A stretch of DNA of 64,000 nucleotides. Source: an uncultured Gammaproteobacteria bacterium (lineage in GTDB: Bacteria; Patescibacteriota; Patescibacteriia; UBA1558; 2-01-FULL-52-15). How positions within the stretch are numbered: position 1 is the stretch's first letter; each line of letters begins with the position of its first letter. The DNA lies in contig CAYOCJ010000002.1 in assembly GCA_964402565.1 (NCBI GenBank), forward strand, positions 170,982 through 234,981, given 5' to 3'. Positions 1 through 64,000 of this stretch are shown piece by piece. The translations under genes were made by a program, and so were the position numbers. Under the pieces are notes generated by a model, which was not told the DNA's origin, did not search any database, and saw only the letters and a program-made list of their open reading frames with translations.

Positions 1-342
1 CCACGGCTTGCCGGGGATGCCTCCCATCGCAAGCATGGTTACGCCATTGTCGCCAGGAATGAATTGGCGCTTCTGATGTGCTGGTGCATGCACGAAAGTT
101 CCGGGGTTTAATTCATAGCTCTGTCCGTCTGCTTTCAACGTCACGCTGCCTTCGATGATATAGTACACCTCTTCCTGTCCGTCGGTGCTATGGTCGTGGT
201 CAGGATAGTCTTTCCAGTGCGGCGGCAGTTTTAACAGGTTCATGCCCCATGCTGTGAGGCCCAAGCCCTTTCCTGCATAGTTAAATTGGCCTCCATTTGC
301 ATAGCTTTCGAAATCTTCCGCACGTTTGATAGTAATGCTCAT
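1..342 (-). CDS. cupin-domain protein (partial; C-terminus lies beyond the window start)
   Basis: Minus-strand ATG at 340-342, then an open frame to position 1 with no stop. Translation MSITIKRAEDF...EEVYYIIEGSVTL...GTFVHAPAHQKRQFIP matches the cupin beta-barrel (two-His motif region). Absent from the ORF track because it runs off the edge. Confidence 0.6.
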   Translation of the reverse strand, partial: MSITIKRAEDFESYANGGQFNYAGKGLGLTAWGMNLLKLPPHWKDYPDHDHSTDGQEEVYYIIEGSVTLKADGQSYELNPGTFVHAPAHQKRQFIPGDNGVTMLAMGGIPGKPW

Positions 343-405
343 GATATATGTTAAGAAGTTAGGTCTGTAGTATAACTGAAAAATACTGATTTACAAAATA
401 TTGCA

Positions 406-1938
406 TTATTCATATTCGATAGTTGCCGGCGGCTTCTGCGTAATGTCATACAGTACGCGATTAACGCCTGCAACTGACCCAACAATAGCGCTTGAGATCT
501 TTTCTAAAGTCGCGGGAGGTATTTTGTACCAATCCGCGCTCATGCCATCCACGGAGGTAACAGCGCGCAGACTAATAATGTACTCATAGGTTCTCGCGTC
601 TCCCATAACACCGACTACTTTCAAGGGAAGTAATGCTGCAAATGCTTGCCATATCTTCTGGTAATCGCCGGATCGTTCTAGTTCTTCTATAAAAATTGCA
701 TCAGCGTCTCTCAGGATCCGTAACCGCTCCTGAGTAATGTCTCCAACTATCCGCACCGCAAGCCCGGGGCCGGGGAATGGATGCCGCCGGAGCAATGTTT
801 GCGGTATGCTCAATGCTTTTCCAAGACTTCTCACTTCGTCTTTATATAGATCGCGCAATGGTTCCAGAATTTTGAGATTCAGGCGCTCCGGGAGCGTTAG
901 ATTATGGTGGCTCTTGATCTTTGCGGCTACATCAGAGGTTGCGGCTGATTCAATTCGATCAAGATAGATAGTGCCTTGCGCGAGAAATGAGATAGGGTAC
1001 TTTTTTAGGTTTTTTTTGACTGCGTTTTGAAAAATATCGATAAAGCTATGCCCGATGATGGTACGTTTCTTTTCAGGGTCATGAATGCCCTTCAGTCTTT
1101 GCAGGAACGTTTTTTTTGCATCAACCACTACCAAAGTGCTAAAGCCGTTGTTGCGCAAGAATGATGATACATTCATCACTTCATTTTTTCTGAGAAGGCC
1201 GGTATCTACAAAGACCGGATGTAATTGTTTGCCGATCGCCTGATGGAGAAGTTTTGCTGCTACCAGGGAGTCAACGCCGCCGGAAATGCCAACGAGAACA
1301 TGTTCTGAACCGACTGTTGTCCGTATCTCAGTGATGAGTTTTTTACGAACGTCTGATATATTCCAATCTTTTTTTGCTTTGCAGATCGAAAAGAGAAAGT
1401 TACGAAGCATCGTAATGCCATGCTCGGTATGCGTCACCTCAGGATGAAATTGTATGGCATACAATGCTTTTTTTTGAGAGAAAAACGCAGCATGTTTACA
1501 GCTCTGCGTTGAGGCGATGCTGGTGAATTCGGACTGCAAATGCTGCACCTGATCGCCATGCGAGAACCAGACGATTTCAGTAGATTTGAGTGATTTAAAA
1601 AGATCGGTTTTTTTCTTGATCTTCAGCAGTTCTTTGCCGAATTCTTTTCGCGCTCCTGTACGGACTATTCCGCCGAGCATATGCGCCATCAGCTGATGGC
1701 CATAGCAAATGCCAAGTATGGGTATCCCCAGTTTAAAAATATTCTTGTCTGGTTTCGGACTTTTCTTCTCAAGAACCGATGCAGGACCTCCCGAGAGGAT
1801 GATCCCTGATGGCTGCAATGCCTGCAAGGTGCTGGCCGGCGTATTAAAAGGAAAAATCTCGGCTTTCACACCGAGATCTCGTACACGTCGCGCTAAGAGA
1901 TGTGCAAACTGGCTTCCAAAATTTAATATCACAACCAT
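406..1938 (-). CDS. guaA: GMP synthase (glutamine-hydrolysing)
   Basis: N-terminal class-I glutamine amidotransferase motif GIPILGICYGHQLM. ATP-pyrophosphatase P-loop VLVGISGGVDSLVAAKLL. Dimerisation domain at the C-terminus, TAA stop. Start chosen at the internal Met (MVVILNFGSQ...) typical of GuaA. The ORF-track start at 1971 is probably an extension. Confidence 0.95.
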   Translation of the reverse strand: MVVILNFGSQFAHLLARRVRDLGVKAEIFPFNTPASTLQALQPSGIILSGGPASVLEKKSPKPDKNIFKLGIPILGICYGHQLMAHMLGGIVRTGARKEFGKELLKIKKKTDLFKSLKSTEIVWFSHGDQVQHLQSEFTSIASTQSCKHAAFFSQKKALYAIQFHPEVTHTEHGITMLRNFLFSICKAKKDWNISDVRKKLITEIRTTVGSEHVLVGISGGVDSLVAAKLLHQAIGKQLHPVFVDTGLLRKNEVMNVSSFLRNNGFSTLVVVDAKKTFLQRLKGIHDPEKKRTIIGHSFIDIFQNAVKKNLKKYPISFLAQGTIYLDRIESAATSDVAAKIKSHHNLTLPERLNLKILEPLRDLYKDEVRSLGKALSIPQTLLRRHPFPGPGLAVRIVGDITQERLRILRDADAIFIEELERSGDYQKIWQAFAALLPLKVVGVMGDARTYEYIISLRAVTSVDGMSADWYKIPPATLEKISSAIVGSVAGVNRVLYDITQKPPATIEYE

Positions 1939-1989
1939 AATGAATACTAGCACAGCACTCGCACACAGCACAAGTCTGATATTGTCGAT

Positions 1990-2589
1990 TTACTTTTTTG
2001 CGTCAGCCATCATGCGTCTCCGCATTGCATCGCCCAATAGATCAAAAATACAGCTGATACTGAGGATGGCGATCGTGCCGCAAGCAAGCGTCACTCCAAG
2101 GTTGCTGACACGGGATTCAATTTCCCGCATATTTCTGCCTGCTACGGCGAAGTAATCGGGTTTGCCTGGGACATAGCGGATGACCAGAGCAATGCGCGTT
2201 CCTGCATGTGGCTGCCAGGTCACTCGGTATTCACCAATGCTTCGGGCATGATCAAAAACGCCGACAGGAGGCTTCGGTTCATTGCCATCGATCATTCCTG
2301 TCGATGCTATCGGACTTCCATGCTCGTCAAAGACTGCGATGAACGTGGTAAGGCTTTTTTGGATGTCGAATGTATGATCTGCGGGGACTAGGTCTTTCGG
2401 CTGCAATCCATTCGAAAGCGCTTGTCCAAGGTCTTGTGTTATTTGAATTTGAGGATCATTTAACGACTGGCGGTACTGTTGCTGCGCGACTACATAGATA
2501 AGACTGCTCAAGCCGATAATAGTTATGGCGAGCGGAAGCCAATGACTGAGAATACCTTGCATGTGTTTCATATGCATTGAGTATAGCAA
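1990..2589 (-). CDS. hypothetical membrane-anchored protein (N- and C-terminal TM segments)
   Basis: 199-aa ORF with hydrophobic helices near both ends and no recognisable catalytic motif. Confidence 0.45.
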   Translation of the reverse strand: MLYSMHMKHMQGILSHWLPLAITIIGLSSLIYVVAQQQYRQSLNDPQIQITQDLGQALSNGLQPKDLVPADHTFDIQKSLTTFIAVFDEHGSPIASTGMIDGNEPKPPVGVFDHARSIGEYRVTWQPHAGTRIALVIRYVPGKPDYFAVAGRNMREIESRVSNLGVTLACGTIAILSISCIFDLLGDAMRRRMMADAKK

Positions 2590-2617
2590 AGTGAATTAGA
2601 AACAGATAGCTTTAACT

Positions 2618-2648
2618 AAAAGCGCGCCACAATTGTGGCGCGCTTGAA
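2618..2648 (-). terminator. intrinsic terminator for the 2664..3095 gene
   Basis: Perfect 22-nt palindrome gcgcgccacaattgtggcgcgc. On the minus strand it is followed by a T-rich run (ttttagtt). Confidence 0.6.
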
Positions 2649-2663
2649 GCACGGAACGTGAGA

Positions 2664-3095
2664 TTAAGGCTTCACCAGGACACCGACATACGCAGGTCCG
2701 TAACTGGTCGAGATTGGTTTCGTGTAGATCATGTCACCTGACGAGTCGGTCGCCGTGAATGCAAGGTTTGGCGCGATACCATCATTTGGCAAGGTAGCTA
2801 CGATAGCGCCATTCAAGTTCCAAATCATATTATGCCAAGACGAGTATAGTTTCGAAGTATAGCCGCCGCCTCGGCCGGATGATCCGCAGCGCGTCCATGC
2901 GTATGCTTTGCCGGTAATATTGCCTGCACTGTCGAAGCCGGTAACATAGGTTGACGTATGAATCCCGCCGCAGCTAATGCCGAGTAAACCGCCTCCTGCG
3001 GGAAGGTTAATGGTTGTCGAAGCGAATGTAGGCTGAGCGAAGATCAATGGCAGAAGTGCTGTCATTGCGAAGAGGATGAATAACTTTTTTCTCAT
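2664..3095 (-). CDS. small secreted Gly-rich hypothetical protein
   Basis: Signal peptide MRKKLFILFAMTALLPLIFAQPTFAS, then a Gly/Ser/Thr-rich mature region. No recognisable domain. Confidence 0.5.
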   Translation of the reverse strand: MRKKLFILFAMTALLPLIFAQPTFASTTINLPAGGGLLGISCGGIHTSTYVTGFDSAGNITGKAYAWTRCGSSGRGGGYTSKLYSSWHNMIWNLNGAIVATLPNDGIAPNLAFTATDSSGDMIYTKPISTSYGPAYVGVLVKP

Positions 3096-3232
3096 AAGGA
3101 TAGTATGTAAATAATTAAGGTTTTTATATCTTCGGCCTTTATTTTTTGATAGTAGGCAATAGACATCAAGATGTCAAGAATAGAATCATGAATTAAAAAA
3201 CGCCTCCGAGTGAGGCGTTGATTCTGCAGCCG

Positions 3233-3781
3233 TTAGCACTTGCAAGGGCCCCATGTGTGCAGATTATGTTTTTCGCAAGCACATCCCTGATGGCTCCGCC
3301 AAAATGATGGGCACCCTGCATGTGGTGCGCGTTTTTCGCCGAGGAATTCGTCTTCAGTAGGGAGGCGGAAATCAGCAACAATCTTTTCCGGTAAAATAGC
3401 ATACAGTACGCGATCATCATCGATGGTCCGTTCCCGCTCATCGATATCGCGGTGTATTTTGATAGCCTTTTCAATGCGCGCTTCTTCTTTTTTGAGCGCT
3501 TCATCATTCATTGATTTCAAATCATCATCCCAATGCGCCGGATCAGTGATAGCATCAGCATGCTGCGGTTCAGGCAATGCGCTTTTACGGTAAATCCAGA
3601 AGGACCTGCAACAGCGCATGGCTTCCTCGAATGACGGAGGCTTCTGCGGCTCGGGTTTTGAGCCTTCAAGCACTGACCAGACAGACCAGTCGTCTACCCA
3701 GCAGCGGTCATCGCCCACCTGATCGCGGTGATTGCGAATGGCCGTTCGATATTTTTTTATGGTGTCTAGCGTCATGCTCAT
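3233..3781 (-). CDS. hypothetical protein with a C-terminal Cys cluster
   Basis: Start MSMTLDTIKKY overlaps the upstream stop as ATGA, giving translational coupling with the DUF4287-like gene. Charged and helical, and ends GCPSFWRSHQGCACEKHNLHTWGPCKC. Confidence 0.45.
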   Translation of the reverse strand: MSMTLDTIKKYRTAIRNHRDQVGDDRCWVDDWSVWSVLEGSKPEPQKPPSFEEAMRCCRSFWIYRKSALPEPQHADAITDPAHWDDDLKSMNDEALKKEEARIEKAIKIHRDIDERERTIDDDRVLYAILPEKIVADFRLPTEDEFLGEKRAPHAGCPSFWRSHQGCACEKHNLHTWGPCKC

Positions 3782-4005
3782 TTCTTTTTTTTCGGATCTG
3801 AGACCCATCCTTTATCTTTAAACACCGCCCAGATAGCCATGCTGTGACCATGTCCAAGTCCAAATTCTTTTGCCAAGAATTTCACTAAGCCGCCGGCCTT
3901 CATATCAGGGGAATAGACGCCGGCTTTCTTCGCGGCAGCTTTGAGCTGAGCAGGCGTTTTGCCAGTTTTAGCTTGAATGTTGTCGATATAGGCTTGAAAG
4001 GACAT
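3778..4005 (-). CDS. DUF4287-like small protein
   Basis: MSFQAYIDNIQAKTGKTPAQLKAAAKKAGVYSPDMKAGGLVKFLAKEFGLGHGHSMAIWAVFKDKGW is the conserved DUF4287 pattern. Start taken at the internal ATG at 4003-4005. Confidence 0.6.
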   Translation of the reverse strand: MSFQAYIDNIQAKTGKTPAQLKAAAKKAGVYSPDMKAGGLVKFLAKEFGLGHGHSMAIWAVFKDKGWVSDPKKKK

Positions 4006-4007
4006 GG

Positions 4008-4298
4008 CTATAATTTGAAATAGTACACCGGGGAGCATCCTATCAGAACAGCAGCGATCTGAATGCTCAAAATGATAGCTCCCTGTTTTGGATTTTTTGG
4101 TAAGGACGCCATGGCGAAATAAACCACCATGAAGAATTCCAGGACAAGCCATATCTGAAACAAATGTGCGGCAGTTCCTTCATCAGGTTGGCGGACTGGT
4201 GCGCCGTGCAGAGCAAAACCAAAAAGCATCATGACTATCACCATGAGAGATAGGGCGGCAGGAAGCCAGGCGTCTGGATTTTTATAGAGATTAGGCAT
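4008..4298 (-). CDS. small integral membrane protein
   Basis: 96 aa with 3 predicted TM helices. Confidence 0.4.
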   Translation of the reverse strand: MPNLYKNPDAWLPAALSLMVIVMMLFGFALHGAPVRQPDEGTAAHLFQIWLVLEFFMVVYFAMASLPKNPKQGAIILSIQIAAVLIGCSPVYYFKL

Positions 4299-4707
4299 GA
4301 GAAGTGGAGCTCGATTTTTGCTTCGAATGAGATTCGTAAAATTTCCACCCAGCCCATGCCATGAATGGCACTAAGACTGCTAAAGCCCAGGGGTACCACT
4401 GTGGCCCAAGATTCAAATTCGCTGTTCCTATAGCTGCCCCGACGCTTCCAAGCGTTCCGATGATTGCCAGAACCAGCACATGCTTTGCAGGATGATGAGG
4501 TGCCAGTTTTGCGGTTATAAAAAATCCAAGAGCATTGAAAATACTGCGGTAGATAATGACGATCCAGACCAACCATGCAGCAACGTACAGATTTGTTTTT
4601 GGCAAAACACCAGCTGCTTCCAATGCGAAGTCAGTGATATGAGAGAGAAGCGCTCCGACGAGGATGCCTGCGATAATAGCCCAGATGCTTTTTAAGACTG
4701 ATCTCAT
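4291..4707 (-). CDS. small integral membrane protein
   Basis: 138 aa with 4 hydrophobic helices. Confidence 0.4.
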   Translation of the reverse strand: MRSVLKSIWAIIAGILVGALLSHITDFALEAAGVLPKTNLYVAAWLVWIVIIYRSIFNALGFFITAKLAPHHPAKHVLVLAIIGTLGSVGAAIGTANLNLGPQWYPWALAVLVPFMAWAGWKFYESHSKQKSSSTSHA

Positions 4708-4715
4708 ATGTATGA

Positions 4716-5960
4716 TTATTTTAACACAGATAGTAATACTTTAAGTGCTGTTTTTTCAGTATCGATACCGGGGTGAACTGCTCGCAGCTCACGCAGCACA
4801 GTATCGATTTTGCCGTCTATGCGAGTCCACGCCGCCGGATCTTTTGGTTTCAATCGCGCTTCAGAAGTATCCCATTCGTATTCTAAATCACTGATGCGAG
4901 CTGTCGCTCCGGATTGGTTTCCTAGATTGAGGAGATCGAGAGTATCCTGTGTAATTGTTGTAAATGAGGAAAGATCACCCAGTGGCGACGATAGCGCAGG
5001 AGTTGAAGTGGCTGTAGCAGCAACAGGCTGTGCAGTCGTTTCATCGCCTTGTAAGTCCGACTGGCGCATATGGTATCCGATAAGCCCCGCGAGCACCAGT
5101 ACCGTAACCACGATCGCGGTTTGCAATAAGCCGCTTCTGCTTTGATCTGCAACGATTTCTTCAGCAACCTCTTCCTTTGTTTCTTTTTCAATACGATCTT
5201 TCTTTGATAGAGAGAGGTAGGCAACTATTCCCAGAATACCCCCGACGAAAATAAAGCTCGTGATAGTTGCGCCAAGACCTAATCCGCCATATTTCGGCGG
5301 CTGAGAAAGGTAATCTCCTATCGATGCCCCGAGCGGTCTGGTCAAAATATAGATCATCCAGAAAGAGAGGACATGGTTCATTTTCAGCTTCCAGCCGATC
5401 GCGAAAGCGGCGATGAGACCGGCGATGATGAAGCCAGTCGTTGCGTAGCCAAGACCAAGCCCTTCAGCCATAAGGTCCCCTGCAGCAGTACCGAGCGCAA
5501 AAGTAAACAGAATGGTGAGCCAGTAAAATGCTTCGCGCCTTGATGTAACAATCGAGTGTATCGAGAGTGTTTTTTCAAAGTAGTACCAAATAAGGAACGT
5601 TGCTGCCAAAAGAATACTGAAAACAATGGTGCTCGTTTCAAGCGGCACGCCGATCTTGTCGGTCAGGTTATCGGTGACCAGCGTTCCGAAGACGCTGATG
5701 AACATGACAGAAAGCCAATACGTGACTGGAATATACCTTTTTGCCTTAAACTGAAACAACAAAGCTAATGCGAGCGCTACCCCGGTAACAATGGATGTAC
5801 CGGTAAGTCCGAAATTTAGATTGACATTTAAGTAATCGGCTGCCGTTTCCCCGACGGTCGTGCACATAACCTTGATGAACCAGAACCAGAGGGTGATCTC
5901 TGGGACTTTGTTGAGCATGTGGCGTAACTTTGTATCGGAAGATTGAACTGGGGAGGACAT
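4716..5960 (-). CDS. polytopic membrane protein, COG4705-like (repeated TxGExxxD motifs)
   Basis: WFWFIKVMCTTVGETAADYL plus later GTAAGDL and GASIGDYL repeats, as in the uncharacterised membrane-anchored protein family. C-terminal soluble domain. The exact start is ambiguous among 5960, 5972 and 5996. Confidence 0.5.
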   Translation of the reverse strand: MSSPVQSSDTKLRHMLNKVPEITLWFWFIKVMCTTVGETAADYLNVNLNFGLTGTSIVTGVALALALLFQFKAKRYIPVTYWLSVMFISVFGTLVTDNLTDKIGVPLETSTIVFSILLAATFLIWYYFEKTLSIHSIVTSRREAFYWLTILFTFALGTAAGDLMAEGLGLGYATTGFIIAGLIAAFAIGWKLKMNHVLSFWMIYILTRPLGASIGDYLSQPPKYGGLGLGATITSFIFVGGILGIVAYLSLSKKDRIEKETKEEVAEEIVADQSRSGLLQTAIVVTVLVLAGLIGYHMRQSDLQGDETTAQPVAATATSTPALSSPLGDLSSFTTITQDTLDLLNLGNQSGATARISDLEYEWDTSEARLKPKDPAAWTRIDGKIDTVLRELRAVHPGIDTEKTALKVLLSVLK

Positions 5961-6030
5961 ATAATCTAGCATAGAACAAAAAAATGATTTGCACAAAGAA
6001 TCATTTTTTCAGTCATCGGCCGAATTATTC

Positions 6031-6049
6031 TGGCGGAGACGGGAGGATT
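6031..6049 (-). repeat. 19-bp direct repeat of the 3' end of tRNA-Ser (att-like remnant)
   Basis: tggcggagacgggaggatt is identical to 10099-10117, the T-arm through CCA of the tRNA-Ser gene, and has the same orientation. Confidence 0.7.
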
Positions 6050-6176
6050 TTCGCCTCGCGGCGTACTCGCCGCTTCGTTGCCAGGGGCAGCGCCTAAAGC
6101 TTCATATCCTTCGCTTCAGCCGGCGCTCTCCGCCCAGGGCGGATCGCTGCTGCCCGTTCGAATCCTTTATCTGATT

Positions 6177-6437
6177 ATTGCTTTCCGTACTCATCTTCGA
6201 TGAGTCCAGAAAACAATGGCGGTCCTTTTTGGACGAAGTTCGAACGTTTTTTAATGAAAATCCCGATGCTGAATTCTGATGCGCGCCGCCTGTGGCGGCG
6301 CGGGGTCAAATTTGCCCATCCAAAACTCACTCTAGCAAAAAGAGATACACAAGGCTAGCGCCCAGCCGTCAGGCCTGACGGCTGGGCGGGAAGGAAAAAA
6401 TGCGCGGCGACAGGGGTTCAAGGGGATGTCGCCGCGC
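6177..6437. repeat. left arm of a 261-bp inverted repeat (IR-L) with three GC-rich hairpins
   Basis: By-eye alignment shows 6177-6437 is the exact reverse complement of 9839-10099. It contains the palindromes cgcgccgcc-tgt-ggcggcgcg, gcccagccgtcagg|cctgacggctgggc and gcgcggcgaca-loop-tgtcgccgcgc. Confidence 0.85.
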
Positions 6438-6471
6438 GTCCAGTACAAGATGATAAAGGTTTCACTATCTG

Positions 6472-7482
6472 TCAACGGTCTGGATAGGGTGCATTCTTTT
6501 GACTTTTCGCTTTCTCAGCAATCCCTGAAAAGAGATGACTGATTTTTGCTGCAGTCAGGATAAAAATGAGTAGATTAATAGCTATGAGTGCTACGCTAAT
6601 TATAGCAAGTGCATCCACAGCTACGGATCTCGATATAATGAGTAGATAATGAACGAGGGGTGCGGTAGGGTCTTCGCGCAGTTCTTCAGAAAATAGACGA
6701 AGTACAAAATTGTATGGGCCATAGTGTATAGCTGCAAGAATGGCGGCTCCAAGTGCTACCCAGAATAAACTTTGCAATGAGATAATTGCTTGGAGACGTG
6801 TATTTTTTGTCGATTTCGGGACATTGACGACTTGTAATTTGAGCTGTGCGATCGTTAGATCAGCGACCATGCCTATGCGTTGCCGTAGACCATGGATAAG
6901 GCCGTATTTTTTTTCTTTTATAACCTGCGATAGGCCTTTAATGATAGTGTATCGATAGCCTTTACCATAGTACTGTGCATAAAAATTAAGACCTGCTTCA
7001 ATACGGAAACCACGTTTGTAATACGGCGGGAGCATCTGCCAAAGTTTTTTAGTAATGGCGCGCTCACCACCAAGGAGTGGCACAAATACCATGATATTGT
7101 GTAAGGCATAGATTTTTCTATTACGCATTGCTATGAACATATCAACGGTACCATCCAGAACCGGCTCTACTAGTGTAGTTACCATTGTGTGTGTGAGCCC
7201 AGATATATCAGCATCAATAAAAAGTATGATATCAGTTCGTGCGAGGCTGACGGCTATGTCCATAGCATGACCCTTGCCTTGATTTGTAGAGAGTCTGATA
7301 TATCGCACGGAATATTTTTGTGTAATTTCCTCAGTTCTATCAGTCGATCCGTCATCAACAACAATAACCTCATAAAAACCTGGGTAGGTCGTCAGCACAC
7401 TAAGAACAGCGCCTATGCGTTGCGCCTCATTGTATGCAGGAACAATGGCGGTTACTTTTTTTCCAGTTTCTTCTCCAACCAT
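6472..7482 (-). CDS. family-2 glycosyltransferase (polyprenyl-phosphate sugar transferase, DPM1/GtrB-like) with a C-terminal TM tail
   Basis: GT-A fold motifs are AIVPAYNEA, VIVVDDGSTD and the DAD triad in FIDADISG. Two to three C-terminal TM helices, as in GtrB/ArnC. Confidence 0.8.
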   Translation of the reverse strand: MVGEETGKKVTAIVPAYNEAQRIGAVLSVLTTYPGFYEVIVVDDGSTDRTEEITQKYSVRYIRLSTNQGKGHAMDIAVSLARTDIILFIDADISGLTHTMVTTLVEPVLDGTVDMFIAMRNRKIYALHNIMVFVPLLGGERAITKKLWQMLPPYYKRGFRIEAGLNFYAQYYGKGYRYTIIKGLSQVIKEKKYGLIHGLRQRIGMVADLTIAQLKLQVVNVPKSTKNTRLQAIISLQSLFWVALGAAILAAIHYGPYNFVLRLFSEELREDPTAPLVHYLLIISRSVAVDALAIISVALIAINLLIFILTAAKISHLFSGIAEKAKSQKNAPYPDR

Positions 7483-8057
7483 AGGGTGACGGATTTAAAT
7501 AAAATAACAATAGCTACAACGACTACTAAGGTATACTCGGTCTTGTGCAGGACAGGAAACAAGTTTTTTGTACTACTCCCTGCGAGCCAGCCGATGGTAA
7601 GCATGACATGCAGCCATATCATCGTGCCTAGTGTGTCAAAAATAACGAAGGTCCAGAAGCCTATTTTCCTGACGGAAAGGTATAGAATGGTCAGAATTCT
7701 GGTACCGTACAGAAATTTGATAAACAATAAGACCAAAAATGGTTTGTGGCCTGTTATCGTCTCAAACCGCTTCAGAAGCGCTTGGTATTTAATTTGTTTT
7801 TCATCCCACGAATGTATGCGCTTAAATAACGTCTGGCCGAATAAAAACCATAGGCTGTCTGAAATCACCGTGCCTGCAAGCGCGAGCCAGAATACTGCGG
7901 AGATGGACCAGATCCCTTGACCTGCGAGAAAAGCGGCTGTGATAATTACAGTCTCACCGAAAAAGAAGGCCCCAATGAAAATAGCCGGCAGCTGGTATGT
8001 GAGTAGCAGTGATGTAATGAGGGGATGTATAGATTTATATATTTGATGATTTAGAAA
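7452..8057 (-). CDS. DedA/VTT-family membrane protein (no canonical start codon; frame continues from the PAP2 gene across a TGA)
   Basis: Conserved DedA core FGETVIITAAFLAGQG plus downstream TM helices. The ORF track calls only 7452..7868 from a GTG. The in-frame region back to the TGA at 8058-8060 is open and encodes the DedA N-terminal helix. Confidence 0.55.
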   Translation of the reverse strand, partial: FLNHQIYKSIHPLITSLLLTYQLPAIFIGAFFFGETVIITAAFLAGQGIWSISAVFWLALAGTVISDSLWFLFGQTLFKRIHSWDEKQIKYQALLKRFETITGHKPFLVLLFIKFLYGTRILTILYLSVRKIGFWTFVIFDTLGTMIWLHVMLTIGWLAGSSTKNLFPVLHKTEYTLVVVVAIVILFKSVTLWLEKKLEKK

Positions 8058-9728
8058 TCATTGCAGCCATAGGATGTACGCTTTACCGTCGGTAAAAAAG
8101 GAATCACCAGATGCATTGATGCCTCGAGTTGGCCGGACTATGTCGAGTTTTGTATGTTCAGAAACCATGTGGGTAGCAATAAGTTCTTGGAAAATTTTTT
8201 CTCGTTCACGGTCAATGTCAGGATCAATCCTGTGTGTCGGTAGGGGAATTTTTGAGCCAATCTCGATGCCATTATCCAAACTGGCTGTCCCAACCCATAA
8301 GGGGCGACCGTCGACAGAATACTGAGTTTTCCAAAAGCGTGCATGGTGTCTCCGTCGTGCGGTTGCATCATCGGTTAGTTGTTTTTCAAACCCCAGGTCA
8401 TTGGCTGTGGTATTGTAAAACGCCGGTGTCATAGGACCAGATGCGTACATGACATTTCTCGCAATTGCCGAAAGCTCGTGTATGACATTACTGAAGTTTA
8501 CGAGATCAGCCAAGTGCCACCCTGCTTGATTAAAGGTGTTGATAATTTGATTTTGTTCACCCAGGATGAGGAAGCTTAAGGGTTCCATGTTTTCTCCAAG
8601 CAGATTTTCACTGTATCTTGGTTCATGTTCAATAAAATCTTGTAGAGTGATAGCTCGAGTCGCAATGTTAGGTGTTATGATTGTTGTGCCATGGGCAGTA
8701 GTATATATACTGCCTAGCGGCACGAAGGTAAGTAATAAAGTTATTACCTTGGATGCTAGAGAAATTTTTTTTCGCGATGTGCTCACGGGCACCTGGAAGT
8801 TAATCTCATATCCAGCAATGGCGATCGTAAGGATTAGCAAACCGAGGTACCAGCCAGCAATAACGTCGCTGGGATAATGAACCCCAAGGTAGATACGACT
8901 GATACCGATGGCTGTGACAAGAAGAAAAAAAGCAGCAATGGTCAGTGCTTTATACCAAACACTACGAACCCGCTTGATAATGAGGTAACTGATAAAACCA
9001 TAGAGACAAATTGCTATGACCGCGTGTCCACTAGGAAAGCTGAATGACGGTGGAAGTGTAATAAGATTTAGGCCAGCGGGTCGGGGACGGTGACCGATCC
9101 ACTTTGTCAACCAGTAGGCACTATATCCTGACCCGACTGATAGTATAAAATAACGAATTACGCTATAGTCTTTATCCATAAGCAAATAAACAAGAGTAAT
9201 TGCAGAAACGAGGAGTACGGTACTGGTATTTGCAAAAGTGGTGATATAGATGAACAAGGACGCATAGCGGGGCGAGATAAAGGCTTGTATGAGGTGAATC
9301 GTTCTTGCATCGGCGAGGTACAAAGGATCCTTGAGTAGAATATCAAAAACTATAATAGTAAATTGAATAAGAAAAAACCCAGCGATAAAAGCACAAATTG
9401 TTGTATACAGTCCTGATGGAAAATTTTTGTCGAGTCTTTTTTTCAAAAAAAAGTACGTACGTGGCCATCGTGATTGAGTTGCTGCTAGGCTTTTTTGCCA
9501 AACACGAGTATGAGCGATACTATGTCCTAGGCTTGAGAGTATTTGGAGAAGTGTTTCTCTCTTTCTGAAAATCCAGACTGAAAATAATCCAATGCATGTA
9601 GACAGGGCGGTTGCGAGAATGAGGACGGCAGCAAGCCCGAGGCCCCAATAACTAAAGTATACAAACAGCTCAAATGATGCATAGATAAATCCAAGAACGG
9701 TCGCAGTGATGAAAATTTTTTTGGCCAT
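8058..9728 (-). CDS. PAP2 lipid phosphatase (BcrC/PgpB-like) with a C-terminal LssY_C-like domain
   Basis: PAP2 motifs are KX6RP (GHRPRPAG), PSGH (FPSGHA) and SRX5HX3D (ISRIYLGVHYPSDV) within 10+ TM helices. The ~230-aa C-terminal soluble extension resembles the LssY C-terminal domain. Confidence 0.8.
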   Translation of the reverse strand: MAKKIFITATVLGFIYASFELFVYFSYWGLGLAAVLILATALSTCIGLFSVWIFRKRETLLQILSSLGHSIAHTRVWQKSLAATQSRWPRTYFFLKKRLDKNFPSGLYTTICAFIAGFFLIQFTIIVFDILLKDPLYLADARTIHLIQAFISPRYASLFIYITTFANTSTVLLVSAITLVYLLMDKDYSVIRYFILSVGSGYSAYWLTKWIGHRPRPAGLNLITLPPSFSFPSGHAVIAICLYGFISYLIIKRVRSVWYKALTIAAFFLLVTAIGISRIYLGVHYPSDVIAGWYLGLLILTIAIAGYEINFQVPVSTSRKKISLASKVITLLLTFVPLGSIYTTAHGTTIITPNIATRAITLQDFIEHEPRYSENLLGENMEPLSFLILGEQNQIINTFNQAGWHLADLVNFSNVIHELSAIARNVMYASGPMTPAFYNTTANDLGFEKQLTDDATARRRHHARFWKTQYSVDGRPLWVGTASLDNGIEIGSKIPLPTHRIDPDIDREREKIFQELIATHMVSEHTKLDIVRPTRGINASGDSFFTDGKAYILWLQ

Positions 9729-9838
9729 AGTGCTATTCTAGCAAAGAAAAGGAGTTATAAATAGCATAGTGTTCATGCAATCGTTGTTAGAATGTCCTAC
9801 ACCAATACCCGTTTCCATAGTATTTTAGAATGCTCAAG

Positions 9839-10099
9839 GCGCGGCGACATCCCCTTGAACCCCTGTCGCCGCGCATTTTTTCCTTCCCGCCCAGCCGTCA
9901 GGCCTGACGGCTGGGCGCTAGCCTTGTGTATCTCTTTTTGCTAGAGTGAGTTTTGGATGGGCAAATTTGACCCCGCGCCGCCACAGGCGGCGCGCATCAG
10001 AATTCAGCATCGGGATTTTCATTAAAAAACGTTCGAACTTCGTCCAAAAAGGACCGCCATTGTTTTCTGGACTCATCGAAGATGAGTACGGAAAGCAAT
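9839..10099. repeat. right arm of the 261-bp inverted repeat (IR-R), abutting the tRNA-Ser 3' end
   Basis: Reverse complement of 6177-6437. Its last base is shared with the first encoded base of the tRNA CCA end. Confidence 0.85.
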
Positions 10100-10189
10100 G
10101 GCGGAGACGGGAGGATTCGAACCTCCGAGACCCTTTGGGGGTCTAACGCTTTTCGAGAGCGCCCCGTTCAACCACTCTGGCACGTCTCC
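10099..10189 (-). tRNA. tRNA-Ser (anticodon CGA), CCA encoded
   Basis: Cloverleaf with acceptor GGAGACG/CGTCTCC. Anticodon stem GCGCU/AGCGU with loop CUCGAAA (U33, CGA, A37). Long variable arm GACCC/GGGUC and T-arm GGAGG-TTCGAAT-CCTCC. Confidence 0.9.
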
Positions 10190-10226
10190 ATCCGCGCTTA
10201 GTATACTTATTTCTTGTATTTTTTCA

Positions 10227-11069
10227 ATGCAGAGGCTCTTTATGGTATACTATGCATATCACACTATGACCATTACGTATCCCAAGGGTGACAGTGACTC
10301 ATCAGCCAACCTGAATCCGCCCGCAAGCGCATCGCATCTGACCGCCGTAGCAATTGCGGTAAGCATCGTCTTCCTCGTTGTCGCTGCAGGCTTGTGGTAT
10401 GGCTTTTCGCAATCAAAAAAAGCTGTCGAATCCGTTCCTGCTGCGGTCATTCCGCTGCCTGCATCGCCTGCAGTGGAAGGAGCGCGCGTGTATGAGGCGA
10501 TCGATGGATTACAGCAATGTCAAAAGAATACTCCTGATCTGAACACGGCTGACGCACAGAAGAAGAGGCAGAATTGCTATTATGCGGTCATGACAATTTT
10601 TGCAACATCATCTATTTGCAATATCATTGCATTGGACGGCAGCAGCTCAGATCTTTGCAAGCAAGCAGAAGCCCGTTTCATCAAGGATTATCCGAACGGC
10701 ATACCGAAAACGGATATACCGCTAGTCGGTGCAAAGACAAATGCAAATTCAAATCCCTCCGTTCCTGGCTCCGGCGGTTCGGCAGGGTTAGGCACGAAAG
10801 GTAGCACTGGATCCACCGGCGGTAGCGGAGGGATAAACTCGAATACGAACACGCAATCTAATACAAATACCGGCTCGCAGAACACGAATACCAACTCAAC
10901 AAGCAATGCGAATACTTCCGGCAATACTAATACTGCGGGCAATTCCAATAGTTCGACCAGCCAAAACAGCAATAACAACAGCAATCAGAACGAAACATCA
11001 AATGATCTGCCCCCATGCCTGAATGACGGTGGTGAGCCGACCTTGTTGCAGCATACCAACTGCCAATAG
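10227..11069 (+). CDS. membrane-anchored protein with an Asn/Thr/Ser/Gly-rich low-complexity C-terminal tail
   Basis: Single TM (LTAVAIAVSIVFLVVAAGLWYGF), then NTNTQSNTNTGSQNTNTNST... Start taken at an ATG downstream of the tRNA (10227 or 10266). The ORF-track start at 10098 overlaps the tRNA and is rejected. Confidence 0.5.
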   Translation: MQRLFMVYYAYHTMTITYPKGDSDSSANLNPPASASHLTAVAIAVSIVFLVVAAGLWYGFSQSKKAVESVPAAVIPLPASPAVEGARVYEAIDGLQQCQKNTPDLNTADAQKKRQNCYYAVMTIFATSSICNIIALDGSSSDLCKQAEARFIKDYPNGIPKTDIPLVGAKTNANSNPSVPGSGGSAGLGTKGSTGSTGGSGGINSNTNTQSNTNTGSQNTNTNSTSNANTSGNTNTAGNSNSSTSQNSNNNSNQNETSNDLPPCLNDGGEPTLLQHTNCQ

Positions 11070-11162
11070 TAACCTGGTTCAAATGTCCCGCTCCGCGCAA
11101 ATAACCGTAGATCGGTTCAAAAATGATTGTCCGAAAGCAGTCATTTTTGTTATAATTCCAGT

Positions 11163-11780
11163 ATGAGAAAAATTATCACCACGACATTCGTAACGATGGA
11201 TGGCGTCATGCAGGCACCAGGCGAATCAAAGGAAGATACTGCTGACGGTTTTGCGTATGGAGGTTGGCAGCAGCAGTCTGACTGGGCTGATGACATAACG
11301 GGCAAGATCATCAAGGCTTTCATGACCGCTCCTTTTGAGCTGCTCTTGGGAAGGCGCACTTACGATATCTTTGCCGGGTACTGGCCCAATCATCCAGAAA
11401 TTGAGCTCATAGCTAAACCGTTCAACAGCACAAAAAAGTATGTTGTCTCCCATGCGCCCATGGAACTTTCTTGGAATAATTCTGCGCTCATTACAGGAGA
11501 CGTGGTGGCAGAAATAAAAAAACTTAAAACTTTAGACGGTCCCGATCTGTGGGTGTGGGGTAGCGGCAACCTCATCCAAACGCTCCTGCAGCACAACCTC
11601 ATAGATCGAATGTACGTCTGGACGCATCCTGTCACTATCGGCACTGGCAAGAAATTATTTGCGGAAGGCACACAACCCGAGCGATTTAAAGTTGTTGACT
11701 CAAAAATCTCCACAACTGGTGTCGTTATCGTAACCTATGAGCCTGACGGACAGCTCAAAACAGGTTCGTTTGTTAAGTAG
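11163..11780 (+). CDS. dihydrofolate-reductase-family protein (RibD C-terminal-domain-like)
   Basis: MRKIITTTFVTMDGVMQAP...LLLGRRTY...WVWGSGNLIQTLL pattern of the DHFR-like/YwjB family. Confidence 0.65.
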   Translation: MRKIITTTFVTMDGVMQAPGESKEDTADGFAYGGWQQQSDWADDITGKIIKAFMTAPFELLLGRRTYDIFAGYWPNHPEIELIAKPFNSTKKYVVSHAPMELSWNNSALITGDVVAEIKKLKTLDGPDLWVWGSGNLIQTLLQHNLIDRMYVWTHPVTIGTGKKLFAEGTQPERFKVVDSKISTTGVVIVTYEPDGQLKTGSFVK

Positions 11781-11888
11781 AACTATTCCTTCAAATCAGG
11801 TATCAAGACCGAAGGATTTTCTCTAATCTTATTTCCAACAGCGTCCAGTACGTTGCGGATCGGGATTTTTTTATTTTTCTGCAGAAAA

Positions 11889-11910
11889 GTGGCAAATATG
11901 CTATACTATA
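11889..11910 (+). promoter_or_regulatory. putative extended -10 promoter (TGcTATACT) for pilB
   Basis: tgctatactat is 10-20 nt upstream of the pilB ATG. No good -35 was seen. Confidence 0.3.
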
Positions 11911-11919
11911 GTTCAAACT

Positions 11920-13650
11920 ATGAGACTACCGATCACCTACGAAGACCTAAAAACCTTACTGTTCAATCAAAAGTTGATCAGCCAATCCGATTGGACAAGC
12001 GCTGAAAAGAATGCGAACCGCAGACGCCGTGGCATTGAAGAGGTTTTGATAGAGAGAGGCTTTTTCACTGAAGCGTACCTGTTTGAAATGATAGCTGCTG
12101 CACTGAAGATACCCTATATCAACCTGCGCACGGTGAAAGTCGAGGATGATGCGTTCAAAATGCTGCCAGAAGACGTTGCGCAAACGACGAAATGCATCGC
12201 ATTCGAGAAAAATACGAAGAAAGGAACGATAAAAGTCGCCACGTTAAATCCGCTCAGCACTGAAAGTCTGACCGCGGCACAGCAGGCGATAGGGCAAACC
12301 TGTGAATGGTTCCTCATGAATGACAAGAGTTACCGGTACGCTCTTCGTTTTTATAATACTGACCTGAAAGAAGATCTGCTGAAAATCATCAATCAGCATA
12401 TACAGGGCGTGCAAGGCAAGGCTATCGGCTTGGATTTGCCTGTGGTCAAGATATTCGATACCTTGCTCGAATATGCATTGCTTGAGCAGGCGTCTGATAT
12501 CCACATTGAACCGTTGTCAGATGCAGTACTTGTCCGTTTCCGTATCGACGGCGAACTCGAGGATAAGATCGAATTGCCGATCTCACTCAAGGATGCAATG
12601 ATTGCACGCATCAAGATCCTGTCTGACCTAAAGATCGATGAACATCGGGTCCCGCAGGACGGTCGTTTAGGTTTCAAGATCGATGATCTGGAAGAATCAG
12701 CCCGTGTTTCCATCATACCGACGATGTATGGAGAAAAAGCCGTGATGCGGCTGCTTTCAGACGAGATGCAGAATTTCAGTTTGCAGGATATTGGTCTGTC
12801 AAAAAAGAATCATGATCTGGTTCTGCGCAGCATACAGAAGCCGTTCGGCATGATACTCGTCGTCGGCCCTACTGGATCTGGCAAAACAACTACGTTGTAT
12901 GCCATTTTGAATATTTTGAATACGGAAGATGTAAATATCTCGACCATCGAAGATCCTATCGAATATGGCATCCGGCGCGTGAATCAAACGCAGGTGAATA
13001 CGACAGCGGGATATACATTTGCCAGTGGTTTGCGCTCATTGCTGCGGCAGGATCCTGATATCATCATGATCGGTGAGATCCGCGACGGTGAGACCGCACA
13101 GATAGCCGTTCGCGCTGCATTGACCGGGCATCTGGTCCTTTCTACATTGCACACAAATAATGCCGCAGGAGCCTTGCCTCGCTTGCTTGATATGGGCGTC
13201 GAGCCTTTCCTGACCGCATCGACGGTCAATATTGTCATCGCACAGCGGCTAGTCCGCAGGATTTGCATAGAATGCATTGCGAGTTATAAACTATCTGGTG
13301 TAGAGGTAAAGGCATTGTCAAAAGAGTATGATTTGCGGGCAATAGTTATACGCATGCAGAAGTTGGGCGTCATTGATAAAAAAATCGAGAACTTTTCAAG
13401 CCTGCCCTTCTATAAGGGCAAAGGGTGCAATCGATGCCACGGCACTGGCTATACGGGGCGTGTTTCCGTGACGGAAGCTTTGGTTAATAGCCATGCGATA
13501 CAGCAGGCGATCATAAAGAATATGTCGTCGGAAGACTTTGAAGCGATCGCATTGCAAGAAGGCATGATACCGATTTTCGATGATGCGATGCAGAAAGCAT
13601 TGCTTGGCGTCACAACCCTAGAAGAAGTATTGCGAATTTCAAGAGAATAA
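11920..13650 (+). CDS. pilB: type IV pilus assembly ATPase (GspE/PilB family)
   Basis: N-terminal GSPII_E N domains. Walker A is VVGPTGSGKTTTLY. Asp/His boxes include GEIRDGETAQIAVRAALTGHLVLSTLHTNNAAG. C-terminal tetracysteine CIECIASY...CNRCHGTGY. Confidence 0.92.
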   Translation: MRLPITYEDLKTLLFNQKLISQSDWTSAEKNANRRRRGIEEVLIERGFFTEAYLFEMIAAALKIPYINLRTVKVEDDAFKMLPEDVAQTTKCIAFEKNTKKGTIKVATLNPLSTESLTAAQQAIGQTCEWFLMNDKSYRYALRFYNTDLKEDLLKIINQHIQGVQGKAIGLDLPVVKIFDTLLEYALLEQASDIHIEPLSDAVLVRFRIDGELEDKIELPISLKDAMIARIKILSDLKIDEHRVPQDGRLGFKIDDLEESARVSIIPTMYGEKAVMRLLSDEMQNFSLQDIGLSKKNHDLVLRSIQKPFGMILVVGPTGSGKTTTLYAILNILNTEDVNISTIEDPIEYGIRRVNQTQVNTTAGYTFASGLRSLLRQDPDIIMIGEIRDGETAQIAVRAALTGHLVLSTLHTNNAAGALPRLLDMGVEPFLTASTVNIVIAQRLVRRICIECIASYKLSGVEVKALSKEYDLRAIVIRMQKLGVIDKKIENFSSLPFYKGKGCNRCHGTGYTGRVSVTEALVNSHAIQQAIIKNMSSEDFEAIALQEGMIPIFDDAMQKALLGVTTLEEVLRISRE

Positions 13651-13651
13651 T

Positions 13652-14848
13652 ATGGCAGCACCAGCAGCAGCCACCATGCAGGCACCGATGCAGCCCCTGC
13701 GCAAGCAGGAGGGCGCTCTTTCGTCATTGCCGACGCCGACTCAGAAAGAACAGGCGGTACAGGTTGTCAAACAGCAGCGAGAGAAAAAGGAAAAGAAACC
13801 GCTCATATCCTTGGGCGTTTCTCAGAACGAGAAGATTTTTTTTATCGACAACCTGGCGACCATGCTGACCGCCGGTTTGTCGCTATCATTGGGGCTTCGT
13901 ACTTTGTCGACCGAGACCAAAAATAAGACCATGAAGCGGGCATTGCGATCGATCGAACATGTGATCGATAACGGGCGCCAGCTCTCTGACGGTTTGGCGC
14001 AACACCCGGAAGTGTTCCCGCCATTATTTGTCGCAGTTATTCGCGTCGGCGAGGCCGGCGGAACGCTTTCAGATGTATTGATTCGTCTTGCCGCCATTGC
14101 AAAAAAGGAAAAAGCGCTGCGCAGCAAGGTTATCAGCGCTCTGATCTATCCGGCTATCGTTGTCCTTGCAATGATCGCAATTGTATTCATTCTGATGCTG
14201 TATGTATTCCCGCAGCTCATCGCTATCTTCGAAGATGTGGGAGCAGAATTGCCGATCCAGACCAGGATACTTATCGCCACCGTGCATTTTTTCCAAAATT
14301 ACGGAGTCTATATCGGCCTTGGTGCGATTCTATTGTTCATTTTGTTCATCTTCGGCCGCCGTTTCAAAAAAATTCACCGTTTCTATCACTTAATGCTCCT
14401 GGGCATGCCGTTTTTCGGCAAGATCGCGAAAGAATTGGCGCTGACCAGGATCCTGGGCAATATTAAAATGCTTATGGTATCAGGCGTGCCTATCGTCCAA
14501 GCATTCACGATCGGCTCAAAGACTGCCGGCAACCTTGTCTATGAAGAAGAATTGGTGCGGATCTCAAGAAAGCTGGAATTGGGCAATTCACTGCATACCA
14601 TTCTGAGCCAGCGGCCCGCGCTCTTTCCTTCGCTTGCCGTAACCATGGCTAAGGTCGGCGAAGAGACCGGAAAGCTGGATGAGATCATGGGCAAGCTTCA
14701 GGCATTCTATGAAAATCGCGTTGATACGGTATTCTCAAACCTGTCGACTATCATTGAGCCGTTCCTACTGCTTTCGATAGGAGTCATGGTCGGCTTTATA
14801 GCCGTATCCGTGATCATGCCAATTTATAATTTGGCGCAATCCTTCTAG
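13652..14848 (+). CDS. pilC: type IV pilus / T2SS platform protein (GspF/PilC family)
   Basis: Two T2SS_F domains, each followed by TM helices. It lies immediately downstream of pilB. Confidence 0.9.
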   Translation: MAAPAAATMQAPMQPLRKQEGALSSLPTPTQKEQAVQVVKQQREKKEKKPLISLGVSQNEKIFFIDNLATMLTAGLSLSLGLRTLSTETKNKTMKRALRSIEHVIDNGRQLSDGLAQHPEVFPPLFVAVIRVGEAGGTLSDVLIRLAAIAKKEKALRSKVISALIYPAIVVLAMIAIVFILMLYVFPQLIAIFEDVGAELPIQTRILIATVHFFQNYGVYIGLGAILLFILFIFGRRFKKIHRFYHLMLLGMPFFGKIAKELALTRILGNIKMLMVSGVPIVQAFTIGSKTAGNLVYEEELVRISRKLELGNSLHTILSQRPALFPSLAVTMAKVGEETGKLDEIMGKLQAFYENRVDTVFSNLSTIIEPFLLLSIGVMVGFIAVSVIMPIYNLAQSF

Positions 14849-16276
14849 TTATAATTCTCTCCAGGTAATGATATCGTAGGCGGTTTCAGTCGAGGGGAAA
14901 TAAGGTGGTGAGAAGTAGAGCAAGTTCGCGTCATAGGTAATGACGCGATTTTGATATCCATTCCCATCGCTGTATCGCGTGCCATAGACACCGTTCGAAG
15001 CTATCAGGCCAAAGAGAGTCAGTGATTGTCTGGTTCCATACGGCGAGCAATATGCAGCAGGGTAGTAGTAGCGTCCGACGCGACCGTTCTTTGCCACTAA
15101 AGCAGCGTCGATCCGCAAATTATCGGCGCTGACCATGCCGGTATTAATATTGTTTTGCGCGATGATCCCGAGGATATCCCTTCCGTCATAATTCGTATAA
15201 CTCAGGTCATCATTGATAGTGACGTTCGCATAGGTCGTCGGGTTTTCCGGGAATCGCGCTGCACCGATCGTCAGCCGGGCAGTATTTATTTTTCCGTCGA
15301 CCCATAAATCATCTTCCACGAATAAGGCTCCATTGCCTGGGAGGTTGATCGTGTTTTGGAACACTTGCGTCGAGATGCTCCAGGTTCCCCATCCGCTCTG
15401 ATTCTGCGTATTTGAACAATTCACATTAGGCGGCGCAACGAGAGCCGTGACTTTATAGACATCGATGGTGTCATTCGTCTTGAGCACTAAGTGGTATCCC
15501 AATGCTCCCGAATTCGCCATGTATGTTCCCCCAGACTGAGCTTTGGATTTTATCGTTGCGAGGTCTTCAGTGATTCCAGCGAAATCGAATGCAGGTACCG
15601 GGAATTGCCTGCCGCCGGCAAATACATCAGGCCTGCTGGGGGCGCTTGCTGGTGGCAATGGATCCGTTGGGCTCACGTGTGTATGCACGCCGAATTCATT
15701 TGCGCCTGCGTGGCTGGGGTCGTCGTATTGTGTCACTGAGCTGGTTACTAAACCATTCGCGAGACCATCAAACCGAATGCCTCCATTGGCATGGATCTTA
15801 CCATTCACGGTGACATTCTCAGCGAAATAGAGGTTCGTGTTGCCGATCACCGCATAGGAAGCGAGCGATGGCTGACCGAGCACGACTTCTACCGTACGGC
15901 TTGCACGGGGATCTGCATCGACCTTGCCAGTTGATTTGATCGTTGCCGTATTAAAGCCATCAGCCGGAGGAGTGATCTCAAGGGAGAATTCTCCAATACG
16001 GTTGCCGCCGACATCATCGTATTCATGGATATAGGGGCCTGGGTTTCCGGTGCCGTCCTGGAAATCATCCGGCGAATGCGCCAATCGCCAGCGGTAATAC
16101 TCGATGCCTGACTCGGCGACATTAATTGCCTGCTCGCGGTAGTATTCATGTTTTGAAAATCGTATATTCGAACTTGCCCATGCGATGAGGCCGCCGATAA
16201 AGATAAAAGCGATCGCAGCAAATACTAAGACTTGAAAAAGGATAGCGCCCTCTTGGTTGATGTGTTTGCTTTTCAT
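14849..16276 (-). CDS. PilX/ComGG-like pilus-associated protein with an N-terminal TM anchor
   Basis: N-terminal hydrophobic helix followed by AINVAESGIEYYRWRL, resembling the PilX_N signature. It is the last gene of the pilin operon. Confidence 0.55.
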   Translation of the reverse strand: MKSKHINQEGAILFQVLVFAAIAFIFIGGLIAWASSNIRFSKHEYYREQAINVAESGIEYYRWRLAHSPDDFQDGTGNPGPYIHEYDDVGGNRIGEFSLEITPPADGFNTATIKSTGKVDADPRASRTVEVVLGQPSLASYAVIGNTNLYFAENVTVNGKIHANGGIRFDGLANGLVTSSVTQYDDPSHAGANEFGVHTHVSPTDPLPPASAPSRPDVFAGGRQFPVPAFDFAGITEDLATIKSKAQSGGTYMANSGALGYHLVLKTNDTIDVYKVTALVAPPNVNCSNTQNQSGWGTWSISTQVFQNTINLPGNGALFVEDDLWVDGKINTARLTIGAARFPENPTTYANVTINDDLSYTNYDGRDILGIIAQNNINTGMVSADNLRIDAALVAKNGRVGRYYYPAAYCSPYGTRQSLTLFGLIASNGVYGTRYSDGNGYQNRVITYDANLLYFSPPYFPSTETAYDIITWREL

Positions 16277-16872
16277 TTGTTTTTCAGTGATCGTATATCT
16301 GCCCGGGTTTCCAGCGTACGCGGCATCTGGTCAGCAACCCGCGGGTCGACGGAAATATGCAATTCAACCAGACGAACATCTGCGGGTGACACCGGCTGTG
16401 TCAATGGCGGCGTAGAGGTCGAACCGTCAAAGCTACTGCCATAGTAAATAAAGTAAGGCGGCGCAGTGATGACATTGTCGACCATCGAGCTGACGCTTTC
16501 ATTTGCCGAATCATAGGACAGCGGTTGTCCGGTCGGCACGATCAGGCCTCGTTTGAGTGATCCGTTCTCCACAAAGTAGCGAATGCGCTCGACAATGCCA
16601 TCACCGCTGCGGTCCGCGTAGAAAGAAACAACACTGTCAGTACTGCTGGCCACCGGGAAGCTGCCGTCATTCGGGATCTGCGCAGCCCTGATCTCTGAAG
16701 TGAAATTGCGCAGCACCAAAAGCGACTGCTGGTCTAATGTGCTCCGTGCTTTCGAAATTTGGTTGTCGCGGAGGATCTTTATTTGCAGGACAGAAATGGC
16801 AGTAATGATCAGGCTAAAGATGCCAACCGATATTATGACTTCAAGGATAGTAAAGCCGCGATGCCGTTGCAT
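16273..16872 (-). CDS. type IV pilin / pseudopilin
   Basis: Class III signal MQRHRG|FTILEVIISVGIFSLIITAISV with Glu at +5. Start chosen at the Met just before the motif (cat at 16870-16872). The upstream giant pilin ends in TAATG overlap. Confidence 0.85.
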   Translation of the reverse strand: MQRHRGFTILEVIISVGIFSLIITAISVLQIKILRDNQISKARSTLDQQSLLVLRNFTSEIRAAQIPNDGSFPVASSTDSVVSFYADRSGDGIVERIRYFVENGSLKRGLIVPTGQPLSYDSANESVSSMVDNVITAPPYFIYYGSSFDGSTSTPPLTQPVSPADVRLVELHISVDPRVADQMPRTLETRADIRSLKNK

Positions 16873-19619
16873 TACTGTGGCGTCAGTTTGATCGTAACCG
16901 TCTGCCATCCGGAAGCGATGGTTTTTGGAGTTACCGAGGTGATATAACCTGATTTTGATATGGTGATCGTATTCGCCCCCGTGACAACGTCGTTGAAGTA
17001 CACCTGGCCGGACGGCGTACATGCATTTGCGAAACTGATCGCAATATCCGAGACATTGGGCGTATAGGCGGTATTTGCTGTTTGCAGATCAATGCGATAG
17101 CGGATATAGCGATCGCCATTATGGATAGCATTGAGCGTATGATCGGTCGGTTTATAGTAGGTATTCGTCGTGCCATCAGGACCTCGGTAGCTCCAGGTTG
17201 TGGTGGCTGTATTGGTCTGGCTGCTCGCAATACGGATGCGGACAGGATCAACGCCTGTTTGCGAAGGCTGTCCTTCAGGCCGCATCACTAAATGATAGAA
17301 GTTCGTTGGCGCGGTATTATCAAAAATGGAAGAGGTGAGAGTGCCAGAAGCCGCATAGGTTGCTCCGTTTTGCTGAAGCTTGAGTTCACCGACAGGATTC
17401 GATGTGCCTATAGTACTGGAGCTGTCGTATCGATTTGCCGTACTCCAATTCGTTTGCCCTCCTCCTCCTGACCAATCTGTTTGCTGCCAATTCCCTTCGC
17501 CGGTTTGCAATGTTTTCGAATAACTCGGTCCGTCAATTTTTACATCGGCACCCTGGATCGGCTGCTGGGTCACTGCATCGACTGCAAGGACCAGAAGAGC
17601 ATTCGTCGTTTTGGGCTCGGCCACCATCGAGAGCACCTCGGTCGAATCAGGAGAAAGGGACATCGGCAATTGCGGAAGGCTGCCAGCCAGATAGTATTGC
17701 GGGTCTGTCACGGTCGCATTGTATGTATCCCATTCCATAGACGGCAGATCGAGTTCTCCGTTATTGTCAGTGCTGAGATCGGAGCTGTACTTTGGCACAT
17801 CAGGTGATTGGCCTATCAGTTTTGCACCAGTGAGATTAAAGTCGATATTGGGACGGGGACTGCACACTTGGTCGACTGTTCTCACATTCAATGTGCTTAA
17901 CGCATCGATTGAGAAACTGACCTGCGTGACCGCATCTGCAAGGACCGTTGCATGCGGCTTCAGCGGGCTCGGATTATTTGGATCTCCGACTGCATAGGTT
18001 TTATCAGTTGAGAATCCAGGTTTTGTTACGGTGATTTGATACGACTGCTCAGCAGGCGGCGCATCAATGACAACGAGCTGCCCCTGGTTATTGGTCGTAT
18101 CTGTAAAATCGAGGGCAGGGTCGGTGGTTGTATTGACAATAGAGACAGAAGCGTCAGGCACTGGCGCTCCCACAGCGTCAAAGACCTGGATCAATAAGGC
18201 GCCATTCCCGCCGCTTGTTTCCAGGCGCTTCGGCGCCACAGTCGTGGTCCCTGAGTAGCTCGTTGCTATTTCACAGGTCACACAGGTGACCTGTACCTCA
18301 GCTAATTTATAATCGCCAGGAGACGTATCGCCGATGGTAGGGTTTCCGGTGATGAGTAAATTAAATATGCCGGTGCCATAGGTAATACTCGATTTATTGT
18401 CGATCGTGATTTTGTATCCAGTAGCTTCGACGACCTGCGCTCCGTTGCCAATGGCTATCAAACCGTCATTGGCATAGAGAATGCCTCGAAAACCGGTGGA
18501 GTTATTGATCTGTATCGCGGGGTTGTTTGAACTTTTTGATCCATTCGTAGTAATGAATACAGCATAACTGCCGGCAAACGGATTACAGGAATTTTTTTGT
18601 TTATTATATCCCTCTGATCCGCAGGCAGCAGTATTATTGTTGATCGAGATAGAACCGTCTGCAATGATCACGCCGCTGGCGCTCGAGTAGGTTGGACTCA
18701 GGTAAATGCTTCCGCTATTCGAAAGGCTGATGGTGCCGGTCACCCATAACGTTCCGGTTACAACGAGTTCGCCGCTGCCGGTTATCGTAATATTGCCATT
18801 GATCTTTTTTGGTCCGATGGTGACCTTTTGCCCGTTGCCGATAGTAACCGAGCCCGTTGTTCCTACTGCTGCCGCTTCGTTCTTCCATTCGGTGATCTTC
18901 GCACTTGAAATAGGCAAATTTTGTGAAGGCGTGTCTGAGGTCCCGGGATGTTGCGCCCCGCTGACGGTTGAATTTTGTATCGTTTGATAGTACGCGTCGC
19001 CGGTTATCGTAGCATTTGTAATGGCATGCGCATGTGCATCACCGGCAATTTTTATAAAGTCGAGCGTATTGCCGCCCGCAACCCACATGTCGTCAGTTAC
19101 ATTCGCTTTATTGTCACCAGTTGCGGTACCGTTCGAGAATACTTTGCCGAAGATCGTCGCCGTGTTTGACATGATGAGGCCGCCGTCGCCGACCTGAGCG
19201 CTGAACGGGAATCGTACATCGTCAAGGTTATTGCCCAGCACGCCATCAAATGGATCATCTATGTTCCTGACGATCGTCCGCACCTCATACGTTTTGCCGT
19301 TACGAACTATTTCTTTCGTCGGTTCGAGAAAACCGTTGGGGACGCTGTCTTTCAGCCCCAGTGACGTAAATGGAATTGCATGGATGCTTTCGAGCTCTTC
19401 CTGCAATATGGTATTAGCACCGGTGCGTTCAGATGAAACTTTGACCAGGCGCAGAACATTGGTGTAGACCATGAAGAGCCCCACGCTAACCAGCGCAAAG
19501 ACCGCGACTCCTACAATAGTTTCAACGAGGGTGAAGCCTGTGTGCACTGGGCTCAAAAATGACGGCGAGGCGCCCCCTCCATGCGAAACTTTTTGTTTTA
19601 CTGACTTAAAAAAAGCCAT
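16872..19619 (-). CDS. giant pilin-like protein (915 aa) with a prepilin N-terminus; putative tip or adhesin subunit
   Basis: ...SPVHTG|FTLVETIVGVAVFALVSV prepilin motif after a 28-aa leader. The rest is Thr/Ser/Asn/Gly-rich beta-repeat sequence. Confidence 0.75.
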   Translation of the reverse strand: MAFFKSVKQKVSHGGGASPSFLSPVHTGFTLVETIVGVAVFALVSVGLFMVYTNVLRLVKVSSERTGANTILQEELESIHAIPFTSLGLKDSVPNGFLEPTKEIVRNGKTYEVRTIVRNIDDPFDGVLGNNLDDVRFPFSAQVGDGGLIMSNTATIFGKVFSNGTATGDNKANVTDDMWVAGGNTLDFIKIAGDAHAHAITNATITGDAYYQTIQNSTVSGAQHPGTSDTPSQNLPISSAKITEWKNEAAAVGTTGSVTIGNGQKVTIGPKKINGNITITGSGELVVTGTLWVTGTISLSNSGSIYLSPTYSSASGVIIADGSISINNNTAACGSEGYNKQKNSCNPFAGSYAVFITTNGSKSSNNPAIQINNSTGFRGILYANDGLIAIGNGAQVVEATGYKITIDNKSSITYGTGIFNLLITGNPTIGDTSPGDYKLAEVQVTCVTCEIATSYSGTTTVAPKRLETSGGNGALLIQVFDAVGAPVPDASVSIVNTTTDPALDFTDTTNNQGQLVVIDAPPAEQSYQITVTKPGFSTDKTYAVGDPNNPSPLKPHATVLADAVTQVSFSIDALSTLNVRTVDQVCSPRPNIDFNLTGAKLIGQSPDVPKYSSDLSTDNNGELDLPSMEWDTYNATVTDPQYYLAGSLPQLPMSLSPDSTEVLSMVAEPKTTNALLVLAVDAVTQQPIQGADVKIDGPSYSKTLQTGEGNWQQTDWSGGGGQTNWSTANRYDSSSTIGTSNPVGELKLQQNGATYAASGTLTSSIFDNTAPTNFYHLVMRPEGQPSQTGVDPVRIRIASSQTNTATTTWSYRGPDGTTNTYYKPTDHTLNAIHNGDRYIRYRIDLQTANTAYTPNVSDIAISFANACTPSGQVYFNDVVTGANTITISKSGYITSVTPKTIASGWQTVTIKLTPQ

Positions 19620-19656
19620 AGTGTGATGGCCCTAGTATACCAAGTTTTTGATGGAT

Positions 19657-21018
19657 TTACCAAGATTTTTTGTGTCCGCGGTTCAGTTTCACCGTGGTAT
19701 TGGCCAGATAGATCGTCCCGGCGACAAAGATCATCCAGAGTATGCTGAGATCATTTTTAAAATAAGGCACATCGACAAGTCCGTGGATCACTATGCAGAT
19801 CCACGCCATGGTCATCCCCCAGGCTAATGCGCGGGAATTGCCGGAGATGAAATGCGCGTTGAGTGCTTTTTGAAGCGTATTGCCGATAGCGACCAGCAGC
19901 CATATAAATGCGATGAGCCCAAGAAGCCCAAGTTCGCTCCACGTATTGAGCAGAATGGTGTGCGGATAGAGGTAGATCTCGAGAAATTCGTGGGTATGGA
20001 AGGGGCGCACCGCATTTTGATAATTCGCTAAGCCCCCTCCGCGGAATGGATGCGCCATCAATAGTTCGGCAGTTTCGCGCCACTGGTTGATGCGAATTTC
20101 AAGCGAGGAGGATTTCAGGTCAAGATAATTTCTTGACACATTTCTGACCAAGGATGAGAACTTCTCAGTCACTGGAGTCATCGTGAGAAATATAATGATG
20201 CCGATGGTCGTCGCAAGGCCCAGGAGCAACCGCAATCTGCCTATGCGGAACAAAGTTAACCAGCCAATAACGAGCAGCGCGAGAGCTGCGCCAGTTGTCT
20301 TGGCCGCAAGCACAGTGGCGATCCCCAGAATGATGACAATGAGGCTATACCATTGTTTGCGCATGGTTTGTTGTCGCGTGAATGAACCGATATAGTAGGC
20401 GACAATGGGAGCCACCAGCAAACTATTCGCATTCGGATAACCGAATAGTGTGGTGACGCGCCGATGCGCGGCATCAGCCCAGAATGGGTTTTCAATGCCG
20501 ACGCCGGTAAAATGCTGATAGATCGCGATGCAGCCTATGAACATCGTCAGTAAACCAAGCGCTGACATGATGCGCTCGAAATGCTCATAGGTTTTTATTT
20601 CGTAGACCAGAACAATAAGCAGCATAAGCGGCTCAATAAAGTATGCTTTGAGTATGCCGAATGCTTCTGGCTGGGCAGGTGACAAGAATGCGGAGATCCC
20701 TGCTGCAAGTATCAGCAACGATAAGGCAAAACGATATGCAATAGGGATATTGTTGGTCACGCCGCTCTTTCTCCAAAAAATTACATTGATCCGCTTCCAT
20801 TGTCCATTGCGCATGAGCCATATAGCGAACAGGATCAGGACGAAGATTTCAAGCGCGGTTACCGGTATGCCTGCGATCGTGAAGCGGAGAAGGTAGCTTG
20901 GCAAGATCAAACAAAGCAGCGTAATGCCTGACATCCTGTCGCGCCAGCACAGCACCGCAAACAGCACTGCTGCGGCCAGCATTTTTATAGATATCAATGA
21001 TAGACTGAGGAGCTCCAT
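19657..21018 (-). CDS. Wzy_C-domain membrane protein (O-antigen ligase / PglL-PilO-like O-oligosaccharyltransferase family)
   Basis: About 12 TM helices. Wzy_C-like signature PHTILLNTWSELGLLGL (H-N-x-[FY]-L...E-x-G-x-x-G) after a large extracytoplasmic loop. Confidence 0.7.
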   Translation of the reverse strand: MELLSLSLISIKMLAAAVLFAVLCWRDRMSGITLLCLILPSYLLRFTIAGIPVTALEIFVLILFAIWLMRNGQWKRINVIFWRKSGVTNNIPIAYRFALSLLILAAGISAFLSPAQPEAFGILKAYFIEPLMLLIVLVYEIKTYEHFERIMSALGLLTMFIGCIAIYQHFTGVGIENPFWADAAHRRVTTLFGYPNANSLLVAPIVAYYIGSFTRQQTMRKQWYSLIVIILGIATVLAAKTTGAALALLVIGWLTLFRIGRLRLLLGLATTIGIIIFLTMTPVTEKFSSLVRNVSRNYLDLKSSSLEIRINQWRETAELLMAHPFRGGGLANYQNAVRPFHTHEFLEIYLYPHTILLNTWSELGLLGLIAFIWLLVAIGNTLQKALNAHFISGNSRALAWGMTMAWICIVIHGLVDVPYFKNDLSILWMIFVAGTIYLANTTVKLNRGHKKSW

Positions 21019-21020
21019 AA

Positions 21021-22454
21021 TTAACCGGTTATAAGCAGCTTTAGTTCATCTGGATGAACGGTGCGAAGGAGGTATGCCAGTGCACAGTAACAGATAAAAC
21101 CGATGGCAGTGACGAAAAGCACAGGCATGAAAGGCGCAATCAGCCAGATAGTAATGGCCATGCCTGCGCTTGCAATGCAGATCTTGAATAGCGCAGACCA
21201 TGGGATCTGCAAATGAATGGTGTCATGGATCACGAACCATGCGCTCGCAACGATCATGAGCTCGCTGAGCACCGTCATCCAGGCAGCGCCCCAATAATTA
21301 AATCGGGGAATGGCCAATACATATCCAATTAGGCTCACGACTGCAGTAGCGAAGAAAAATTTGATCATCTTTTTTTGTTTTTCTATCACCAGTACGACAT
21401 AGGTATAGAGTGTCCCAAAAAATATGGCCGCAGTTGCCAGCATGAGCACGCCCAAGACTGGGCCAGAGGCAGAGAACGTATCGCCGGCAACGAACACCAT
21501 GATTTTTTTGCCAAGCATCATGCCGCCAACCACAATCGGTATAGTCAATGCCGCAAAAAATATAAATGCACGCTCCCAAACTGTTTGTAATCTGGCCACA
21601 TCGCGCGCTACCCATGCGGCGGTCAGCAAGGGCAAGATCAATCCCATGAACATGTGCGGGAATGCAGTAAGTATCTCAAGCACGCGATACGCTGCTCCAT
21701 ATATGCCGACACTTTCCTGGCTTTGTGTCAGCGAAAGGATGATGGTGTCTGCTCTGAAGTATACCAGGTTCAATGCAATGGTTACTGCGATAGGCCATGT
21801 TTTATGCATGACCTCTCGCCAATATGCCGTATCAAAAGCAAGTCGAAGATGTACGGGATTTGGCAAACGTGAAAGCATATACCATGCTGCAAAAAAAGTC
21901 AGAACCCCGATCAGCGAGAACGTTATAAAGATGCTCTGCAAACCCCAGTCGCGCGTGACGATCAGATACATCGCTACGACAGAGGCGCATTTATTGAATA
22001 CATTAATCACACCGATCGAGACCATGCGCAATTGTTTTTGAAAAACTGCAGTTACGGTAGAAACCAATGAGGCAGAAAGATACGAAACTGCAAGCAGTGT
22101 GGCGCCAAGCTTTGTCACCGAGTCATACGGTGAAAACTGTATAAGTATCAGCGCAATAACGAGCAGTGCAGCGCTTGAAATAAGACGGATGGTAAAAATA
22201 TTATTACTGATCGCGCCCATCCGGTCCTCATGTGCTGAGATCTCCCGCAATAAGGTAAGATAGAGGCCAAAATCCACCAAGGTAACGAAGAATTGCAATA
22301 GAGCATTTACCGTCGTGAAGTGCCCGAAACCGGCAGGACTCAAATATCGAGTGATCATGGCTAGCATGATCACACCGATGACGATCTCTACGATACGGAG
22401 CCCTGTTTGTGCAAGGGTTGTAACTGCAATTGTTTTACCAGTCGAAGATGCCAT
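21021..22454 (-). CDS. Wzx-like oligosaccharide flippase (MOP/PST family)
   Basis: About 12-14 TMs. N-terminal LRIVEIVIGVIMLAMITRYLSPAGFGHFT is typical of the polysaccharide-biosynthesis (PST) family. Confidence 0.75.
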   Translation of the reverse strand: MASSTGKTIAVTTLAQTGLRIVEIVIGVIMLAMITRYLSPAGFGHFTTVNALLQFFVTLVDFGLYLTLLREISAHEDRMGAISNNIFTIRLISSAALLVIALILIQFSPYDSVTKLGATLLAVSYLSASLVSTVTAVFQKQLRMVSIGVINVFNKCASVVAMYLIVTRDWGLQSIFITFSLIGVLTFFAAWYMLSRLPNPVHLRLAFDTAYWREVMHKTWPIAVTIALNLVYFRADTIILSLTQSQESVGIYGAAYRVLEILTAFPHMFMGLILPLLTAAWVARDVARLQTVWERAFIFFAALTIPIVVGGMMLGKKIMVFVAGDTFSASGPVLGVLMLATAAIFFGTLYTYVVLVIEKQKKMIKFFFATAVVSLIGYVLAIPRFNYWGAAWMTVLSELMIVASAWFVIHDTIHLQIPWSALFKICIASAGMAITIWLIAPFMPVLFVTAIGFICYCALAYLLRTVHPDELKLLITG

Positions 22455-22568
22455 AGAATATACTTGTTATACCATGAGATTGAGAGTTTGTGGAGAAGTT
22501 ATCATTACAGTTGACTCAGAGATTGATACAGGGTATTTTTTAGGCCTGTTCATTAGAGGAGGTGGGGC

Positions 22569-22766
22569 GTGGAAGACGATTTTATCAATGAAGCCCATTG
22601 TGATAACGCTGGACTCTGTGAAGCACCGCGAGGGGCTCGAGGTATTACGAATTGCATCTATTGCGGTAAAGAGCTGCACGAGAAAGACGGATGGTGGTGG
22701 ACGTGGGACGCAGACTTTTCTGAATTCCCTCAGCCGCAAGGGGCGGTTAGTAAAAACTGCCCTTAG
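22569..22766 (+). CDS. small Cys-rich (zinc-ribbon-like) protein, 65 aa
   Basis: GTG start with strong SD agaggagg 6 nt upstream. Four Cys residues (HCDNAGLC...NCIYCGKE). The terminator hairpin follows immediately. Confidence 0.45.
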   Translation: MEDDFINEAHCDNAGLCEAPRGARGITNCIYCGKELHEKDGWWWTWDADFSEFPQPQGAVSKNCP

Positions 22767-22798
22767 AAGTTTTCACTTCCAAGGGCAGTTTTTTGTTT
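22752..22798. terminator. bidirectional intrinsic terminator (small ORF on the plus strand, recA on the minus strand)
   Basis: aaaaactgccctt-(loop)-aagggcagtttttt: an 8-bp GC stem flanked by an A-run and a T-run. Confidence 0.7.
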
Positions 22799-22814
22799 AG
22801 TTCGCATGCATTGC

Positions 22815-23813
22815 CTAATCCTTCTTCATCGCAACCGCGAGAATCTTTTTTCGTATCTCTGCCATGAGCTTCTTGTCTTGCTGCAGGAAGGATTTGGCAT
22901 TTTCACGGCCCGTGCCAAGCTTCGTGCCGCTATAGGTATAGGTATTGCCGCTCTTGGTAATGACTTCGTAGAGTACGCCCTGATCGATCAAGTCTGAAGC
23001 GAGCGAGATGCCTTCATTGTACATGATGTCGAATTCGCAGGTCTTGAACGGAGGAGCGACCTTATTTTTGACGATTTTTACTTTCACACGATTACCGATG
23101 ACTTTTTCACCCTGCTTGATCACTGCTGCACGCCTGACCTCGACACGGACCGATGCATAGAATTTCAATGCATTGCCGCCGGTCGTTGTTTCCGGGTTGC
23201 CGAAGAAGACGCCGATCTTCATTCTGATCTGATTGATGAAAATAACGGTCGTTTTGGTTTTACTGATGATGCCGGCTAACTTGCGCAATGCCTGGCTCAT
23301 GAGCCGCGCCTGCAAACCCATATGGGAGTCGCCCATATCACCTTCAAGTTCGGCTTTCGGGACGAGAGCTGCTACTGAGTCGATGACAATGGCATCAAAT
23401 GCATTTGATCTGACCAAGGTTTCGACTATTTCAAGGGCTTGTTCGCCGGTATCTGGTTGCGCGATGAATAGATCTTTCGTATGAACACCGATCATTTTTG
23501 CATATTCTGGGTCAAGAGCATGCTCAGCATCGATGAACGCTGCAAGACCGCCTTGTTTCTGTACTTCTGCAACAATGTGCTGGGCCAAGGTTGTTTTGCC
23601 TGAGCTTTCCGGTCCGTAGATCTCGATGATGCGGCCGCGAGGTACACCGCCGATGCCCAATGCAATGTCCAATGAAAGGCATCCGGTCGGGATCCCCTCA
23701 AGATTCAGGGCTTTATTATCGCCTAACTTCATGATGGAGCCTTCACCGAAACGCTCCTTAATTTGGTTGATAGCTTCGGTTGCTGCCTGTGTTTTTTTTG
23801 ATTCTTCTGGCAT
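22815..23813 (-). CDS. recA: recombinase RecA
   Basis: Canonical start region [20 protein letters not shown]. Walker [14 protein letters not shown], plus L1/L2 loops. The ORF-track N-terminal extension to 23936 overlaps the upstream gene and is rejected. Start taken at MPEESKK (cat at 23811-23813). Confidence 0.93.
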
Positions 23814-23823
23814 AGATATCTTG

Positions 23824-24540
23824 TTAGTTATTAGGCCCTGTTGCTGTTGTTGATGTTGCAGTGATGGAAGGCGGTTCGGTTTTGACAATCGTGATTTCTT
23901 TGAGGAAGCTGCGGCTATGCTTTTTCTTGGCTTCAATGCTAATGGTGTTCAGACCATTGGTCAAGGCTATTTCCTGGTTGAAGCTGTTCGTCGCATCAAG
24001 GACGACAGGCTGTTTATTGATCGTCAGGGTGGTTCCTGCTTCGGTCTGGCCCTTCAGTATAATACTATTTTCCTGGGTGCGGAAGTCCGCTAAGGGCGAA
24101 GCAAAAGTGACCACCGGAGGACTGATGCTTTCATGAATAACGAAGCCCGCATAGCCAAGTATCAAGAGCAGGACGATGCCTATGGCGATGCGGCGCCCGG
24201 TTATCAGTGCTGCGAATTTCGGGAATAATTTTCTCTGCTGTATGCCGTTTTTCTGCTCGAGCTTGGCGCGTATGCTATTCTCTTTTTCATAGGAGATCAT
24301 CAGATCACGGGGATTGATCTCCAAGAATTGGGCATATTTTTTTACCCAGGCTTTGGTATACATCTCGCCAGGCAGGAGGTGGTATTGAGAAGACTCGATA
24401 GCTTCTAAATATTTTTCCTGAATCGCTAATCGTTGCGCGCATTCAGCGAGCGTCATGCCTTTCGCCGAACGTGCTCGTTTGAGCTGTTCGCTGACGGTGG
24501 TATACATCCCAAGTTCGGTCCGGGTGAAGGTATTCGCCAT
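23824..24540 (-). CDS. RodZ-like HTH-domain membrane protein
   Basis: N-terminal XRE/RodZ-type HTH ([64 protein letters not shown]), then a single TM and a periplasmic C-terminal domain. Confidence 0.7.
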
Positions 24541-24550
24541 ACAAGCGACC

Positions 24551-26965
24551 TTAGGAGTTTTCCTCTTCGGCTGAGTCTAGAGGTTCGTCCTCCGCCTCTG
24601 TGGAGCTGTCATCGTCATGGGCATAGAGATCATCTTCACTGACGCGCTCTTCGGTCGGTTCATCGCCGTATTCTTCACGTCCCGAGCGCGCGTATTGCGC
24701 ATCTAATTCTTCCTGTGTAATGAGCACTTCGCGGGGTTTCGAACTGTTTTGCGGTCCGATAATGCCGCGCTCTTCCAGGAGGTCGAGGATGCGCGATGCT
24801 TTCGCAAAGCCGACCCGCATTCTGCTCTGCAGCAAGGTGGCGCTTGCGCGCTTTGCCTTCACCACCACTTCGGTTGCCAGCATCAAGTCGCGTTCAGTCG
24901 AGTCGCTTTCAAATCCGGCATTTGATCCGCCGCCCATAAGACCGGTCTTTCGTTCAGTGACCTCAGCCTGATATTGAGGCTCGCCATGCTGTTTCAGGTA
25001 GTCGGTAACCCCGGTAATTTCTTTATCGCTCAAGTATGCGCCTTGTATACGGCGCGGCTTAGAAAGTTCTGCAGATATATAGAGCATGTCTCCGTTGCCG
25101 AGCAGTTTTTCAGCACCAGAAGAATCGATGATCGTACGGGAATCAGTCACTGAAGCAACCGAGAAAGCTATGCGTGAAGTGATATTTGCTTTGATAAGTC
25201 CGGTAATGACATTTACCGATGGACGCTGGGTGGCAAGTATCAGGTGGATGCCGACGGCGCGTGCCATTTGAGCCAGCCGGATGATAGCCGCCTCTACTTC
25301 TTTTGCTGCAACCATCATGAGGTCTGCAAGCTCGTCGATCACAATGACGATATACGGCATGGGCTCCATCAGGCGGGCGTCATTATAGGCCTGGATATTT
25401 TTCTTGCCTGCTGCGGCGAGCATTTTATAGCGTTCATCCATTTGCGAAACGGCCCAGCGCAATGCATTGATCGTTTTATCGGTTTCAGTGATGACCGGAG
25501 CCAGCAAATGCGGAATGCCGTCGTAACCAGAAAGCTCTACGCGTTTCGGGTCGACCAGTATGAGTTTTAAAATGTCTGGTGAGTTCTGATACAGCAAAGA
25601 AATAAGCATCGCATTAATGCAAACTGATTTGCCGGAGCCAGTAGCACCAGCAATGAGCAGGTGCGGCATCTTCGCCAGATCAGCCATGGACGTTTTGCCG
25701 GTCACATCTTTACCAAGTGCGAGCATCAAGTTGCTGTGGCGTTCTGTGTATGCCTGTGATTGCAAGATCTCCTTCAGTTTCACGATAGAAACGCTTTGGT
25801 TCGGAACTTCGATGCCGACCAGCGACTTGCCGGGGATAGGCGCTTCGATGCGCAGCGGGTGTGCTGCCAGAGCAAGTGAAAGGTCATTTTGCAAAGCACT
25901 GATCTGATTTAATTTCACTCCCTCAAGCGGCTTCAAGGTATATTGAGTCACGGTCGGTCCGACATTGACCTCACCCATGGTCACATCGATGCCAAAACTC
26001 TTTAACGTGGCTTCGATCTTTTTCATGTTTGCTTTGATGTCACCGCTCGCCGGCATATCCGTTGAGCCACTGAGCAGATCAATAGGCACATCGATCTTTG
26101 GTTGCGCCACTTTTTTTGCAGGAGCTTTCGCTGCCGATGCTTTAGAGCTGGCTTTTGCATTTCCGAACGGCAGATTTATCTGCGGCGTGCTTTCTTCTTC
26201 GTCGGATTCATCGTCTTCAGGTTCTGCCAGCTCGCTTGTTTTGAAATTATTCGTGTATAGAGGAGACGGCGCTTCACGTCGATTGCTGTTCGCGACCGTA
26301 CGGCGTTCGCGCCATTGCATGAAAGTTGCGGCTATGTTTTGCCACATGCCCATGAGGCTTGAGAACGATGTATTGAAGAAAATAAATGCACCGATAAAGA
26401 AGATCGCGAGAAGTACAACCAAGGTTCCCCAGAACGCCATCACATGATAGAGCGGCGCCCCAATCGCATATCCGACAAAGCCTCCGCCTTTGCCTGATGC
26501 AATGATCTCATCCAAAGCAAGGTCGCGTACGGTCAAGTGCAATAATCCGCTATAGCCAAGGATCGTCAGTCCAAGGCCGATATAGTTTATCAATTTGATG
26601 TCATAACGCCCTGGCCGCAGGAGCAAGTAGCTCATCATGAGGAGCATGATCGGAAACAGGAAATCTCCCCAGCCGAATACTTTTGCCAAGAAACTGGTAA
26701 TGTAGATGCCGAGATTTCCGGTAGCCTGGAAAAAAGACAGCAGGCTTATGAAGGCAATAGTAAAAAGCACGACAATGGCGATCCCGCGTTTTGTTTCTGA
26801 GGCTAAGGTGAAATTCCCGGTTCTGGATCTTGGCAGGCTTCTGCCAGCTGGCATACGACGATTTCGATTTGCTTGTCTGAACATAATGTAGTCGACTAAT
26901 TCTAGCATAGAATAAGCCTTTTGTAAGGGCTGATTTTGCCTAAAAAAGTGCTTATTTTCAGACAT
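24551..26965 (-). CDS. ftsK: DNA translocase FtsK/SpoIIIE
   Basis: N-terminal 4-5 TMs and an acidic linker. Motor domain with Walker A ATGSGKSVCINAMLISLL. C-terminal gamma winged helix (LLQSRMRVGFAKASRILDLLEERGII). Confidence 0.93.
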   Translation of the reverse strand: MSENKHFFRQNQPLQKAYSMLELVDYIMFRQANRNRRMPAGRSLPRSRTGNFTLASETKRGIAIVVLFTIAFISLLSFFQATGNLGIYITSFLAKVFGWGDFLFPIMLLMMSYLLLRPGRYDIKLINYIGLGLTILGYSGLLHLTVRDLALDEIIASGKGGGFVGYAIGAPLYHVMAFWGTLVVLLAIFFIGAFIFFNTSFSSLMGMWQNIAATFMQWRERRTVANSNRREAPSPLYTNNFKTSELAEPEDDESDEEESTPQINLPFGNAKASSKASAAKAPAKKVAQPKIDVPIDLLSGSTDMPASGDIKANMKKIEATLKSFGIDVTMGEVNVGPTVTQYTLKPLEGVKLNQISALQNDLSLALAAHPLRIEAPIPGKSLVGIEVPNQSVSIVKLKEILQSQAYTERHSNLMLALGKDVTGKTSMADLAKMPHLLIAGATGSGKSVCINAMLISLLYQNSPDILKLILVDPKRVELSGYDGIPHLLAPVITETDKTINALRWAVSQMDERYKMLAAAGKKNIQAYNDARLMEPMPYIVIVIDELADLMMVAAKEVEAAIIRLAQMARAVGIHLILATQRPSVNVITGLIKANITSRIAFSVASVTDSRTIIDSSGAEKLLGNGDMLYISAELSKPRRIQGAYLSDKEITGVTDYLKQHGEPQYQAEVTERKTGLMGGGSNAGFESDSTERDLMLATEVVVKAKRASATLLQSRMRVGFAKASRILDLLEERGIIGPQNSSKPREVLITQEELDAQYARSGREEYGDEPTEERVSEDDLYAHDDDSSTEAEDEPLDSAEEENS

Positions 26966-27034
26966 ATTGACAGATCGTGTACGTACGGGTTAATCTAGTG
27001 AATCTTCTGTTCTTACGCGTTTCAGGAGGTCATC

Positions 27035-27337
27035 ATGTTCCACTTCAACTTCCCGCTGGAAAGCGGCGAAGAGCTCTTGGTAGATTTCTCTCTTGAATCT
27101 GGACCGAAGGCCCGATGCCATTATTGCGGAAAGCCAGGATTTCAGTCTCTCGTCGAGGTTGAGTGTATCGTCTGCGACGGCGTTTTGATCGATAAGGATT
27201 CCAGCCTGTATTGGGCAGCGGTAGGCAAGATCCGGCAAACATGTTTTCACAAGCGAGGACGGTGCGAGCCGCAGACAGAATGTGCGGAAAAATTTTGGGA
27301 TGAAGTATTTGCGGCCCTTGATGACCTCGGGACCTGA
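27035..27337 (+). CDS. small Cys-rich protein, 100 aa (7 Cys; zinc-ribbon-like)
   Basis: ATG preceded by a perfect SD aggagg at -11..-6. CHYCGK and CIVCDG pairs. A plus-strand terminator follows at 27340-27368. It overlaps an antisense 126-aa ORF, so strand choice rests on the SD and terminator. Confidence 0.45.
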   Translation: MFHFNFPLESGEELLVDFSLESGPKARCHYCGKPGFQSLVEVECIVCDGVLIDKDSSLYWAAVGKIRQTCFHKRGRCEPQTECAEKFWDEVFAALDDLGT

Positions 27338-27339
27338 AG

Positions 27340-27368
27340 CCCCGTGTAGCGATATGCGGGGCTTTTTC
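27340..27368 (+). terminator. intrinsic terminator after the small Cys-rich ORF
   Basis: gccccg-tgtagcgatatg-cggggc followed by ttttt. Confidence 0.6.
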
Positions 27369-27376
27369 ATATATAC

Positions 27377-27420
27377 ACAAAACCTCTCGTCCGCCGGATG
27401 GCAGAGAGAGGTTTTGTGCG
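27377..27420 (-). terminator. intrinsic terminator of rpoC
   Basis: Perfect 13-bp stem cacaaaacctctc / gagaggttttgtg with a 17-nt loop, immediately 3' of the rpoC stop. Confidence 0.55.
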
Positions 27421-27436
27421 AATAGAGATTCGCTGA

Positions 27437-30400
27437 TTATTCTTTGAAGCCTGTTCCTGCAGGGATGAGGCGTCCAATGATGACGTTTTCTTTCAAACCA
27501 CGGAGCTTGTCTTTCTTGCCCGTGATCGCGGCATCAATGAGGACGCGCGCTGTTTCCTGGAACGATGCTGAAGCTAAGAATGAATCAGAAGCAAGAGACG
27601 CCTTGGTGATGCCCATGAGTAATGAGTCGCCAATTGCTTTCTCGCCCTTGGTCGCAGCATTCGCTTCCTGGAACTGCGTATAGGTGACGATCTCGCCTGG
27701 CAAGAGTTCGGTTTCGCCAGAATCTTTGACGTAGATCCTCGAGAACATCTGTCGGGAGATCAGCTCGATGTGTTTGTCGTTCAGTTTTTGACCCTGCGAT
27801 GAGTAAATGTATTTGATCTCCTTGATGATGTACTTCTGGACCGCAAGCTTGCCTTTCAATAGGTAGAGCTCGTGCAGATCAACTGAGCCTTCGGTCAATT
27901 GAGCGCCTGGCATGACGAGTTCGCCGTTCTTCACCCAGAGATTATAGCCTGCCGGGATCAGCACTTCGATCGTTTCATTCTTCTCGCCCGTGAGTGTCAT
28001 CACGCCCTTCGCAAGCTTCATGGTGCCGCCGAATGGCGCACGGAACTCTTCAGTCTCATTCTTGGTGAGGAGCAGCTGGTTGCGCTCAACGACCTCGCCG
28101 TCTTTCACGCTGATCTTGTCATTGTCAGCATCATAGCTGTAGGAAGCGGTCGCTGCTTTCGGATTCTTGATCTTGATCAGTCGGTTCTTATTGCTGCCCA
28201 AGGTCTCATTATCGATAATGATCTGGCCTTCCATCGGAGCAATGATGGCTTTCTTCTTCGGTGGACGGGCTTCGAAGAGTTCTTCAACACGAGGCAAACC
28301 TTGGGTAATATCTCCGCCGGCGACACCTCCGGTGTGGAAGGTTCTCATCGTAAGCTGCGTGCCAGGTTCGCCGATGCTTTGCGCAGCGATGATACCGACT
28401 GCAGTTCCCTTTTCAGCAAGGATATTTTGGCCAAGCTCATAGCCATAGCATTTCTGGCAAATGCCTCTGATGGACGTGCAGGAAAGAACCGAGCGGATAA
28501 TGACCGATTCAGGATTTGCTTTATTGATCTTAGCTGCTAATTCATTGGTCACCAGGTCGCCTTTCTTTGCAAGCGGCTTGCCTTTTCCTTCAACGATATC
28601 TGCTGCCAGGAATCGCCCGACGATGCGCGCACCGATCGTTTCATTCATTTCTTCAGTTTCCTCCCGATCGATGATAAGCCCTTCGGCATCTTTGCAATCT
28701 TCATCAATAATGATGAGGTCCTGTCCCACGTCGATCAAACGGCGCGTGAGGTATCCGGCATTCGCGGTACGAAGCGCAGTATCGGACAAACCTTTACGCG
28801 TTCCGTGCGTAGAGATGAAGTATTCGAGAACATCGAGGCCTTCCTGGAAGTTTGCTTTGACCGGCAGCTCGATAATATCACCAGCAGGAGAGGTCACGAG
28901 ACCTTTCATACCCATGATCTGAATCATCTGTGCCCATGAACCGCGAGCGCCTGATTGAATAATGGTTGAGATTGAATTCAACGGATCGAACTTTCCTTTC
29001 GCATCTTCAGTGATGCGATTTTTGATATCGGTCCAGGTTTCGATGACCTTGATATAGCGCTCATGATCGGTCAGTAGTCCGCCATTGAATTGGTCGCGGA
29101 TTGTGTTGACGGTTTCCTCGCCTTCGGTGATCAGATTTTTCTTTGTGCCAAGCTTTGGAATATCATCCATGCCCCAGGACAGGCCTGAGCGGGTGATATA
29201 GGTGAATGCCAGGTTTTTAATATCGTCCAGCAGTTCGACTGTCCGTTCGCGGGTTTCTGTGGTGATCGCATCAGTGACGATCTGCTTCAAGCCATTCTTT
29301 TCAAGCGTCTTATTCAGATACGCATGGCCTTTCGGCAATACTGCATTGAATACGATGCGGCCGACGGATGTTTCAAGCCGTTCGCCATTCAGCATGACGA
29401 GGATCGGCTGCTGCAATTTGATATGGCCAAGCTTGTAGGCAAGTTCAGCTTCATTCGCGTCGCCGTATGATTTCAGCTTCTCGCCGTCTTTCTTTGGCAG
29501 GATTGAGGTCAGATAATACACGCCCCAGACCATGTCCTGTGAAGGGATCGTGATCGGTTCGCCAGTAGCCGGCTTCAGTAAGTTCATATCAGCGGCCATG
29601 ATCTCCCGCGCTTCGCGTTTTGCCTCGTCGGTCAGGGGCAAGTGCACGGCCATTTGGTCTCCGTCGAAGTCTGCGTTGAATGCTGAACAGACAAGCGGGT
29701 GCAGCTGAATTGCTTTACCTTCGATCAGCACTGGCTGGAATGCCTGGATGCCGAGGCGATGGAGGGTTGGGGCGCGGTTCAGGAGTACATGCGTGCCCTT
29801 AGTAACTTCTTCGAGAATATCCCAGACCTCGCCATGTCCTTCGTCGATATAGCGGTTGGCGCTTCGGACATTGTGTACCAGTTCCCGTTCGATCAACTTT
29901 GAAATGACGAATGGTCGATAGAGCTCGAGAGCCATCTGTTTCGGAAGTCCGCATTGCGCGAGCTTCAAGTGAGGACCGGCAACGATAACGGAACGGCCGG
30001 AGTAGTCAACGCGCTTACCGAGCAAGTTCTGTCGGAAGCGTCCTTGTTTGCCTTTCAGCAAGTCAGCGATCGACTTCAGCATTCTCTTTTGACCAGTGGA
30101 GGCAGTGACGGTCTTTCCATGTCGTGCATTATTATCGATCAATGCATCAACAGCTTCCTGCAACATGCGCTTCTCATTGCGCTGAATGACTTCAGGCGCT
30201 TTCAGATCTTTCAGGCGCTTCAAGCGATTATTGCGGTTGATGACACGCCGATAGAGGTCATTCAAATCTGAAGTCGCGAAACGTCCGCCATCAAGCTGCA
30301 CCATTGGCCTGAGATCCGGAGGGATGACCGGCAATACGGTCATGATCATCCATTCAGGTTTGATCTTATTCGTGATCAAGGTTTTGATCAGGCGTGAACG

Positions 30401-31315
30401 GCGGATAAGTTTCTTTTTCTTCGATGGAATGCAGGTCGCGATCTCTTTATCCAGTTCCTTGGCGAGCTGCTTCAGGTCGAGTTCGGTAAGCAGCATGCGG
30501 ATAGCTTCTGCGCCGATGCGCGCTTCGAAGACGTGGCCGTACTTCAGGGACAGGTCCTGGTAGGCATTTTCAGAAATAATGCTTTTTACCTGCAAGCTCT
30601 TCAGCTCCTTCTTTGCAATATCAGCAGCTGTATCTAAATGAGTGAGCTTCTCGATTTTCTGAGCATTGAGGCTTACGATCGCATCGTTGGTCTGCTTTTC
30701 GATCGTTTCTGCTTTTTTGCCTGATTGCAGAGCTTGTGATTTCTTGCCTTGTATTTCGCTGATCTTATGTTCGATCTCAGCTTCGATCTGCTTGCGCTTT
30801 CCTTTCAGCTCATCCTGGATCTGCTGCAGCGTTTCTTCGCGGGCAGGCTCGTCTACTTCGGTGATGATGAAACTCGCAAAGTAAATGATCTTTTCAAGCT
30901 CTTGTACCGAGAGGTCAAGCACCAGGCCGATCTTTGACGGAATGCCACGGAGGAACCAGATATGCGAGACCGGCGTGGCAAGGTCAATGTGCGCCATGCG
31001 TTCGCGTCGTACAATGGAACGGGTGACTTCAACGCCGCATTTGTCGCAGATAATTCCTTTGTAGCGGATCTTCTTATATTTGCCGCAATAGCATTCCCAG
31101 TCCTTTGACGGACCGAAAATTTTCTCGCAGAAAAGTCCGTCACGCTCAGGCTTCTGAGTGCGGTAATTGATGGTTTCAGGGGAGAGTACTTCGCCATGAG
31201 ACCATTTATGCATGATATCAGGGCTTGCAACCTTCAGCCGGATCGAGTCAAAGTCCAGAGTCTTGGTAGGCTCTTGTGACATGAAGGTTGTTTTGGTCGA
31301 TGATGGTGTAGACAT
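27437..31315 (-). CDS. rpoC: DNA-directed RNA polymerase subunit beta'
   Basis: 1292 aa. Zn-finger [23 protein letters not shown], catalytic [12 protein letters not shown], and the trigger loop/bridge helix region. Confidence 0.97.
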
Positions 31316-31340
31316 AGTTTTGAGTATAGATAAGCGTTGG

Positions 31341-34300
31341 TTAGTCTTCGGTTCGCTTATTATCCTTCAGGAGTTCGACGTCGAGTGCCAGGCCTTTCAA
31401 CTCTTTGACCAAGACATTGAAAGATTCCGGGATATTCAGTCGATCGATCTTCTCTCCTTTAATGATAGCTTCGTACGCCTTCGACCGTCCGGGTACGTCG
31501 TCTGACTTGATGGTCAAAATTTCTTGCAAAGTATGTGCAGCGCCATATGCTTCGAGTGCCCACACTTCCATTTCTCCGAAACGTTGGCCGCCGAATTGAG
31601 CTTTGCCGCCCAATGGCTGCTGGGTGACCAAACTGTATGGTCCGATGGAGCGCTGGTGGATCTTGTCTTCAACCAAGTGATTGAGCTTCAGGATATAGGA
31701 GTAACCGACCGTTGTCTTTGAGTCGAATGCTTCACCAGTTTTACCGTCATAGAGCTGCAGCTTGCCGTCCGTTGGCCAATTTGCCTTGGTCAGCTCTTCT
31801 TTGATGGTTTCTTCTGATACGCCATTCAGCGCTGGACTTGCGACTTTATAGCCAAGTGTATGAGCTGCCAGTCCGAGGTGTGTTTCGAGCAATTGGCCCA
31901 GGTTCATACGCGAGATAACGCCGAGCGGATTCAAGATGACATCAATAGGAGTTCCGTCAGCGAGGAACGGCATATCTTCCCGAGGAACGACGCGCGAGAT
32001 AACGCCTTTATTACCGTGACGACCTGCGAGCTTATCGCCGACCTGTACTTTACGCGTCTGAGCAACCGTGACCTGAATGGTTTTGATAACACCAGCAGGC
32101 AGCTTATCCCCCGAGTCTCTGGAGAAAATTTTAATGTCGACGACCTTACCGTGTTCGCCATGTTCGAGATAGAGCGAGGAGTCGCGGACATCTTTTGCTT
32201 TTTCACCGAAGATAGCACGGAGCAATTTTTCTTCAGCAGAAAGTTCGGTTTCACCTTTTGGCGTGATCTTGCCGACGAGGATATCTCCGGAGGCTACTTC
32301 TGCACCGAGCCGGATAACACCGTCATTGTCGAGGTTCTTTAATTTTTCTTCTGAAATATTCGGGATATCGCGTGTCACGACTTCTGGTCCGAGTTTGGTA
32401 TCGCGTACATCGACTGAAAAATCTTCGATATGGATGGACGAGTAACGATCTTGCTGCACGATGCGGTCTGAAATAAGGATAGCGTCTTCATAGTTGCCGC
32501 CTTCCCAGGACATATAGGCAACGAGTACATTTTGTCCGAGCGCGAGTTCGCCGTTTTCAGTTGCAGCTCCGTCGGCTAATGCCTGATCTTTTTTCACCTG
32601 ATCGCCTTTGACCACGATAGGCCGCTGGTTCATAGAGGTGAAGGCATTTGATCGTTCGAATTTCATGAGATCAAAGTTGTGCATTTTTCCGGACGCACCC
32701 TTCATCTGGATCCTATTTGACTGTACCGAAGTGATTTCACCATCTTCCGGCGCATTCACGACCTGTCCTGAATCTTGTGCTGAGCGAGCTTCAATACCGG
32801 TGCCGACGATCGGCGACTCCGGATTGACGACTGAAACCGCCTGCCGCTGCATGTTCGTTCCCATCAGAGCGCGGACAGCATCGTCATGTTCGAGGAATGG
32901 AATGAGCGAGGTTGATACCGAAATGATCTGGTTCGGAGCTACGTCCATGTAGTCGATTTTTTCGACCATGTCGTATTTCGGTACACCGTGGCTGCGGATT
33001 TCAGCATATTCTTTCAGGAAGTATCCATTGGTATCCACCAAGGTCGTTGCAGCGGTCGTATTACCTTTCTCTTCAACGAAGGCATCGATATACACGACAT
33101 CAGGCAGCACGCGCGGTTTGATCGGGATCAGTTTTAATTCTTTGTCGGATGCGAGTTTTTTTGCATCAGCGCTGGAGATGGTATCGCCCGCCTTAACAAC
33201 AATGGTTTTGCCGTCTTTCAGGTCTTCACGTGCGATCTCATTCACAGCGGACTTGCCGTCATTCGGCACATCGTGAATGACTTTCCTGAAAGGCGTTTCA
33301 ATAAGACCGAACTCATTGACCCGTGCATAGGTCGACAGGTGGCCGACCAGACCAATATTCGGACCTTCTGGTGTTGCGATCGGGCAAATGCGTCCATAGT
33401 GAGTGCGATGCACGTCGCGAACTTCGAATCCTGCTCGTTCGCGTGACAGACCTCCCGGGCCCATAGCTGAGAGACGTCGTTTGTGTTCGAGCTCCGAGAG
33501 AGGATTGATCTGATCCATGAATTGAGACAGCTGTGAGCTCATGAAGAATTCTTTGATCGATCCCATGACCGGACGTGCATTGATAAGCTGGTTCGGTGTC
33601 AGAGTATTGATATCCAAAGTCGACATGCGATCCTTGATGATGCGCTCCATGCGTGCCAAACCAATGCGGAATTTATTCTGTACCAATTCGCCGACCGCGC
33701 GGATGCGGCGATTGCCGAGGTGATCGATATCATCAGGTGATTCTTGAGTAATATTTAAACGGATGATCTCGCGGATGATGGCGATCAGGTCTTCGCGGCG
33801 CAGGATGCGGGTCGTTTTATCATTGGGAATATCAAATCCGAAGCGTGAGTTGATCTTATAGCGGCCGACGCGTCCGAAATCATACCGATCAAAATTGAAG
33901 AACATTGAATGGATCAGGTTGCGTGCATTATCTGTCGTAGCGAGATCTCCTGGTCTGATTCTCTTATAGACTTCCCGCAGGCCGTCTGCTTCATCTTTCG
34001 ATACATCCTTTTCCATTGTCGACTTGATGAACTGGATCTCAGGATGATTATCGATGTCCTTGAACAGATTCGTGATCTCTTCATCAGAAGAGTACCCGAA
34101 TGCTCGTAATAGCCCAGTGATAGGCACTTTGCGTTTCCGGTCGATCTTTACATAGATGACATTATTGCCGTCGGTCTCGATCTCCAGCCATGCGCCCCGG
34201 TTAGGAATGATCTTTGCTCCATAATAGTTTCTGCCGCGGACGATCTCTGAAGTGAAAAAGACGCCTGCGCTGCGGATCAGCTGCGAGACGACGACGCGCT

Positions 34301-34682
34301 CAACGCCGTTGATGACGAAGGTGCCCCTATTCGTCATGAGCGGGATGTCGCCGAGATAAATTTCCTGTTCTTTCACCTCGCCTGTTTTTTGGTTGACCAA
34401 GGTCACCTTCACCTTGATCGGCGCTTCAAAGGTGGTATTGCGCGCCTTTGCTTCTTTCTCGTTGAACTTCGGTTCATCGAGATAGTATGATTCGAAATAT
34501 AATTCCAGATCGCGACCAATAAAATCTTTGATCGGCGATACTTCGTCGAATAATTCTTTCAGTCCTTCCGCAAAAAACCAGTCATATGACTTTTGCTGGA
34601 CTTCGATTAAATTCGGAAGCGAGATCGCTTCACGTACGGGCGTGAAATATACGCGCTCCGCTTTGGGTTTCGTATGGGGCAT
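31341..34682 (-). CDS. rpoB: DNA-directed RNA polymerase subunit beta
   Basis: 1113 aa. Conserved rifampicin-cluster region (QLSQFMDQINPLSELEHKRRLSAMGPGGLSRERAGFEVRDVH) and C-terminal GGQRFGEMEVWALEAYGAA. Confidence 0.97.
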   Translation of the reverse strand: MPHTKPKAERVYFTPVREAISLPNLIEVQQKSYDWFFAEGLKELFDEVSPIKDFIGRDLELYFESYYLDEPKFNEKEAKARNTTFEAPIKVKVTLVNQKTGEVKEQEIYLGDIPLMTNRGTFVINGVERVVVSQLIRSAGVFFTSEIVRGRNYYGAKIIPNRGAWLEIETDGNNVIYVKIDRKRKVPITGLLRAFGYSSDEEITNLFKDIDNHPEIQFIKSTMEKDVSKDEADGLREVYKRIRPGDLATTDNARNLIHSMFFNFDRYDFGRVGRYKINSRFGFDIPNDKTTRILRREDLIAIIREIIRLNITQESPDDIDHLGNRRIRAVGELVQNKFRIGLARMERIIKDRMSTLDINTLTPNQLINARPVMGSIKEFFMSSQLSQFMDQINPLSELEHKRRLSAMGPGGLSRERAGFEVRDVHRTHYGRICPIATPEGPNIGLVGHLSTYARVNEFGLIETPFRKVIHDVPNDGKSAVNEIAREDLKDGKTIVVKAGDTISSADAKKLASDKELKLIPIKPRVLPDVVYIDAFVEEKGNTTAATTLVDTNGYFLKEYAEIRSHGVPKYDMVEKIDYMDVAPNQIISVSTSLIPFLEHDDAVRALMGTNMQRQAVSVVNPESPIVGTGIEARSAQDSGQVVNAPEDGEITSVQSNRIQMKGASGKMHNFDLMKFERSNAFTSMNQRPIVVKGDQVKKDQALADGAATENGELALGQNVLVAYMSWEGGNYEDAILISDRIVQQDRYSSIHIEDFSVDVRDTKLGPEVVTRDIPNISEEKLKNLDNDGVIRLGAEVASGDILVGKITPKGETELSAEEKLLRAIFGEKAKDVRDSSLYLEHGEHGKVVDIKIFSRDSGDKLPAGVIKTIQVTVAQTRKVQVGDKLAGRHGNKGVISRVVPREDMPFLADGTPIDVILNPLGVISRMNLGQLLETHLGLAAHTLGYKVASPALNGVSEETIKEELTKANWPTDGKLQLYDGKTGEAFDSKTTVGYSYILKLNHLVEDKIHQRSIGPYSLVTQQPLGGKAQFGGQRFGEMEVWALEAYGAAHTLQEILTIKSDDVPGRSKAYEAIIKGEKIDRLNIPESFNVLVKELKGLALDVELLKDNKRTED

Positions 34683-35109
34683 AGATACAAAACTGCTTAC
34701 TGGTTAAGTGACGAGCGTTCTCGCGAAGAAGAAGCCAATCATTCCTGTGAAATGCTATTGTAGATCACAGGGAGACCATCAGGCACCAAATATGGTGCCG
34801 GACGACCAGGTAAAGATCGAACTAGACTTTTTGCGGCACAATAAAATCCCCACCCTGATTTTACTCTGGGAGAGGTGTGCGTTTTATGTACTGTTATTCG
34901 GTGCCTAAGCTCAGAACTTGGGCTTTAAACATGGGACTATGATACTTGAGAATTAAATTCTTGTCAATGCCTAGGGCAAGTTATCTGTCAAGAATTATAA
35001 AAAAAGACTAACTTTAGCTAAATTTTTAGATAGCATTCATACTTTTTTATCTAAAATAAGGCCTAAATTTAATTTTTATGGACAAGTTATACACAGTCAA
35101 TGGCTATAC

Positions 35110-35145
35110 TAAAAGCACTTCTGGCTGATCAGCCAGAAGTGCTTC
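35110..35145 (-). terminator. intrinsic terminator of the 35169..35933 gene
   Basis: Perfect palindrome agcacttctggctgatcagccagaagtgct, followed on the minus strand by a T-rich run. Confidence 0.55.
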
Positions 35146-35168
35146 ATCTCGGTAGTTAGCAGTATGTA

Positions 35169-35933
35169 TTATTCGCCTTTGACTGCGCTAAAGTCGACCA
35201 TGATCGTAGCATCGCCCTTTTCGTTCATGATCGGCGCATCATCCTCAATTTTGAAGTTGCCATCGCCGTTATCAGTATGCAACATCGCAGTATAGGTATT
35301 CCAGGTCGTCAGCGCCTCAGGCATGGCAATGGAAACTATTTTTGATGCTCCTGCTTTCAAGAGAGGCGAACTTGCAATGATCGGCCCTGGTTTTGAGCCG
35401 GTTTTTTTATGAATGACCACATAGCCAGGAGCTCCGAGCAGCACCGTATCAACGATCACTGCATTGCCGACGGTCTGAGTTTTTATCTGTAAACCATTTT
35501 CACCGGAGATCATGCTTGAGACATTGGTTCCGCTGCACACATAGGCTGTCTCGAAATTGAGCGAAGCAATGTCAGCGCAAGCCGCTGAAGGCTTCGATGA
35601 TCCTCCGACGCAATAGATCCGCTGGCCATTTTTATCATAGTAGGTGACGGTTTTTTGGGCGGTGCCGTATACGATCTTGGTATAGTCACCTGACGAATCA
35701 ACACGCTGTACGCCTTTCACACAATATTTTTGATATTGTTGAGTCAGCGTTAGACTCGTCACAGCCTCTTTCTTCATAGCAGCCTGCCGTTCTTCATCTG
35801 CTTTCTGGGAAGCCATCTCGGTCGCTTTGCGTAGCGATTGATTATTGAACGAATCAAGCAGTGTAACGGCAGCAAGGATGCCGATAGCGGCGAGGAGTAT
35901 ATAGAGCGCTTGTTGTTTTTTAGATGATCGCAT
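35169..35933 (-). CDS. hypothetical secreted / membrane-anchored protein
   Basis: Signal-anchor MRSSKKQQALYILLAAIGILAAVTLL. No recognisable domain. Confidence 0.45.
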   Translation of the reverse strand: MRSSKKQQALYILLAAIGILAAVTLLDSFNNQSLRKATEMASQKADEERQAAMKKEAVTSLTLTQQYQKYCVKGVQRVDSSGDYTKIVYGTAQKTVTYYDKNGQRIYCVGGSSKPSAACADIASLNFETAYVCSGTNVSSMISGENGLQIKTQTVGNAVIVDTVLLGAPGYVVIHKKTGSKPGPIIASSPLLKAGASKIVSIAMPEALTTWNTYTAMLHTDNGDGNFKIEDDAPIMNEKGDATIMVDFSAVKGE

Positions 35934-35992
35934 AGAAATGATTAATAAGTTAATGAGGTAAGTATAATACGTTTTTGATCTTTATTCGAGCC

Positions 35993-37210
35993 CTAGGGCA
36001 GGAGCTTCTGGATGCTCTGATTTCGCTGCTTCATGCTGGCCGCATGCATCACCACAATGATCTCGCCGTCTTTTTTTATAGCAGCATTCCGCTGCGCTTC
36101 GACGAGGAAGCCTGTTTTTGCCGCATCAGGATTAAAGGCGAGCAAGCTGTAATTTCTATTCGCTACGCTGATAGTGCGGTCTGTGCCGTCGCTGCCGGTT
36201 ACCGTGAAATGTATTTCACGTTTCACGCCCTCAGACGCAATGCGCAGCGAATTGAACGCTCGGTTCGCAAGGATCGCCATTTCTTGCGGCGTCGTGACAT
36301 TGTTCGCATTGAGCCCTGCTGGTTCAAAGAACAAGGTTTTGGTCAAACCGAATGAGCGTGCCTTGTCATTCATTCGTTGGACAAAATCTGATCGCGTTAC
36401 GCCGCTGTTATCCGCAAGGATGATGGCACTTTGATTCGATGAGGCGAGCAGCATGGAGGTCCAGAGGTCTTTTGTTTCTACGGTGTCGCCCGTTTGAAGC
36501 GGAACTTCGCTGGTTGCGTCATCTCCGACCAAGGTTTTCGGATAATTAATTTCGTCAGCAGTGATTGTGATCTTTTTATCAAAATCCAGATTGAGATCGA
36601 GCAGCACCAGCGCTGTCATGAGTTTCGTGAGCGAAGCAAGCGGTAATACTGCCGTAGAGTTCTTGCCGCCGACAAAATGATCGCCGGTATAACGTACATA
36701 TCCTAAGGAAACAGATACCGGATCAAACATGACCTGTTTTTTCGTCATCGCGAGCTTCACAAGCGATTTTGATCCGACCGTTATCCCAAGGTCCTCGGAT
36801 AATTGTTGTACATGATCGAACGTGTCGAATAGATAACGTTTGCCGGTCGCAGGATTTACATACCAGGATTCATCAGTATTTGCTTTGGTTACCAGCCGGC
36901 CGATATATTTGCCAGTATATTTTTTCGCAGTGGCAGTGACGCCATTTGGTATTTTCGCGAACGTTGCGCTGGTGATGGTTGTAGTTAGGTTATCACGGAG
37001 CCATTTCACATCAGCATCGTCGCGAATGATGTATCGGATGTTTTTCAGCGGTTCAGCGTACCAGATGCGGTCGGAATTTTTTTCCAAAAGCAGATTGCCT
37101 GAAAGCTGAGAAACCGTGTACACCTTTTCTGCAGCCGCTTTCGCAGCCTGAGTAGGTGCTAATGGCGAGAGGACGGCGAGAACAGTGATGATAGCAAAAT
37201 ATTTTCTCAT
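35993..37210 (-). CDS. dacA: D-alanyl-D-alanine carboxypeptidase (S11 / PBP5-like)
   Basis: Signal peptide. Active-site SxxK (ASLTK), SxN (SSNQS) and KTG (AKTGF) triads at the correct spacing. Confidence 0.8.
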   Translation of the reverse strand: MRKYFAIITVLAVLSPLAPTQAAKAAAEKVYTVSQLSGNLLLEKNSDRIWYAEPLKNIRYIIRDDADVKWLRDNLTTTITSATFAKIPNGVTATAKKYTGKYIGRLVTKANTDESWYVNPATGKRYLFDTFDHVQQLSEDLGITVGSKSLVKLAMTKKQVMFDPVSVSLGYVRYTGDHFVGGKNSTAVLPLASLTKLMTALVLLDLNLDFDKKITITADEINYPKTLVGDDATSEVPLQTGDTVETKDLWTSMLLASSNQSAIILADNSGVTRSDFVQRMNDKARSFGLTKTLFFEPAGLNANNVTTPQEMAILANRAFNSLRIASEGVKREIHFTVTGSDGTDRTISVANRNYSLLAFNPDAAKTGFLVEAQRNAAIKKDGEIIVVMHAASMKQRNQSIQKLLP

Positions 37211-37284
37211 AGATAAAATTCAGTATAGCATGTTACATTTTTTTGTACTAAAAATGTACAACGACCTTTCACATGCAGCGATGA

Positions 37285-37689
37285 TTATGCCTGAGCGATC
37301 AACAACAGCACGAGAATATAGATGATATGCTCGTCAAGAACAGGATTATTCGCCGGAGGGAATCCGGAGAGATAAATCAGCGCCATCATAGCGATGCCGC
37401 AGTAGGCAGAAAATTTCAGTTTGATTTTGGTCAAAAGCCCAACGCCAACTCCGAGCAGGCCAAGCATGAAAAGCCAGTCGACCAGAGGGTTGCCGGCCAT
37501 TGCCTGGAAGATTCCGACAAACATTCCATGCGTGCCATGTGCGAGGTAACCAGCGGCTGGCGAAGTTCCTGAAATCCACGACTGATCCGGTTTTGTTGCA
37601 AAACCTAAACCAAAAACTTTATCGATGAATGCCCAGAGGAAAACTAATCCGAGTGCAATACGGAGTAGTTTTAGAATTTTTTTGTTCAT
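37285..37689 (-). CDS. DoxX-family membrane protein
   Basis: LLRIALGLVFLWAFIDKVFG DoxX N-terminal signature with 4 TMs. Start overlaps the rarA stop as ATGA. Confidence 0.6.
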   Translation of the reverse strand: MNKKILKLLRIALGLVFLWAFIDKVFGLGFATKPDQSWISGTSPAAGYLAHGTHGMFVGIFQAMAGNPLVDWLFMLGLLGVGVGLLTKIKLKFSAYCGIAMMALIYLSGFPPANNPVLDEHIIYILVLLLIAQA

Positions 37690-38831
37690 ACATCTCTTTT
37701 TAAATATTTCTTCTTTTTCAGTGTATCAGGTAAATAGCTTTCTTTCGAATATTTTTCATAGCCTTTGCCATAGCCGAGATGTTTCATGAGTTTAGTCGGT
37801 GCGTTGCGGATATGCATGGGGATCGGCAGATTGCCGAATTCCTTTACATCAGCCATAGCTTCTTGCAAGCCATCGTATGACGAGCGATCTTTTTTACAAT
37901 GTGCGAGATAGGCAACTCCATGCGCTAAGTTGATCGCGCACTCAGGATAACCGATGGTTTCGCATGCTCGAAAAACTGCATTTGCGACGACTAAGGCAGT
38001 CGGCTGAGCAAGTCCAATGTCTTCTGAAGCAAAGATGACCATGCGACGCGCGATGAAGAGAGGATCTTCGCCTGTCTCTATCATACGGGCGAGATAGTAG
38101 AGCGCAGCATCAGGCTGTGACGCGCGCATGCTCTTGATGAAGGCAGAGATCGTATTGTAATGCTCTTCACCTTTTTTATCGTAGCGCAGGAATTTGGACT
38201 GTAATGCGTCTTTCAGATGTTCCAGTGTCAGTGTTTTATACAAGGCCGCAGTATTGTCGATCATGGTCAGCGCTTGCCGTGCGTCGCCATTGGCCATTCG
38301 TATGAGCCATTCTTTTGCATCTTTTTTGATTGCGTAACCAGTGCGGTCTATGATCTGAGACATATCCTTTTCTGAAAGTTCATTAAGGACAAAAACTCTG
38401 CAGCGTGACAGCAAAGGAGCTATCACTTCGAAGCTGGGATTTTCTGTGGTAGCGCCTATCAAGGTTAGATCGCCTGACTCGACATACGGCAGCAGAAAAT
38501 CCTGCTGTGCTTTATTAAAACGATGAATTTCATCGAGGAATAGAACGACCGGTTGGGAATCGAGCTTGCGCTGCGCCTTGGGTACGATACTGCGTATATC
38601 ATCTTTGCCTGCAGAGACAGCTGAGAGCTCATGCAGCTCAGCGTCGAGAGCAGCTGCATAGATCTTTGCCAATGTTGTTTTCCCGACACCCGGAGGGCCC
38701 CACAGGAGGAAGGAAAATAAATGTTTCTTCTCAATTGCTTCCCGAAGCGGCTTTCCTTTACCGACCAGGTGTTCCTGGCCGACGAAGTTGTCGAGTGATA
38801 CGGGCCGAATTTTAGCTGCGAGAGGTTCCAT
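37686..38831 (-). CDS. rarA: replication-associated recombination protein A (AAA+ ATPase)
   Basis: Walker [15 protein letters not shown], Walker [13 protein letters not shown] and sensor 2, plus the MgsA C-terminal helical domain. Confidence 0.9.
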
Positions 38832-38930
38832 AGTCTAGGTATCTTACCCCTCCATAAAACCCTTTGCAAACAAAAAAGCAAACCCCGGCCAGAGTGGTCG
38901 GGGCTTTAGTTTTTTGCGCTTCAGGTGAGT

Positions 38931-39200
38931 TTAGCGTTTCGTTTTCTTCTTGAGCTCTTGAAGTACAAGACTCAAGACAAATGCTGATGAGATGTCGTAG
39001 ACACTCATAAGCACTTGAAGTCTGACAACGCCTGGATCGAGTTTGCCGGATTCGATCCGTGCGAGCGTGCTGTGAGGGATTCTTTCTCCCATCAAAGCAG
39101 TGATGTCCTCGACCTCTTGTATCGTGAGTTTTTTTGTCTCGCGTCCCGTAAGGAGGAGCGAGGCAACGGCCTTTGAAACGCGTAATGGCATTGAAGGCAT
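38931..39200 (-). CDS. small HTH (XRE-like) DNA-binding protein
   Basis: LTIQEVEDITALMGERIPHSTLARIESGK helix-turn-helix pattern in an 89-aa ORF. Confidence 0.5.
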   Translation of the reverse strand: MPSMPLRVSKAVASLLLTGRETKKLTIQEVEDITALMGERIPHSTLARIESGKLDPGVVRLQVLMSVYDISSAFVLSLVLQELKKKTKR

Positions 39201-39359
39201 TGTGGACTCCTATGATGAATGAACGTCAGCGTGTTTAGCGAACAGGCTATATAATCAGAATGTTGTGTATGTGTCAAACAATGTTTTTCTGTATTTCCTT
39301 GACATTGATTCATTCTGTCGATATACCTATTAAAGCACATTTTTAAAAGGAGGAGGCCT

Positions 39360-39761
39360 ATGTTTTTCGCCATGGTGATTGGCAGCATCGGTGCCGGACT
39401 TCTGGGTTCGCTGTTTTGGACGCTCATCATGCTCGCAGCCGGCTTCTGGGAAATGTACAGGTACAAAGAGAAGTGGGACTACGAGATGACGATCCTGGTA
39501 TCTGCCATAGCTTTCAGCATCGTGGTCGGAAGCGCCTTGACTTGGACTTCATTACAGCTCGTGCCTTCTGCTTTGAACCGTCCGGCGAATGAAATGGGCG
39601 GCTCAGATTTGCTGGTGAGCCTCGTAGCCGGATTTGGCAGCTGGTACCTCTTTTTCAACACGAAGAACAGGATCGAAGACTACTTCGAGTATGTCTATAA
39701 GCCCCAGCAAGAGCGAAAAGCAAAGGCGATCCGTGAGGGCCTGATCTCGCGAGAACATTGA
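39360..39761 (+). CDS. small membrane protein
   Basis: Strong SD aaaggaggagg 5 nt before the ATG. 3-4 TM helices. A terminator follows at 39766-39800. Confidence 0.6.
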   Translation: MFFAMVIGSIGAGLLGSLFWTLIMLAAGFWEMYRYKEKWDYEMTILVSAIAFSIVVGSALTWTSLQLVPSALNRPANEMGGSDLLVSLVAGFGSWYLFFNTKNRIEDYFEYVYKPQQERKAKAIREGLISREH

Positions 39762-39765
39762 CTGC

Positions 39766-39800
39766 TAAGTCCACCCCTAAAAAGGTGGACTTGTCATTTA
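39766..39800 (+). terminator. intrinsic terminator
   Basis: agtccacc-cctaaaaa-ggtggact followed by a T-rich run. Confidence 0.5.
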
Positions 39801-39815
39801 GATGAATGATATAGG

Positions 39816-39844
39816 TTGACACAATCGTAAATATTTGGTATAAG
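39816..39844 (+). promoter_or_regulatory. sigma70-like promoter (TTGACA-17-TATAAG) at the start of high-GC island 1
   Basis: ttgaca (39816-39821), a 17-nt spacer, then tataag (39839-44), about 60 nt upstream of the GTG at 39903. Confidence 0.5.
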
Positions 39845-39902
39845 TATTTGTTTTCTAAAACATCAACGTTTCATCTTTTGGCGCTTGCGCCAAGGAGGAA
39901 TT

Positions 39903-40964
39903 GTGACGAAAGCAAGGTTCTTTTTCATCCTGATCCTGATCATCCTGATCTGGCCTCACCAGCAGGCTCTGGCTTCCGAGAATACGACAAAGACATGCCA
40001 CATCGGAGCGCATCCGATCAGCACCGAGCAGAAGTGGGATCCGAAAACGGAATACCTCGTGCCCATGACCGAGGCGACCTTCGTTCAGATGCTCGACTCC
40101 CGGAACGAAGAAGCTGACTGCCTACTCACCGCGCCGTATCACGTGGTAGCGTCTCTCAAGGACGGCCGCTGGCTCCGAGTGCTCGAGTGTTCGAATACTT
40201 TGGTTGGTCAGCCGCATTTCTCGGAGATTCCAAAACCTCCGGAAACTGAAAACACGCCGTCAATCCTCAAGCTGGTTCCTACAGAAGAGACCGGCAGCAT
40301 CGTGATCAAGACGGACTCCGAGCCTTCCACGATTTTGAAGAAGACCGATGTCTACCCGTTCATCGGGCCGAGCGTCTGGTCATTGCCAGGTGCAGGCATC
40401 GAGGGTGGCGTGGAGGTCAATTACCGACATCTGCTCTTTGGAGGCGTCTTTCTCCATCACGAGTCAGGCGCGCATCTGCAAGATGCGAGCGAGTCAGCGT
40501 GCTGGGATAGCGCTGCTATGGGATGTGGCGGCAAGATCGCGCCGTATTGGCCGTGCCTGGTCGCTGATTTCAACCACCGAGCTTTCAAGTCCTCATTTGG
40601 TTGGGGAGTGGAACTCGGATTTCGGGAGCGGTTCACGGGCAATAGGTCCAGAAGCCGTTTTGCGCTCGGCCCGGAGATCGGGCACATTGCATACGGCAGC
40701 GACTTCAACCGGGGTCAGCTGATCAACATGGTCGGCATCGGATTCTCCGTCGACCTCGAGGCAATGAACGACGTTGTCGATGACAGTATGATCGTCATTG
40801 GCATCGACCGTGTTCAACGGCCATCCGTGTCTGCAAGTACGCAGACCGTCGACGTCTGCTGGGCAGACTACGGCAACCAGTGCAAGAGCTTCTCGCACCA
40901 GTGGCCGGGAGTGTCTGCCAAGAACGAGCTTGTGCTCAAGGTTGCCTGGGATTTCTGGTTCTAG
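39903..40964 (+). CDS. secreted hypothetical protein, beta-strand-rich, C-terminal ...WDFWF (high-GC island 1)
   Basis: GTG start with SD aaggagga. Signal peptide MTKARFFFILILIILIWPHQQALA. Alternating hydrophobic beta-strand patterns and a terminal aromatic Phe. The coding DNA is about 58% GC against about 43% in the flanks. Confidence 0.6.
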   Translation: MTKARFFFILILIILIWPHQQALASENTTKTCHIGAHPISTEQKWDPKTEYLVPMTEATFVQMLDSRNEEADCLLTAPYHVVASLKDGRWLRVLECSNTLVGQPHFSEIPKPPETENTPSILKLVPTEETGSIVIKTDSEPSTILKKTDVYPFIGPSVWSLPGAGIEGGVEVNYRHLLFGGVFLHHESGAHLQDASESACWDSAAMGCGGKIAPYWPCLVADFNHRAFKSSFGWGVELGFRERFTGNRSRSRFALGPEIGHIAYGSDFNRGQLINMVGIGFSVDLEAMNDVVDDSMIVIGIDRVQRPSVSASTQTVDVCWADYGNQCKSFSHQWPGVSAKNELVLKVAWDFWF

Positions 40965-41101
40965 GTTCAGCATCAGGAAAAAACTGGCGAGGTCGCTTGC
41001 GGCCTCGCCTTTTTCTTTTCTCTGTTGACGAAAATGATATGGAGGGGTAAGGTCTTTGGTCACGTTCATTCCAACTTGCGCGCTTGCGCATTGAGGTGCA
41101 T

Positions 41102-41668
41102 ATGCAAGGAAAGGTTCGAAACTTTTGTTTCTTTTTCGGATTCATCATGTTCTTGTGCGGATCTGCTCCGACGCATCTCGAAGCATACAGTGAGATGTGC
41201 GTGGCTATCCTCACTGTCCTCCTGGCTTTCTCGATCCTCTATACGAAGTCTCCACTGTTCGTACTGCCGTGCTTGCCTGCGGCTACGTACGCTCTGGGAT
41301 GCTGCATGCGCAGTGATGCACCTTTCAGTCTTCATCGATGCCTCGTCGGCACCGGATTCATTCTTGTCGGTTCACTGACGATTAGCTCCTTGCTCCGCAG
41401 ATACGCGGACGTCGATGTTACTGATTACTCGCCTCCGATGCCCCGTATCATTGTCGAGCATGTTGCCAAGGCGGTCTTCGAAGGAAATCCAGGTTATTAC
41501 CATGCTCGGCTCGAGGACTCATACCTGAATACAGGTCCTTGCGCAACCGAAACGCAAGCGCTTAACGAACTGTTTGCGATGCTCGAGGATGCGGGAAAAT
41601 CCACGAACAAAAAACATTACATAGTTATGATGCTTCAAGATGCATCACGCGATGAGAAAAACCAATGA
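41102..41668 (+). CDS. hypothetical membrane protein (high-GC island 1)
   Basis: SD gaggtg before ATG 41102 (alternative start 41084). N-terminal TM helices. A terminator follows at 41660-41700. Confidence 0.5.
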   Translation: MQGKVRNFCFFFGFIMFLCGSAPTHLEAYSEMCVAILTVLLAFSILYTKSPLFVLPCLPAATYALGCCMRSDAPFSLHRCLVGTGFILVGSLTISSLLRRYADVDVTDYSPPMPRIIVEHVAKAVFEGNPGYYHARLEDSYLNTGPCATETQALNELFAMLEDAGKSTNKKHYIVMMLQDASRDEKNQ

Positions 41669-41700
41669 CCGTAGTTAGAGGACTACGGTCTTTTCTTTTT
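41660..41700 (+). terminator. intrinsic terminator ending high-GC island 1
   Basis: gaccgtagt-tagaggact-acggtc followed by ttttcttttttt. Confidence 0.6.
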
Positions 41701-41746
41701 TTATGGTATACTTAAATGGTTCATTTTTTATTAATAAACATCAACT

Positions 41747-42541
41747 ATGGCAAAAAATAAACATATGGTGAACGCATCAGAGCACTATACTGTTGTTATT
41801 GCGCTCATGATATCCCTGGTTACTACATTCCTGCTCGGGTTTCTCATGACTGAAACCTTATGGGGCGGTGGTTTGCGATATTTTTCTAATATAGCGAGCG
41901 AAGGTAAAGCAAAGAAGTCGTATAATGACTATCTGAAAAGTTTGCAGGTTCAGGGTGCGAACGCTGCAGTTCTCTCGATTCCAAAAAAATATTATCGCGT
42001 TGATTTTGATGGCGTAGTCTCTGATCTTGGACCCGGAGTCCTATTATTCAATGCGATGAATAGGGGGGCATCAGTTACTGGGACGTATTATTTTGGCATT
42101 CCAGCGAATGACCTGCTGCCGGAGAACTTTACGGTAGGGCACTATGTGTCCAATTTGCCTTATGTGGTAAATGTGGCTGATTACGTTTTTAGAAATACCG
42201 GTCAATATGATACATGGGTTTGGAATGCAACGCCTGGAGAAGGAGTGACGATACCGGATTCATATAAGACTATCGAAACAAGTGTTTCAGGTATAGACAA
42301 TACGCCTGGCACTGCAGGCACTCCTTCGACTCCGATCTCCAGCATTGAGTTCAACCTGAATTTTACATCTCAATCAGCTCTTACTACTGACGGGCTGCCA
42401 ACATCCTATTCTCCAAATCCGTACAATGAAATGAAGGTTCATGTCGTTCCGGCCATGGGCGCAGATATAACAGCGACCATTAATCGCATCACCATTACAC
42501 CCGCGCCACAGCCTGCAGTGATAACACGTACGGCTGAGTAA
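41747..42541 (+). CDS. hypothetical protein with an N-terminal TM anchor
   Basis: HYTVVIALMISLVTTFLLGFLMT anchor, then a Thr/Ser-rich extracellular region. Confidence 0.45.
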   Translation: MAKNKHMVNASEHYTVVIALMISLVTTFLLGFLMTETLWGGGLRYFSNIASEGKAKKSYNDYLKSLQVQGANAAVLSIPKKYYRVDFDGVVSDLGPGVLLFNAMNRGASVTGTYYFGIPANDLLPENFTVGHYVSNLPYVVNVADYVFRNTGQYDTWVWNATPGEGVTIPDSYKTIETSVSGIDNTPGTAGTPSTPISSIEFNLNFTSQSALTTDGLPTSYSPNPYNEMKVHVVPAMGADITATINRITITPAPQPAVITRTAE

Positions 42542-42654
42542 GCTGACAATGAATAGGTAACAAAAACATCCTGCGCATGCAGGATGTTTGGTTATATGAC
42601 AACGATTCAGAGGCAATACGTGATTGTACGGAGCTAGATTGCAATGCGAGCTAG

Positions 42655-42978
42655 TTATCCAAGTATTATGAGCCCGAAAGCGCCGAGTATGAAAAACAGA
42701 ACGAGAAAAACGAGCGTATAGAGCGTAAGCGTGACTGCATCCTTCTTGGCTCCGCCCATGAATAGTGTTATCGGCTTTGCTAGAATTAAGAGTCCTGATA
42801 TCAATGCAGATATGACAAACAGGAGCAACATGACCACAGGAATCAGGATAGAAGGCTCCTTTACTTCACCAAAAAGTGCTTTTGTGTTGATCATAAAAAG
42901 TGCCACCAGCAGAATGTAGGCAACTTCGCCAAGTGCATTGAGAAAGGCAATTTGTGTAAGTGATTTTTTCATGAGCAT
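42655..42978 (-). CDS. small membrane protein (3 TM)
   Basis: 107-aa ORF of hydrophobic helices. Confidence 0.4.
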   Translation of the reverse strand: MLMKKSLTQIAFLNALGEVAYILLVALFMINTKALFGEVKEPSILIPVVMLLLFVISALISGLLILAKPITLFMGGAKKDAVTLTLYTLVFLVLFFILGAFGLIILG

Positions 42979-43053
42979 TTTTTAAGTATTCTCTATAGCT
43001 AACGTAACTCATTTTGATTAATGGGGCAATAGCCGCATGTATTGGTCATTGGA

Positions 43054-44094
43054 TTATGCTGCGTTCAGCGCTGCTCTGGTTTTTGGCCCGACATTGCCGA
43101 CCTGTTCTATGCCGTATGCTTTCTGGAATTTCAGAACGGCAGTCCGTGTTGCATCACCGAAGTAGCCGGTGATCGTCGGGTAGGTGAAAAAACCTAATCT
43201 TTTTAAAATACTTTGCAGGATAACGACTTGAGGTCCTTTTGACCCGAGACGCAGGTCAAGCGTGATAGCTTCAGTTGGGGCATACGCAGTACTCGATGTC
43301 GTCGCGATCGGTTTTCCATTTCTTTGAAACACTATCGTGGGTGATAATTCTATAGGCACGCCGGTTCTGTAGGCCTCGCTTGTCGGAATTGTTTTTACAG
43401 TGCTGAGAGAATAACCGATCGCTTGCGCAGTAGCTTCATTGGCGATCGCATATTTCACATTGTCAGCGAGAAGATATACTGTTGCATCGCCTGGATATTT
43501 GATCAGCGTCCCTTCAGGTATGATGCGTACGGTTTGCTGAGGCGCGTGTGGTTTGGTGGCTGCAACCAAACTTTCATACGGATCGATCGGCGTTCCATTC
43601 GGTGTATGTATTTCGAAATGCAAATGCGCGCCGACTGTCTCAGCATTTCCTGAGTCGCCTACCCATGCGATGACTTGTCCTGCCGTGACTTGTGCTCCGC
43701 GCTGAATGCCGGGCGCATAGGCATGCTCTGGTCCGCCATTCCCGTCATCGGTCCCAGGGTTATCATTGTTTAAATGCAGATAATGGTAGGTGTATCCTTC
43801 GCTGTCCTCTAAGGCGAGGTAGTATCCGTATGAAGGCTCTACCATCGGCGCAAAGGTGATCATGCCGTCTCTCACTGCGAGGACCGGCGTTAATTTTTTT
43901 GCAATGATGTCATTTCCTATATGGACGCGTCCGCCTGATCTTCCGTCACCGAAGTCATCAATGAAATGGTTATCGCCGTCGACCGGAAAAATGATCGGCC
44001 TCGTAAATCCGGCATGCGCTGGCGAAGCAATAAAAAAAGAGTGCAGAAGCAAGGATCCAGCACCGAATACCGCTAACATTTTGATACTGCGCAT
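43054..44094 (-). CDS. M23-family peptidoglycan endopeptidase with a C-terminal PG-binding domain
   Basis: Signal peptide. M23 motifs HIGNDI...D and HLHFEIH. C-terminal PG_binding_1 repeat (GSKGPQVVILQSILKRLGFF...FGDATRTAVLKFQKAYGI). Confidence 0.85.
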   Translation of the reverse strand: MRSIKMLAVFGAGSLLLHSFFIASPAHAGFTRPIIFPVDGDNHFIDDFGDGRSGGRVHIGNDIIAKKLTPVLAVRDGMITFAPMVEPSYGYYLALEDSEGYTYHYLHLNNDNPGTDDGNGGPEHAYAPGIQRGAQVTAGQVIAWVGDSGNAETVGAHLHFEIHTPNGTPIDPYESLVAATKPHAPQQTVRIIPEGTLIKYPGDATVYLLADNVKYAIANEATAQAIGYSLSTVKTIPTSEAYRTGVPIELSPTIVFQRNGKPIATTSSTAYAPTEAITLDLRLGSKGPQVVILQSILKRLGFFTYPTITGYFGDATRTAVLKFQKAYGIEQVGNVGPKTRAALNAA

Positions 44095-44147
44095 TGATTT
44101 TTATTGAAAGTCAAACTAGGTAAGCAGACGTCCAGAATTGCTCGTCC

Positions 44148-46106
44148 TTACACGGTATAAGGACGGGGTCTTTGGAGCCGAATAGGTCGCGTTTCGCCAT
44201 CAGGCGGCCAAAACTGGTTTTTGTAAGCACGAGGAATTCGCGTGCCGAGTGCTATGAAGCTTATGATCAGCAACACATCAATGACACCCAGAGCGGGCAG
44301 TCGATGCGTCGATGCCAGCGTTGCCATATTGTCGTAGAGCGTACCAGGCAATTGTCTGTTAAATTCGTAACCTGCTACAACGACCTTATTGGATTTACCG
44401 AAGAGATCAGACAAAATTGATCTGAACGTAACTTGCTCCGAGAATGAGCGGATCTTTTTCTCCTCTGTTGGCATAATTGTTGGCGTCACAGCTGGCTGCG
44501 GATAAACGATTTTCTTTTTAACCGGAACAGCAATGTTCTTGGAGCCTTGTACTGCCGGTGCTGGCGCAGGCGTAGTCACGGTCGTTTGCGAAGGCTGGGC
44601 CGGCAGTTGATCGGCAACCGTTGATGCAGGCTGCGATGCCGGCGGAGTTACTGAGTTGTCGGCTGCTGGAGCAGCAGGAGGGGTTATGCTTGGCTGTGGC
44701 GCAGGTGGAGGGGTATTGTCCGTTGTACCAGCTGACGTAGGCGGTAATCCATTATTCGTTGAGGTAGGCGTACCGTCAGGCGGATTCGAGGGAGGTGGAG
44801 TCGGCGTCGGTGCTGGTGTCGGCGTTGGGCTTGGAGCTGGGTTCGGCGCAGGTGAAGGTGCTGGAGTTGGGCTCGGCGAAGGCGAAGGCGTTGGTGCTGG
44901 TGTAGGAGCTGGAGACGGAGTTGGAGATGGAGTTGGTGACGGGCTTGGAGTTGGTGTCGGGGCTGGCGGGACAGTTGTTAATTGATAGGCGAAAAATTGC
45001 GCCAAGAGCATACCGCGTGAATTCGCCTGGAACAACGAACCGACCTGATCAAGCACTCCTTCCTGGCTTCCGCCCCATGCGCCCCAGTAATCGAAACCAA
45101 CAAGAATATGTTCGTCGATCAATCGCTGCCACATGGTATACATGGCGGTCAAATAATCTTTTCTTTGCGCCTCAGGCACTGAGGCATCCCAGTAGTCGCC
45201 CCATTCTTGCAAGTAGATCTGCTTATTTCCGCGCTGGGTGTAAATTCTCCTCAGATCTGATTCCATCTCTTCAGGTGTATGCGTGATGCCATAGTGGTCT
45301 ATCACGATATAGCCGGCATTATTGATCACCGATGAATACATCCATCCGCTATTGATCTCAGAAAAATTCTGAGCGGTCAGCCCAGTCGTGACTTGTTTGC
45401 CAATGACCGCAAAGGCGGCATCGGATACTGTTTTGAGGTCAATGAAAAATTGCGCATAGTTCGCTTGCAGCCCGGCTCCCGTTGCCGGCAAGAATGAGGT
45501 GCTGTCGCTGAAGATCCCTTCAGTGCGTTCCGGCAAGGGTCCCCATATATCTCCATTACTGAAAAATGCAGGGTGGTCGATAATGTATTTATAGGTTTTC
45601 CCGAGCCACGTTGTGGTGCCATCGGCCGCAGCGCTTGCTGCAGTTCCTGCTGGGAAGCGATTGGTTCCTACCCTTTTTGGGAAGCTGTAAATACCCTCAA
45701 TGCCGCTCCAGGTGCCACGCCAGACGACTTTCGCTCCATGCGCATGGATAGAATCGCTCCACTTTTGCGTGAATGCTTCAGCTGTTCGCGGTGAAGGCGC
45801 ATTCGGGTAGTCGCCTGTGCTGTCCATTGGTATTGAGATAGCGATATATTCCGGTTTGATATCGCGCATGATAGCCGTTACGATCGCATCAATGGTCGCG
45901 TCACTTGGCTGATTGCTGACCGTATCCTTCGTCCATTTCATCACATCAACGCCGGCATAATTCAAACCATTGGGAGTTGCGGCAAAACCTGCAGCGAATG
46001 GATAGATGAGGTTTATGAGTATAAAAAAAACGGCAAGAGTGGCGAGTACCGTTCTGAGTTTGCGTGCAGCAGCTGACTGGAATTTGATTTTATCCAGAAG
46101 GATCAT
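44148..46106 (-). CDS. cell-surface protein: putative glycoside-hydrolase-like N-domain, Pro/Thr/Ser/Ala-rich linker, C-terminal TM
   Basis: Signal-anchor, then a ~330-aa globular domain. A ~150-aa linker (PTPSPSPTPAPTP... encoded by the GC-rich tandem repeat at 44640-44990). TM helix LGVIDVLLIISFIALG. Confidence 0.5.
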   Translation of the reverse strand: MILLDKIKFQSAAARKLRTVLATLAVFFILINLIYPFAAGFAATPNGLNYAGVDVMKWTKDTVSNQPSDATIDAIVTAIMRDIKPEYIAISIPMDSTGDYPNAPSPRTAEAFTQKWSDSIHAHGAKVVWRGTWSGIEGIYSFPKRVGTNRFPAGTAASAAADGTTTWLGKTYKYIIDHPAFFSNGDIWGPLPERTEGIFSDSTSFLPATGAGLQANYAQFFIDLKTVSDAAFAVIGKQVTTGLTAQNFSEINSGWMYSSVINNAGYIVIDHYGITHTPEEMESDLRRIYTQRGNKQIYLQEWGDYWDASVPEAQRKDYLTAMYTMWQRLIDEHILVGFDYWGAWGGSQEGVLDQVGSLFQANSRGMLLAQFFAYQLTTVPPAPTPTPSPSPTPSPTPSPAPTPAPTPSPSPSPTPAPSPAPNPAPSPTPTPAPTPTPPPSNPPDGTPTSTNNGLPPTSAGTTDNTPPPAPQPSITPPAAPAADNSVTPPASQPASTVADQLPAQPSQTTVTTPAPAPAVQGSKNIAVPVKKKIVYPQPAVTPTIMPTEEKKIRSFSEQVTFRSILSDLFGKSNKVVVAGYEFNRQLPGTLYDNMATLASTHRLPALGVIDVLLIISFIALGTRIPRAYKNQFWPPDGETRPIRLQRPRPYTV

Positions 46107-46219
46107 AGTATGTTCTAACGAAAAAAGAGGATTCTCCTCTTTTACACCATCAGAAACAATTGCAATACAGTCATAGTATCACATTTTTTGATAAAAATCA
46201 AGTTTCAGGCCATCATTTT

Positions 46220-47239
46220 TCAAAAAGGCAAAGCGCGCCGCAGCTTACGGAGGCTTTCATAGCCGCCGTACCAGATCGGATTATAGATATAATCGAAGCA
46301 TCCGACTGATTCAGCGATGGTTCCGTTGAAGCCTTCTTTGAAACGGGTGATATTCGTGAATGAATCCTGGCTGCCATCAGATGGTGTGATGCCCCAGAAG
46401 TCATAATATTCCATCCCTGAGTCAATAGATTTTACGATGGCGTCCCATTGGAGCAAATAAGGAGCCATGAGGCTGCGGTATTCATAATTGAATCCGCCAT
46501 GGAGATAGGTCATCGTGGGGAATTGTGCAATGTACAGGTTTGCAGCGATCGGGATTTGCTGATGGTATGCGATGGCGACCCAGACGATATTTTTTTCAGT
46601 ATCGGCCTCCAACATTTTCAAAAAATAACTCCGGTCATGAGATCGCAGCTTCTGCCGGCGATTGGTTTGTTCATAGATCGTGTAGAACTGTTTGATCGCA
46701 TGTTCATCCTGCGCCCAGGTGATCGTGACGCCCTTTTTTTCCGCGAGCCTGATATTATAGCGTGTTTTTTCTTTGAACGTCATGATAAGATCTTCTTTCG
46801 GAACATCTAGCTTCAGATAGCTCGTGGCCATCGGCTGTATAGATGCCGATCTCTTCAGAGGAATACTCGGGATGACCGGCAGGAGTACATTCGGTTCGAG
46901 GCGGCAGAAAATTTCTTCGCGTCGGCGGGTCGCAATAGTGATGTCGCGCACCTGGCTCAGCATGAGTTCAAGTGCTTCGCGATACTGTTCTTCGCTTAAC
47001 CCAGGGAGGAACACCGGACCTTTCGGAGCATAGAGATAACTTTTTCCTAAGGGCAGGCCATTGGCATAGAGCAAACAATGAGCGATCAGATGATGATCAT
47101 CATCATAGACGTTCAGCTGCCAGTTTTTTTTATTACGCAGCGTGAGAAATCGCTTCCAGAATCTGCTCTGCAGAAAAGAGCTTAGTGGAAATTGTTCCAG
47201 GAACTCATCATAGTTGTGAGAATTGATCGTAACGTCCAT
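46220..47239 (-). CDS. FemAB-family peptidoglycan interpeptide-bridge aminoacyltransferase
   Basis: N-terminal SFLQSRFWKRF and the overall FemX/MurM pattern (GNAT-like tandem domains). Confidence 0.7.
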   Translation of the reverse strand: MDVTINSHNYDEFLEQFPLSSFLQSRFWKRFLTLRNKKNWQLNVYDDDHHLIAHCLLYANGLPLGKSYLYAPKGPVFLPGLSEEQYREALELMLSQVRDITIATRRREEIFCRLEPNVLLPVIPSIPLKRSASIQPMATSYLKLDVPKEDLIMTFKEKTRYNIRLAEKKGVTITWAQDEHAIKQFYTIYEQTNRRQKLRSHDRSYFLKMLEADTEKNIVWVAIAYHQQIPIAANLYIAQFPTMTYLHGGFNYEYRSLMAPYLLQWDAIVKSIDSGMEYYDFWGITPSDGSQDSFTNITRFKEGFNGTIAESVGCFDYIYNPIWYGGYESLRKLRRALPF

Positions 47240-47241
47240 AG

Positions 47242-47832
47242 CTATTGTGCCTTGCCTTGGCTGAGAATCCGCAGCGCTTCTTTGATTTTATCCGAAAGTT
47301 CGACTGCTTCAGGAGGTATGATCCGCAGCGCTTTGCGGATCTCATTTTCTTTATAGCCAAGCGACATCAGCGCATCCATGAGCTGTACGTTCTCTGTGAT
47401 CGATAGCCCCGCCTTCTCTTCCTGGCTGGTCACCGTAATTTTTTCTTTCAATTCAACGATGATGCGTTCTGCAGTTTTTTTGCCGATATTCGAAACTTTC
47501 TGCAATAAACCCGGATCGCCGTGAATGATCGCCTTTTTGATATCCGAGAGCGGCGCAACGGAAAGTACGCCGAGGGCGCTTTTTGGCCCTACGCCTGAGA
47601 TGCCTATCAAGCGCTCAAAAAAATCTAATTCGTCGAGATTGGGAAACCCATAGAGCTCGATCGCATCTTCCCGGACATGCGTGTAAATAAAAAAAGCGAA
47701 CTCCTGTCCGACGCTGACCGCTTCGAGCATTTGTCCGGTGGTGTAGATGCGGTAACCTGTGGCATCATCGACAACCAGAATGACATAACGCTCTTTTTTC
47801 GCGAGGATCGTTCCTTTCAGATAGCTTATCAT
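47242..47832 (-). CDS. ruvA: Holliday junction branch-migration complex subunit RuvA
   Basis: MISYLKGTI... OB-fold N-terminus, two HhH motifs (GIGPKSA / GIGKKTAERI) and a C-terminal RuvB-binding domain. Confidence 0.88.
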   Translation of the reverse strand: MISYLKGTILAKKERYVILVVDDATGYRIYTTGQMLEAVSVGQEFAFFIYTHVREDAIELYGFPNLDELDFFERLIGISGVGPKSALGVLSVAPLSDIKKAIIHGDPGLLQKVSNIGKKTAERIIVELKEKITVTSQEEKAGLSITENVQLMDALMSLGYKENEIRKALRIIPPEAVELSDKIKEALRILSQGKAQ

Positions 47833-47884
47833 AGCATAATGTAACCACTGTTGAGCGGAAAAATCAATTCTTTTATGCTGTTCT

Positions 47885-48655
47885 TTATTTTATAGAACCG
47901 CGATAAACGCGCATGGTGTCCAATGATCCCTGGAAAAGTGCTCCAGTTGGGGTTCCTCCGGCATTATTACTTTGGAAAGTAGGGTTTGCATTCGATAAAG
48001 TCGAATTTTTACTGAGTGTAATGTCAACCGGGGTCATTTTTGTACCATCAAAATATGCTGTAGCATTGGATGACCGAACAGCGGTGATCACAATAAAGTG
48101 CCAATTCCCATCATTAACTAACCCCACAGGCACGACTGGATATTCTCTGGTAGTACCGACTCCATCTGCTAAGCCCAAAAATAAACCACTATCGGTATTA
48201 TACCGCACGTACCAGAAATTATTATCAATAAGACCAGCTTTACCCGTTGGGATGACGCTTGTTTTCATCCAAAATGACACCGTGAAATCATCGAGGTCTA
48301 TTTGGTAATCAGTAGTGCCGGCATTGATCCATGCACCAGGGACAAAAGAATAGCATGCACCGCTTACGCAGTTATCAGCGGTAGCAAATGAGCCGCCTGC
48401 GCCTAATGCAAAGCCATTATGGCCGTAACCGGATGTGTCTGCAAAGTTATTGTCGAATTTCCATTCTGCAAGCAGGTCTGCACCGAGCGCCCGATAGACC
48501 GATGTTTCGAAGCTTTTTACAGCAACGGTCCGAGCTTTTTGTTTTGCTGAACTGAGGTTTACTATAGCTATGGATGCCAGAAGTCCGATGATTGCGATTA
48601 CCACGAGCATTTCGATCAGCGTGAAAGCCCGCTTGTTTCTCATGAGGATATGCAT
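47885..48655 (-). CDS. type IV pilin-like protein with a LamG/ConA-like globular domain
   Basis: MRNKRA|FTLIEMLVVIAIIGLLASIAI prepilin N-terminus with Ala, not Gly, at -1. The rest resembles a concanavalin-like lectin fold (NGNWHF..., LDTMRVY). Confidence 0.75.
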   Translation of the reverse strand: MHILMRNKRAFTLIEMLVVIAIIGLLASIAIVNLSSAKQKARTVAVKSFETSVYRALGADLLAEWKFDNNFADTSGYGHNGFALGAGGSFATADNCVSGACYSFVPGAWINAGTTDYQIDLDDFTVSFWMKTSVIPTGKAGLIDNNFWYVRYNTDSGLFLGLADGVGTTREYPVVPVGLVNDGNWHFIVITAVRSSNATAYFDGTKMTPVDITLSKNSTLSNANPTFQSNNAGGTPTGALFQGSLDTMRVYRGSIK

Positions 48656-48736
48656 GGAATAATTATAACATACTTGGGCTTATTTCATTGGAGTTGACGC
48701 TTAGTGTCAGAGTCTTTACAATGGTAGAATTCTTTT

Positions 48737-50719
48737 ATGGAAAAGAAGAAATTCATTCTCGAGTCAATGTATAAGCCTACGGGCGATCAGCCGCAGGCTA
48801 TCGCTGCTTTGGTCAGTGGATTATCGAAAAAATTAGACAAGCAAGTTCTTGTCGGTGTCACTGGTTCAGGCAAAACCTTTACGATAGCCAATGTCATCGC
48901 ACAGGCGCAACGGCCGACTTTGGTGATCTCGCACAATAAAACTCTGGCAGCTCAGCTCGCCAGCGAGTTTCAGGATTTTTTTCCGAAGAATGCGGTTCAT
49001 TATTTCGTATCCTATTATGACTACTATCAGCCTGAAGCATATATTCCAACGACCGATACGCATATTGATAAAGAAACGCAGATCAACGAGGAAATTGACC
49101 GCCTCCGCCATGCTGCTACGCAGGCTGTGCTGACCAGGCGAGACGTGGTGATCGTTGCTTCTGTTTCATGCATTTACGGTTTGGGAGACCCGGAAGATTA
49201 TTCGAAAGTACGGATCGAAGTACAAGTTGGCAAAGAATATTCTGTAGAAAAGTTACTGAGACAGCTGCATTATTTGCAGTATCAGCGAAATGACACCAGT
49301 CTGGTCCGCGGCACGTATACGGTCAAAGGAGAACTTTTGGAAATTTTTGCATCCAGCGACGCAGAATCATTCTATCGCCTGGAGTTTTATGGTTCAAAGC
49401 TTGAAAAGATCAAACGCGTACATTATGTAACGAAGGATGTCGAAGATGCCACTCTTACCGAGCTTTCTATTTTTCCGGCGAAGCATTACCTGGCACCGCA
49501 AGAAAGCGTTCCCGAGATACTTGATGAGATACGATCTGATATGCAGAAGCAGGTGACGCTTTTCAAATCGCAAAATAAATTAATCGAAGCGCAGCGCATC
49601 GAAGAACGGGTGAGTTTTGATCTTGAAATGATCGAGACCGTGGGCTATTGCAATGGCATTGAGAATTACTCACGGTATTTTGATCGTAGGAAACCCGGTC
49701 TGCCGCCCGCGACCTTGCTTGAGTATTTTCCTGATGATTTTCTGCTGGTGGTTGATGAATCGCATATTACCTTGCCGCAGATACGGGGAATGTATAATGG
49801 CGACCGGTCGAGAAAATCCGTGCTCGTGGATTATGGCTGGCGTTTGCCGGCAGCTTTGGACAATAGGCCTCTCCAGTGGGACGAATTTTTGGCGCGGACT
49901 GATCAGACTATCTATATGTCTGCAACGCCTAGTGCGTATGAACTGACCGAGTCGAAACAGCGCGTTGAGCAGATCATCAGGCCGACCGGTCTTCTCGATC
50001 CTGAAGTAGAAGTACGACAGACCGCAGGCCAGATCACTGATGTTGAAAAAGAAATTGAAGCACGGGTAGCGAAGAAGCAGCGTGTGCTGATCACGACGCT
50101 GACGAAACGCTTGGCTGAGGATTTGGCAGAACATTTGCTTTTGAAAAAAGTTAAAGTACAGTATTTGCATTCTGATGTGGATACCTTGGACCGGCTCACC
50201 ATCCTGAAAGACCTCCGTTCAGGAAAATACGACGTGCTCGTGGGCATCAACTTGCTTCGCGAGGGTCTGGATCTGCCTGAAGTGTCGCTGGTCATTGTGC
50301 TTGATGCAGATAAGGAAGGTTTTTTGCGAAACGAGTCATCGCTGATCCAGACCATGGGCCGTGCCGCGCGCCATAAAGACGGACATGTCATCATGTATGC
50401 TGACCGGATGACCGATTCGATGAAGAAAGCTATTGCCGAGACCAATCGCCGACGTGAAATTCAGATGGCATACAATAAGAAGAATCATATTACTCCAGAA
50501 TCGATCATTCGCGGCATTAAAGATACGGCTCTGAAAGGCATGGATGTGAAAGAGGATTTCAAGAAAGAGATCACGCATTTGTCGCGTGATGAGAAAGCAT
50601 ATCTGATAGATACGTTACAACAGCAGATGCAAGTTCATGCGGAGAACCTTGAATTTGAACGGGCAGCTATTCTCAGAGATCAGATAGAGATTTTGAAAAA
50701 ATCACGTAGTAAAAAATAG
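48737..50719 (+). CDS. uvrB: excinuclease ABC subunit B
   Basis: Walker A GVTGSGKTFT, the helicase motifs, beta-hairpin region, and the C-terminal UvrC-interaction helix (ENLEFERAAILRDQIEILKK). Confidence 0.95.
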   Translation: MEKKKFILESMYKPTGDQPQAIAALVSGLSKKLDKQVLVGVTGSGKTFTIANVIAQAQRPTLVISHNKTLAAQLASEFQDFFPKNAVHYFVSYYDYYQPEAYIPTTDTHIDKETQINEEIDRLRHAATQAVLTRRDVVIVASVSCIYGLGDPEDYSKVRIEVQVGKEYSVEKLLRQLHYLQYQRNDTSLVRGTYTVKGELLEIFASSDAESFYRLEFYGSKLEKIKRVHYVTKDVEDATLTELSIFPAKHYLAPQESVPEILDEIRSDMQKQVTLFKSQNKLIEAQRIEERVSFDLEMIETVGYCNGIENYSRYFDRRKPGLPPATLLEYFPDDFLLVVDESHITLPQIRGMYNGDRSRKSVLVDYGWRLPAALDNRPLQWDEFLARTDQTIYMSATPSAYELTESKQRVEQIIRPTGLLDPEVEVRQTAGQITDVEKEIEARVAKKQRVLITTLTKRLAEDLAEHLLLKKVKVQYLHSDVDTLDRLTILKDLRSGKYDVLVGINLLREGLDLPEVSLVIVLDADKEGFLRNESSLIQTMGRAARHKDGHVIMYADRMTDSMKKAIAETNRRREIQMAYNKKNHITPESIIRGIKDTALKGMDVKEDFKKEITHLSRDEKAYLIDTLQQQMQVHAENLEFERAAILRDQIEILKKSRSKK

Positions 50720-50720
50720 T

Positions 50721-50846
50721 CGGCCTCGTCAGCACCGTCATTTCGAGTGAGCGGAGCGAATCGAGAAATCCCGGTGAGATAGAGTTAGCCTTTCTACCAA
50801 CGGGATCTCTCCACTCCGCTTCGCTTCGGTCGAGATGACGAGGCCG
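50721..50846. repeat. ~125-nt imperfect palindromic element (outer 11-bp stem cggcctcgtca/tgacgaggccg) immediately after uvrB
   Basis: Seen directly. Arms share agcggag and gaga(a/g)atcccg segments. Not simply a short hairpin plus T-run. Confidence 0.6.
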
Positions 50847-50974
50847 CCATTCTTTCTATAAAAAGAAAAGCCCCGATCCGTACCGCACTGGTTGTTCCAG
50901 TTTGGATTGGATCGGGGTCTTGTGCGGCCAGGTTGTTCGTTTGAACGACCTGGCCGTAGTCTTCGTTGAGCTTT

Positions 50975-51454
50975 CTAGTGGATATCGGGCATCGTCGGGT
51001 CGCAGATCACAGGGATCCCACGATGGTAGCCCATCAGGCCGCCGTCGATCCCGTCGCTGCTCTGCTCGCCCCAGCCGCCGTCCTGTTTCATGAGGACGAC
51101 TGCATGGGTGAAGCCTTGGAGAACTCGCCTCTCGTTTTTCGAGATGCGGACGTTCTCGACGCCGGCGACATGCCCGGCCTTGCAGCGCTCGACGATGTCA
51201 GCGTAGATCGCATGACGGCGCTCCTCATCCGAATCACGGTACGTGCCGTTGCCCCCGTTCACTCCGTCGCTGCATCGGACCGCGTAGACTTCCCCGGTTT
51301 TCTGATCCGTGAAGTACTCGTCCCACGCCATGCCGTAGCACCCGCCGATGGCTTCCGGGTCGAAGTCGTCGCCGCGCTTGTTCGGGTCGCCGTCGGCCCG
51401 AAGGTCGAAGATGTCGGCGAAACGTCGTTGCTGGATCCCGCTGGCCAGTGTCAT
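50975..51454 (-). CDS. hypothetical soluble protein (high-GC island 2)
   Basis: ATG with SD aggaggtga. The 159-aa product is Gly/Asp-rich with no recognised domain. Coding GC is about 58-60%. Confidence 0.5.
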   Translation of the reverse strand: MTLASGIQQRRFADIFDLRADGDPNKRGDDFDPEAIGGCYGMAWDEYFTDQKTGEVYAVRCSDGVNGGNGTYRDSDEERRHAIYADIVERCKAGHVAGVENVRISKNERRVLQGFTHAVVLMKQDGGWGEQSSDGIDGGLMGYHRGIPVICDPTMPDIH

Positions 51455-51466
51455 CGTGTTTTCCTT

Positions 51467-52018
51467 TCACCTCCTGAAGAGGAGGATCGTGAGAACCAAA
51501 CCCTGAATTCCGAAGAAGGCGACCGGCTGTGCGCCGCTCGCAATGGACCAGTGACTGACCGAGAGAAGCGCGCAAACGCTTCCGGTAACAGTCACGATCC
51601 ATGCTGACAGACTTTCGTGATGGGGTTTAAGCCACGCGTTCCTGAATGTCGGGTATGCAGCGATCACATTCGCCAGGAGGCTGAAGATGATCGCTGTCTC
51701 AGGCTGGCCAAACAAGAACAGCATGCTTATACCAGCGCCGACAGCACTTGCTTTGTCGCTCCAGTGCCATTCGGGGTCGCCGTACTTGCGTGCAAGATAG
51801 GCGACGATGATGGCTCCGAAGAAACAGACGATGATCTGTCCGTTTGTTTCTCTGCGCAGCAACATGCCTGCCGCTGTGATGGTGTCGAGGATGGACCAGA
51901 TGATCCATGAAGCCTTGGCCGGCTTGCAGCCTTTCTTCACGATGGCGTGGATATACAAGGTGAAGGAAGCCGCCGTGAAGATCCCTGATAGGATCGAGAA
52001 GACGTAGTACCAGTTCAC
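51467..52018 (-). CDS. hypothetical polytopic membrane protein, paralog of the next gene (high-GC island 2)
   Basis: GTG start at 52016-52018 with SD aggagga 6 nt upstream. Shares KPxxASW...W and PTxxxxxxxPxxESxxxW blocks with the 52033..52653 product. The longer ORF-track version (to 52426) overlaps the neighbour out of frame and is rejected. Confidence 0.5.
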   Translation of the reverse strand: MNWYYVFSILSGIFTAASFTLYIHAIVKKGCKPAKASWIIWSILDTITAAGMLLRRETNGQIIVCFFGAIIVAYLARKYGDPEWHWSDKASAVGAGISMLFLFGQPETAIIFSLLANVIAAYPTFRNAWLKPHHESLSAWIVTVTGSVCALLSVSHWSIASGAQPVAFFGIQGLVLTILLFRR

Positions 52019-52032
52019 GATGGTTCCTCCTG

Positions 52033-52653
52033 TTATGCCGTGAAGGATTCTTTTCTCCGCTGCCTGCAGAGAAATGCAATCGCTCCATGGCAGATGAGCA
52101 GTACCAGTGGCGTGATCAGCCCGATCAACTTCGTGGTGCCCATGTCGATGGACAACAGAACATTCACGGTGCTCATTGAGAATGCAATTGTCCAGAGTAC
52201 CCACGGGAGAGGGGATTCTTTGAACGGATTTGCTTTCACTCCATCGAGCGTCGGTTTGAACGAGATGAGGAACGCCAAAAGCACGATCATGTTCGCGCTG
52301 GTGGCGCTGCGAAGCGCCCACCAGATCAAGATTGCGAGCAAACCGAGTGCGAACAGCGCACATTCCTTTGGCGTAAGCCGGGAGAATTTCCCGATGAAAA
52401 GCACGTAGATGAAAGTGAGCATGCATGCTACCGATCCGGTCATGAACTGAAGCGACGCCACAACATCTCCGCTCATCTGGAAATAGGAGAGAGCATTGAG
52501 TGTGGCGAGAAACGCCCAGAGACTCCAGCTTGCAGCATTGGGCTTAGAACTGCCCAATTTAGCCTGCCGATTGTAGAGAAGGTAGGCGACGCCGTGCAGG
52601 ATCGCTGCACAAACAGCAATGACTATGGCCAGCTTGTGCATGGCGACCCCCAT
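52033..52653 (-). CDS. hypothetical polytopic membrane protein (high-GC island 2)
   Basis: 206 aa, about 6 TM helices. Paralogous to the 51467..52018 gene. Confidence 0.55.
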   Translation of the reverse strand: MGVAMHKLAIVIAVCAAILHGVAYLLYNRQAKLGSSKPNAASWSLWAFLATLNALSYFQMSGDVVASLQFMTGSVACMLTFIYVLFIGKFSRLTPKECALFALGLLAILIWWALRSATSANMIVLLAFLISFKPTLDGVKANPFKESPLPWVLWTIAFSMSTVNVLLSIDMGTTKLIGLITPLVLLICHGAIAFLCRQRRKESFTA

Positions 52654-52747
52654 GATTTCGAAGTTAGTTGTAAAAGAGCTCTAGTCTAAGCAGATTTTGC
52701 CTAGGTTACCACGTGAATGGTAATTATATATGATAGCATTTTATTAA

Positions 52748-52780
52748 CCTTTTGTCAATATTAGCCAAATCCTGTACTAT
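52748..52780 (+). promoter_or_regulatory. sigma70-like promoter (TTGTCA-17-TACTAT) upstream of the truB fusion gene
   Basis: ttgtca atattagccaaatcctg tactat is 7 nt before the ATG region. Confidence 0.4.
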
Positions 52781-52786
52781 AGAGGT

Positions 52787-53905
52787 ATGCAAAAAGTACT
52801 TATCTTCGGATCATTCGACATTCTGCACCCAGGCCATATTTTTGTGATTAAGGAAGCGATGAACTATGGCGAGGTGCATGCGGGCTTTGCTTTGGACGAA
52901 ACCATAATCAAACTTAAAGGGAGGCTGCCATATAATTCATTGGAAGTACGTATGAAGAATATTGAGGCGTATGGAGTTACGCCTCATGCTGGTGACCCAG
53001 TTGATCGATTACGGGTGGTGCGAGAAGTAGATCCGGCTATCGTAGTGCTTGGTCATGACCAACATTTCTTTGTGGATGCCCTGGAAGAATATCAACGCAC
53101 ATCAAAACCCGACTTGAAGATTATTCGCATCGGCTCATTCCATGATCAGTTGTTTAGTTCATCAAAGTTTCGAAAAGTTCTTGAAGATGAGAAAGCTGGA
53201 TTTTTACTGATCGATAAAAGATCAGGAGAGCCTTCGCTTCGTACGGTTACAAAATTAAGGAATAGTACTGGCATCAAGCAAATTGGCTTTTCAGGCACCT
53301 TAGATCCATTAGCGTCGGGTTTGCTCATTTGCGGCATCAGCCGCGCAACAACGCTTCTTGACTGGTTTCATTTTTTTCCTAAAACATACGAAGCAGAGTT
53401 GAAACTTGGCGAGGCATCTGATACGTATGACAGTGAAGGCAAGGTAGATTTGGTTTCAGATCGGATCCCCTCAGAAAAAGAAATCACCGGTGCACTAGCA
53501 ATGTTTCTCGGAAATACATCTCAAGAACCGCCTATGTTCTCCGCAAAGAAAGTTCAGGGAAAAAAATTGTACGAGCTTGCACGAAAAGGTCATACGGTTG
53601 AAAGGAAAAGGCAAACTATTAGCATCGATTCTATTGAGATGATGGATTACCAATATCCGAAGCTCGGTTTTAGAGTTACTTGTTCAACAGGCACCTACGT
53701 GCGCTCTCTCATACACGACATTGGCCAGAAGCTGGGCGTGGGCGCTCATATGACCGCATTGCGAAGGCTCGCTATAGGTCCATACAACGTGGAACATGCC
53801 ATTGATCTTACTGCGAATATTGGCTCGGAGTTTTCAAGCAATAGAGTCAGTCCGGAAGATGTGCGCATGAAGCTGAACGAGCATATATGGCGAAGGAACG
53901 CTTGA
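52787..53905 (+). CDS. truB: fusion protein: FAD-synthetase-like nucleotidyltransferase N-domain plus tRNA pseudouridine(55) synthase TruB
   Basis: Residues ~1-150: FGSFDILHPGH (HxGH nucleotidyltransferase motif) ... VVLGHDQHFF (FAD_syn pattern). Residues ~165-372: TruB catalytic GTLDPLASGLL, FSAKKVQGKKLYELARKG and TGTYVRSL. Confidence 0.8.
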   Translation: MQKVLIFGSFDILHPGHIFVIKEAMNYGEVHAGFALDETIIKLKGRLPYNSLEVRMKNIEAYGVTPHAGDPVDRLRVVREVDPAIVVLGHDQHFFVDALEEYQRTSKPDLKIIRIGSFHDQLFSSSKFRKVLEDEKAGFLLIDKRSGEPSLRTVTKLRNSTGIKQIGFSGTLDPLASGLLICGISRATTLLDWFHFFPKTYEAELKLGEASDTYDSEGKVDLVSDRIPSEKEITGALAMFLGNTSQEPPMFSAKKVQGKKLYELARKGHTVERKRQTISIDSIEMMDYQYPKLGFRVTCSTGTYVRSLIHDIGQKLGVGAHMTALRRLAIGPYNVEHAIDLTANIGSEFSSNRVSPEDVRMKLNEHIWRRNA

Positions 53906-53958
53906 CCGTATCAATGCTTCTATGTTAGTCTGCTTGTGATAATTTATTAATCTTACCA

Positions 53959-54225
53959 ATGGCACACAAGAAACACGCAATTAAAGCGAAGAAGCAGGCT
54001 GATAAGCGCTATGCACGAAACCGAACGCTTTTGAAGAAGATCAAGGATGTCCGCAAAGCTGCTGAGAAAGCGATCATGGCGAAGAATGCTGACGGCGCAA
54101 AAAAACTCTATCATGATCTGCAGAAATTAGTTGATAAAGCCTCCAAGAGCTTCATCAGCAAAAACACTGCCGCACGCTACAAGTCAAACCTGGCAAAGAA
54201 GATCAAAAAACTCCTCGCGAAGTAA
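53959..54225 (+). CDS. rpsT: 30S ribosomal protein S20
   Basis: MAHKKHAIKAKKQADKRYARNRTLLKKIKDVRK... is the typical basic S20 sequence. A terminator follows. Confidence 0.93.
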   Translation: MAHKKHAIKAKKQADKRYARNRTLLKKIKDVRKAAEKAIMAKNADGAKKLYHDLQKLVDKASKSFISKNTAARYKSNLAKKIKKLLAK

Positions 54226-54239
54226 TTGTCCCGCAAAGA

Positions 54240-54275
54240 TACCGCCCCTGCCGAATGGCAGGGGCGGTTTTGAAT
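54240..54275 (+). terminator. intrinsic terminator of rpsT
   Basis: ccgcccctgcc-gaat-ggcaggggcgg followed by tttt. Confidence 0.7.
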
Positions 54276-54287
54276 TAAAATGATGAA

Positions 54288-54321
54288 CCCGCCGTTCGTT
54301 TTCTACTAGGCGGGTTCTTGT
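54288..54321 (-). terminator. intrinsic terminator of the 54325..55398 gene
   Basis: gaacccgcc-loop-ggcgggttc hairpin directly 3' of the minus-strand stop. Confidence 0.5.
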
Positions 54322-54324
54322 TGT

Positions 54325-55398
54325 TCATTGGAGTGATTGCTGTGCTCGTAGATAGAGCGTCGCGCTCCAGAGCTGTTCATGTGCTCCATAGCCGTTGCCT
54401 GATTCAGGGTCGTACCACTCACGGAAGCCCTTGAGTGCGGAGAGTTTTGCAAATTGCTCTTGGGCGAATTCGGCTTCTCCCATCGCATCGAGCGCTAGTA
54501 CGGTGAAGCCTACGATGAACGGCCATACCACGACTCCATCTGTTCGCTCGATAACGCTGGCTTCTTCTGCCGAGGTCGGATTGTGACGACACTTGATGCT
54601 GACACCATACTGAGTGTCGACTGACCGGAAACCAGCAACGACGTCAGGAAAGCGGGATGGCGGGACGACATCGAATATGATGGCGAGCGCTGCACCCAAC
54701 GGGTCGAATCGTGTCGCGCCCGGGTAGTCCATGAGCTGCGAGCCGCTCCAGAATCGCTGGTCGATGCGTTGCCTCAGTGCAACAGCTTCATCTACTTTGT
54801 TGAGCTGCAAGTAGACATGGTAGAGGATGCTGTTATTTGTGAGCAGCGCTTTATCGTTCAGTTCGCGATGCATCGTGTCGCGCCAGTCAGCCCCAAGGAT
54901 CAGGCCGTCATGCATCAAAGAGGTCTCGACGTAGCTCAGCGCGCGTGAAATCTGCTCGCTGTATGTGTCGATCAGGCTCCAATCATTTGCCTCCCGTGCA
55001 TACGTGAGCATGCCAAGAAGGTACATGATCTCAGAATCGCGCGTTCCAGGCGTCAGGTTCCACAGTTCGCCTGCAAGGAATCGCTTGAGCATGAAAGACA
55101 TTTTGCGCGTTCGAATGCTCTTTGCGAGCTTGCTTGCGAGCCAGGCGAAAGTACCATCCAGGTACAAGATCGGGATTTGGCCATTCGGTTTTTGCCGTTT
55201 GGAAAGGTTCTCGAGGTGGTTTCGAACATCCGCGAAGCGTTTTTGTGCCAACAACACGGGCATGATGGCCAGCATCATATCACGCGTCCAGCACTGATGC
55301 GCATAACGCGTTGGGTCGGCCCAAATACCTTTGCGCCCGACGCAGCGCTCAAGTATTTCCTGAGCTTCCGTTTTCTTGCTCTGTTCAGCGAGGGTCAT
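54325..55398 (-). CDS. putative (alpha/alpha)6-barrel glycoside hydrolase (neutral invertase / glucosidase-like)
   Basis: 357 aa, all-helical with the pattern ...ILGADWRDTM...WPFIVGF.... Reminiscent of the GH100 / amylo-alpha-1,6-glucosidase families. Assignment is tentative. Confidence 0.4.
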   Translation of the reverse strand: MTLAEQSKKTEAQEILERCVGRKGIWADPTRYAHQCWTRDMMLAIMPVLLAQKRFADVRNHLENLSKRQKPNGQIPILYLDGTFAWLASKLAKSIRTRKMSFMLKRFLAGELWNLTPGTRDSEIMYLLGMLTYAREANDWSLIDTYSEQISRALSYVETSLMHDGLILGADWRDTMHRELNDKALLTNNSILYHVYLQLNKVDEAVALRQRIDQRFWSGSQLMDYPGATRFDPLGAALAIIFDVVPPSRFPDVVAGFRSVDTQYGVSIKCRHNPTSAEEASVIERTDGVVVWPFIVGFTVLALDAMGEAEFAQEQFAKLSALKGFREWYDPESGNGYGAHEQLWSATLYLRAQQSLQ

Positions 55399-55480
55399 TT
55401 TTTTCTCCCTTACTCAAAGATCAATTGATGAACAGATCTTTGTACTTGATTTTATCGAAAAAAGCAATACCCGGCTTTCA

Positions 55481-56446
55481 TTAAATTTTGGCAATGAAAA
55501 GTGCCAGCTCAGAGTTGAACGTCCGCTGGTCATTCTTCAGCGTCATATCCAAATGCGTGAGCCGCGCGTATATTGTTTGCAATTCTTTTTTTGAGAAGTT
55601 TTTGCTCTGAGCCATAACCTTTTTTGCAACAAATGGATGCAATTTCAAGCGCTCAGCAATGCCATATGAATTCGGCGTGTGATCGCTTACTTCTCTGACC
55701 TGCACAATGAGCCGAAATTGGCGGAGAAGCATGCCGAACAGTTTTTGGCGGTCGATCGTACTGCGCAAATATTCATCCATGAGCTGAAGTGCTTTTGCTT
55801 TTTGCTTGGTACTGACCGCATCCAAAAAATCGAACATGATGTCAGCCTGCATTTCATGGACCAGCTCTTTGACTGACTGCGCATCTATCGCTGTTGCTTC
55901 AACGTAATGGCATAATTTTTGTAGTTCGTGGTACAAGGCCCACGAATCATCGCCCGCATATGACATGAGCAGCTCGCATGCCTCGCGGCTTATTGTTTTT
56001 TTCAGAAGTTTTGCCTGAGACTGCAGCCACGTAATGCGCTGATGCTCATCTAAGGGCGTAAATTCCTTGCAACAGTTGACCGGGGTGCAGAGCTCAATGA
56101 GGTATTTGAATAGTTTTCCATTTTTTCTCGGCGCTCCTTCATGCCAGATGATGATATAGTTTTCATCCTTTGAATTTTTGAGCGTTTTGAAATAGGCGAT
56201 CAAAGGATCCTGGATATCTGCGAACTTCTTGTGCGAGAATATGTTTTTGAGAATGATGAATTTTTTTGAAGACAGGAAACCCTGCGCTTTAACGCTGGTG
56301 AAGAATTTCTCCAGCGTAAAGTCGCTAACATCGATGGTCTCAGTATTGTGGCCACGTTTGTCATACAGCCCGATGAATTTCTTTTTGAGCAGCATCACCG
56401 TTTCGCGGGCACGGAAAGCGTCATCGCCGTAATAGAAGTAGATCAT
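55481..56446 (-). CDS. holA: DNA polymerase III delta subunit
   Basis: MIYFYYGDDAFRARE... N-terminus and the length and organisation typical of HolA. The 4-nt overlap with polA indicates operon linkage. Confidence 0.8.
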   Translation of the reverse strand: MIYFYYGDDAFRARETVMLLKKKFIGLYDKRGHNTETIDVSDFTLEKFFTSVKAQGFLSSKKFIILKNIFSHKKFADIQDPLIAYFKTLKNSKDENYIIIWHEGAPRKNGKLFKYLIELCTPVNCCKEFTPLDEHQRITWLQSQAKLLKKTISREACELLMSYAGDDSWALYHELQKLCHYVEATAIDAQSVKELVHEMQADIMFDFLDAVSTKQKAKALQLMDEYLRSTIDRQKLFGMLLRQFRLIVQVREVSDHTPNSYGIAERLKLHPFVAKKVMAQSKNFSKKELQTIYARLTHLDMTLKNDQRTFNSELALFIAKI

Positions 56447-59178
56447 AGCTCTATTTCATCCATCTCTGCCCAATTCTGTCCAGCTTTTACATCGACCGCG
56501 AGGGGTATTTCAAATTTTTCGACATTTTCCATCGCTTGCTTGATAGCATTTGCTGCTTTCGTGATATCTTCCTTCGCAACTTCAAATACCAATTCATCAT
56601 GCACTTGCAGAAGCATTTTCGCCGGCAACGTGCCGTTTGTGATTTCTCTTGCGCACGCGATCATGGCAAGTTTCATAAGATCAGCAGCAGTGCCCTGCAA
56701 CGGCATATTGATGGCCATGCGCTCTGCTTGCGCAACCAGCATCGGCGCGGAAGAGTATATTTCTGGTAAACGGCGTTTGCGACCATAGATAGTGGTGACG
56801 AAGCCATGCGCATGAGCAAATGATTTGGTATCATCGAGATATTTTTTCAGTTTTTTGTAAAGCCCGAAATACTTTTCGATAAATTCCTTTGCTTCGAGAC
56901 GTGTGATGCCAGTGCGTTGCGACAGGCCTGTAGAGCCAAGGCCGTAAATGACGCCGAAGTTTACTTCTTTTGCTGTGCGGCGGATATCCGGCGTGACCTT
57001 CGCAAGCGGTATACCATGAATTTCGGCTGCAGTCCGTGCATGAATATCTTCGCCCTTCTTGAAGCTCGCAAGCATGGTTGGGTCTTTCGAAATGATAGCA
57101 GCAAGCCGAAGCTCGATCTGGGAATAATCCGCTGAGATCAGTACTTTACCTTTTGGCGCGATGAAGGCTTTGCGAATAGCGCGGCCTAGTTCAGTGCGAA
57201 CAGGGATATTTTGGAGATTCGGGTTATTTGAAGAAAGCCTGCCAGTGGCCGCCACAGTTTGATTATAATCAGTATGAATACGTTTATCATCAATGTCTAT
57301 TTCATCGGGGAGCGTGGTGACATAGGTATTCATGAGTTTCGTCAACTCGCGATATTCGAGGATGAGGTTGATGATCGGGTGTGCTGTGCGTAATTTCTCT
57401 AACTCGTCTGCTGCAGTAGAGAGGCCGGTTTTTTTTCGTTTGATGCCTTTGCTATCGATAGCAAGTTTCTCGAATAAGATCTCTTTCAGTTGAAGCGGTG
57501 AGGCGATATTGAATTCAGAGCCAGCAAGCCCGTGGATCCTTTTTTTCAGGGTTTCTACGCGCTTGCCCAATTCTTTTTCCATTATTTTCAGATACGGGAC
57601 ATCAAGCAGGATGCCGTCATGCTCCATGTGCGCGAGTATCGGTATGAGCGGCGTATCGATCTTTTCCAAGACGAGATCTAGTTTTTCTTTCTTGATCAAT
57701 GGTTCAAGTTTTTCATAGAGCCGGAAGCACATATCGGCATCAGCTGCGCCATACTGTGCGAGCTTGTCAGGATCGATGGCTTTAATATCCAAATTCTTCT
57801 TTTTTTTGGGCTTATCATCAGCAGGAGCATCAACTAAGTCAGTCAGTGTTTGCATTTGCGCGCCAAGATAGGTGAATGCCAGCTCTTCGATTTTCAGGCT
57901 GCGATCAGGGTGGAGGAGGTATCCTGCAAGCAAGGTATCATAGTACAGACCCTGCATCTCGAGCCCGAAATGGCTGAGTATTTGATAGTCGTATTTGATA
58001 TTGTGTCCGATCTTTTGTATCTTTTCATTCTCAATAATAGGACCGAGATGTTTTTTGAAAGCATCTTTCTGCTCAGCGGTCCTCGTGTGAATGAAGACTG
58101 CTTTTTTTGCGCCCCAGGAAATACTGGAGCCCAGGATTTCTGCATGCAAGGTATCGAGTCCGGTGGTTTCAGTATCGATGGCTATCATTTTTTCCCTGGC
58201 GAGACTCGCGGCAAGTTTTTTCATGCCGGCTTCAGTGTCGATGACCTCGTATACCAAAGTCGCCTTCTTTTTCGCCGGCGCTATGGCGGTTGCGATGCTC
58301 GAGCCATTGCTATTCGGCAACTTTGCTAAGAGCGATTTAAATTCAAGCTTCTGGAAGAGTTTGGTAACTTTCGCAAGATCAAAGTTATTGATATTCGCTT
58401 TTTCCAGATCAAACTTTACTTTCAGGTCGGTAATGATCGTTGCCAGCATCTTGCTCTGGAAAGCCATGTCTTTCTGGTCTTTCAGAAGTTGCCGGGTACG
58501 ATCTTTGATCTTCTTTGATTCTATATTTTTATAAATGCCCTCGAGGGTATCAAAATTTTTCAGCAGATCAATGGCACCCTTCTCGCCAATGCCTTTGACG
58601 CCGGGGATATTGTCTGAGGCATCGCCTTTGAGCGATTTCAGATCGATAATTTGTTTCGGCGTGAGCTCGAAGCGAGCTTTCACCGCAGCTTCATTGTAGA
58701 TCAAAGTATCGTTGATGCTCTGGCGCATGGTATAGACCACAACCTTTTTATTTATCAGCTGCAAGGTATCCATATCGCCGGAAACGATGATGACTTCGAG
58801 GTCTTTTTCCTTTGCACATTGCGCGGCGACAGAACCAATCACATCATCAGCCTCGTATCCTGGAATACCAAGCTTCGGGATGTTCAGCGCTTCGAGAATA
58901 TCTTCGATGATCGAGATCTGATCGATGAAGTCCTTATCCGGAGCTTCACGCTGGGCTTTATATTCTTTGTACTCCTTATGCCTGAATGTTTCACCCGGCA
59001 GATCAAAAGCCGCCACGATGTAATCAGGCTTCAATTCTTTCATGAGACGGAGCAGTATAGCAGAGAAGCCATACGCCGCGTTGACCATCAATCCGTCCTT
59101 CGTCGTCAATGTCGGCGGTATCGCATGATAGGCGCGATGTAATAATGCAAAGGTATCGATGATGGCAAGCTTTTTCAT
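56443..59178 (-). CDS. polA: DNA polymerase I
   Basis: 5'-3' exonuclease N-domain (MKKLAIIDTFALLHRAYHA...), a 3'-5' exo-like domain, and polymerase motifs A/B/C (RRTAKEVNFGVIYG, ...QVHDELVFE). Start taken at MKKLAI (cat at 59176-59178). The ORF-track N-terminal extension is rejected. Confidence 0.93.
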   Translation of the reverse strand: MKKLAIIDTFALLHRAYHAIPPTLTTKDGLMVNAAYGFSAILLRLMKELKPDYIVAAFDLPGETFRHKEYKEYKAQREAPDKDFIDQISIIEDILEALNIPKLGIPGYEADDVIGSVAAQCAKEKDLEVIIVSGDMDTLQLINKKVVVYTMRQSINDTLIYNEAAVKARFELTPKQIIDLKSLKGDASDNIPGVKGIGEKGAIDLLKNFDTLEGIYKNIESKKIKDRTRQLLKDQKDMAFQSKMLATIITDLKVKFDLEKANINNFDLAKVTKLFQKLEFKSLLAKLPNSNGSSIATAIAPAKKKATLVYEVIDTEAGMKKLAASLAREKMIAIDTETTGLDTLHAEILGSSISWGAKKAVFIHTRTAEQKDAFKKHLGPIIENEKIQKIGHNIKYDYQILSHFGLEMQGLYYDTLLAGYLLHPDRSLKIEELAFTYLGAQMQTLTDLVDAPADDKPKKKKNLDIKAIDPDKLAQYGAADADMCFRLYEKLEPLIKKEKLDLVLEKIDTPLIPILAHMEHDGILLDVPYLKIMEKELGKRVETLKKRIHGLAGSEFNIASPLQLKEILFEKLAIDSKGIKRKKTGLSTAADELEKLRTAHPIINLILEYRELTKLMNTYVTTLPDEIDIDDKRIHTDYNQTVAATGRLSSNNPNLQNIPVRTELGRAIRKAFIAPKGKVLISADYSQIELRLAAIISKDPTMLASFKKGEDIHARTAAEIHGIPLAKVTPDIRRTAKEVNFGVIYGLGSTGLSQRTGITRLEAKEFIEKYFGLYKKLKKYLDDTKSFAHAHGFVTTIYGRKRRLPEIYSSAPMLVAQAERMAINMPLQGTAADLMKLAMIACAREITNGTLPAKMLLQVHDELVFEVAKEDITKAANAIKQAMENVEKFEIPLAVDVKAGQNWAEMDEIEL

Positions 59179-59310
59179 AGGCGTATAGTAGCAGAGTAGG
59201 TTAAAAAAACAATTGACGGAAAAGCCGCTCCTTGCTAGGCTAGCCGGTACTTCGATGCATGGTGTATCGATGTTTTTTTGTCCTTTTCTCAACTGAAAGC
59301 GAGGTGCGCC

Positions 59311-60120
59311 GTGTCCGGCAAGCATACCTGGCTTCTCTTCGAAGCCATCAGAAAGTCGAAGGGCGAGAACATCCCCAAGCGTGGAGCGCTTCTGGTCTCG
59401 AACAGCTCCATGCTTTTCGTGAAAAACCGCCATTTGGATTTTTTTCTGGTACTCATGCAAAAGTACGGTGAGCAGATGAGCGTTCCCCTGCGCGTGGACA
59501 TCCAGTCGCTGCGGGTTTCTTTGCAACGCAGCTCCGGTCATCATTACTCGATGGTGGACCGCGGCGACTATCATTCCGGCTATCTGTTCGCCGTCCCGGA
59601 ACATTTCCCAGCTTCCCTGCTCCTCGCGAGTGATGCTACACCCATCGCGGAAATCCCGCCGAAGCTCGTCGTCGTACGATCAAAGACGAAAGAAAAAAAG
59701 CCGCATCCTTTGGCTGAGCATATCGTCGAGTACAACTTCACGCATAGCCATGTGGCGACGCTGACCTTCGAATTTGGCAAGGTCTGGGTGACGCGAAAAG
59801 CGTTTCGCAGATTCGAGCTCCGTTCCGGGCAGCTGAAGCGCAAGAAGAAAAATCGCGATGACTACGAGCTGTTGCTTGATCTGATAGCGGCGCTCCGGCG
59901 TTCGATCCTGGTGTACCGCAGAAACACGGTTCGCCAGCTCATCCGCTATCGATTCAAGGAAGCGAAGTACCGTATTGCGCAAGTCGGCGATGGCGGCCAC
60001 TGGGTGTTTGTCATGAGCCCCGAAGGTCTTCTGAAAACGGCCTATATCAAGAGCTACATCAGACGTCTGTATTACGCTGCGCCTCCTGAAGCAGGAACCA
60101 GCGCCAAAAAAGGAGCATGA
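59311..60120 (+). CDS. hypothetical basic protein (high-GC island 3)
   Basis: GTG at 59311 with SD gaggtg (the ORF track used an upstream TTG at 59278). Arg/Lys-rich with no recognised domain. About 58% GC. Confidence 0.45.
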   Translation: MSGKHTWLLFEAIRKSKGENIPKRGALLVSNSSMLFVKNRHLDFFLVLMQKYGEQMSVPLRVDIQSLRVSLQRSSGHHYSMVDRGDYHSGYLFAVPEHFPASLLLASDATPIAEIPPKLVVVRSKTKEKKPHPLAEHIVEYNFTHSHVATLTFEFGKVWVTRKAFRRFELRSGQLKRKKKNRDDYELLLDLIAALRRSILVYRRNTVRQLIRYRFKEAKYRIAQVGDGGHWVFVMSPEGLLKTAYIKSYIRRLYYAAPPEAGTSAKKGA

Positions 60121-60121
60121 A

Positions 60122-60616
60122 ATGAAATCGGCTCTTCGTCTGGCCCCGGTCGGGTTGTTGAACGGGAAGTTTCTGGCTACCAAGTCGATGGATTTTCCTG
60201 CGATGACCGCCCGGCAGCTCGCGGCTCTCAAGAATTTCATTGCCGTGTCGAAAGACGCGACCGAGTTTGCCCGGAAAGCGATCATCTGGATGATCGACCA
60301 AAGCGACAGGTTGACCGTACCGGTCGCATTGTCGATCGATGGATCCCATCAGGCCCTGGCAGAGGAAGTCGCGTGCGGAGCGCATGACATGAACAGCTCG
60401 CATGCCTCGACTCGCATCGGCCTGTTCCTCGACGGTATGGGTTCGCCCATGTTTCTGTACAGCCACGAGGGTTGCTACGTGGGCAGCGTTTTCGATGTGA
60501 AGGCCAAAGGCCTCACCACGTGGCTCAGCCCCGAGCTCTTCAGCGAGGAGCTTTTCAAGCCCGAGGTTCTGAGCTTCGACATCGAAGCGATCAGGGCCGT
60601 GAAGCTCGAGATGTAA
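60122..60616 (+). CDS. hypothetical protein (high-GC island 3)
   Basis: ATG with SD aaggag. 164 aa. Terminator at 60634-60680. Confidence 0.45.
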   Translation: MKSALRLAPVGLLNGKFLATKSMDFPAMTARQLAALKNFIAVSKDATEFARKAIIWMIDQSDRLTVPVALSIDGSHQALAEEVACGAHDMNSSHASTRIGLFLDGMGSPMFLYSHEGCYVGSVFDVKAKGLTTWLSPELFSEELFKPEVLSFDIEAIRAVKLEM

Positions 60617-60633
60617 CTTCAGTTGATTGCATC

Positions 60634-60680
60634 AAATTCGGCTGGGATGTCCCAAAGGGATGTCCCAGCCGACTTGTTTT
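60634..60680 (+). terminator. intrinsic terminator ending island 3
   Basis: cggctgg-gatgtcccaaagggatgtc-ccagccg followed by acttgttttt. Confidence 0.55.
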
Positions 60681-60727
60681 TATGGATACTTTTTGTTACC
60701 GTATAGCAAGTTTTCTGAACGTGTAGT

Positions 60728-60801
60728 GGCACGATGGCCAAGTGGTAAGGCATGGGTCTGCAAAACCCTTATCGCGGGTTCGATTCCCGCTCGTGCCTCC
60801 A
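60728..60801 (+). tRNA. tRNA-Cys (anticodon GCA), CCA encoded
   Basis: Acceptor GGCACGA/TCGTGCC. Anticodon stem GGGT/ACCC with loop CUGCAAA (U33, GCA, A37). T-arm GCGGG-TTCGATT-CCCGC. Followed by a T-rich run. Confidence 0.88.
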
Positions 60802-60854
60802 GGTTTACTTTTTTGTTTTTAGCCCGTTTTATTAGTTACAAACGAATTAAAGAA

Positions 60855-61062
60855 GTAGGGAATCGAAAGGTATCCGAAGCGGCGTCCGGTGGACGTCGAT
60901 GAGGAACCCGGCGACGAAGGAGCGACGAGCGGGAACCCGCAGGGTCGTGAGTCGCGGGTGAGGAGGATTCCCGCTCGCCGATAGGTCCTGAGCTTGCCGA
61001 AGGATGCCTCCAGTCATTAACAAAGAAACAGCCCCGCACTTTTGTGCGGGGCTGCTTTAGTT
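60855..61062 (+). ncRNA. putative structured small RNA (~200 nt, GC-rich, own intrinsic terminator); identity unresolved
   Basis: Non-coding intergenic stretch with nested stems (cgagcgggaa/ttcccgctcg, cgtcg/cgacg, gtcc-ggt-ggac). It ends in terminator cagccccgcac-tttt-gtgcggggctg followed by cttt. No plus-strand gene lies downstream. Confidence 0.4.
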
Positions 61063-61067
61063 GATAT

Positions 61068-61553
61068 TTATAGGATTTCCATCCGAAGGTACCGTGCACC
61101 GAACGCTCGGGAGAATTGTTTGTCAGCTGACCAAATGTCTACTTGTTTGTTATAACGGATATTCATTCGGTCTTCAACGACGAAGATCTTCTCGCCATAG
61201 AGATCCGGGAAACGAACCTTGGTCCCTTTAGGCAGGTAATTGGTGGCGACGATGCCATCGCGGACCTGCGTCCCGAAAGCAGTGATGAAAGGCGTAGAGT
61301 CTGTCTGGCCGGGTTCGCTATTGTATGAGGTCACGACGATATTGATCGTTTTTTTGCTCGGTATATATGCGTCTTTGCGGGCAGCTACATGCAATAAGCT
61401 TGCCTTCGAGGCTGTGCCAGTGTCGAATACTAACGATTCAGAATTGAATTCATGGCCTTGCAGCCCCGTATACGGAAATAGTAAAGCAACAAGGGAAAAA
61501 AGCGCCATTGTGGCTAGTCGTTTCTGCGCTTTAGAATTTGCTATATGTAGCAT
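61068..61553 (-). CDS. 3D-domain (MltA-like, cell-wall-binding) secreted protein
   Basis: Signal MLHIANSKAQKRLATMALFSLVALLF. C-terminal TAFGTQVRDGIVATNYLPKGTKVRFPDLYGEKIFVVEDRMN...DIW carries the three conserved Asp residues of the 3D domain. Confidence 0.65.
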   Translation of the reverse strand: MLHIANSKAQKRLATMALFSLVALLFPYTGLQGHEFNSESLVFDTGTASKASLLHVAARKDAYIPSKKTINIVVTSYNSEPGQTDSTPFITAFGTQVRDGIVATNYLPKGTKVRFPDLYGEKIFVVEDRMNIRYNKQVDIWSADKQFSRAFGARYLRMEIL

Positions 61554-61730
61554 ATAATTGCTTTTAAACAAAAAATTCCAAGCTATACTTGGAACTAGCA
61601 TACTGTTTTGTTTTTATTTCTGATTGAACACTATAGCAGATATCCGTAAATGTGTCAACCCTTGTGACGTCGCTTCAAAGAAATAAACAATTAAAAAACC
61701 AGCTGTTTATAGGGCAGCCGGCTTTTATTC

Positions 61731-62021
61731 TTACTGTGTTACCGCTTGCGTATCAGTCGCAAAATCAGGGCTTTGGAGGTTTTCCAATGAAGGCTCGCTG
61801 TTAAAGTTATACTCCTGATCCATAGAGGTCATTTCCTCGTCGATGTTATTGAGTAATTCGCTGTCGCTGCTCTTGTCATACGACGTTGCTGTCTGGTTAT
61901 TCGGGGCAAAAAGCGATGAGCCTTTATTGCCTCCATTTGGTATAACGAAAATAACTGCGAGCGCAAGGATCAGGCCTACGGCGAGTGCGATGAGAACAAT
62001 GCGATTGTATTTAGCGGTCAT
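61731..62021 (-). CDS. small membrane-anchored hypothetical protein
   Basis: N-terminal TM (IVLIALAVGLILALAVIFVI), then an acidic tail. Confidence 0.4.
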   Translation of the reverse strand: MTAKYNRIVLIALAVGLILALAVIFVIPNGGNKGSSLFAPNNQTATSYDKSSDSELLNNIDEEMTSMDQEYNFNSEPSLENLQSPDFATDTQAVTQ

Positions 62022-62033
62022 AGCCGATAATAA

Positions 62034-62840
62034 TTATGGCTGTACATCTGGTGTTGACGTAGGACTTGGCGGTTTCACGCCCAACGCTGATCTCAACTTC
62101 GTGATTATCTCTCGAGATAATTTCCGAGCGTCTCTCAGATGCTGATGCGCTTCATGGAATGCCTGCAGCCCGTTGGTGAAAAGATCTTTGTGGTCGCCAG
62201 GCGTCTTGATCTGTTCGAATGCATCGCGAGCTTTGGTATAGCTATCTTCTGCAGCCTTCACTTCATCAGTAAATTGCTTATTCAGATCTATCAAGTCCTG
62301 AGATGGCTGGAAGCGCTGGAATAGTGCGCTGAATTTATCTTCGATGGCGTGGAATCGATCTATGGTTCGCCGGATGCCGCTGCCGGTGATTAGTCCGAGG
62401 TAATAGGTGACTGTGTTTTGTTTGTCCAGCCAATAGTTTTTGATCGCGGCGACCTGGTGATTAATCTCGGTATCGGTTTTTGCATTATTTGCAGTGATCG
62501 TCTGCGTCTGAATGAAGGAAATGCTTTCATTGATAGATTTAACGATGGAGGTGCGCTGATCATCGCTTAGATCTTTCGTTCCTTCGATGGCAGAACGTAA
62601 ATTTGTCAGGTAGCTGACTAGCCGCTGGCCTGCAAGCATGATAAAGGGTGCTTTGCGCTGCGTTGGTTCTGCGACTGGCTCTATTTTTTCCGCACGGATC
62701 GATTTTGGTACATTGGTCGGGCGATCAGGGTTCGTCGGATCAATGACCGGGTGCAAAGTTTCAGCAAACGCAGAAGACATCGGTGCGGTGAACAGCAGTC
62801 CGGCAAGCAAAGCAATTGTAAAGTGTTTTGATGGATGCAT
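62034..62840 (-). CDS. secreted helical hypothetical protein
   Basis: Signal peptide MHPSKHFTIALLAGLLFTAPMSSAFA. The rest is predicted alpha-helical. Confidence 0.45.
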   Translation of the reverse strand: MHPSKHFTIALLAGLLFTAPMSSAFAETLHPVIDPTNPDRPTNVPKSIRAEKIEPVAEPTQRKAPFIMLAGQRLVSYLTNLRSAIEGTKDLSDDQRTSIVKSINESISFIQTQTITANNAKTDTEINHQVAAIKNYWLDKQNTVTYYLGLITGSGIRRTIDRFHAIEDKFSALFQRFQPSQDLIDLNKQFTDEVKAAEDSYTKARDAFEQIKTPGDHKDLFTNGLQAFHEAHQHLRDARKLSREIITKLRSALGVKPPSPTSTPDVQP

Positions 62841-62903
62841 AGTCTATGCGCCTAGCTCATTTGCAGTATAGCACAGCGCCCGTGATTTGAGAAAATTTTA
62901 CCT

Positions 62904-64000
62904 TCAGCGTGCTCGTATTTGATCTGCTTGTTCGAAATTCACTGAGAGCAGCTGCGAAATGCCGTCATTCCCCATGCTGACGCCATAGAGTATCTTTGCT
63001 TGATGCATGGTTGCCCGATTATGTGTAATGGTGATGAACTGGCTTTTATCCAGTAATTCACTGATGATCTCAGCAAAGCGGATCGAGTTTGCTTCATCGA
63101 GCGCTGCATCGACTTCGTCCAAGACGACGAATGGAGGAGGGTTATTTGCAATGATCGAGCAGATCAGGGCTATGGCAGTCATGGCCTTTTCACCTCCCGA
63201 CAGCATAGTAATGCTCGCTAATTTTTTGCCGGGCGGAGTTGCTTGAATTTCGATCGTATAGTCGAAGCGGTTATTACGGATGCGCGGCCCGGTTTTTTTC
63301 TTTTCTGTATCGGCATCTTCGTCCTCGTCGTCTGCCTCAGGATCTTCTTCGGCTTCAGGCTCTTCCTTTGGCGTTTGTATCTCGAGTATCAGCTTCGCGC
63401 TCCCGCCGTTGAACAGCCTCTTGAAGTATTTGGCGAATAGCGCATTGATATTCTTGAACGAATGCTGGAATTGCTTATTGATATGCTCATCAAGCTCCTT
63501 GATCAATTCAAGCAGAGATTTTTCTGCAGCCCTCAGGTCGGTCGTTTGTTTGGTAAGGAATTCATGTTTATCATGAACTTCGGTATATTCTTTGACCGTT
63601 TCGGTGTCGATGCCGCCAATGATATTGAGCTGTTTTTTTAGGGTTTCGATCTGCTCTCGCACTTGCTCGGCATGCACAGTGCCGAATTCTTTTTGTACCG
63701 TAAAGCCCGGTGCTTCTTGAGTAATTTCGCGGTCCAGCTCTTCTTTCCGCGTTTCAAGCTTCGCGAGATCAACCTTGACCCCGGTCAATGCATTGTTCTT
63801 AACGGTCGAATCGAATTGCAAGGTGCGCAGCTTTTTTTGGATACTCAACAGCTCTTTCTTTTTTTCCTCCTCAAGCGTATTGAAATTGTCTATTTCATTT
63901 CTGAGCTTCTGTATCGATGATTCCTTTGCCTGCAATTCTTTCTCAATCAATGCCAGTTCTTCTGCTATCGAGCTCCGATCACCTTTAGCATCGCCCAGTT
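62904..64000 (-). CDS. smc: chromosome segregation protein SMC (C-terminal part; N-terminus beyond the window end)
   Basis: C-terminal ABC head with signature LSGGEKAMTAIALI, Walker B VVLDEVDAALD and D-loop. Coiled-coil upstream. The frame is open to the window edge. Confidence 0.85.
   Translation of the reverse strand, partial: LGDAKGDRSSIAEELALIEKELQAKESSIQKLRNEIDNFNTLEEEKKKELLSIQKKLRTLQFDSTVKNNALTGVKVDLAKLETRKEELDREITQEAPGFTVQKEFGTVHAEQVREQIETLKKQLNIIGGIDTETVKEYTEVHDKHEFLTKQTTDLRAAEKSLLELIKELDEHINKQFQHSFKNINALFAKYFKRLFNGGSAKLILEIQTPKEEPEAEEDPEADDEDEDADTEKKKTGPRIRNNRFDYTIEIQATPPGKKLASITMLSGGEKAMTAIALICSIIANNPPPFVVLDEVDAALDEANSIRFAEIISELLDKSQFITITHNRATMHQAKILYGVSMGNDGISQLLSVNFEQADQIRAR

What the first reader, a model, noticed from the sequence alone, without database searches (positions are those of the whole stretch)
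39810..41700. High-GC island 1 (~58% GC vs ~43% flanks): secreted beta-rich protein ending ...WDFWF plus a membrane protein
Seen directly. There is an abrupt compositional shift delimited by terminators at 39766-39800 and 41660-41700, with its own TTGACA-17-TATAAG promoter. The first protein has a signal peptide, alternating beta-strand patterns and a C-terminal aromatic Phe, reminiscent of outer-membrane beta-barrels. That is unexpected for a presumed monoderm CPR-like cell. The alternatives are horizontal acquisition from a GC-rich organism (possibly the host of an episymbiont) or assembly chimerism.
Basis: partly seen in the sequence, partly recalled or inferred. Interest (0 to 1): 0.6.

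Follow-up and report, generated by a model that had tools for sequence, protein, structure and literature searches.

The report
GC-rich porin-like gene in CPR bacterium
A bacterium thought to have only one membrane carries a self-contained, unusually GC-rich gene for a secreted protein whose tail is predicted to fold like an outer-membrane barrel. Its few relatives in other such bacteria are also GC-rich islands, so this is a small, probably mobile gene family, not an assembly error.

Summary
The GC island is essentially one gene, A (39903-40964; GC 56.7%, GC3 0.70). The window averages 48.3% GC (GC3 0.51). The "membrane protein" B (41102-41668) has native composition (50% GC). A strong terminator (40986-41009) separates A from B.

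A encodes a signal peptide, a Cys-containing head of about 80 aa, a Pro-rich stalk and a 205-aa C-terminal domain. AlphaFold2 (pLDDT 77) folds that domain as 12 long antiparallel strands. Nearly all its best fold matches are outer-membrane barrels, but they are weak (E >= 2e-3). The protein ends K-V-A-W-D-F-W-F, which resembles a BAM beta-signal.

No Pfam, NCBIfam, PHROGs, PADLOC or PDB sequence match exists. An exhaustive search found only four relatives. The three with readable flanks lie on contigs with CPR-typical gene content. One sits at the same locus in a relative.

Every relative with context is also a GC island (up to +22 points) with the same third-position signature. Promoter, leader hairpin and GTG start are conserved.

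Best reading: a horizontally circulating, CPR-restricted cassette for a head-stalk-barrel surface protein. Chimerism is unlikely and no diderm donor is detectable. The target membrane is unknown.

The parts
39360..39761 (+). Upstream 133-aa multi-pass membrane ORFan. It belongs to the island at synonymous sites only (GC 0.52, GC3 0.68; N3 A/C/G/T .16/.35/.33/.16).
   Evidence: No Pfam, NCBIfam, PHROGs or PADLOC family.
39767..39792 (+). Hairpin AAGTCCACC-N8-GGTGGACTT after the upstream gene. It is followed by a weak T tract (GTCATTT) and marks the left border.
   Evidence: Read. Not listed by the terminator scan.
39816..39844 (+). Promoter-like site: TTGACA, 17 nt, TATAAG. The TTGACACAATCGT core is identical in locus L082.
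39845..39902 (+). AT-rich leader (39801-39875 is 28% GC) ending in the hairpin GGCGCTTGCGCC (39880-39891). The hairpin abuts the Shine-Dalgarno AAGGAGG (39892-39898).
   Evidence: The same hairpin-GGAGG-GTG layout occurs in L081 and L082.
39903..40964 (+). Gene A, 353 aa, GTG start. This is the GC island proper (GC 0.567, GC3 0.70).
   Evidence: dN/dS against the syntenic homologue is about 0.34.
39903..39974 (+). Sec signal peptide (residues 1-24, cleavage after ALA).
   Evidence: Read from the sequence. All full-length homologues also have one.
39990..40217 (+). N-terminal 'head' domain (about residues 30-105). It has three conserved Cys (C32, C73, C96) and the motif VVA..DG.W.RVL.C.N..G.P.
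   Evidence: The AlphaFold2 confidence here is low. The only sequence lead is the rhamnose-binding lectin CSL3 at E 0.12, which is not significant.
40218..40346 (+). Pro/Thr/Glu-rich stalk (about residues 106-148), predicted disordered. It varies in length, and P0002 has an extra beta domain of about 100 aa in its place.
40347..40961 (+). C-terminal beta domain (residues 149-353). It has 12 amphipathic strands and two Cys-stapled conserved loops (C200...C218; C319-C327). It ends KVAWDFWF.
   Evidence: Internal duplication is shown in P0002.
40986..41019 (+). Intrinsic terminator of gene A (10-bp stem, 8 GC, T run). It is conserved at the DNA level in L081.
41025..41101 (+). Promoter-like TTGACG, 17 nt, TAAGGT, then the leader of gene B. 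The leader carries the same GCGCTTGCGC hairpin (41080-41089), then GAGGTG.
41102..41668 (+). Gene B, 188 aa (annotated elsewhere as 173 aa). It has 3-4 hydrophobic segments and a soluble tail of about 90 aa. Its composition is native (GC 0.50, GC3 0.54). It is an ORFan and is not part of the GC island.
   Evidence: It is absent from the syntenic locus L081.
41667..41702 (+). Terminator after gene B (10-bp stem; the hairpin also reads on the minus strand).
42655..42978 (-). 107-aa three-helix membrane protein of native composition. Its 58%-identical homologue lies directly after the gene-A homologue in L081, so it is the synteny anchor.

Best explanation
What is shown.
- Gene A is a real gene under purifying selection. 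It forms a self-contained cassette: promoter, AT-rich leader with a hairpin at the ribosome-binding site, GTG start, coding sequence, terminator.
- It encodes a Sec-exported three-part protein. The parts are a small Cys-containing head, a Pro-rich stalk, and a 205-aa C-terminal domain of 12 long amphipathic antiparallel strands.
- AlphaFold2 folds the C-terminal domain like an outer-membrane beta-barrel. The domain ends in a beta-signal-like K-x-A-W-x-aromatic-x-F.
- The protein belongs to a tiny family (four detectable relatives). Every relative with readable context sits on a CPR/Patescibacteria-type contig.
- In every genome the gene is a GC-rich island of 57-61% GC and GC3 of about 0.70. 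Host backgrounds range from 38% to 49% GC. Family members share one codon signature.

Inferred origin.
- The cassette, sometimes with other GC-rich ORFans, belongs to a GC-rich accessory gene pool that spreads horizontally among Patescibacteria.
- It is not an assembly chimera.
- It is not a detectable recent capture from a sampled diderm.

Inferred mechanism.
- The protein works as a head-stalk-anchor surface protein, in the manner of an autotransporter or an OmpA-type protein.
- The beta domain is the membrane-embedded or anchoring module, and the stalk holds out the head.
- One relative (P0007) replaces the beta domain with a single transmembrane helix. This supports an anchoring role.
- The producer shows monoderm-type wall genes and no outer-membrane machinery in the window. 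The most likely target of the barrel is therefore the outer membrane of a diderm partner cell (tether and/or pore at the symbiont-host interface). This last step is the least secure.

Gene B is an unrelated, compositionally native, lineage-specific small membrane protein.
For: Composition.
- A has GC 0.567 and GC3 0.70 (z 2.9 and 3.5).
- The homologue in L085 has GC 0.594 and GC3 0.70, against background 0.378 (window GC) and neighbouring-gene GC3 of about 0.23-0.46 (z 7.4).
- The homologue in L082 has GC 0.588 against 0.483. Two non-homologous GC-rich genes follow it.
- The homologue in L081 has GC 0.614, next to a gene of 0.465 and intergenic DNA of about 0.40.
- Only 0.96% of 1-kb windows in 70 loci fetched through their RarA genes (mostly CPR MAGs) are 8 or more GC points above their locus median.
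- Third-position base use is nearly identical across the family and its island companions. It is opposite to L085 natives.
- RSCU correlations: A-A' 0.67, A-P0002 0.69, A-P0007 0.57, A-own genome 0.49, P0007-own genome -0.49.

Reality and function of the gene.
- Full-length homologue at E 1.6e-76.
- dN/dS is about 0.34.
- Cys residues are conserved, and C319 and C327 are lost together in P0005.

Against chimerism.
- Synteny with the 42655-42978 gene, and a conserved terminator, appear in an independent assembly.
- L082 and L083 are independent recoveries of the same arrangement.

Cassette.
- Promoter, leader hairpin, GGAGG and GTG are homologous in three loci.

Fold.
- Domain model has pLDDT 76.9 and pTM 0.64, with 12 strands of 8-13 residues.
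- Nearly all top PDB and BFVD matches are OMP barrels: OmpA, OmpW, OprH, OprF, NspA, Ail, FapF, OmpT and phage OMP-like proteins. Probabilities reach 1.0.
- One strand face is hydrophobic and the other is Gly- and charge-rich.
- The two halves of the domain are duplicates of each other in P0002 (E 1e-13).

Anchor logic.
- P0007 is head plus linker plus a transmembrane helix.

Host envelope.
- FemAB, M23 with a PG-binding domain, a DD-carboxypeptidase and type IV pilus genes are present. No outer-membrane biogenesis gene is seen.
- Published CPR cells are described as lacking an outer membrane (PMC8871954; bioRxiv 10.64898/2026.03.03.709456).
- Horizontal transfer in Patescibacteria is reported as mostly within the phylum (PMC12455944).
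Against: - No Foldseek match reaches E 1e-3. TM-scores are only 0.34-0.48 when normalised by the query. Strands 4, 9 and 11 lack a clearly hydrophobic face.
- The structural model rests on four sequences.
- Four conserved Cys in the beta domain are unusual for classical OMPs.
- No known route lets a protein secreted by a monoderm reach and enter another cell's outer membrane from outside. BAM works from the periplasm.
- No donor lineage, integrase, flanking repeat or mobile-element gene was found.
- The syntenic pair A/A' has dS of about 1.5, yet both keep GC3 of about 0.7. The co-inherited promoter and leader are only 28-34% GC. This fits in-place maintenance of GC better than simple un-ameliorated transfer.
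- The CPR affiliation of L082 and L085 is inferred from gene content and best matches only.
Confidence: 0.45

Rival explanations
1. The high GC is maintained in place rather than being a trace of transfer. The gene is inherited vertically. Its coding sequence is held at GC3 of about 0.7 by selection on the mRNA or its translation. Alternatively, GC-biased gene conversion acts at a frequently recombining surface-protein locus.
For: - A and its syntenic homologue A' are as diverged at synonymous sites as the neighbouring native gene. Four-fold identity is 0.47 versus 0.28 expected for A/A', and 0.45 versus 0.26 for the neighbour pair. dS is about 1.5. Both still have GC3 of 0.68-0.71.
- The homologous promoter and leader that travel with the gene are 28-34% GC. 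The jump in composition starts at the ribosome-binding site.
- GC3 is about 0.70 in hosts ranging from 38% to 49% GC.
Against: - Non-homologous neighbours share the same signature (two genes in L082, the upstream gene in the window, other ORFs in L081). The trait therefore belongs to segments, not to this protein.
- Highly expressed genes of L085 (S20, cold-shock protein) are AT-rich at third positions. Host translational selection cannot explain that case.
- GC1 and GC2 are also raised in some members.
- The family is extremely patchy and lies at different loci.
Confidence: 0.25
2. The gene is an ordinary outer-membrane protein recently captured from a GC-rich diderm organism, perhaps the host. 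It has little or no function in the CPR cell.
For: The fold and C-terminal motif are OMP-like. GC content and amino-acid composition are shifted. In L085 the gene sits beside a tRNA-Arg gene.
Against: - HMMER against 1.84 billion representatives found no diderm homologue. Scans of genome, metagenome, viral, phage and plasmid collections found none either.
- All relatives with context are in CPR-like surroundings.
- The gene is under purifying selection (dN/dS about 0.34) and is syntenic in a diverged relative.
- Its promoter and leader are AT-rich like the host's and are conserved among CPR loci.
Confidence: 0.1
3. The C-terminal domain is not a membrane barrel. It is a soluble or wall-associated all-beta domain, either a two-sheet sandwich built from the two six-strand repeats or a ligand-binding barrel. 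The protein would then be a secreted adhesin, lectin or scavenger.
For: - Fold matches are weak (E >= 2e-3; RMSD 6-30 A).
- Disulfide-stapled loops are the most conserved parts.
- Several strands lack a hydrophobic face.
- The duplication into 2 x 6 strands would suit a sandwich whose hydrophobic faces pack against each other.
- The producer is expected to lack an outer membrane.
- The head gives a faint, non-significant match to a rhamnose-binding lectin (E 0.12).
Against: - Nearly all of the top 50 matches in both structure libraries are outer-membrane barrels, and none is an Ig-like, jelly-roll, lectin-sandwich or lipocalin fold.
- Strands are long (8-13 residues), all nearest-neighbour, with a Gly- and charge-rich face typical of OMP interiors.
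- The terminal K-x-A-W-x-aromatic-x-F is conserved. In P0002 it also ends the first repeat.
Confidence: 0.3
4. The source organism, or some Patescibacteria, has its own outer-membrane-like layer, and gene A encodes one of its resident barrel proteins.
For: The protein has an OMP-like fold and a beta-signal-like end. The family is confined to CPR-type contigs. Purifying selection acts on it.
Against: - No outer-membrane biogenesis gene is seen in the 64-kb window or in the roughly 45 kb of related loci.
- The wall genes are of monoderm type (FemAB).
- Described CPR cells lack an outer membrane (PMC8871954).
- A structural envelope protein would not be expected to be this rare, this patchy and compositionally foreign.
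Confidence: 0.07
5. Assembly chimerism: a GC-rich fragment from another organism was joined into the CPR contig.
For: There is an abrupt compositional change over about 1.1 kb. Read data could not be examined.
Against: - The borders fall in AT-rich intergenic DNA, which carries a promoter and leader homologous to those of other CPR loci.
- The same gene-neighbour junction, with the terminator, exists in an independent assembly.
- Homologues are embedded deep inside 88-kb and 184-kb contigs. One arrangement was recovered in two independent assemblies.
Confidence: 0.02

Closest known systems
Small outer-membrane beta-barrels of diderm bacteria (OmpA transmembrane domain, OmpW, OprH, OprF N-domain, NspA, Ail; Pfam OMP_b-brl type)
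   Same: It has a Sec signal peptide. It has an all-nearest-neighbour antiparallel meander of long amphipathic strands. One strand face is hydrophobic and the other is Gly- and charge-rich. The terminal strand ends aromatic-x-Phe. These proteins are the best fold matches.
   Different: There is no sequence-family match. It has 12 predicted strands rather than 8. It has four conserved Cys in two stapled loops. It has an N-terminal head and stalk. It is encoded in a Patescibacteria genome with no sign of an outer membrane or BAM. Fold scores are below significance.
Classical (type Va) autotransporters
   Same: The order of parts is the same: signal peptide, N-terminal displayed domain, linker, C-terminal barrel. 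The predicted strand number is 12, as in autotransporter barrels (established knowledge). The C-terminus is aromatic-x-Phe. The BrkA beta domain and a phage 'autotransporter barrel' are among the weak matches.
   Different: No alpha-helical linker is predicted to plug the pore; the stalk is Pro-rich and disordered. The barrel domain is about 205 aa rather than about 250-300. There is no Pfam Autotransporter match. The passenger is only about 80 aa.
FapF and other 12-stranded outer-membrane channels
   Same: The strand number is the same, and they recur among the top PDB matches.
   Different: TM-scores are only 0.2-0.3 and RMSD exceeds 20 A. There is no plug or coiled-coil domain and no fap-like operon.
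OmpM/Slp-type envelope tethers of diderm Terrabacteria (N-terminal wall-binding domain, spacer, C-terminal barrel)
   Same: The overall logic is shared: an N-terminal non-membrane domain joined by a spacer to a C-terminal beta-barrel.
   Different: There is no SLH domain and no coiled-coil stalk. Those barrels are much larger. Wall binding by the head was not tested. The resemblance is one of architecture only.
Compositionally atypical genomic islands and ORFan cassettes acquired by horizontal transfer in Patescibacteria (PMC12455944)
   Same: The composition and codon usage are atypical, the phyletic distribution is patchy, and one member lies next to a tRNA gene. Transfers in this phylum are reported as mostly within the phylum.
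   Different: It is GC-richer than the host, whereas (established knowledge) bacterial ORFans are usually AT-richer. There is no integrase, repeat or mobility gene. The island is a single-gene promoter-to-terminator unit. GC-richness persists across a syntenic pair with saturated synonymous divergence.

Membership tests
Outer-membrane beta-barrel proteins (OmpA-like / OMP_b-brl type) | N-terminal Sec signal peptide | tested here: met
   MTKARFFFILILIILIWPHQQALA/SE. All full-length homologues also have one.
Outer-membrane beta-barrel proteins (OmpA-like / OMP_b-brl type) | Even number of nearest-neighbour antiparallel strands forming a closed barrel with a hydrophobic outer belt | tested here: inconclusive
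   AlphaFold2 predicts 12 strands of 8-13 residues (pLDDT 77). Nearly all top fold matches are OMP barrels, but E >= 2e-3 and TMq is 0.34-0.48. About 7 of 12 strands have a clearly hydrophobic face.
Outer-membrane beta-barrel proteins (OmpA-like / OMP_b-brl type) | C-terminal beta-signal (polar-x-G-x-x-aromatic-x-aromatic, last residue usually Phe; consensus recalled from the literature) | tested here: met
   KVAWDFWF, KAAWGWWF and QFAWRYVF in A, P0001 and P0002, with Ala in place of Gly. This is a match by sequence only.
Outer-membrane beta-barrel proteins (OmpA-like / OMP_b-brl type) | Match to a curated sequence model of an OMP family | tested here: not met
   No Pfam or NCBIfam family was found, even at E 10, for any family member. 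No PDB sequence match was found.
Outer-membrane beta-barrel proteins (OmpA-like / OMP_b-brl type) | Producer has an outer membrane and a BamA/Omp85 insertase | not testable with these tools
   Only 64 kb of a roughly 513-kb genome is available. Nothing of the kind was seen in the window or the related loci.
Type Va autotransporter | C-terminal 12-stranded barrel with an alpha-helical linker inside the pore | tested here: not met
   12 strands are predicted, but the preceding segment is Pro-rich and disordered. Only a 3-residue helical turn is predicted.
Type Va autotransporter | Match to the Autotransporter beta-domain model | tested here: not met
   No Pfam hit.
Type Va autotransporter | N-terminal passenger exported and displayed through or by the barrel | not testable with these tools
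   The architecture is compatible (head plus stalk). Export topology needs experiment.
Horizontally acquired genomic island | Composition and codon usage atypical for the genome | tested here: met
   z is 2.9 for GC and 3.5 for GC3. The RSCU pattern is closer to homologues in other genomes than to the gene's own genome.
Horizontally acquired genomic island | Mobility genes, flanking direct repeats or insertion at a tRNA gene | tested here: not met
   There are no repeats or integrase at the window locus and no tRNA nearby. Only the L085 member abuts a tRNA-Arg.
Horizontally acquired genomic island | Patchy distribution incongruent with vertical descent | tested here: inconclusive
   Four relatives were found among 1.84 billion representatives, at different loci in distant CPR. 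One relative is syntenic and as diverged as its neighbour.
SUEL / rhamnose-binding lectin domain (for the N-terminal head) | Significant sequence or fold match to the lectin domain | tested here: not met
   The best PDB profile hit is CSL3 at E 0.12, with both lectin repeats touched. This is a lead only.

The most novel reading that the evidence does not exclude
Patescibacteria, thought to have a single membrane, encode a genuine BAM-type outer-membrane beta-barrel with a displayed head. Two uses are possible. They may plant it in the outer membrane of a diderm partner, as a tether or pore at the symbiont-host contact. Or some of them may possess an outer-membrane-like layer of their own. In addition, its coding sequence is kept GC-rich in genomes of very different base composition, by a process still to be identified.
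Probability: 0.2. Interest if true: 0.85.

Novelty: new variant of a known kind. Interest (0 to 1): 0.55.

Why it matters
How ultra-small episymbiotic bacteria attach to host cells and draw material from them is largely unknown. Their envelopes are assumed to lack outer-membrane-type proteins.

This family is sequence-orphan and restricted to these bacteria, yet it has an outer-membrane-barrel-like anchor and a displayed head. It would be a concrete, testable candidate for a contact or pore protein.

The same gene is GC-rich in genomes from 38% to 49% GC, while its own promoter and leader are AT-rich. This offers a clean natural case for separating un-ameliorated transfer from active maintenance of base composition.

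If the barrel prediction fails, what remains is a modest result: a rare, probably mobile secreted ORFan.

Tried and rejected
Sequence-family searches.
- Pfam, NCBIfam, PHROGs and PADLOC found nothing for A, B, the upstream and downstream ORFans, or the ORFans of the two other GC-rich spots.

Homologue searches.
- The word-indexed search of 5.8 billion proteins found nothing for A. With the family profile it found only one known member.
- Scans of genome, metagenome and viral contigs found nothing, whether run with A, with the family alignment, or with P0002 and P0007.
- tblastn against phage and plasmid collections found nothing.
- PDB sequence profiles found nothing significant.
- Three of the seven phmmer hits (P0003, P0004, P0006) are repetitive proteins matched on short stretches. 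I discarded them as spurious.

Locating the source.
- An exact look-up of RarA and of P0008 failed.
- The 80 loci fetched through RarA share no synteny with the window, so they could not serve as close relatives.

Composition tests.
- A codon-fit score against the window's own usage did not discriminate, because the genome has weak codon bias.

RNA and repeats.
- Rfam found no known RNA in the leaders.
- The repeat search found no att-like flanks.

Structure tools.

Leads tested and dropped.
- BLASTP did not detect the internal duplication in A itself.
- I suspected a HicB-like motif in B's tail, and an SH3-like reading of the head. Neither got support from Pfam.


Full report
**Observation**

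Sliding-window composition confirms a GC peak at about 39,900-41,000, reaching 55-59%. Gene A (39903-40964) is 56.7% GC. The left and right 2-kb flanks are 48.2% and 44.9%, and the window as a whole is 48.3%. The contrast is therefore about 8-9 points, not 15.

The peak is still unusual. A lies in the top 0.9% of equally long windows (z 2.9). Its GC3 of 0.70 stands 3.5 sd above the 44 other genes, which have mean 0.507 and maximum 0.60.

The second gene, B (41102-41668), has 50% GC and GC3 0.54. It is compositionally native.

A stronger terminator lies between A and B at 40986-41009, so A and B are separate transcription units. The TTGACA-17-TATAAG promoter is there.

**The gene and its start**

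Three homologous loci align across the promoter and leader. Each has a -35 TTGACA; the core TTGACACAATCGT is identical in the window and in L082. Each has an AT-rich leader of about 55 nt. Each has a short GC hairpin (GGCGCTTGCGCC, GGCTCATAAGCC or GGCGAAAGCC) directly before GGAGG, followed by a GTG start. This places the start of A at GTG 39903, not at the upstream TTG.

The promoter and leader are 28-34% GC. The first 150 nt of the coding sequence are 53-61% GC. The compositional jump therefore sits at the ribosome-binding site.

**The protein**

A is 353 aa. It has a typical signal peptide with cleavage after ALA24. It has a head of about 80 aa with three conserved Cys. It has a Pro/Thr/Glu-rich stalk. 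It has a C-terminal domain of about 205 aa.

No Pfam, NCBIfam, PHROGs, PADLOC or PDB sequence match exists for any part, even at permissive thresholds.

AlphaFold2 on the full protein gives a poor head (pLDDT 30-50) but a confident tail. The tail alone gives pLDDT 76.9 and pTM 0.64, with twelve strands of 8-13 residues joined mostly by short turns.

Foldseek against the PDB returns almost only outer-membrane barrels: OmpA, OmpW, OprH, OprF, NspA, Ail, TtoA, FapF and OmpT. Against viral models it returns phage 'outer membrane protein beta-barrel' proteins. Probabilities reach 1.0, but E-values are no better than 2e-3 and query-normalised TM-scores are 0.34-0.48.

The strands alternate a hydrophobic face with a Gly- and charge-rich face, for example F-W-V-L-F against G-G-E-G-R-R. 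This pattern is conserved across the family in about seven of the twelve strands.

The last eight residues are KVAWDFWF. Relatives end KAAWGWWF and QFAWRYVF. These fit the BAM beta-signal consensus as I recall it from the literature, with Ala in place of Gly.

In P0002 the two halves of the domain are 39% identical (E 1e-13). Each half ends AWRY-x-F. The domain therefore arose by duplication of a six-strand unit. Duplication of strand units is a recognised route for barrel evolution (established knowledge).

Two conserved Cys-stapled loops are atypical for classical OMPs: ACW...WPC and VCW.DYG.QCK. C319 and C327 are lost together in P0005, which argues for a disulfide and hence an extracytoplasmic location.

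I could not inspect coordinates. Barrel closure and a complete hydrophobic belt remain unverified.

**The family**

The word-indexed search of 5.8 billion proteins found nothing. Exhaustive HMMER against 1.84 billion representatives found seven hits. Four are real:
- P0001: 355 aa, full length, E 1.6e-76.
- P0002: 412 aa, with an extra beta domain in the stalk.
- P0005: a 250-aa fragment.
- P0007: 233 aa, consisting of head, linker and a single C-terminal transmembrane helix in place of the beta domain.

The P0007 replacement suggests that the beta domain is an anchoring module and the head is the displayed part.

The contexts are CPR-like.
- P0002 lies in an 88-kb contig among PilB, FtsH, sigma-70, GyrA, RuvB and YchF. 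The same arrangement was recovered in a second assembly.
- P0007 lies in a 184-kb contig of 38.6% GC, among PilM, RuvX, DUF5670 and two-component genes, next to a tRNA-Arg.
- P0001 lies on a 3.4-kb contig directly followed by a 58%-identical homologue of window gene 42655-42978. The terminator of A is conserved at the DNA level there.

In that relative, B and the 264-aa gene are absent from between A and the neighbour.

The window itself is patescibacterial. Its RarA best matches are Paceibacterota and other CPR MAGs. Its genes include FemAB, an M23 peptidase with a peptidoglycan-binding domain, a DD-carboxypeptidase and type IV pilus components. No outer-membrane biogenesis gene is visible, but only 64 kb of about 513 kb is available.

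**GC-richness is a property of the family**

| Locus | Gene GC | Background |
|---|---|---|
| Window (gene A) | 0.567, GC3 0.70 | 0.482 +/- 0.030 |
| L085 (P0007) | 0.594, GC3 0.70 | 0.378 +/- 0.029 (z 7.4); neighbouring-gene GC3 0.23-0.46 |
| L082 (P0002) | 0.588 | 0.483 |
| L081 (P0001) | 0.614 | neighbour gene 0.465; intergenic about 0.40 |

In L082, two unrelated small genes of 0.56 and 0.60 GC follow the homologue. L081 also carries two further GC-rich segments.

In 70 loci fetched through their RarA genes (mostly CPR MAGs), only 0.96% of 1-kb windows exceed the locus median by 8 points. Three independent coincidences are therefore very unlikely.

Third-position base use is almost the same in A (A/C/G/T .12/.38/.33/.18), in P0002 (.12/.37/.32/.19) and in the two L082 companions. 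P0007 is similar (.14/.44/.26/.16). Two L085 native genes (the 882-aa neighbour and the cold-shock protein) are about .35/.16/.10/.40.

Codon-usage (RSCU) correlations are 0.57-0.69 within the family. They are 0.49 between A and its own genome, and -0.49 between P0007 and its own genome.

**What this means for origin**

Chimerism is very unlikely. The same junctions recur in independent assemblies, and the borders carry conserved, AT-rich expression signals.

A direct capture from a GC-rich diderm has no support, because no such homologue is detectable anywhere. The shared foreign signature, the patchy distribution, the different loci and the GC-rich non-homologous companions point elsewhere. 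They suggest a GC-rich accessory gene pool exchanged among Patescibacteria. This is in line with the report that most transfers in this phylum are intra-phylum (PMC12455944).

One feature resists a simple transfer story. A and its syntenic homologue are as diverged at synonymous sites as the native neighbour gene. Four-fold identity is 0.47 versus 0.28 expected for A/A', and 0.45 versus 0.26 for the neighbour pair. dS is about 1.5. dN/dS is about 0.34. Both genes still have GC3 of about 0.7, and the co-inherited leader is AT-rich.

This fits some active maintenance of GC in the coding sequence, either by selection on the mRNA or by GC-biased conversion at a recombining surface-protein locus. 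I keep that as the main rival (0.25).

**How it most likely works**

Shown: export signal, modular head-stalk-beta architecture, purifying selection, OMP-like predicted fold and C-terminal motif.

Inferred: the beta domain embeds in or anchors to a membrane, and the stalk presents the head. This is the logic of an autotransporter or OmpA-type protein. It fails the membership tests for both: there is no family model match and no pore-plugging helix.

Described CPR cells lack an outer membrane (PMC8871954), and the window shows monoderm-type wall genes. The membrane most compatible with such a barrel is therefore that of a diderm partner. How a protein secreted from outside would enter that membrane is unexplained. 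This is the weakest link.

A soluble or wall-bound all-beta domain remains a serious alternative (0.3). A faint, non-significant resemblance of the head to a rhamnose-binding lectin (E 0.12) is only a lead.

**Gene B**

B has the same GCGCTTGCGC hairpin before its ribosome-binding site as A. Only three exact copies of this motif occur in the window. B has 3-4 hydrophobic segments and a soluble tail of about 90 aa. It has native composition. Its only database match is itself, annotated as 173 aa. It is missing from the syntenic relative. It is best treated as a lineage-specific small membrane protein, not as a partner of A.

**Verdict**

The finding is real but re-scoped. It is a single-gene GC island that encodes a sequence-orphan, CPR-restricted, OMP-like head-stalk-barrel protein. 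The family as a whole is compositionally foreign wherever it is found.

Novelty: a new variant of a known kind (an outer-membrane-barrel-like protein in a lineage where none is expected). All structural evidence is predictive and of modest strength. Interest 0.55.

Noticed in passing
window 50480-52400 (ORF 50975-51454, minus strand): A second and stronger GC-rich spot. It holds a 159-aa ORFan with GC 0.63 and GC3 0.82 (C3 0.54). The ORF lies directly downstream of two paralogous multi-pass membrane-protein genes. It has no Pfam, PHROGs or PADLOC match and no similarity to gene A or to the L081/L082 island genes.
   Followed up: partly
window 59300-60800: A third GC-rich spot (about 54-55% GC). 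It has overlapping ORFans on both strands (59680-60285 minus, 60122-60616 plus, 59278-60120 plus) and ends at tRNA-Cys (60728-60801). No family match was found. The long N-terminal extension of the polA ORF (56443-59604) into this region is probably not real.
   Followed up: partly
window 37686-38831 (minus strand) and loci L001-L080: The RarA/MgsA ATPase is 69-78% identical to RarA in MAGs labelled as many different CPR classes and also as Acidobacteriota (Pyrinomonadaceae). None of the neighbouring genes is conserved in those loci. In L018 and L074 RarA is itself a local GC peak. This suggests wide horizontal spread of this gene, or mis-binning.
   Followed up: partly
window 38843-38856 (minus) and 41038-41051 (plus): A perfect 14-nt copy of TATGGAGGGGTAAG lies just upstream of the rarA start and in the promoter/leader of gene B. 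Only 2 of 100 shuffles gave two matches. It may be a shared regulatory or ribosome-binding element.
   Followed up: partly
window 39880-39891 and 41080-41089: The hairpin motif GCGCTTGCGC occurs immediately 5' of the Shine-Dalgarno sequence of both gene A and gene B. There are only three exact copies in 64 kb. Analogous hairpins precede GGAGG-GTG in L081 and L082. It may act as a translational control element.
   Followed up: partly
L085 9891-10002: The leader of the P0007 gene is GC-rich (0.53). It contains mutually complementary runs (CCCACCCC / GGTGGTGGGGG / CTCCCCCACC) that could form alternative hairpins, like an attenuator. No Rfam family matches it.
   Followed up: partly
window 44550-45000 (inside ORF 44148-46106, minus strand): This stretch has 60-63% GC and a very strong GC skew (+0.34 to +0.50) inside a 652-aa protein with an N-terminal membrane segment and no Pfam match. 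It is probably a compositionally biased or repetitive protein region.
   Followed up: no
L082 11268-11979: Two small soluble ORFans (110 and 108 aa) follow the P0002 gene and share its GC-rich codon signature. They have no family match and no counterpart in the window.
   Followed up: partly
L081 300-1000 and 2850-3410: The contig carrying the syntenic homologue has two further GC-rich segments (60-74% GC) on either side, separated by intergenic DNA of about 40% GC. One encodes an acidic protein with a phosphopantetheine-attachment (PP-binding) domain. GC-rich cassettes seem to cluster at this locus.
   Followed up: partly
window 10098-11069 (plus) versus tRNA-Ser 10099-10189 (minus): A 323-aa ORF in the mechanical ORF list starts exactly over a tRNA-Ser gene on the opposite strand. 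It is probably spurious at least at its 5' end.
   Followed up: no

What the first reader, a model, noticed from the sequence alone, without database searches (positions are those of the whole stretch)
50880..52660. High-GC island 2: three minus-strand genes including tandem paralogous 6-TM proteins
GC about 58-60%, bounded on the left by hairpins (ccccgatcc...ggatcgggg, ggccaggt...acctggcc) and uvrB's palindromic element, and on the right by the truB promoter. The two membrane proteins share KPxxASW and PTx7PxxESxxxW blocks. The second was recoverable only by choosing a GTG with a good SD. There is no homology I can name. I infer it is a transporter pair or a small-molecule handling module acquired horizontally.
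Basis: partly seen in the sequence, partly recalled or inferred. Interest (0 to 1): 0.55.

Follow-up and report, generated by a model that had tools for sequence, protein, structure and literature searches.

The report
Two SWEET-like membrane genes plus capsid-like gene
A GC-rich three-gene operon between uvrB and truB encodes two related seven-helix membrane proteins with the fold of SWEET/PQ-loop transporters, from a large unnamed family found mainly in Patescibacteria, plus a small protein whose front half resembles a piece of a microvirus capsid protein.

Summary
Three tightly spaced minus-strand genes lie here: A 52033-52641, B 51467-52018 (GTG start), C 50975-51454. A near-consensus promoter precedes them and two hairpins with a T-run follow. 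GC is 56.5% overall (A 53%, B 55%, C 63%), not 58-60%, but this is the GC-richest 1.8 kb of the window.

A and B are true but distant paralogs (hhalign 94.7%). The A model has seven helices, not six, at pLDDT 92. Its only good structural matches are the KDEL receptor, cystinosin, SWEET and a viral PQ-loop protein. No Pfam, NCBIfam or PHROG model hits A or B. The family has at least 2,930 clusters at 50% identity.

The A-then-B order recurs in 6 of 50 other B-type loci, and fusions exist, but most members stand alone with no conserved neighbours. C is unlinked to A/B elsewhere. Its N-terminal half is homologous to residues ~109-194 of Microviridae major capsid protein (hhalign 96%, E 3e-9), and three of its five homologs carry a cold-shock domain.

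Horizontal origin is plausible but not proven. There is no tRNA, integrase or flanking repeat. The GC excess is gene-confined and family-wide in other genomes. The substrate is unknown.

The parts
52730..52758 (-). Sigma-70-type promoter of the operon: TTGACA (52758-52753), 17-nt spacer, TGcTATCAT (-10 at 52735-52730)
   Evidence: 11 of 12 matches, extended -10 TG; sequence. Predicted only.
52706..52723 (-). Inverted repeat TTACCA-N6-TGGTAA at the predicted transcript start; candidate operator or 5' hairpin
   Evidence: Read. No Rfam match in 50500-53000. Not followed up.
52033..52641 (-). Gene A, 202 aa (alternative ATG at 52653). Seven-helix membrane protein, 'A-type' of the family, predicted N-out/C-in
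   Evidence: 48 homologs; invariant Y23 G30 S32 P34 W39 W42 N49 F77 P130 E142 W147 P178 H185. (AF2 pLDDT 92.3, pTM 0.88, 7 helices). (KDEL receptor, cystinosin, SWEET, viral PQ-loop protein). (K+R bias +8).
51467..52018 (-). Gene B, 183 aa, GTG start after AGGAGG. Divergent paralog of A ('B-type')
   Evidence: (hhalign against the A family: 94.7%, E 5.6e-8). (B-type alignment and 85 metagenome relatives). (K+R bias +7).
50975..51454 (-). Gene C, 159 aa, soluble, GC 63%, GC3 0.82. Residues ~5-88 are homologous to residues ~109-194 of Microviridae major capsid protein VP1/F
   Evidence: 5 homologs, 45 invariant columns. (3 of the 5 homologs carry an N-terminal cold-shock domain). (capsid similarity with controls). 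(AF2 poor, pLDDT 54.5).
50925..50956 (-). First 3' hairpin (14-bp arms, 93% complementary), directly after the stop codon of C
50860..50917 (-). Second hairpin (50871-50917) followed on the minus strand by CTTTTCTTTTT (50870-50860): intrinsic-terminator-like end of the operon
   Evidence: both hairpins together -53.7 kcal/mol, z -8.5.
50715..50860 (+). 146-nt long hairpin just after the uvrB stop. It marks the boundary and is probably the uvrB-side terminator or an unclassified element, not part of the operon
   Evidence: -64.3 kcal/mol, z -5.7. (single copy in the window). (no Rfam match).

Best explanation
This is one small operon of three genes of different ancestry, not a conserved functional module.

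Genes A and B are paralogous seven-helix inner-membrane proteins. They belong to a large, unannotated protein family found mainly in Patescibacteria. The predicted fold is the 3+1+3 fold of the SWEET/PQ-loop superfamily: two three-helix bundles joined by a linker helix, N-terminus outside and C-terminus inside.

I infer that each is a small-solute carrier, either a uniporter or proton-coupled. It would work by alternating access around a central cavity lined by the conserved Trp, Asn, Gln, Glu and His residues of helices 1-2, 5-6 and 7. The cargo would be a polar metabolite that these reduced-genome bacteria must scavenge, such as a sugar, nucleoside, vitamin or amino acid. A and B would differ in specificity or work together.

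Gene C is a small soluble protein from a very rare family. Its front half descends from, or shares ancestry with, a segment of the microvirus major capsid protein. Its relatives elsewhere are fused to a cold-shock nucleic-acid-binding domain. It is probably co-transcribed here only by position.

Shown here: gene structure, paralogy, fold class, family size and distribution, lack of conserved context, compositional deviation, and the capsid-segment homology. Inferred: transport function, topology, substrate class, co-transcription and lateral origin.
For: Operon anatomy: promoter, 14-nt and 12-nt gaps with Shine-Dalgarno sites, and a double hairpin plus T-run.

Paralogy: BLASTP E 3e-4; hhalign 94.7%, E 5.6e-8.

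Fold:
- AF2 gives pLDDT 92.3, pTM 0.88 and seven helices.
- The top 11 PDB matches are all KDEL receptor or cystinosin (TM-score 0.52-0.70, probability 0.93-1.00). Below them the TM-score drops to about 0.25. A SWEET is at rank 32.
- The viral library returns 'PQ loop repeat protein [Indivirus]' at TM 0.67, E 1.6e-3.
- A 127-sequence profile has E. coli SemiSWEET 4x5m as its best PDB sequence hit, in register over the whole three-helix protomer, although E is only 0.2 (identity of 4x5m from PMC4309421).
- The N-half and C-half align in register at E 2.5e-3.

Topology: K+R bias is +8 for A and +7 for B.

Family: 2,930 representatives at E<=1e-3. Named members are Saccharibacteria, Paceibacterota, Yanofsky-, Falkow-, Lipton- and Campbellbacteria and Parcubacteria.

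Pairing: A lies directly upstream of B in 6 of 50 B-type loci, and fused proteins exist.

Gene C: hhalign against 5 microvirus capsid proteins gives 96%, E 3.4e-9. Controls give E 0.12 (reversed) and >=0.034 (30 shuffles). The capsid HMM ranks five of the six C-family sequences first among 218 session proteins. At least 66 of 75 weak tblastn hits of homolog P0051 fall on the same part of microvirus capsid genes, in frame. Three of the five homologs have a cold-shock domain.
Against: - No sequence model of PQ-loop, MtN3/SWEET or PnuC reaches significance on A, B or 127 relatives.
- The PQ dipeptide itself is absent: repeat 1 has Y-N-x-Q and repeat 2 has P-T.
- The best structural matches include a receptor (the KDEL receptor), so the fold does not prove transport.
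- No neighbouring gene hints at a substrate.
- B was not modelled.
- Most A-type and B-type genes stand alone, so co-operation of A and B is not required.
- Co-transcription is predicted only.
- For C, only about 80 residues align with the capsid protein. Pfam Phage_F and PHROGs do not hit it, and its model is poor.
Confidence: 0.55

Rival explanations
1. A and B have the PQ-loop-like fold but are not transporters. They could be ligand receptors or sensors like the KDEL receptor, membrane anchors, or phage-exclusion or immunity proteins.
For: The top structural matches are KDEL receptors. No metabolic neighbour is conserved. The family behaves like an accessory, compositionally odd gene.
Against: All known prokaryotic members of this fold class (SemiSWEET, PnuC) are carriers; this rests on established knowledge, not a test here. 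There is no PADLOC or PHROG hit. Conserved polar and aromatic residues lie within helices, as in carriers.
Confidence: 0.2
2. The island is the remnant of an integrated mobile element or microvirus-like prophage that carried A and B as cargo.
For: C has a microvirus capsid-like segment. Composition is an outlier. In L020 both gene types lie in a run of 35 same-strand genes, almost none with a Pfam hit.
Against: There are no other microvirus genes, integrase, tRNA or flanking repeats. A, B and C have no relatives in IMG/VR, and A none in INPHARED. Neighbours of the C homologs have no PHROG hits. C is a conserved, intact 150-aa domain rather than a decaying 500-aa capsid gene. A, B and C differ from one another in GC.
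Confidence: 0.15
3. There was no recent transfer. A and B are long-resident genes, and their higher GC is an intrinsic property of the family, for example from codon or mRNA constraints.
For: The GC excess is confined to the gene in 47 B-type loci, with flanks at baseline within 200 bp. It is seen in 40 of 47 loci, with GC3 +13 points against +0.7 for a hydrophobic control ORF. Gene GC tracks host GC (r 0.67). A-type genes show the same excess in 8 of 13 loci.
Against: Close A relatives (63-66% identity) all sit at 53-54% GC in flanks of 43-52% and in unrelated contexts and lineages, which fits exchange. This reading does not explain C, which is at +3.6 sd.
Confidence: 0.3
4. The island is an assembly chimera that joins foreign high-GC DNA to this genome.
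For: There is an abrupt GC change at both ends.
Against: An independent Logan assembly of SRR12313480 is 100% identical over 8,886 bp across both junctions. The GC boundaries coincide with a promoter and terminators. The caveat is that both assemblies may use the same reads.
Confidence: 0.03

Closest known systems
SWEET / SemiSWEET sugar uniporters (Pfam MtN3_slv)
   Same: Predicted 3+1+3 seven-helix architecture with N-out/C-in topology. There is a weak internal repeat of three-helix units. The family profile aligns in register with the whole E. coli SemiSWEET protomer. Conserved Trp and Asn lie in helix 2.
   Different: No significant sequence match: MtN3_slv hits 2 of 127 members at E 0.059. 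There is no PQ dipeptide. The SWEET structure ranks only 32nd. The substrate is unknown.
PQ-loop proteins: cystinosin and the KDEL receptor
   Same: These are the best structural matches, with TM-score up to 0.70 and Foldseek probability 1.00. The length is about the same as the KDEL receptor. Conserved Glu and His could play the protonation role known in these proteins; that part is inference.
   Different: Those proteins are eukaryotic. Sequence identity is 11-14%. Pfam PQ-loop and ER_lumen_recept do not hit. The cytoplasmic loop motifs here are S-x-P-N-x-x-S-W-x-x-W and P-T-x7-P-x-x-E-x4-W.
PnuC vitamin (nicotinamide riboside) transporters
   Same: A prokaryotic carrier of the same superfamily, of similar size and Trp-rich. 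This is the kind of scavenging function expected in Patescibacteria (from established knowledge).
   Different: There is no Pfam NMN_transporter hit, and no PnuC structure is among the top 50 matches.
Mitochondrial pyruvate carrier MPC1/MPC2 (heterodimer of paralogs in the same clan)
   Same: It gives a precedent for two paralogous subunits of this fold class working together. Here A and B are adjacent and are sometimes fused in other genomes.
   Different: MPC subunits are three-helix units, whereas A and B are each already complete seven-helix units. Pairing occurs in only about 12% of B-type loci.
Microviridae major capsid protein (Pfam Phage_F; gokushovirus VP1), compared with gene C
   Same: About 80 residues align, including D-[FL]-x-[LG]-P-x-D ... 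W-x-E-[YW]-F-x-D ... C-S-x-G.
   Different: C is 159 aa against about 520-545 aa. Its C-terminal half is unrelated. Phage_F does not hit it. No other microvirus genes are nearby. Relatives are fused to a cold-shock domain.

Membership tests
SWEET/PQ-loop superfamily (MtN3-like clan) | Seven helices arranged as two three-helix bundles plus a linker helix (or a three-helix half-unit) | tested here: met
   The AF2 model has seven helices at pLDDT 92.3. Its only good structural matches are the KDEL receptor, cystinosin, SWEET and a viral PQ-loop protein. This is a predicted structure, not a solved one.
SWEET/PQ-loop superfamily (MtN3-like clan) | Internal sequence repeat between helices 1-3 and helices 5-7 | tested here: inconclusive
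   hhalign of the two halves gives E 2.5e-3 and probability 12%, in register over loop 1 / helix 2 against loop 5 / helix 6. BLASTP cross-match of the A second half to the B first half gives E 0.08.
SWEET/PQ-loop superfamily (MtN3-like clan) | PQ dipeptide motif at the end of helix 1 and helix 5 | tested here: not met
   The alignment shows Y23-N-x-Q26 in repeat 1 and P130-T131 in repeat 2. Each repeat keeps only half of the motif.
SWEET/PQ-loop superfamily (MtN3-like clan) | Significant match to the Pfam models PQ-loop, MtN3_slv or ER_lumen_recept | tested here: not met
   There are no hits for A or B at E<=10. Among 127 relatives, MtN3_slv hits only 2, with best E 0.059.
SWEET/PQ-loop superfamily (MtN3-like clan) | Solute transport activity | not testable with these tools
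   This needs expression and transport or binding assays.
PnuC (NMN_transporter) | Match to the Pfam or NCBIfam PnuC models, or to the PnuC structure | tested here: not met
   Searches give no hit. No PnuC entry is in the top 50 structural matches.
Classical genomic island (horizontally acquired) | Composition deviating from the host genome | tested here: met
   This is the top GC segment of the window. GC3 is +1.7, +2.3 and +3.6 sd for A, B and C. For A and B the same excess is family-wide in other genomes.
Classical genomic island (horizontally acquired) | Integration hallmarks: adjacent tRNA, integrase or transposase, flanking direct repeats | tested here: not met
   The only tRNAs are at 10.1 kb and 60.7 kb. 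There are no flanking repeats and no such ORFs.
Classical genomic island (horizontally acquired) | Absence from the same site in close relatives | not testable with these tools
   The flanking proteins are singletons at 90% identity among 15 billion proteins.
Antiparallel (dual-topology-type) paralog pair | The two adjacent paralogs have opposite positive-inside (K+R) bias | tested here: not met
   A is +8 and B is +7, and all other adjacent pairs are also both positive. Opposite bias does occur elsewhere in the family.
Microviridae major capsid protein (Phage_F), for gene C | Match to Pfam Phage_F over the full jelly-roll (about 500 aa) | tested here: not met
   Phage_F does not hit C, while it hits the microvirus proteins at E 1e-116 or better. 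C is 159 aa.
Microviridae major capsid protein (Phage_F), for gene C | Profile-level homology to a capsid segment | tested here: met
   hhalign gives 94.7-96.1%, E 6e-8 to 3e-9, with controls at E>=0.03. Weak tblastn hits are concentrated on microvirus capsid genes.
Microviridae major capsid protein (Phage_F), for gene C | Neighbouring microvirus genes (replication initiator, pilot, scaffold) | tested here: not met
   The window flanks are B and uvrB. Neighbours of the C homologs have no PHROG hits.

The most novel reading that the evidence does not exclude
The island records virus-to-cell and cell-to-cell gene flow in Patescibacteria.
- C would be a domesticated fragment of a microvirus capsid protein. 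Its family is tiny and is elsewhere fused to a cold-shock domain.
- A and B would represent a new, sequence-unrecognisable branch of the SWEET/PQ-loop superfamily. This branch moves as single-gene cassettes that keep their own GC content. It exists in both membrane orientations and also occurs as linker-less antiparallel two-unit fusions.
Probability: 0.3. Interest if true: 0.65.

Novelty: new variant of a known kind. Interest (0 to 1): 0.45.

Why it matters
Patescibacteria lack most biosynthetic pathways and must import building blocks, yet few of their transporters are identified. This family has thousands of sequence clusters, no Pfam model and a confident SWEET/PQ-loop-like model, so it is a concrete candidate for part of that uptake machinery. 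It could be tested by expression and metabolite screening.

Two side results may interest evolutionary biologists. First, the family carries a gene-confined GC excess in most host genomes. Second, a small cellular protein family shares a segment with the microvirus major capsid protein.

For this particular window the finding is modest. It is a small accessory operon of uncertain origin.

Tried and rejected
- Pfam, NCBIfam, PHROGs and PADLOC gave nothing significant on A, B or C. Pfam on 127 relatives gave only scattered noise from membrane families.
- The A-family profile against PDB sequences gave nothing significant.
- IMG/VR scans with the A and C profiles found no relatives. tblastn of A against INPHARED found none.
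- I looked for conserved neighbours in 13 A-type and 80 B-type loci. Only the family itself recurred. A GIY-YIG-like ORF in 8 loci and a serine recombinase in 4 were not consistent.
- I considered a riboflavin or FAD link through the nucleotidyltransferase domain fused to TruB. NCBIfam gives only the generic family, and the adjacency is not conserved.
- I tested whether A and B form an antiparallel pair. Equal K+R bias rejects this.
- Island hallmarks (tRNA, repeats) are absent. Rfam finds nothing in 50500-53000.
- The AF2 model of C was too poor (pLDDT 54.5), so its fold search is meaningless.
- I asked whether a high-GC microvirus donor could explain the GC of C. The nearest capsid genes are 38-52% GC.
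- A weak match between the C-terminal half of C and capsid residues 23-44 (E 0.1) is not significant.
- 'Island 1' at 39.4-41.0 kb is unrelated.
- I could not name the window's own taxon. Its proteins are singletons without names.
Full report
**1. What is there**

Between uvrB (48737-50719, +; NCBIfam UvrB E 3e-298) and truB (52787-53905, +; TruB E 2e-62) lie three minus-strand genes.
- A is 52033-52641, 202 aa. An upstream ATG at 52653 would give 206 aa, but homologs and an independent gene call start at the second ATG.
- B is 51467-52018, 183 aa. It starts at a GTG 7 nt after AGGAGG. The longer ATG ORF of 319 aa overlaps A out of frame and is spurious. The independent call is also 183 aa.
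- C is 50975-51454, 159 aa.

The gaps between genes are 14 and 12 nt. Upstream of A is a near-consensus promoter, TTGACA-17-TGcTATCAT at 52758-52730, matching 11 of 12 positions. Downstream of C are two strong hairpins at 50925-50956 and 50871-50917. Together they fold at -53.7 kcal/mol, z -8.5, and the second is followed by CTTTTCTTTTT. This is the anatomy of a single operon, although co-transcription is inferred. A separate 146-nt hairpin follows the uvrB stop (-64.3 kcal/mol, z -5.7; single copy; no Rfam hit).

**2. Composition**

The stated interval has 56.5% GC against 48.3% for the window. It is the highest-GC 1.8-kb segment of the 64 kb. There is a gradient: C 63.3%, B 55.1%, A 52.9%. 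GC3 is 0.82, 0.71 and 0.67 against 0.527 +/- 0.08 for 47 window ORFs. A Logan assembly is 100% identical over 8,886 bp across both junctions, so a chimera is unlikely. No tRNA, integrase or flanking repeat marks the edges.

**3. A and B**

BLASTP between A and B gives E 3e-4 over helices 1-2. The A-family profile against B gives 94.7% probability, E 5.6e-8 over 132 columns. They are real but old paralogs, at about 20% identity.

No Pfam, NCBIfam or PHROG model hits either protein. A has 48 relatives in the word-indexed search. An exhaustive profile search finds 2,930 representatives of 50%-identity clusters at E<=1e-3, and 1,002 at E<=1e-10. Named members are Patescibacteria of several classes, plus one bin labelled Aenigmatarchaeota. 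Existing annotations are 'hypothetical' or clearly wrong, such as 'Nuclear protein SET'. B looked like an orphan in the word-indexed search. A four-sequence B-type alignment nevertheless recovered 85 metagenome loci, mostly from groundwater and sediment.

**4. Fold**

AlphaFold2 with the 34-sequence alignment gives pLDDT 92.3, pTM 0.88 and seven helices, not six.
- Against the PDB, the first 11 matches are all KDEL receptor or cystinosin (TM-score 0.52-0.70, probability 0.93-1.00). After them the TM-score falls to about 0.25. A eukaryotic SWEET is at rank 32.
- Against predicted viral structures, the named hit is 'PQ loop repeat protein [Indivirus]' at TM 0.67.
- A 127-sequence profile has E. 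coli SemiSWEET as its best PDB sequence hit (4x5m; PMC4309421). It aligns in register over the whole three-helix protomer but is not significant, at E 0.2.
- The two halves of the family alignment match each other in register at E 2.5e-3.
- Charged-residue counts give a strong positive-inside bias for N-out/C-in, +8 for A and +7 for B. This is the orientation of SWEETs (from established knowledge).

Membership by sequence criteria is not met: there are no Pfam hits, even across 127 relatives, and there is no PQ dipeptide. PnuC in particular is not supported.

**5. Are A and B a pair?**

Of 66 distinct B-type loci, 50 have at least 700 bp of upstream sequence. In 6 of these, an A-type unit lies immediately upstream on the same strand, with gaps of 2-88 nt; in one case both units are in the same ORF. 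No A-type unit lies downstream. Two-unit proteins exist, P0100 and P0117.

The A-then-B order in the window is therefore a recurrent arrangement. However, most A-type and B-type genes stand alone. The closest A relatives (63-66% identity) have neither B nor C next to them. No other neighbour is conserved. Cooperation between A and B is possible but not required.

**6. Gene C**

C has only five relatives among 5.8 billion proteins. They are 44-51% identical over about 150 aa, with 45 invariant columns. Three carry an N-terminal cold-shock domain. None lies near an A-type or B-type gene.

Unexpectedly, tblastn of C hit a Microviridae major capsid gene in frame, at E 5e-4. I followed this up.
- The C-family profile against that protein gives 91.5%, E 8.5e-7.
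- Against an alignment of five microvirus capsid proteins it gives 94.7%, E 6.3e-8. The N-terminal half alone gives 96.1%, E 3.4e-9. C residues 5-88 align with capsid residues 109-194.
- Controls: a reversed query gives E 0.12, and 30 column shuffles give E >= 0.034.
- A capsid HMM ranks five of the six C-family sequences first among 218 session proteins (E 7e-8 to 2e-3), always on the same HMM region.
- tblastn of homolog P0051 at E<=10 returns 75 records. At least 66 are microvirus capsid genes, hit at the same position.

Pfam Phage_F does not hit C. The C-terminal half of C has no capsid counterpart. No other microvirus genes are nearby, either here or next to the homologs. The AF2 model of C is poor, so its fold search is uninformative.

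I read C as a small protein family that shares an ~80-residue segment with the microvirus capsid protein. Because the capsid family is vast and the C family is tiny, capture from a virus is the more likely direction, but this is inference.

**7. Horizontal transfer**

For:
- The composition is an outlier, especially for C.
- Close A relatives occur in different Patescibacteria lineages and in unrelated contexts, all at 53-54% GC whatever the flanks.
- Part of C has viral ancestry.

Against a simple 'recent island':
- There are no integration hallmarks.
- The three genes differ from one another in GC.
- The GC excess is a property of the family. B-type genes are GC-richer than their flanks in 40 of 47 loci (median +4.8 points, Wilcoxon p 5e-7).
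- Their GC3 exceeds that of other ORFs in the same locus by a median of 13 points. The control, the most hydrophobic other ORF, is at +0.7.
- The excess begins and ends at the gene borders.
- Gene GC still tracks host GC (r 0.67).
- A-type genes show the excess in 8 of 13 loci, and the C homologs are at +11-12 points.

Either these genes move often as single cassettes, or they carry an intrinsic synonymous-site bias. The data here do not separate the two.

**8. Verdict**

A and B are most likely carriers of the SWEET/PQ-loop fold class, from a large unannotated family found mainly in Patescibacteria. C is an unrelated passenger with a capsid-like segment. Lateral origin is plausible but unproven, and the substrate is unknown.

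For the window itself this is a modest accessory operon. The family-level findings are what deserve follow-up: the size of the family, its fold, its GC excess, its members with opposite membrane orientation, and the capsid-like segment of C.

Noticed in passing
Family level: P0099, P0103, P0106, P0118, P0128, P0140, P0158, P0169, P0175, P0180, P0186, P0188, P0200; P0117 and its cluster mates: Most family units have a K+R bias for N-out/C-in (mean +6.3). About 13 stand-alone representatives have the opposite sign (-4 to -9). The 377-aa two-unit protein P0117, found in several samples, is +6 then -7 with no linker helix, which would make it an antiparallel fusion. This would be unusual for the SWEET/PQ-loop fold class.
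   Followed up: partly
L021-L100 (B-type loci); L001-L019, L107-L110 (A-type loci): Genes of this family are GC-richer than their own flanks in most genomes, and the excess is confined exactly to the gene. The cause is unresolved: repeated single-gene transfer or intrinsic synonymous bias.
   Followed up: partly
window 50715-50860: A 146-nt near-perfect long hairpin lies directly after the uvrB stop (-64.3 kcal/mol, z -5.7). It is single copy in the window and has no Rfam match. It is longer than a usual terminator.
   Followed up: partly
window 52706-52723: An inverted repeat TTACCA-N6-TGGTAA, with a CACGTG core, lies at the predicted start of the A-B-C transcript, inside the 133-bp divergent promoter region shared with truB. 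It is a possible operator.
   Followed up: no
window 52787-53905: TruB carries an N-terminal adenylyl/cytidylyltransferase-family domain (aa 4-61; Pfam CTP_transf_like, NCBIfam TIGR00125). This fusion is not typical of TruB.
   Followed up: partly
window 39360-40964: A second GC-rich patch (GC3 0.68-0.70) encodes a 133-aa membrane protein and a 359-aa protein with a signal-like N-terminus. It is unrelated to A, B or C.
   Followed up: partly
L020 (GCA_016198585.1, labelled Aenigmatarchaeota, 67% GC), 1-16624: Thirty-five consecutive same-strand genes, almost none with a Pfam hit, include a B-type gene (3018-3587), an A-type gene (8001-8624) and several other small membrane proteins. PHROGs gave no support for a virus.
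   Followed up: partly
window 47885-48655: A type IV pilin-like protein with a prepilin N-terminal methylation motif lies just upstream of uvrB.
   Followed up: no
C family, C-terminal end (window C residues ~132-152): The conserved motif G-x-E-G-G-L-V-G...G-I-P-V-I-C-D weakly resembles the capsid N-terminal motif F-D-G-G-x-L-V-P-I (capsid residues 23-44), at E 0.1. This hints at a permuted relationship but is not significant.
   Followed up: partly

Follow-up and report, generated by a model that had tools for sequence, protein, structure and literature searches.

Fusion of a RibL-type nucleotidyltransferase domain to the tRNA pseudouridine synthase TruB in Patescibacteria

Known relatives of the two halves

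The gene described here joins two enzymes that are each known from other settings. Bacterial RibF consists of an FAD_syn module (PF06574) and a riboflavin kinase module (Flavokinase, PF01687). The RibL group comprises Rossmann nucleotidyltransferases of the family PF01467 with a length of about 135–150 aa, among them RibL of M. jannaschii (MJ1179, Q58579), EhFADS of Entamoeba, and the RibL ortholog of Thermoplasma volcanium with the PDB entry 3glv. Across the nucleotidyltransferase superfamily, the HxGH motif is the signature that binds the phosphates of ATP. RibL and EhFADS have been proven biochemically to be FAD synthases (PMC11423594, which cites Mashhadi et al. 2010), and one paper states that Bacteria have no RibL orthologs (PMC5397151). 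Parcubacteria have been reported to have neither ribF nor ribK/ribL, although they retain MurB and TrxB, two enzymes that depend on FAD (PMC4508563).

TruB, for which structures from E. coli (1k8w) and T. maritima (1r3e/1ze1) are available, in its canonical form has at its C-terminus a PUA domain, which binds the acceptor stem. Its gene is often a neighbour of ribF, as a first, sequence-only reading of this DNA had aptly noted: among the matches listed, ribF follows truB immediately at 25 of the 77 bacterial loci sampled, which come from many phyla. The sample consists of the loci from a species-genome scan with the full-length alignment of the fusion as query, and is mostly made up of ordinary TruBs. 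Here the partner, truB, is the same, but the two domains are encoded by one gene and in the reverse order, with the nucleotidyltransferase (NT) in front of TruB. Our literature search found no description of such a fusion.

The fusion gene and its products

In the window, by which we mean the whole 64-kb stretch (64,000 nucleotides) that was analysed, an HxGH nucleotidyltransferase and TruB share a single open reading frame with no internal stop (Table 1), delimited exactly as the sequence-only reading had it. The frame opens past a TAA at 52745–52747, and its ATG has no alternative start upstream. A protein identical to the 372-aa fusion (P0001) is present in both NCBI and Logan assemblies. 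A search for a hidden stop or frameshift in the frame found none, and because the junction is conserved without either in 55 aligned homologs, we conclude that this is a genuine, uninterrupted gene and not an artefact of assembly or frameshift.

Table 1. Features of the fusion gene and its immediate surroundings (positions in the window; residues of the 372-aa protein).
Feature	Position	Strand	Remarks
Promoter-like site TTGTCA-17 nt-TACTAT	52752..52780	+	Consensus scan, 9/12 matches; ends 6 nt 5′ of the ATG; weak evidence
Whole fusion gene	52787..53905	+	372 codons + stop; RibL-type nucleotidyltransferase, short junction, TruB
NT domain, residues 1–133	52787..53185	+	Rossmann domain of the RibL (archaeal) type, FAD synthase/FMN adenylyltransferase-like
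HxGH motif, H14 P15 G16 H17	52826..52837	+	Read from sequence
Second NT motif, S124 S S K F R129	53156..53173	+	ISST-like; family consensus K-S-S-K-(I/L)-R, equivalent to ISSTxxR
Junction, residues 134–137, D-E-K-A	53186..53197	+	Consensus D-x-x-A; runs straight into the first TruB strand, G-F-L-L-I-D-K
TruB catalytic domain, residues 138–341	53198..53809	+	TruB_N PF01509 E 4e-46; TruB_C_2 PF16198 E 4e-12
Catalytic Asp173 codon GAT, motif G-T-L-D-P	53303..53305	+	Read from sequence; aligned to the T. maritima TruB catalytic motif
C-terminal tail, residues 342–372	53810..53902	+	Poorly conserved (21% identity); at the canonical PUA site
rpsT (ribosomal protein S20)	53959..54225	+	PF01649 in gene calls of the identical contig; downstream of the fusion gene
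Intrinsic-terminator-like hairpin, strong	54241..54268	+	12 bp, 10 GC, plus T-run; closes the fusion-rpsT unit

The co-directional rpsT is probably co-transcribed with the fusion gene, and its position downstream is conserved in other Patescibacteria for fused, TruB-only and RibL-only genes alike. The promoter-like site is one of six in the region, where the consensus scan would yield 3.5 ± 1.6 by chance; lying so close to the ATG, it weakly suggests that the leader of the fusion mRNA is very short or absent.

In the N-terminal half, the Pfam match to PF01467 (CTP_transf_like) spans residues 6–129. A word-indexed search with the NT domain alone as query found nothing, there being no shared words; relatives were collected by searching with a profile built from 25 NT domains and, exhaustively, with an HMM. 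Against the PDB, the NT profile matches 3glv from end to end (E 8.9e-34), followed at lower ranks by ECT (7e-21), GCT (4e-15), archaeal PPAT (2e-4) and RibF (about 0.2). M. jannaschii RibL, whose sequence was verified (WP_010870692.1 / Q58579), is matched by hhalign at 99.9% (E 3e-32, 129 columns) and aligns to the NT domain with 41% identity over 97 aa (E 4e-18). In direct scoring on the profile, RibL_METJA reaches 121.6 bits and 3glv, itself 44% identical to RibL, 118.9 bits, against 59.1 bits for GCT. The predicted structure superimposes on 3glv with a TM score of 0.83 and an rmsd of 2.2 Å (Foldseek). The RibL family is far closer to the NT profile than the other PF01467 subfamilies (GCT, ECT, RfaE-II, archaeal PPAT, NMNAT); in pairwise comparison M. 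jannaschii RibL resembles the window NT domain (E 5e-17) about as much as it does GCT of B. subtilis (E 1e-17). NCBI, UniRef and JGI name the best standalone relatives FAD synthase or FAD synthetase. Those from Patescibacteria and DPANN archaea (for example P0187, P0221, P0234, P0141) are single-domain proteins, 33–38% identical to the window domain over its full length, and retain the full RibL consensus (ARD, GYDQ, KSS). Judged by these profile and structure matches, the NT domain is a member of the archaeal RibL-type FAD synthase family. It differs from described RibL proteins in being bacterial and covalently joined to TruB.

The residue pattern agrees with this placement in part. The motifs GxFDxxHPGH, LGxDQ and K/S-S-S and the invariant arginine R55 are common to the fused domain and the RibL group, and HxGH, which the sequence-only reading had correctly picked out, is found in all 55 fusions and in 100% of 204 standalone relatives. 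Every residue that does not vary among these 204 proteins is retained by at least 97% of the fused domains; R55, G89, D91 and Q92 are present in the window protein, and HxGH, R55, D91 and Q92 do not vary among the 55 fusions, down to 36% identity. At a second tier of positions the window protein and its closest relatives deviate from the RibL consensus by R36L (ARD to ALD), E52L, Y90H and K124S. Each of these positions is at least 88% conserved among the standalone proteins, 93% of which have Lys at the first position of the second motif, where the window protein has Ser; across the fused clade, 45% of the domains retain R36 and 49% retain Y90. Given the four substitutions, the substrate specificity or activity of the domain could have drifted. 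Cys126 and Cys143 of M. jannaschii RibL, linked to its air sensitivity, are both absent, and no column of the fused NT domains holds a conserved Cys (maximum 23%). As the active EhFADS of Entamoeba is also devoid of them (PMC11423594), these two C-terminal cysteines are not an essential feature of the family. Taken as a class of activity, FMN adenylyltransferase (FAD synthase) is probably what the NT domain retains.

A flavin role of the RibL-like family is also reflected in its other fusion partners. Flavokinase (PF01687) is fused to the domain in 5 of 40 long RibL-family representatives and the CTP-dependent riboflavin kinase PF01982 in one, and one of the RibL-Flavokinase genes adjoins the genes for riboflavin synthase and lumazine synthase in a riboflavin operon. 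Further partners are Ham1, NUDIX, DNA_alkylation, D-aminoacyl-tRNA deacylase, methyltransferase and HTH domains, and in one protein (P0288) an unrelated pseudouridine synthase, S4 plus the RsuA/RluB type. With so many unrelated partners, the TruB fusion may reflect the joining of neighbours in compact genomes rather than coupling. The fusion protein itself has no kinase half (no PF01687), as the sequence-only reading had noted. Within the 64-kb window we found no riboflavin kinase (PF01687 included), second RibL copy, other RibL-fusion partner or flavin transporter, and Pfam scans of 20 other window ORFs returned no flavoprotein or flavin gene.

Over residues 137–342 the TruB half scores above the TIGR00431 cut-off (210.8 bits versus 151.45). 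It matches TruB structures in the PDB at E 1e-37 with 33–35% identity to solved TruBs, and in Foldseek aligns with 1k8w, 1r3e and 1zl3 at E about 1e-26 (3e-26 for 1k8w), the structural alignment covering only about 230 columns. With the E. coli and T. maritima enzymes it shares the complete catalytic domain, the aspartate of GTLDP and a conserved Tyr and Arg. These residues, D173, Y201 and R306, are invariant in all 55 fusions and presumably correspond to D48, Y76 and R181 of E. coli TruB, going by the alignment with T. maritima TruB. The equivalent of E. coli His43 is Phe168 in the window protein; across the 55 fusions this position is Phe in 32 and His in 23. By these matches the C-terminal half is a complete TruB catalytic core, in line with the sequence-only reading, minus the PUA domain. 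No Pfam match to PUA, TruB-C_2 or TruB_C was found in the C-terminus of the fusion, and T. maritima TruB aligns only over residues 2–221 of 309. In place of the PUA domain there is a short tail with helices predicted at 346–352 and 356–369 in the AF2 model. Standalone TruBs of Patescibacteria, 223–261 aa long, also lack PUA.

The two halves are connected without a flexible linker, and the junction is itself conserved (D134 in 39 of 55 fusions, A137 in 46, and K144 at the start of TruB in 55). In the AF2 model of the fusion (pLDDT 93.6, pTM 0.89) the two halves are predicted to form a single compact unit. Compared pairwise, the NT domains are on average 39% identical, the TruB domains 50% and the tails 21%, and the divergences of NT and TruB correlate with r = 0.73; the pattern argues that both halves are under constraint.

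Distribution and gene order in Patescibacteria

The sequence-only reading knew of no fused protein of this kind. In public data it is widespread: about 88 of the best 120 protein clusters have the NT-TruB architecture, with 36–62% identity, and all are labelled only "TruB". Every organism-named source is a member of the Patescibacteria. The fusion is conserved in many Patescibacteria (CPR bacteria) and has gone unremarked, and about 90 clusters named "tRNA pseudouridine(55) synthase TruB" would probably be better labelled bifunctional. The 133-residue N-terminal enzyme domain is not a normal extension of TruB, a check that the sequence-only reading had proposed: ordinary TruBs are without it, as are 77 of 80 truB loci in species-representative genomes among the matches listed.

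The same two domains with the RibL-type motifs also occur in the opposite order, at the same syntenic locus (uvrB ... rpsT-holA). These TruB-NT proteins (P0093, P0095, P0110, P0263, P0265, P0313; loci L008, L014 and L029) come from Jacksonbacteria and other Patescibacteria and keep the equivalent of TruB His43. Their NT domains are about 50% identical to standalone RibL-like proteins versus about 33% to the NT-TruB group, and this closeness points to a separate fusion event. The two opposite domain orders imply at least two fusion events, and we claim no more than that. In a plain NJ tree the NT-TruB domains all fall in one clade and the TruB-NT domains in four places; on bootstrapping, an NT-TruB clade free of TruB-NT members appeared in only 14% of the replicates.

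Some lineages have secondarily lost one half, either NT or TruB. In Kerfeldbacteria a standalone RibL-like protein (P0234) occupies the slot of the fusion upstream of rpsT-holA-polA, and a TruB-only protein (P0111) in perfect synteny with the fused P0080 still bears, at its N-terminus, a trace of the NT tail and of the junction. The NT half is thus dispensable in at least some genomes. We found no significant NT remnant in the intergenic DNA upstream of the TruB-only gene of L006, nor a TruB remnant in the intergenic DNA after the standalone RibL of L004/L005. Four loci whose long open frames had made them candidate bacterial-type TruB-RibF fusions (L065, L041, L037, L064) were rejected, as the ORF listing shows different frames in high-GC DNA; truB and ribF are separate, overlapping, adjacent genes there.

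Proposed function and competing explanations

We think it rather probable that this gene codes for a truly bifunctional protein, a RibL-type FAD synthase joined to a PUA-less TruB, that arose within Patescibacteria. According to this proposal the NT domain would catalyse FMN + ATP → FAD + PPi, as the family does in Archaea (M. jannaschii RibL) and Entamoeba, and would most likely be the source of FAD synthase in a group without bacterial RibF. The TruB domain would be a minimal enzyme that isomerises tRNA U55 to pseudouridine by means of Asp173. Held together by the four-residue conserved junction and transcribed with rpsT, the two chemistries would run independently of each other, with co-expression as the benefit of the fusion. 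The fusion would have arisen in Patescibacteria at the conserved locus FemAB-RuvA-UvrB-[truB]-rpsT-holA-polA and radiated as a single gene, been assembled at least once more as TruB-NT, and been reduced in some lineages to TruB or RibL only. It would mirror the bacterial truB-ribF pair: as ribF follows truB in about a third of the sampled loci, we suggest that the fusion preserves an old linkage of TruB and FAD synthetase with a different, non-orthologous enzyme, which would make it a clear case of a long-standing linkage between genes that outlived the replacement of one partner. If the proposal is true, a RibL-type domain hidden in genes annotated as TruB fills the FAD synthase gap in many Patescibacteria genomes, and the metabolic reconstructions of these ultra-small symbionts will have to be corrected.

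The relaxed second-tier positions (R36 and Y90 in the fused clade, K124S in the window protein) invite another reading, namely that the NT domain has kept the RibL fold and its ATP motifs and has shifted to another substrate, adenylylating or cytidylylating a different phospho-metabolite, or to a role on or with RNA; on that reading, functional coupling and not flavin metabolism would account for its recurrent joining to pseudouridine synthases. The compact predicted two-domain body around a TruB without PUA, and the joining of RibL-like domains to TruB in both orders and to the synthase of P0288, would fit such a shift. We nevertheless consider it unlikely. The strictly invariant RibL residues include R55, D91 and Q92, which lie outside the generic ATP motifs and are kept almost throughout the fused domains; characterised RibL scores twice as high as GCT on the NT profile; members fused to riboflavin kinases or encoded in a riboflavin operon are equally close; and the RibL-like domain has been fused to many unrelated partners as well.

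Related to this is the question of whether FAD synthase and pseudouridine synthase are associated for a functional reason or simply for genomic convenience. The occurrence of both domain orders and of the S4 plus RsuA/RluB-type fusion speaks for a functional association, and so does the frequency with which ribF directly follows truB in ordinary bacteria, but on balance we find it distinctly doubtful. Were it to hold, the NT domain, packed closely with the PUA-less TruB, might touch tRNA; or else it might link the flavin or ATP status with pseudouridine-55 formation or with tRNA chaperoning, for instance in the service of flavin-dependent enzymes that modify the T-loop or the anticodon loop. 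The truB-ribF linkage, long observed, would then have a first mechanistic explanation, and the recurrent fusion opens this unexplained association to experiment in a single polypeptide.

It is quite improbable, in our judgement, that the NT domain is catalytically dead or nearly so and serves as a structural, tRNA-binding or nucleotide/flavin-sensing module in place of the missing PUA. Such a role would agree with the absence of PUA, with the tight, linker-free joining and high pTM, with the faster evolution of NT than of TruB, and with the loss of the NT half in some lineages. The invariance of HxGH, R55, D91 and Q92 over 55 fusions is, however, hard to explain without catalysis or substrate binding, and since PUA-less TruBs stand alone in the same phylum, TruB there needs no replacement module.

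The sequence-only reading had seen in the N-terminal part the FAD_syn pattern that RibF shows in its FMN-adenylyltransferase half; on that view the domain might remain from an operon fusion of truB and ribF in which the kinase was lost and the order changed. Its guess at the class of activity probably stands, since the fused domain and RibF both belong to the HxGH superfamily and presumably share FMN adenylylation as chemistry, whereas its assignment to RibF does not. The window protein has no PF06574 match, and the RibF equivalog models (TIGR00083, NF004162, NF045965) give 12–16 bits versus cut-offs of 184–241; what matches there are to RibF models or PF06574 lie below threshold and cover some 25–35 residues around HxGH (about 25 for the equivalog models). 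RibF crystal structures lie far behind 3glv in the profile search, and the domain measures about 135 aa and is RibL-like, against about 185 aa for the FMNAT module of RibF. Common as truB-ribF adjacency is, a RibF origin is therefore highly improbable and refuted at sequence and profile level: because the domain is of the archaeal RibL type, the gene is no simple truB-ribF remnant from which the kinase half was lost.

That an error of sequencing or assembly, a missed stop or a frameshift turned two neighbouring genes into one is next to impossible and we regard it as refuted, nothing having been found in its favour and the frame being uninterrupted, the protein identical in independent assemblies, and the junction the same in about 88 homologous clusters from many samples among the best 120.

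A single conserved gene for both halves

The N-terminal nucleotidyltransferase domain (NT, residues 1-133) and TruB are encoded as one protein, NT-TruB, in an uninterrupted frame that lies exactly where the sequence-only reading had put it. There is no alternative start between the upstream in-frame stop and the ATG, and the N-terminus MQKVLIFGSFDILHPGH agrees with those of homologs. That reading had described a nucleotidyltransferase with an HxGH motif but no kinase half, ahead of a complete TruB core, and this was borne out: Pfam finds PF01467 and no riboflavin kinase domain in the 372-aa protein, the HxGH motif is H14-P-G-H17 and a second, ISST-like motif is S124-S-S-K-F-R. TIGR00431 (TruB, NCBIfam) scores 210.8 bits over residues 137-342 (cut-off 151.45), and residues 136-356 match solved TruB structures (E 1e-37).

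Coordinates of the fusion gene, its domains and surroundings in the window, and of genes at other loci
Feature	Position	Strand	Remark
NT-TruB gene	52787..53905	+	372 codons, 0 internal stops
Upstream in-frame TAA	52745-52747		opens the NT-TruB frame; start codon ATG
CTP_transf_like PF01467	residues 6-129		E 1.2e-9 (Pfam)
TruB_N	residues 158-305		E 4e-46 (Pfam)
TruB_C_2	residues 306-341		Pfam
Phe168 codon	53288-53290
Region of promoter-like site	52752-52786
GC-rich islands	50800-52600, 54200-55400		GC 0.53-0.64, background ~0.44
Island ORF	50975..51454	-	Pfam: no family, or sub-threshold only
Island ORF, membrane protein	52033..52653	-	Pfam: no family, or sub-threshold only
Island ORF	54325..55398	-	Pfam: no family, or sub-threshold only
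323-aa ORF	10098-11069	+	no Pfam match
tRNA gene	10102-10189	-
P0290, RibL-Flavokinase (locus L092)	3840-5700
P0080, NT-TruB (locus L010)	6001-7104
P0111, TruB only (locus L006)	6001-6786
RibL-like gene (loci L004/L005)	6001-6417		138 aa
P0288, pseudouridine synthase-RibL-like (locus L009)	992-2131

The sequence-only reading knew of no such fusion; the same architecture is in fact present in about 88 of the best 120 homolog clusters (364-446 aa, 36-62% identity), and the identical protein occurs in NCBI and Logan assemblies. Sources that name an organism are all Patescibacteria (CPR; Komeilibacteria, 'Patescibacteria group'), and their database label is just 'tRNA pseudouridine(55) synthase TruB'. 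Across 55 aligned full-length fusions, G8, F10, H14, P15, G16, H17, R55, D91 and Q92 are invariant in the NT half, as are K144, the catalytic D173 of G-T-L-D-P, Y201 and R306 in the TruB half. The junction of about four residues (consensus D-x-x-A) is conserved in homologs, with the first TruB strand beginning right after it, which together with the single frame and the lack of internal stops speaks against two genes separated by a frameshift or stop. Mean pairwise identity reaches 50% in TruB, 39% in the NT half and 21% in the C-terminal tail; the divergences of the two halves correlate with each other (r = 0.73), the pattern expected of a single gene whose parts evolve together. NT-TruB is a conserved gene and no artefact. 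An AlphaFold2 model built with the fusion alignment (pLDDT 93.6, pTM 0.89) suggests that the two domains pack in a defined manner.

RibL-type identity of the N-terminal domain

The N-terminal domain belongs with the RibL-type FAD synthases of archaea, as judged by profile, hhalign, HMM and Foldseek comparisons. Searched against PDB sequences, a profile of 25 NT domains matched 3glv, a 143-aa Thermoplasma volcanium protein, from end to end (E 8.9e-34), and also ethanolamine-phosphate cytidylyltransferase (E 7e-21), glycerol-3-phosphate cytidylyltransferase (GCT; E 4e-15) and archaeal PPAT (E 2e-4). Its top matches among 5.8 billion proteins were standalone PF01467 proteins of 130-150 aa from DPANN archaea and Patescibacteria, named 'FAD synthase' or 'FAD synthetase' by NCBI/UniRef/JGI. 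The RibL reference was WP_010870692.1 / UniProt Q58579 RIBL_METJA (exact-match look-up), the UniProt entry being the one to which the paper on Entamoeba FADS refers (PMC11423594). This biochemically characterised M. jannaschii protein is 41% identical to the window domain over 97 residues (E 4e-18) and aligns to the NT profile over 129 columns (hhalign probability 99.9%, E 3e-32). The NT HMM gives RibL 121.6 bits, 3glv 118.9 and GCT 59.1, with RibL and 3glv sharing 44% identity. 3glv is also the best Foldseek match of the modelled N-domain (TM 0.83, rmsd 2.2 A); no PDB chain in the Foldseek search of the fusion model spans both halves. A truncated RibF, whose FAD_syn pattern the sequence-only reading believed it saw, can be dismissed: PF06574 has no match in the domain, RibF equivalog models score just 12-16 bits (cut-offs 184-241), on a stretch of some 25 residues that surrounds HxGH, and bacterial RibF structures reach an E of about 0.2 against 8.9e-34 for 3glv.

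Run exhaustively against 1.84 billion representatives, the HMM returned 322 RibL-like clusters at E <= 1e-30, the majority of them standalone. Among 40 longer representatives surveyed for partner domains, we found NUDIX in six, bacterial-type riboflavin kinase PF01687 in five (P0290, P0320, P0335, P0361, P0384; both orders), TruB in five, Ham1/ITPase in three and archaeal CTP-dependent riboflavin kinase PF01982 in one. Tandem AsnC-type HTH regulators (P0244, P0250) were further partners, and DNA_alkylation repair (P0261), D-aminoacyl-tRNA deacylase (P0257), class I methyltransferase (P0360) and AAA_18 kinase (P0375) were each seen once; the RibL-like domain fuses promiscuously (representatives P0242-P0375). 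P0290, a RibF-like architecture made of a RibL-type domain and a bacterial Flavokinase, is part of an operon in which riboflavin synthase (Lum_binding) and lumazine synthase (DMRL_synthase) come right after it. FAD synthase activity has been proven for RibL and for its Entamoeba homolog EhFADS (PMC11423594, citing Mashhadi 2010). Taken with these activities, the Rosetta-stone and operon links support FMN adenylyltransferase as the probable function of the family.

The strictly invariant residues of 204 standalone proteins are retained in at least 97% of fused domains. Several second-tier RibL positions are relaxed across the fused clade, and the window protein departs from the standalone proteins at four sites whose conservation there is 88% or more: R36L (ARD to ALD), E52L, Y90H and K124S. 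The fused domain differs from M. jannaschii RibL in the absence of its two cysteines, which the active Entamoeba enzyme also lacks (PMC11423594). The 64-kb window, only a fraction of the genome, holds no riboflavin kinase, second RibL copy or recognisable flavoprotein. We lean towards real FAD synthase activity of the window domain.

The TruB half and the history of the truB slot

The TruB half is minimal: its catalytic domain is complete, T. maritima TruB aligns only over residues 2-221 of 309, and neither Pfam nor structure alignments detect a PUA-type domain, the last 31 residues forming two poorly conserved helices. As standalone Patescibacteria TruBs (223-261 aa) also lack PUA, its loss is a feature of the phylum and not a consequence of fusion. 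The equivalent of E. coli TruB His43 (G-H-x-G-x-L-D-P) is Phe168 in the window protein; the 55 fusions divide here into 32 with Phe and 23 with His, whereas proteins of the opposite order (TruB-NT) and ordinary TruBs keep His. Phe is also found in the TruB-only derivatives P0100 to P0111.

The same syntenic block recurs across Patescibacteria with a varying occupant of the truB slot: fused NT-TruB (L010, L011), TruB only (L006, L033), a standalone RibL-like gene (L004, L005; Kerfeldbacteria) or TruB-NT (L008, Jacksonbacteria; L029). L010 and L006 are gene-for-gene identical apart from this slot. P0111 of L006 and the TruB half of P0080 of L010 share 59% identity, and the N-terminus of P0111, TKKQSIISDPQA, aligns to SKLRSVLEDRNT, the last NT helix and fusion junction. 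Given this vestige and the perfect synteny, P0111 looks like a secondary loss of the NT domain; TruB-only proteins with the vestige measure 250-261 aa, and the intergenic DNA upstream of the L006 gene holds no NT remnant. In Kerfeldbacteria (complete genome CP181398.1), the RibL-like gene immediately precedes rpsT-holA-polA and is not followed by any TruB remnant.

NT domains of TruB-NT proteins are about 50% identical to standalone RibL-like proteins versus about 33% to NT-TruB domains. Since TruB-NT domains were monophyletic in 0 of 100 bootstrap replicates and a clean NT-TruB clade appeared in 14%, we conclude only that there were at least two separate fusion events. In P0288, a RibL-like domain lies C-terminal to an S4 plus PseudoU_synth_2 (RsuA/RluB-type) pseudouridine synthase, a family unrelated in sequence to TruB. 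Three fusion-bearing loci, L011 (CAZXCJ010000004.1), L014 (CAYYGX010000019.1) and L029 (CAZBWF010000066.1), are titled 'uncultured Gammaproteobacteria bacterium'; these titles look like mislabels, as L011 has 29% GC and the Patescibacteria-type synteny FemAB-RuvA-[NT-TruB]-S20-HolA-PolA.

The truB-ribF linkage and the window locus

Among the matches listed, 77 ordinary truB loci were sampled from species-representative genomes of many phyla, and at 25 of them the next gene on the same strand is an ORF of RibF size that carries a riboflavin-kinase domain. The truB-ribF neighbourhood invoked by the sequence-only reading thus exists, but the fused domain is not orthologous to RibF. From this adjacency and the RibL-type N-domain we conclude that the fusion in Patescibacteria maintains an old TruB-FAD synthetase linkage through a non-orthologous FAD synthase. 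We favor simple neighbour fusion and co-expression behind this linkage, as RibL fusions are promiscuous in compact genomes; functional coupling of FAD synthase with pseudouridine synthases, for which the recurrence of such fusions speaks, seems to us unlikely. Single-frame TruB-RibF fusions at four high-GC loci were rejected, being really separate genes in different frames.

Parcubacteria have been described as lacking ribF and ribK/ribL while keeping MurB and TrxB (Nelson and Stegen, PMC4508563), and Bacteria have been said to contain no RibL orthologs (Rodionova et al., PMC5397151). Some standalone Patescibacteria proteins are now auto-annotated 'FAD synthase', whereas the fused form is uniformly labelled TruB. 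Neither component family is new, and databases already show the architecture; our literature search found no published description of the fused form. We point out that NT-TruB is useful for annotation and CPR metabolism, and that it offers a tractable way into the truB-ribF association.

The gene order in the window is FemAB, RuvA, pilin-like, UvrB, GC-rich island, NT-TruB, rpsT, GH-like, holA and polA, with a strong terminator-like element after rpsT. Upstream of the fusion gene there is just one promoter-like site, which stops 6 nt short of the ATG, and a GAGG is spaced just 1 nt from this start codon, so that the mRNA may be leaderless or nearly so. GC-rich islands flank the gene on both sides, and the sub-threshold match among their ORFs is an MGH1-like GH; the islands may be horizontally acquired insertions in an otherwise conserved block. 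Elsewhere in the window, the 323-aa ORF overlaps a called tRNA gene on the opposite strand, and its start is probably spurious.
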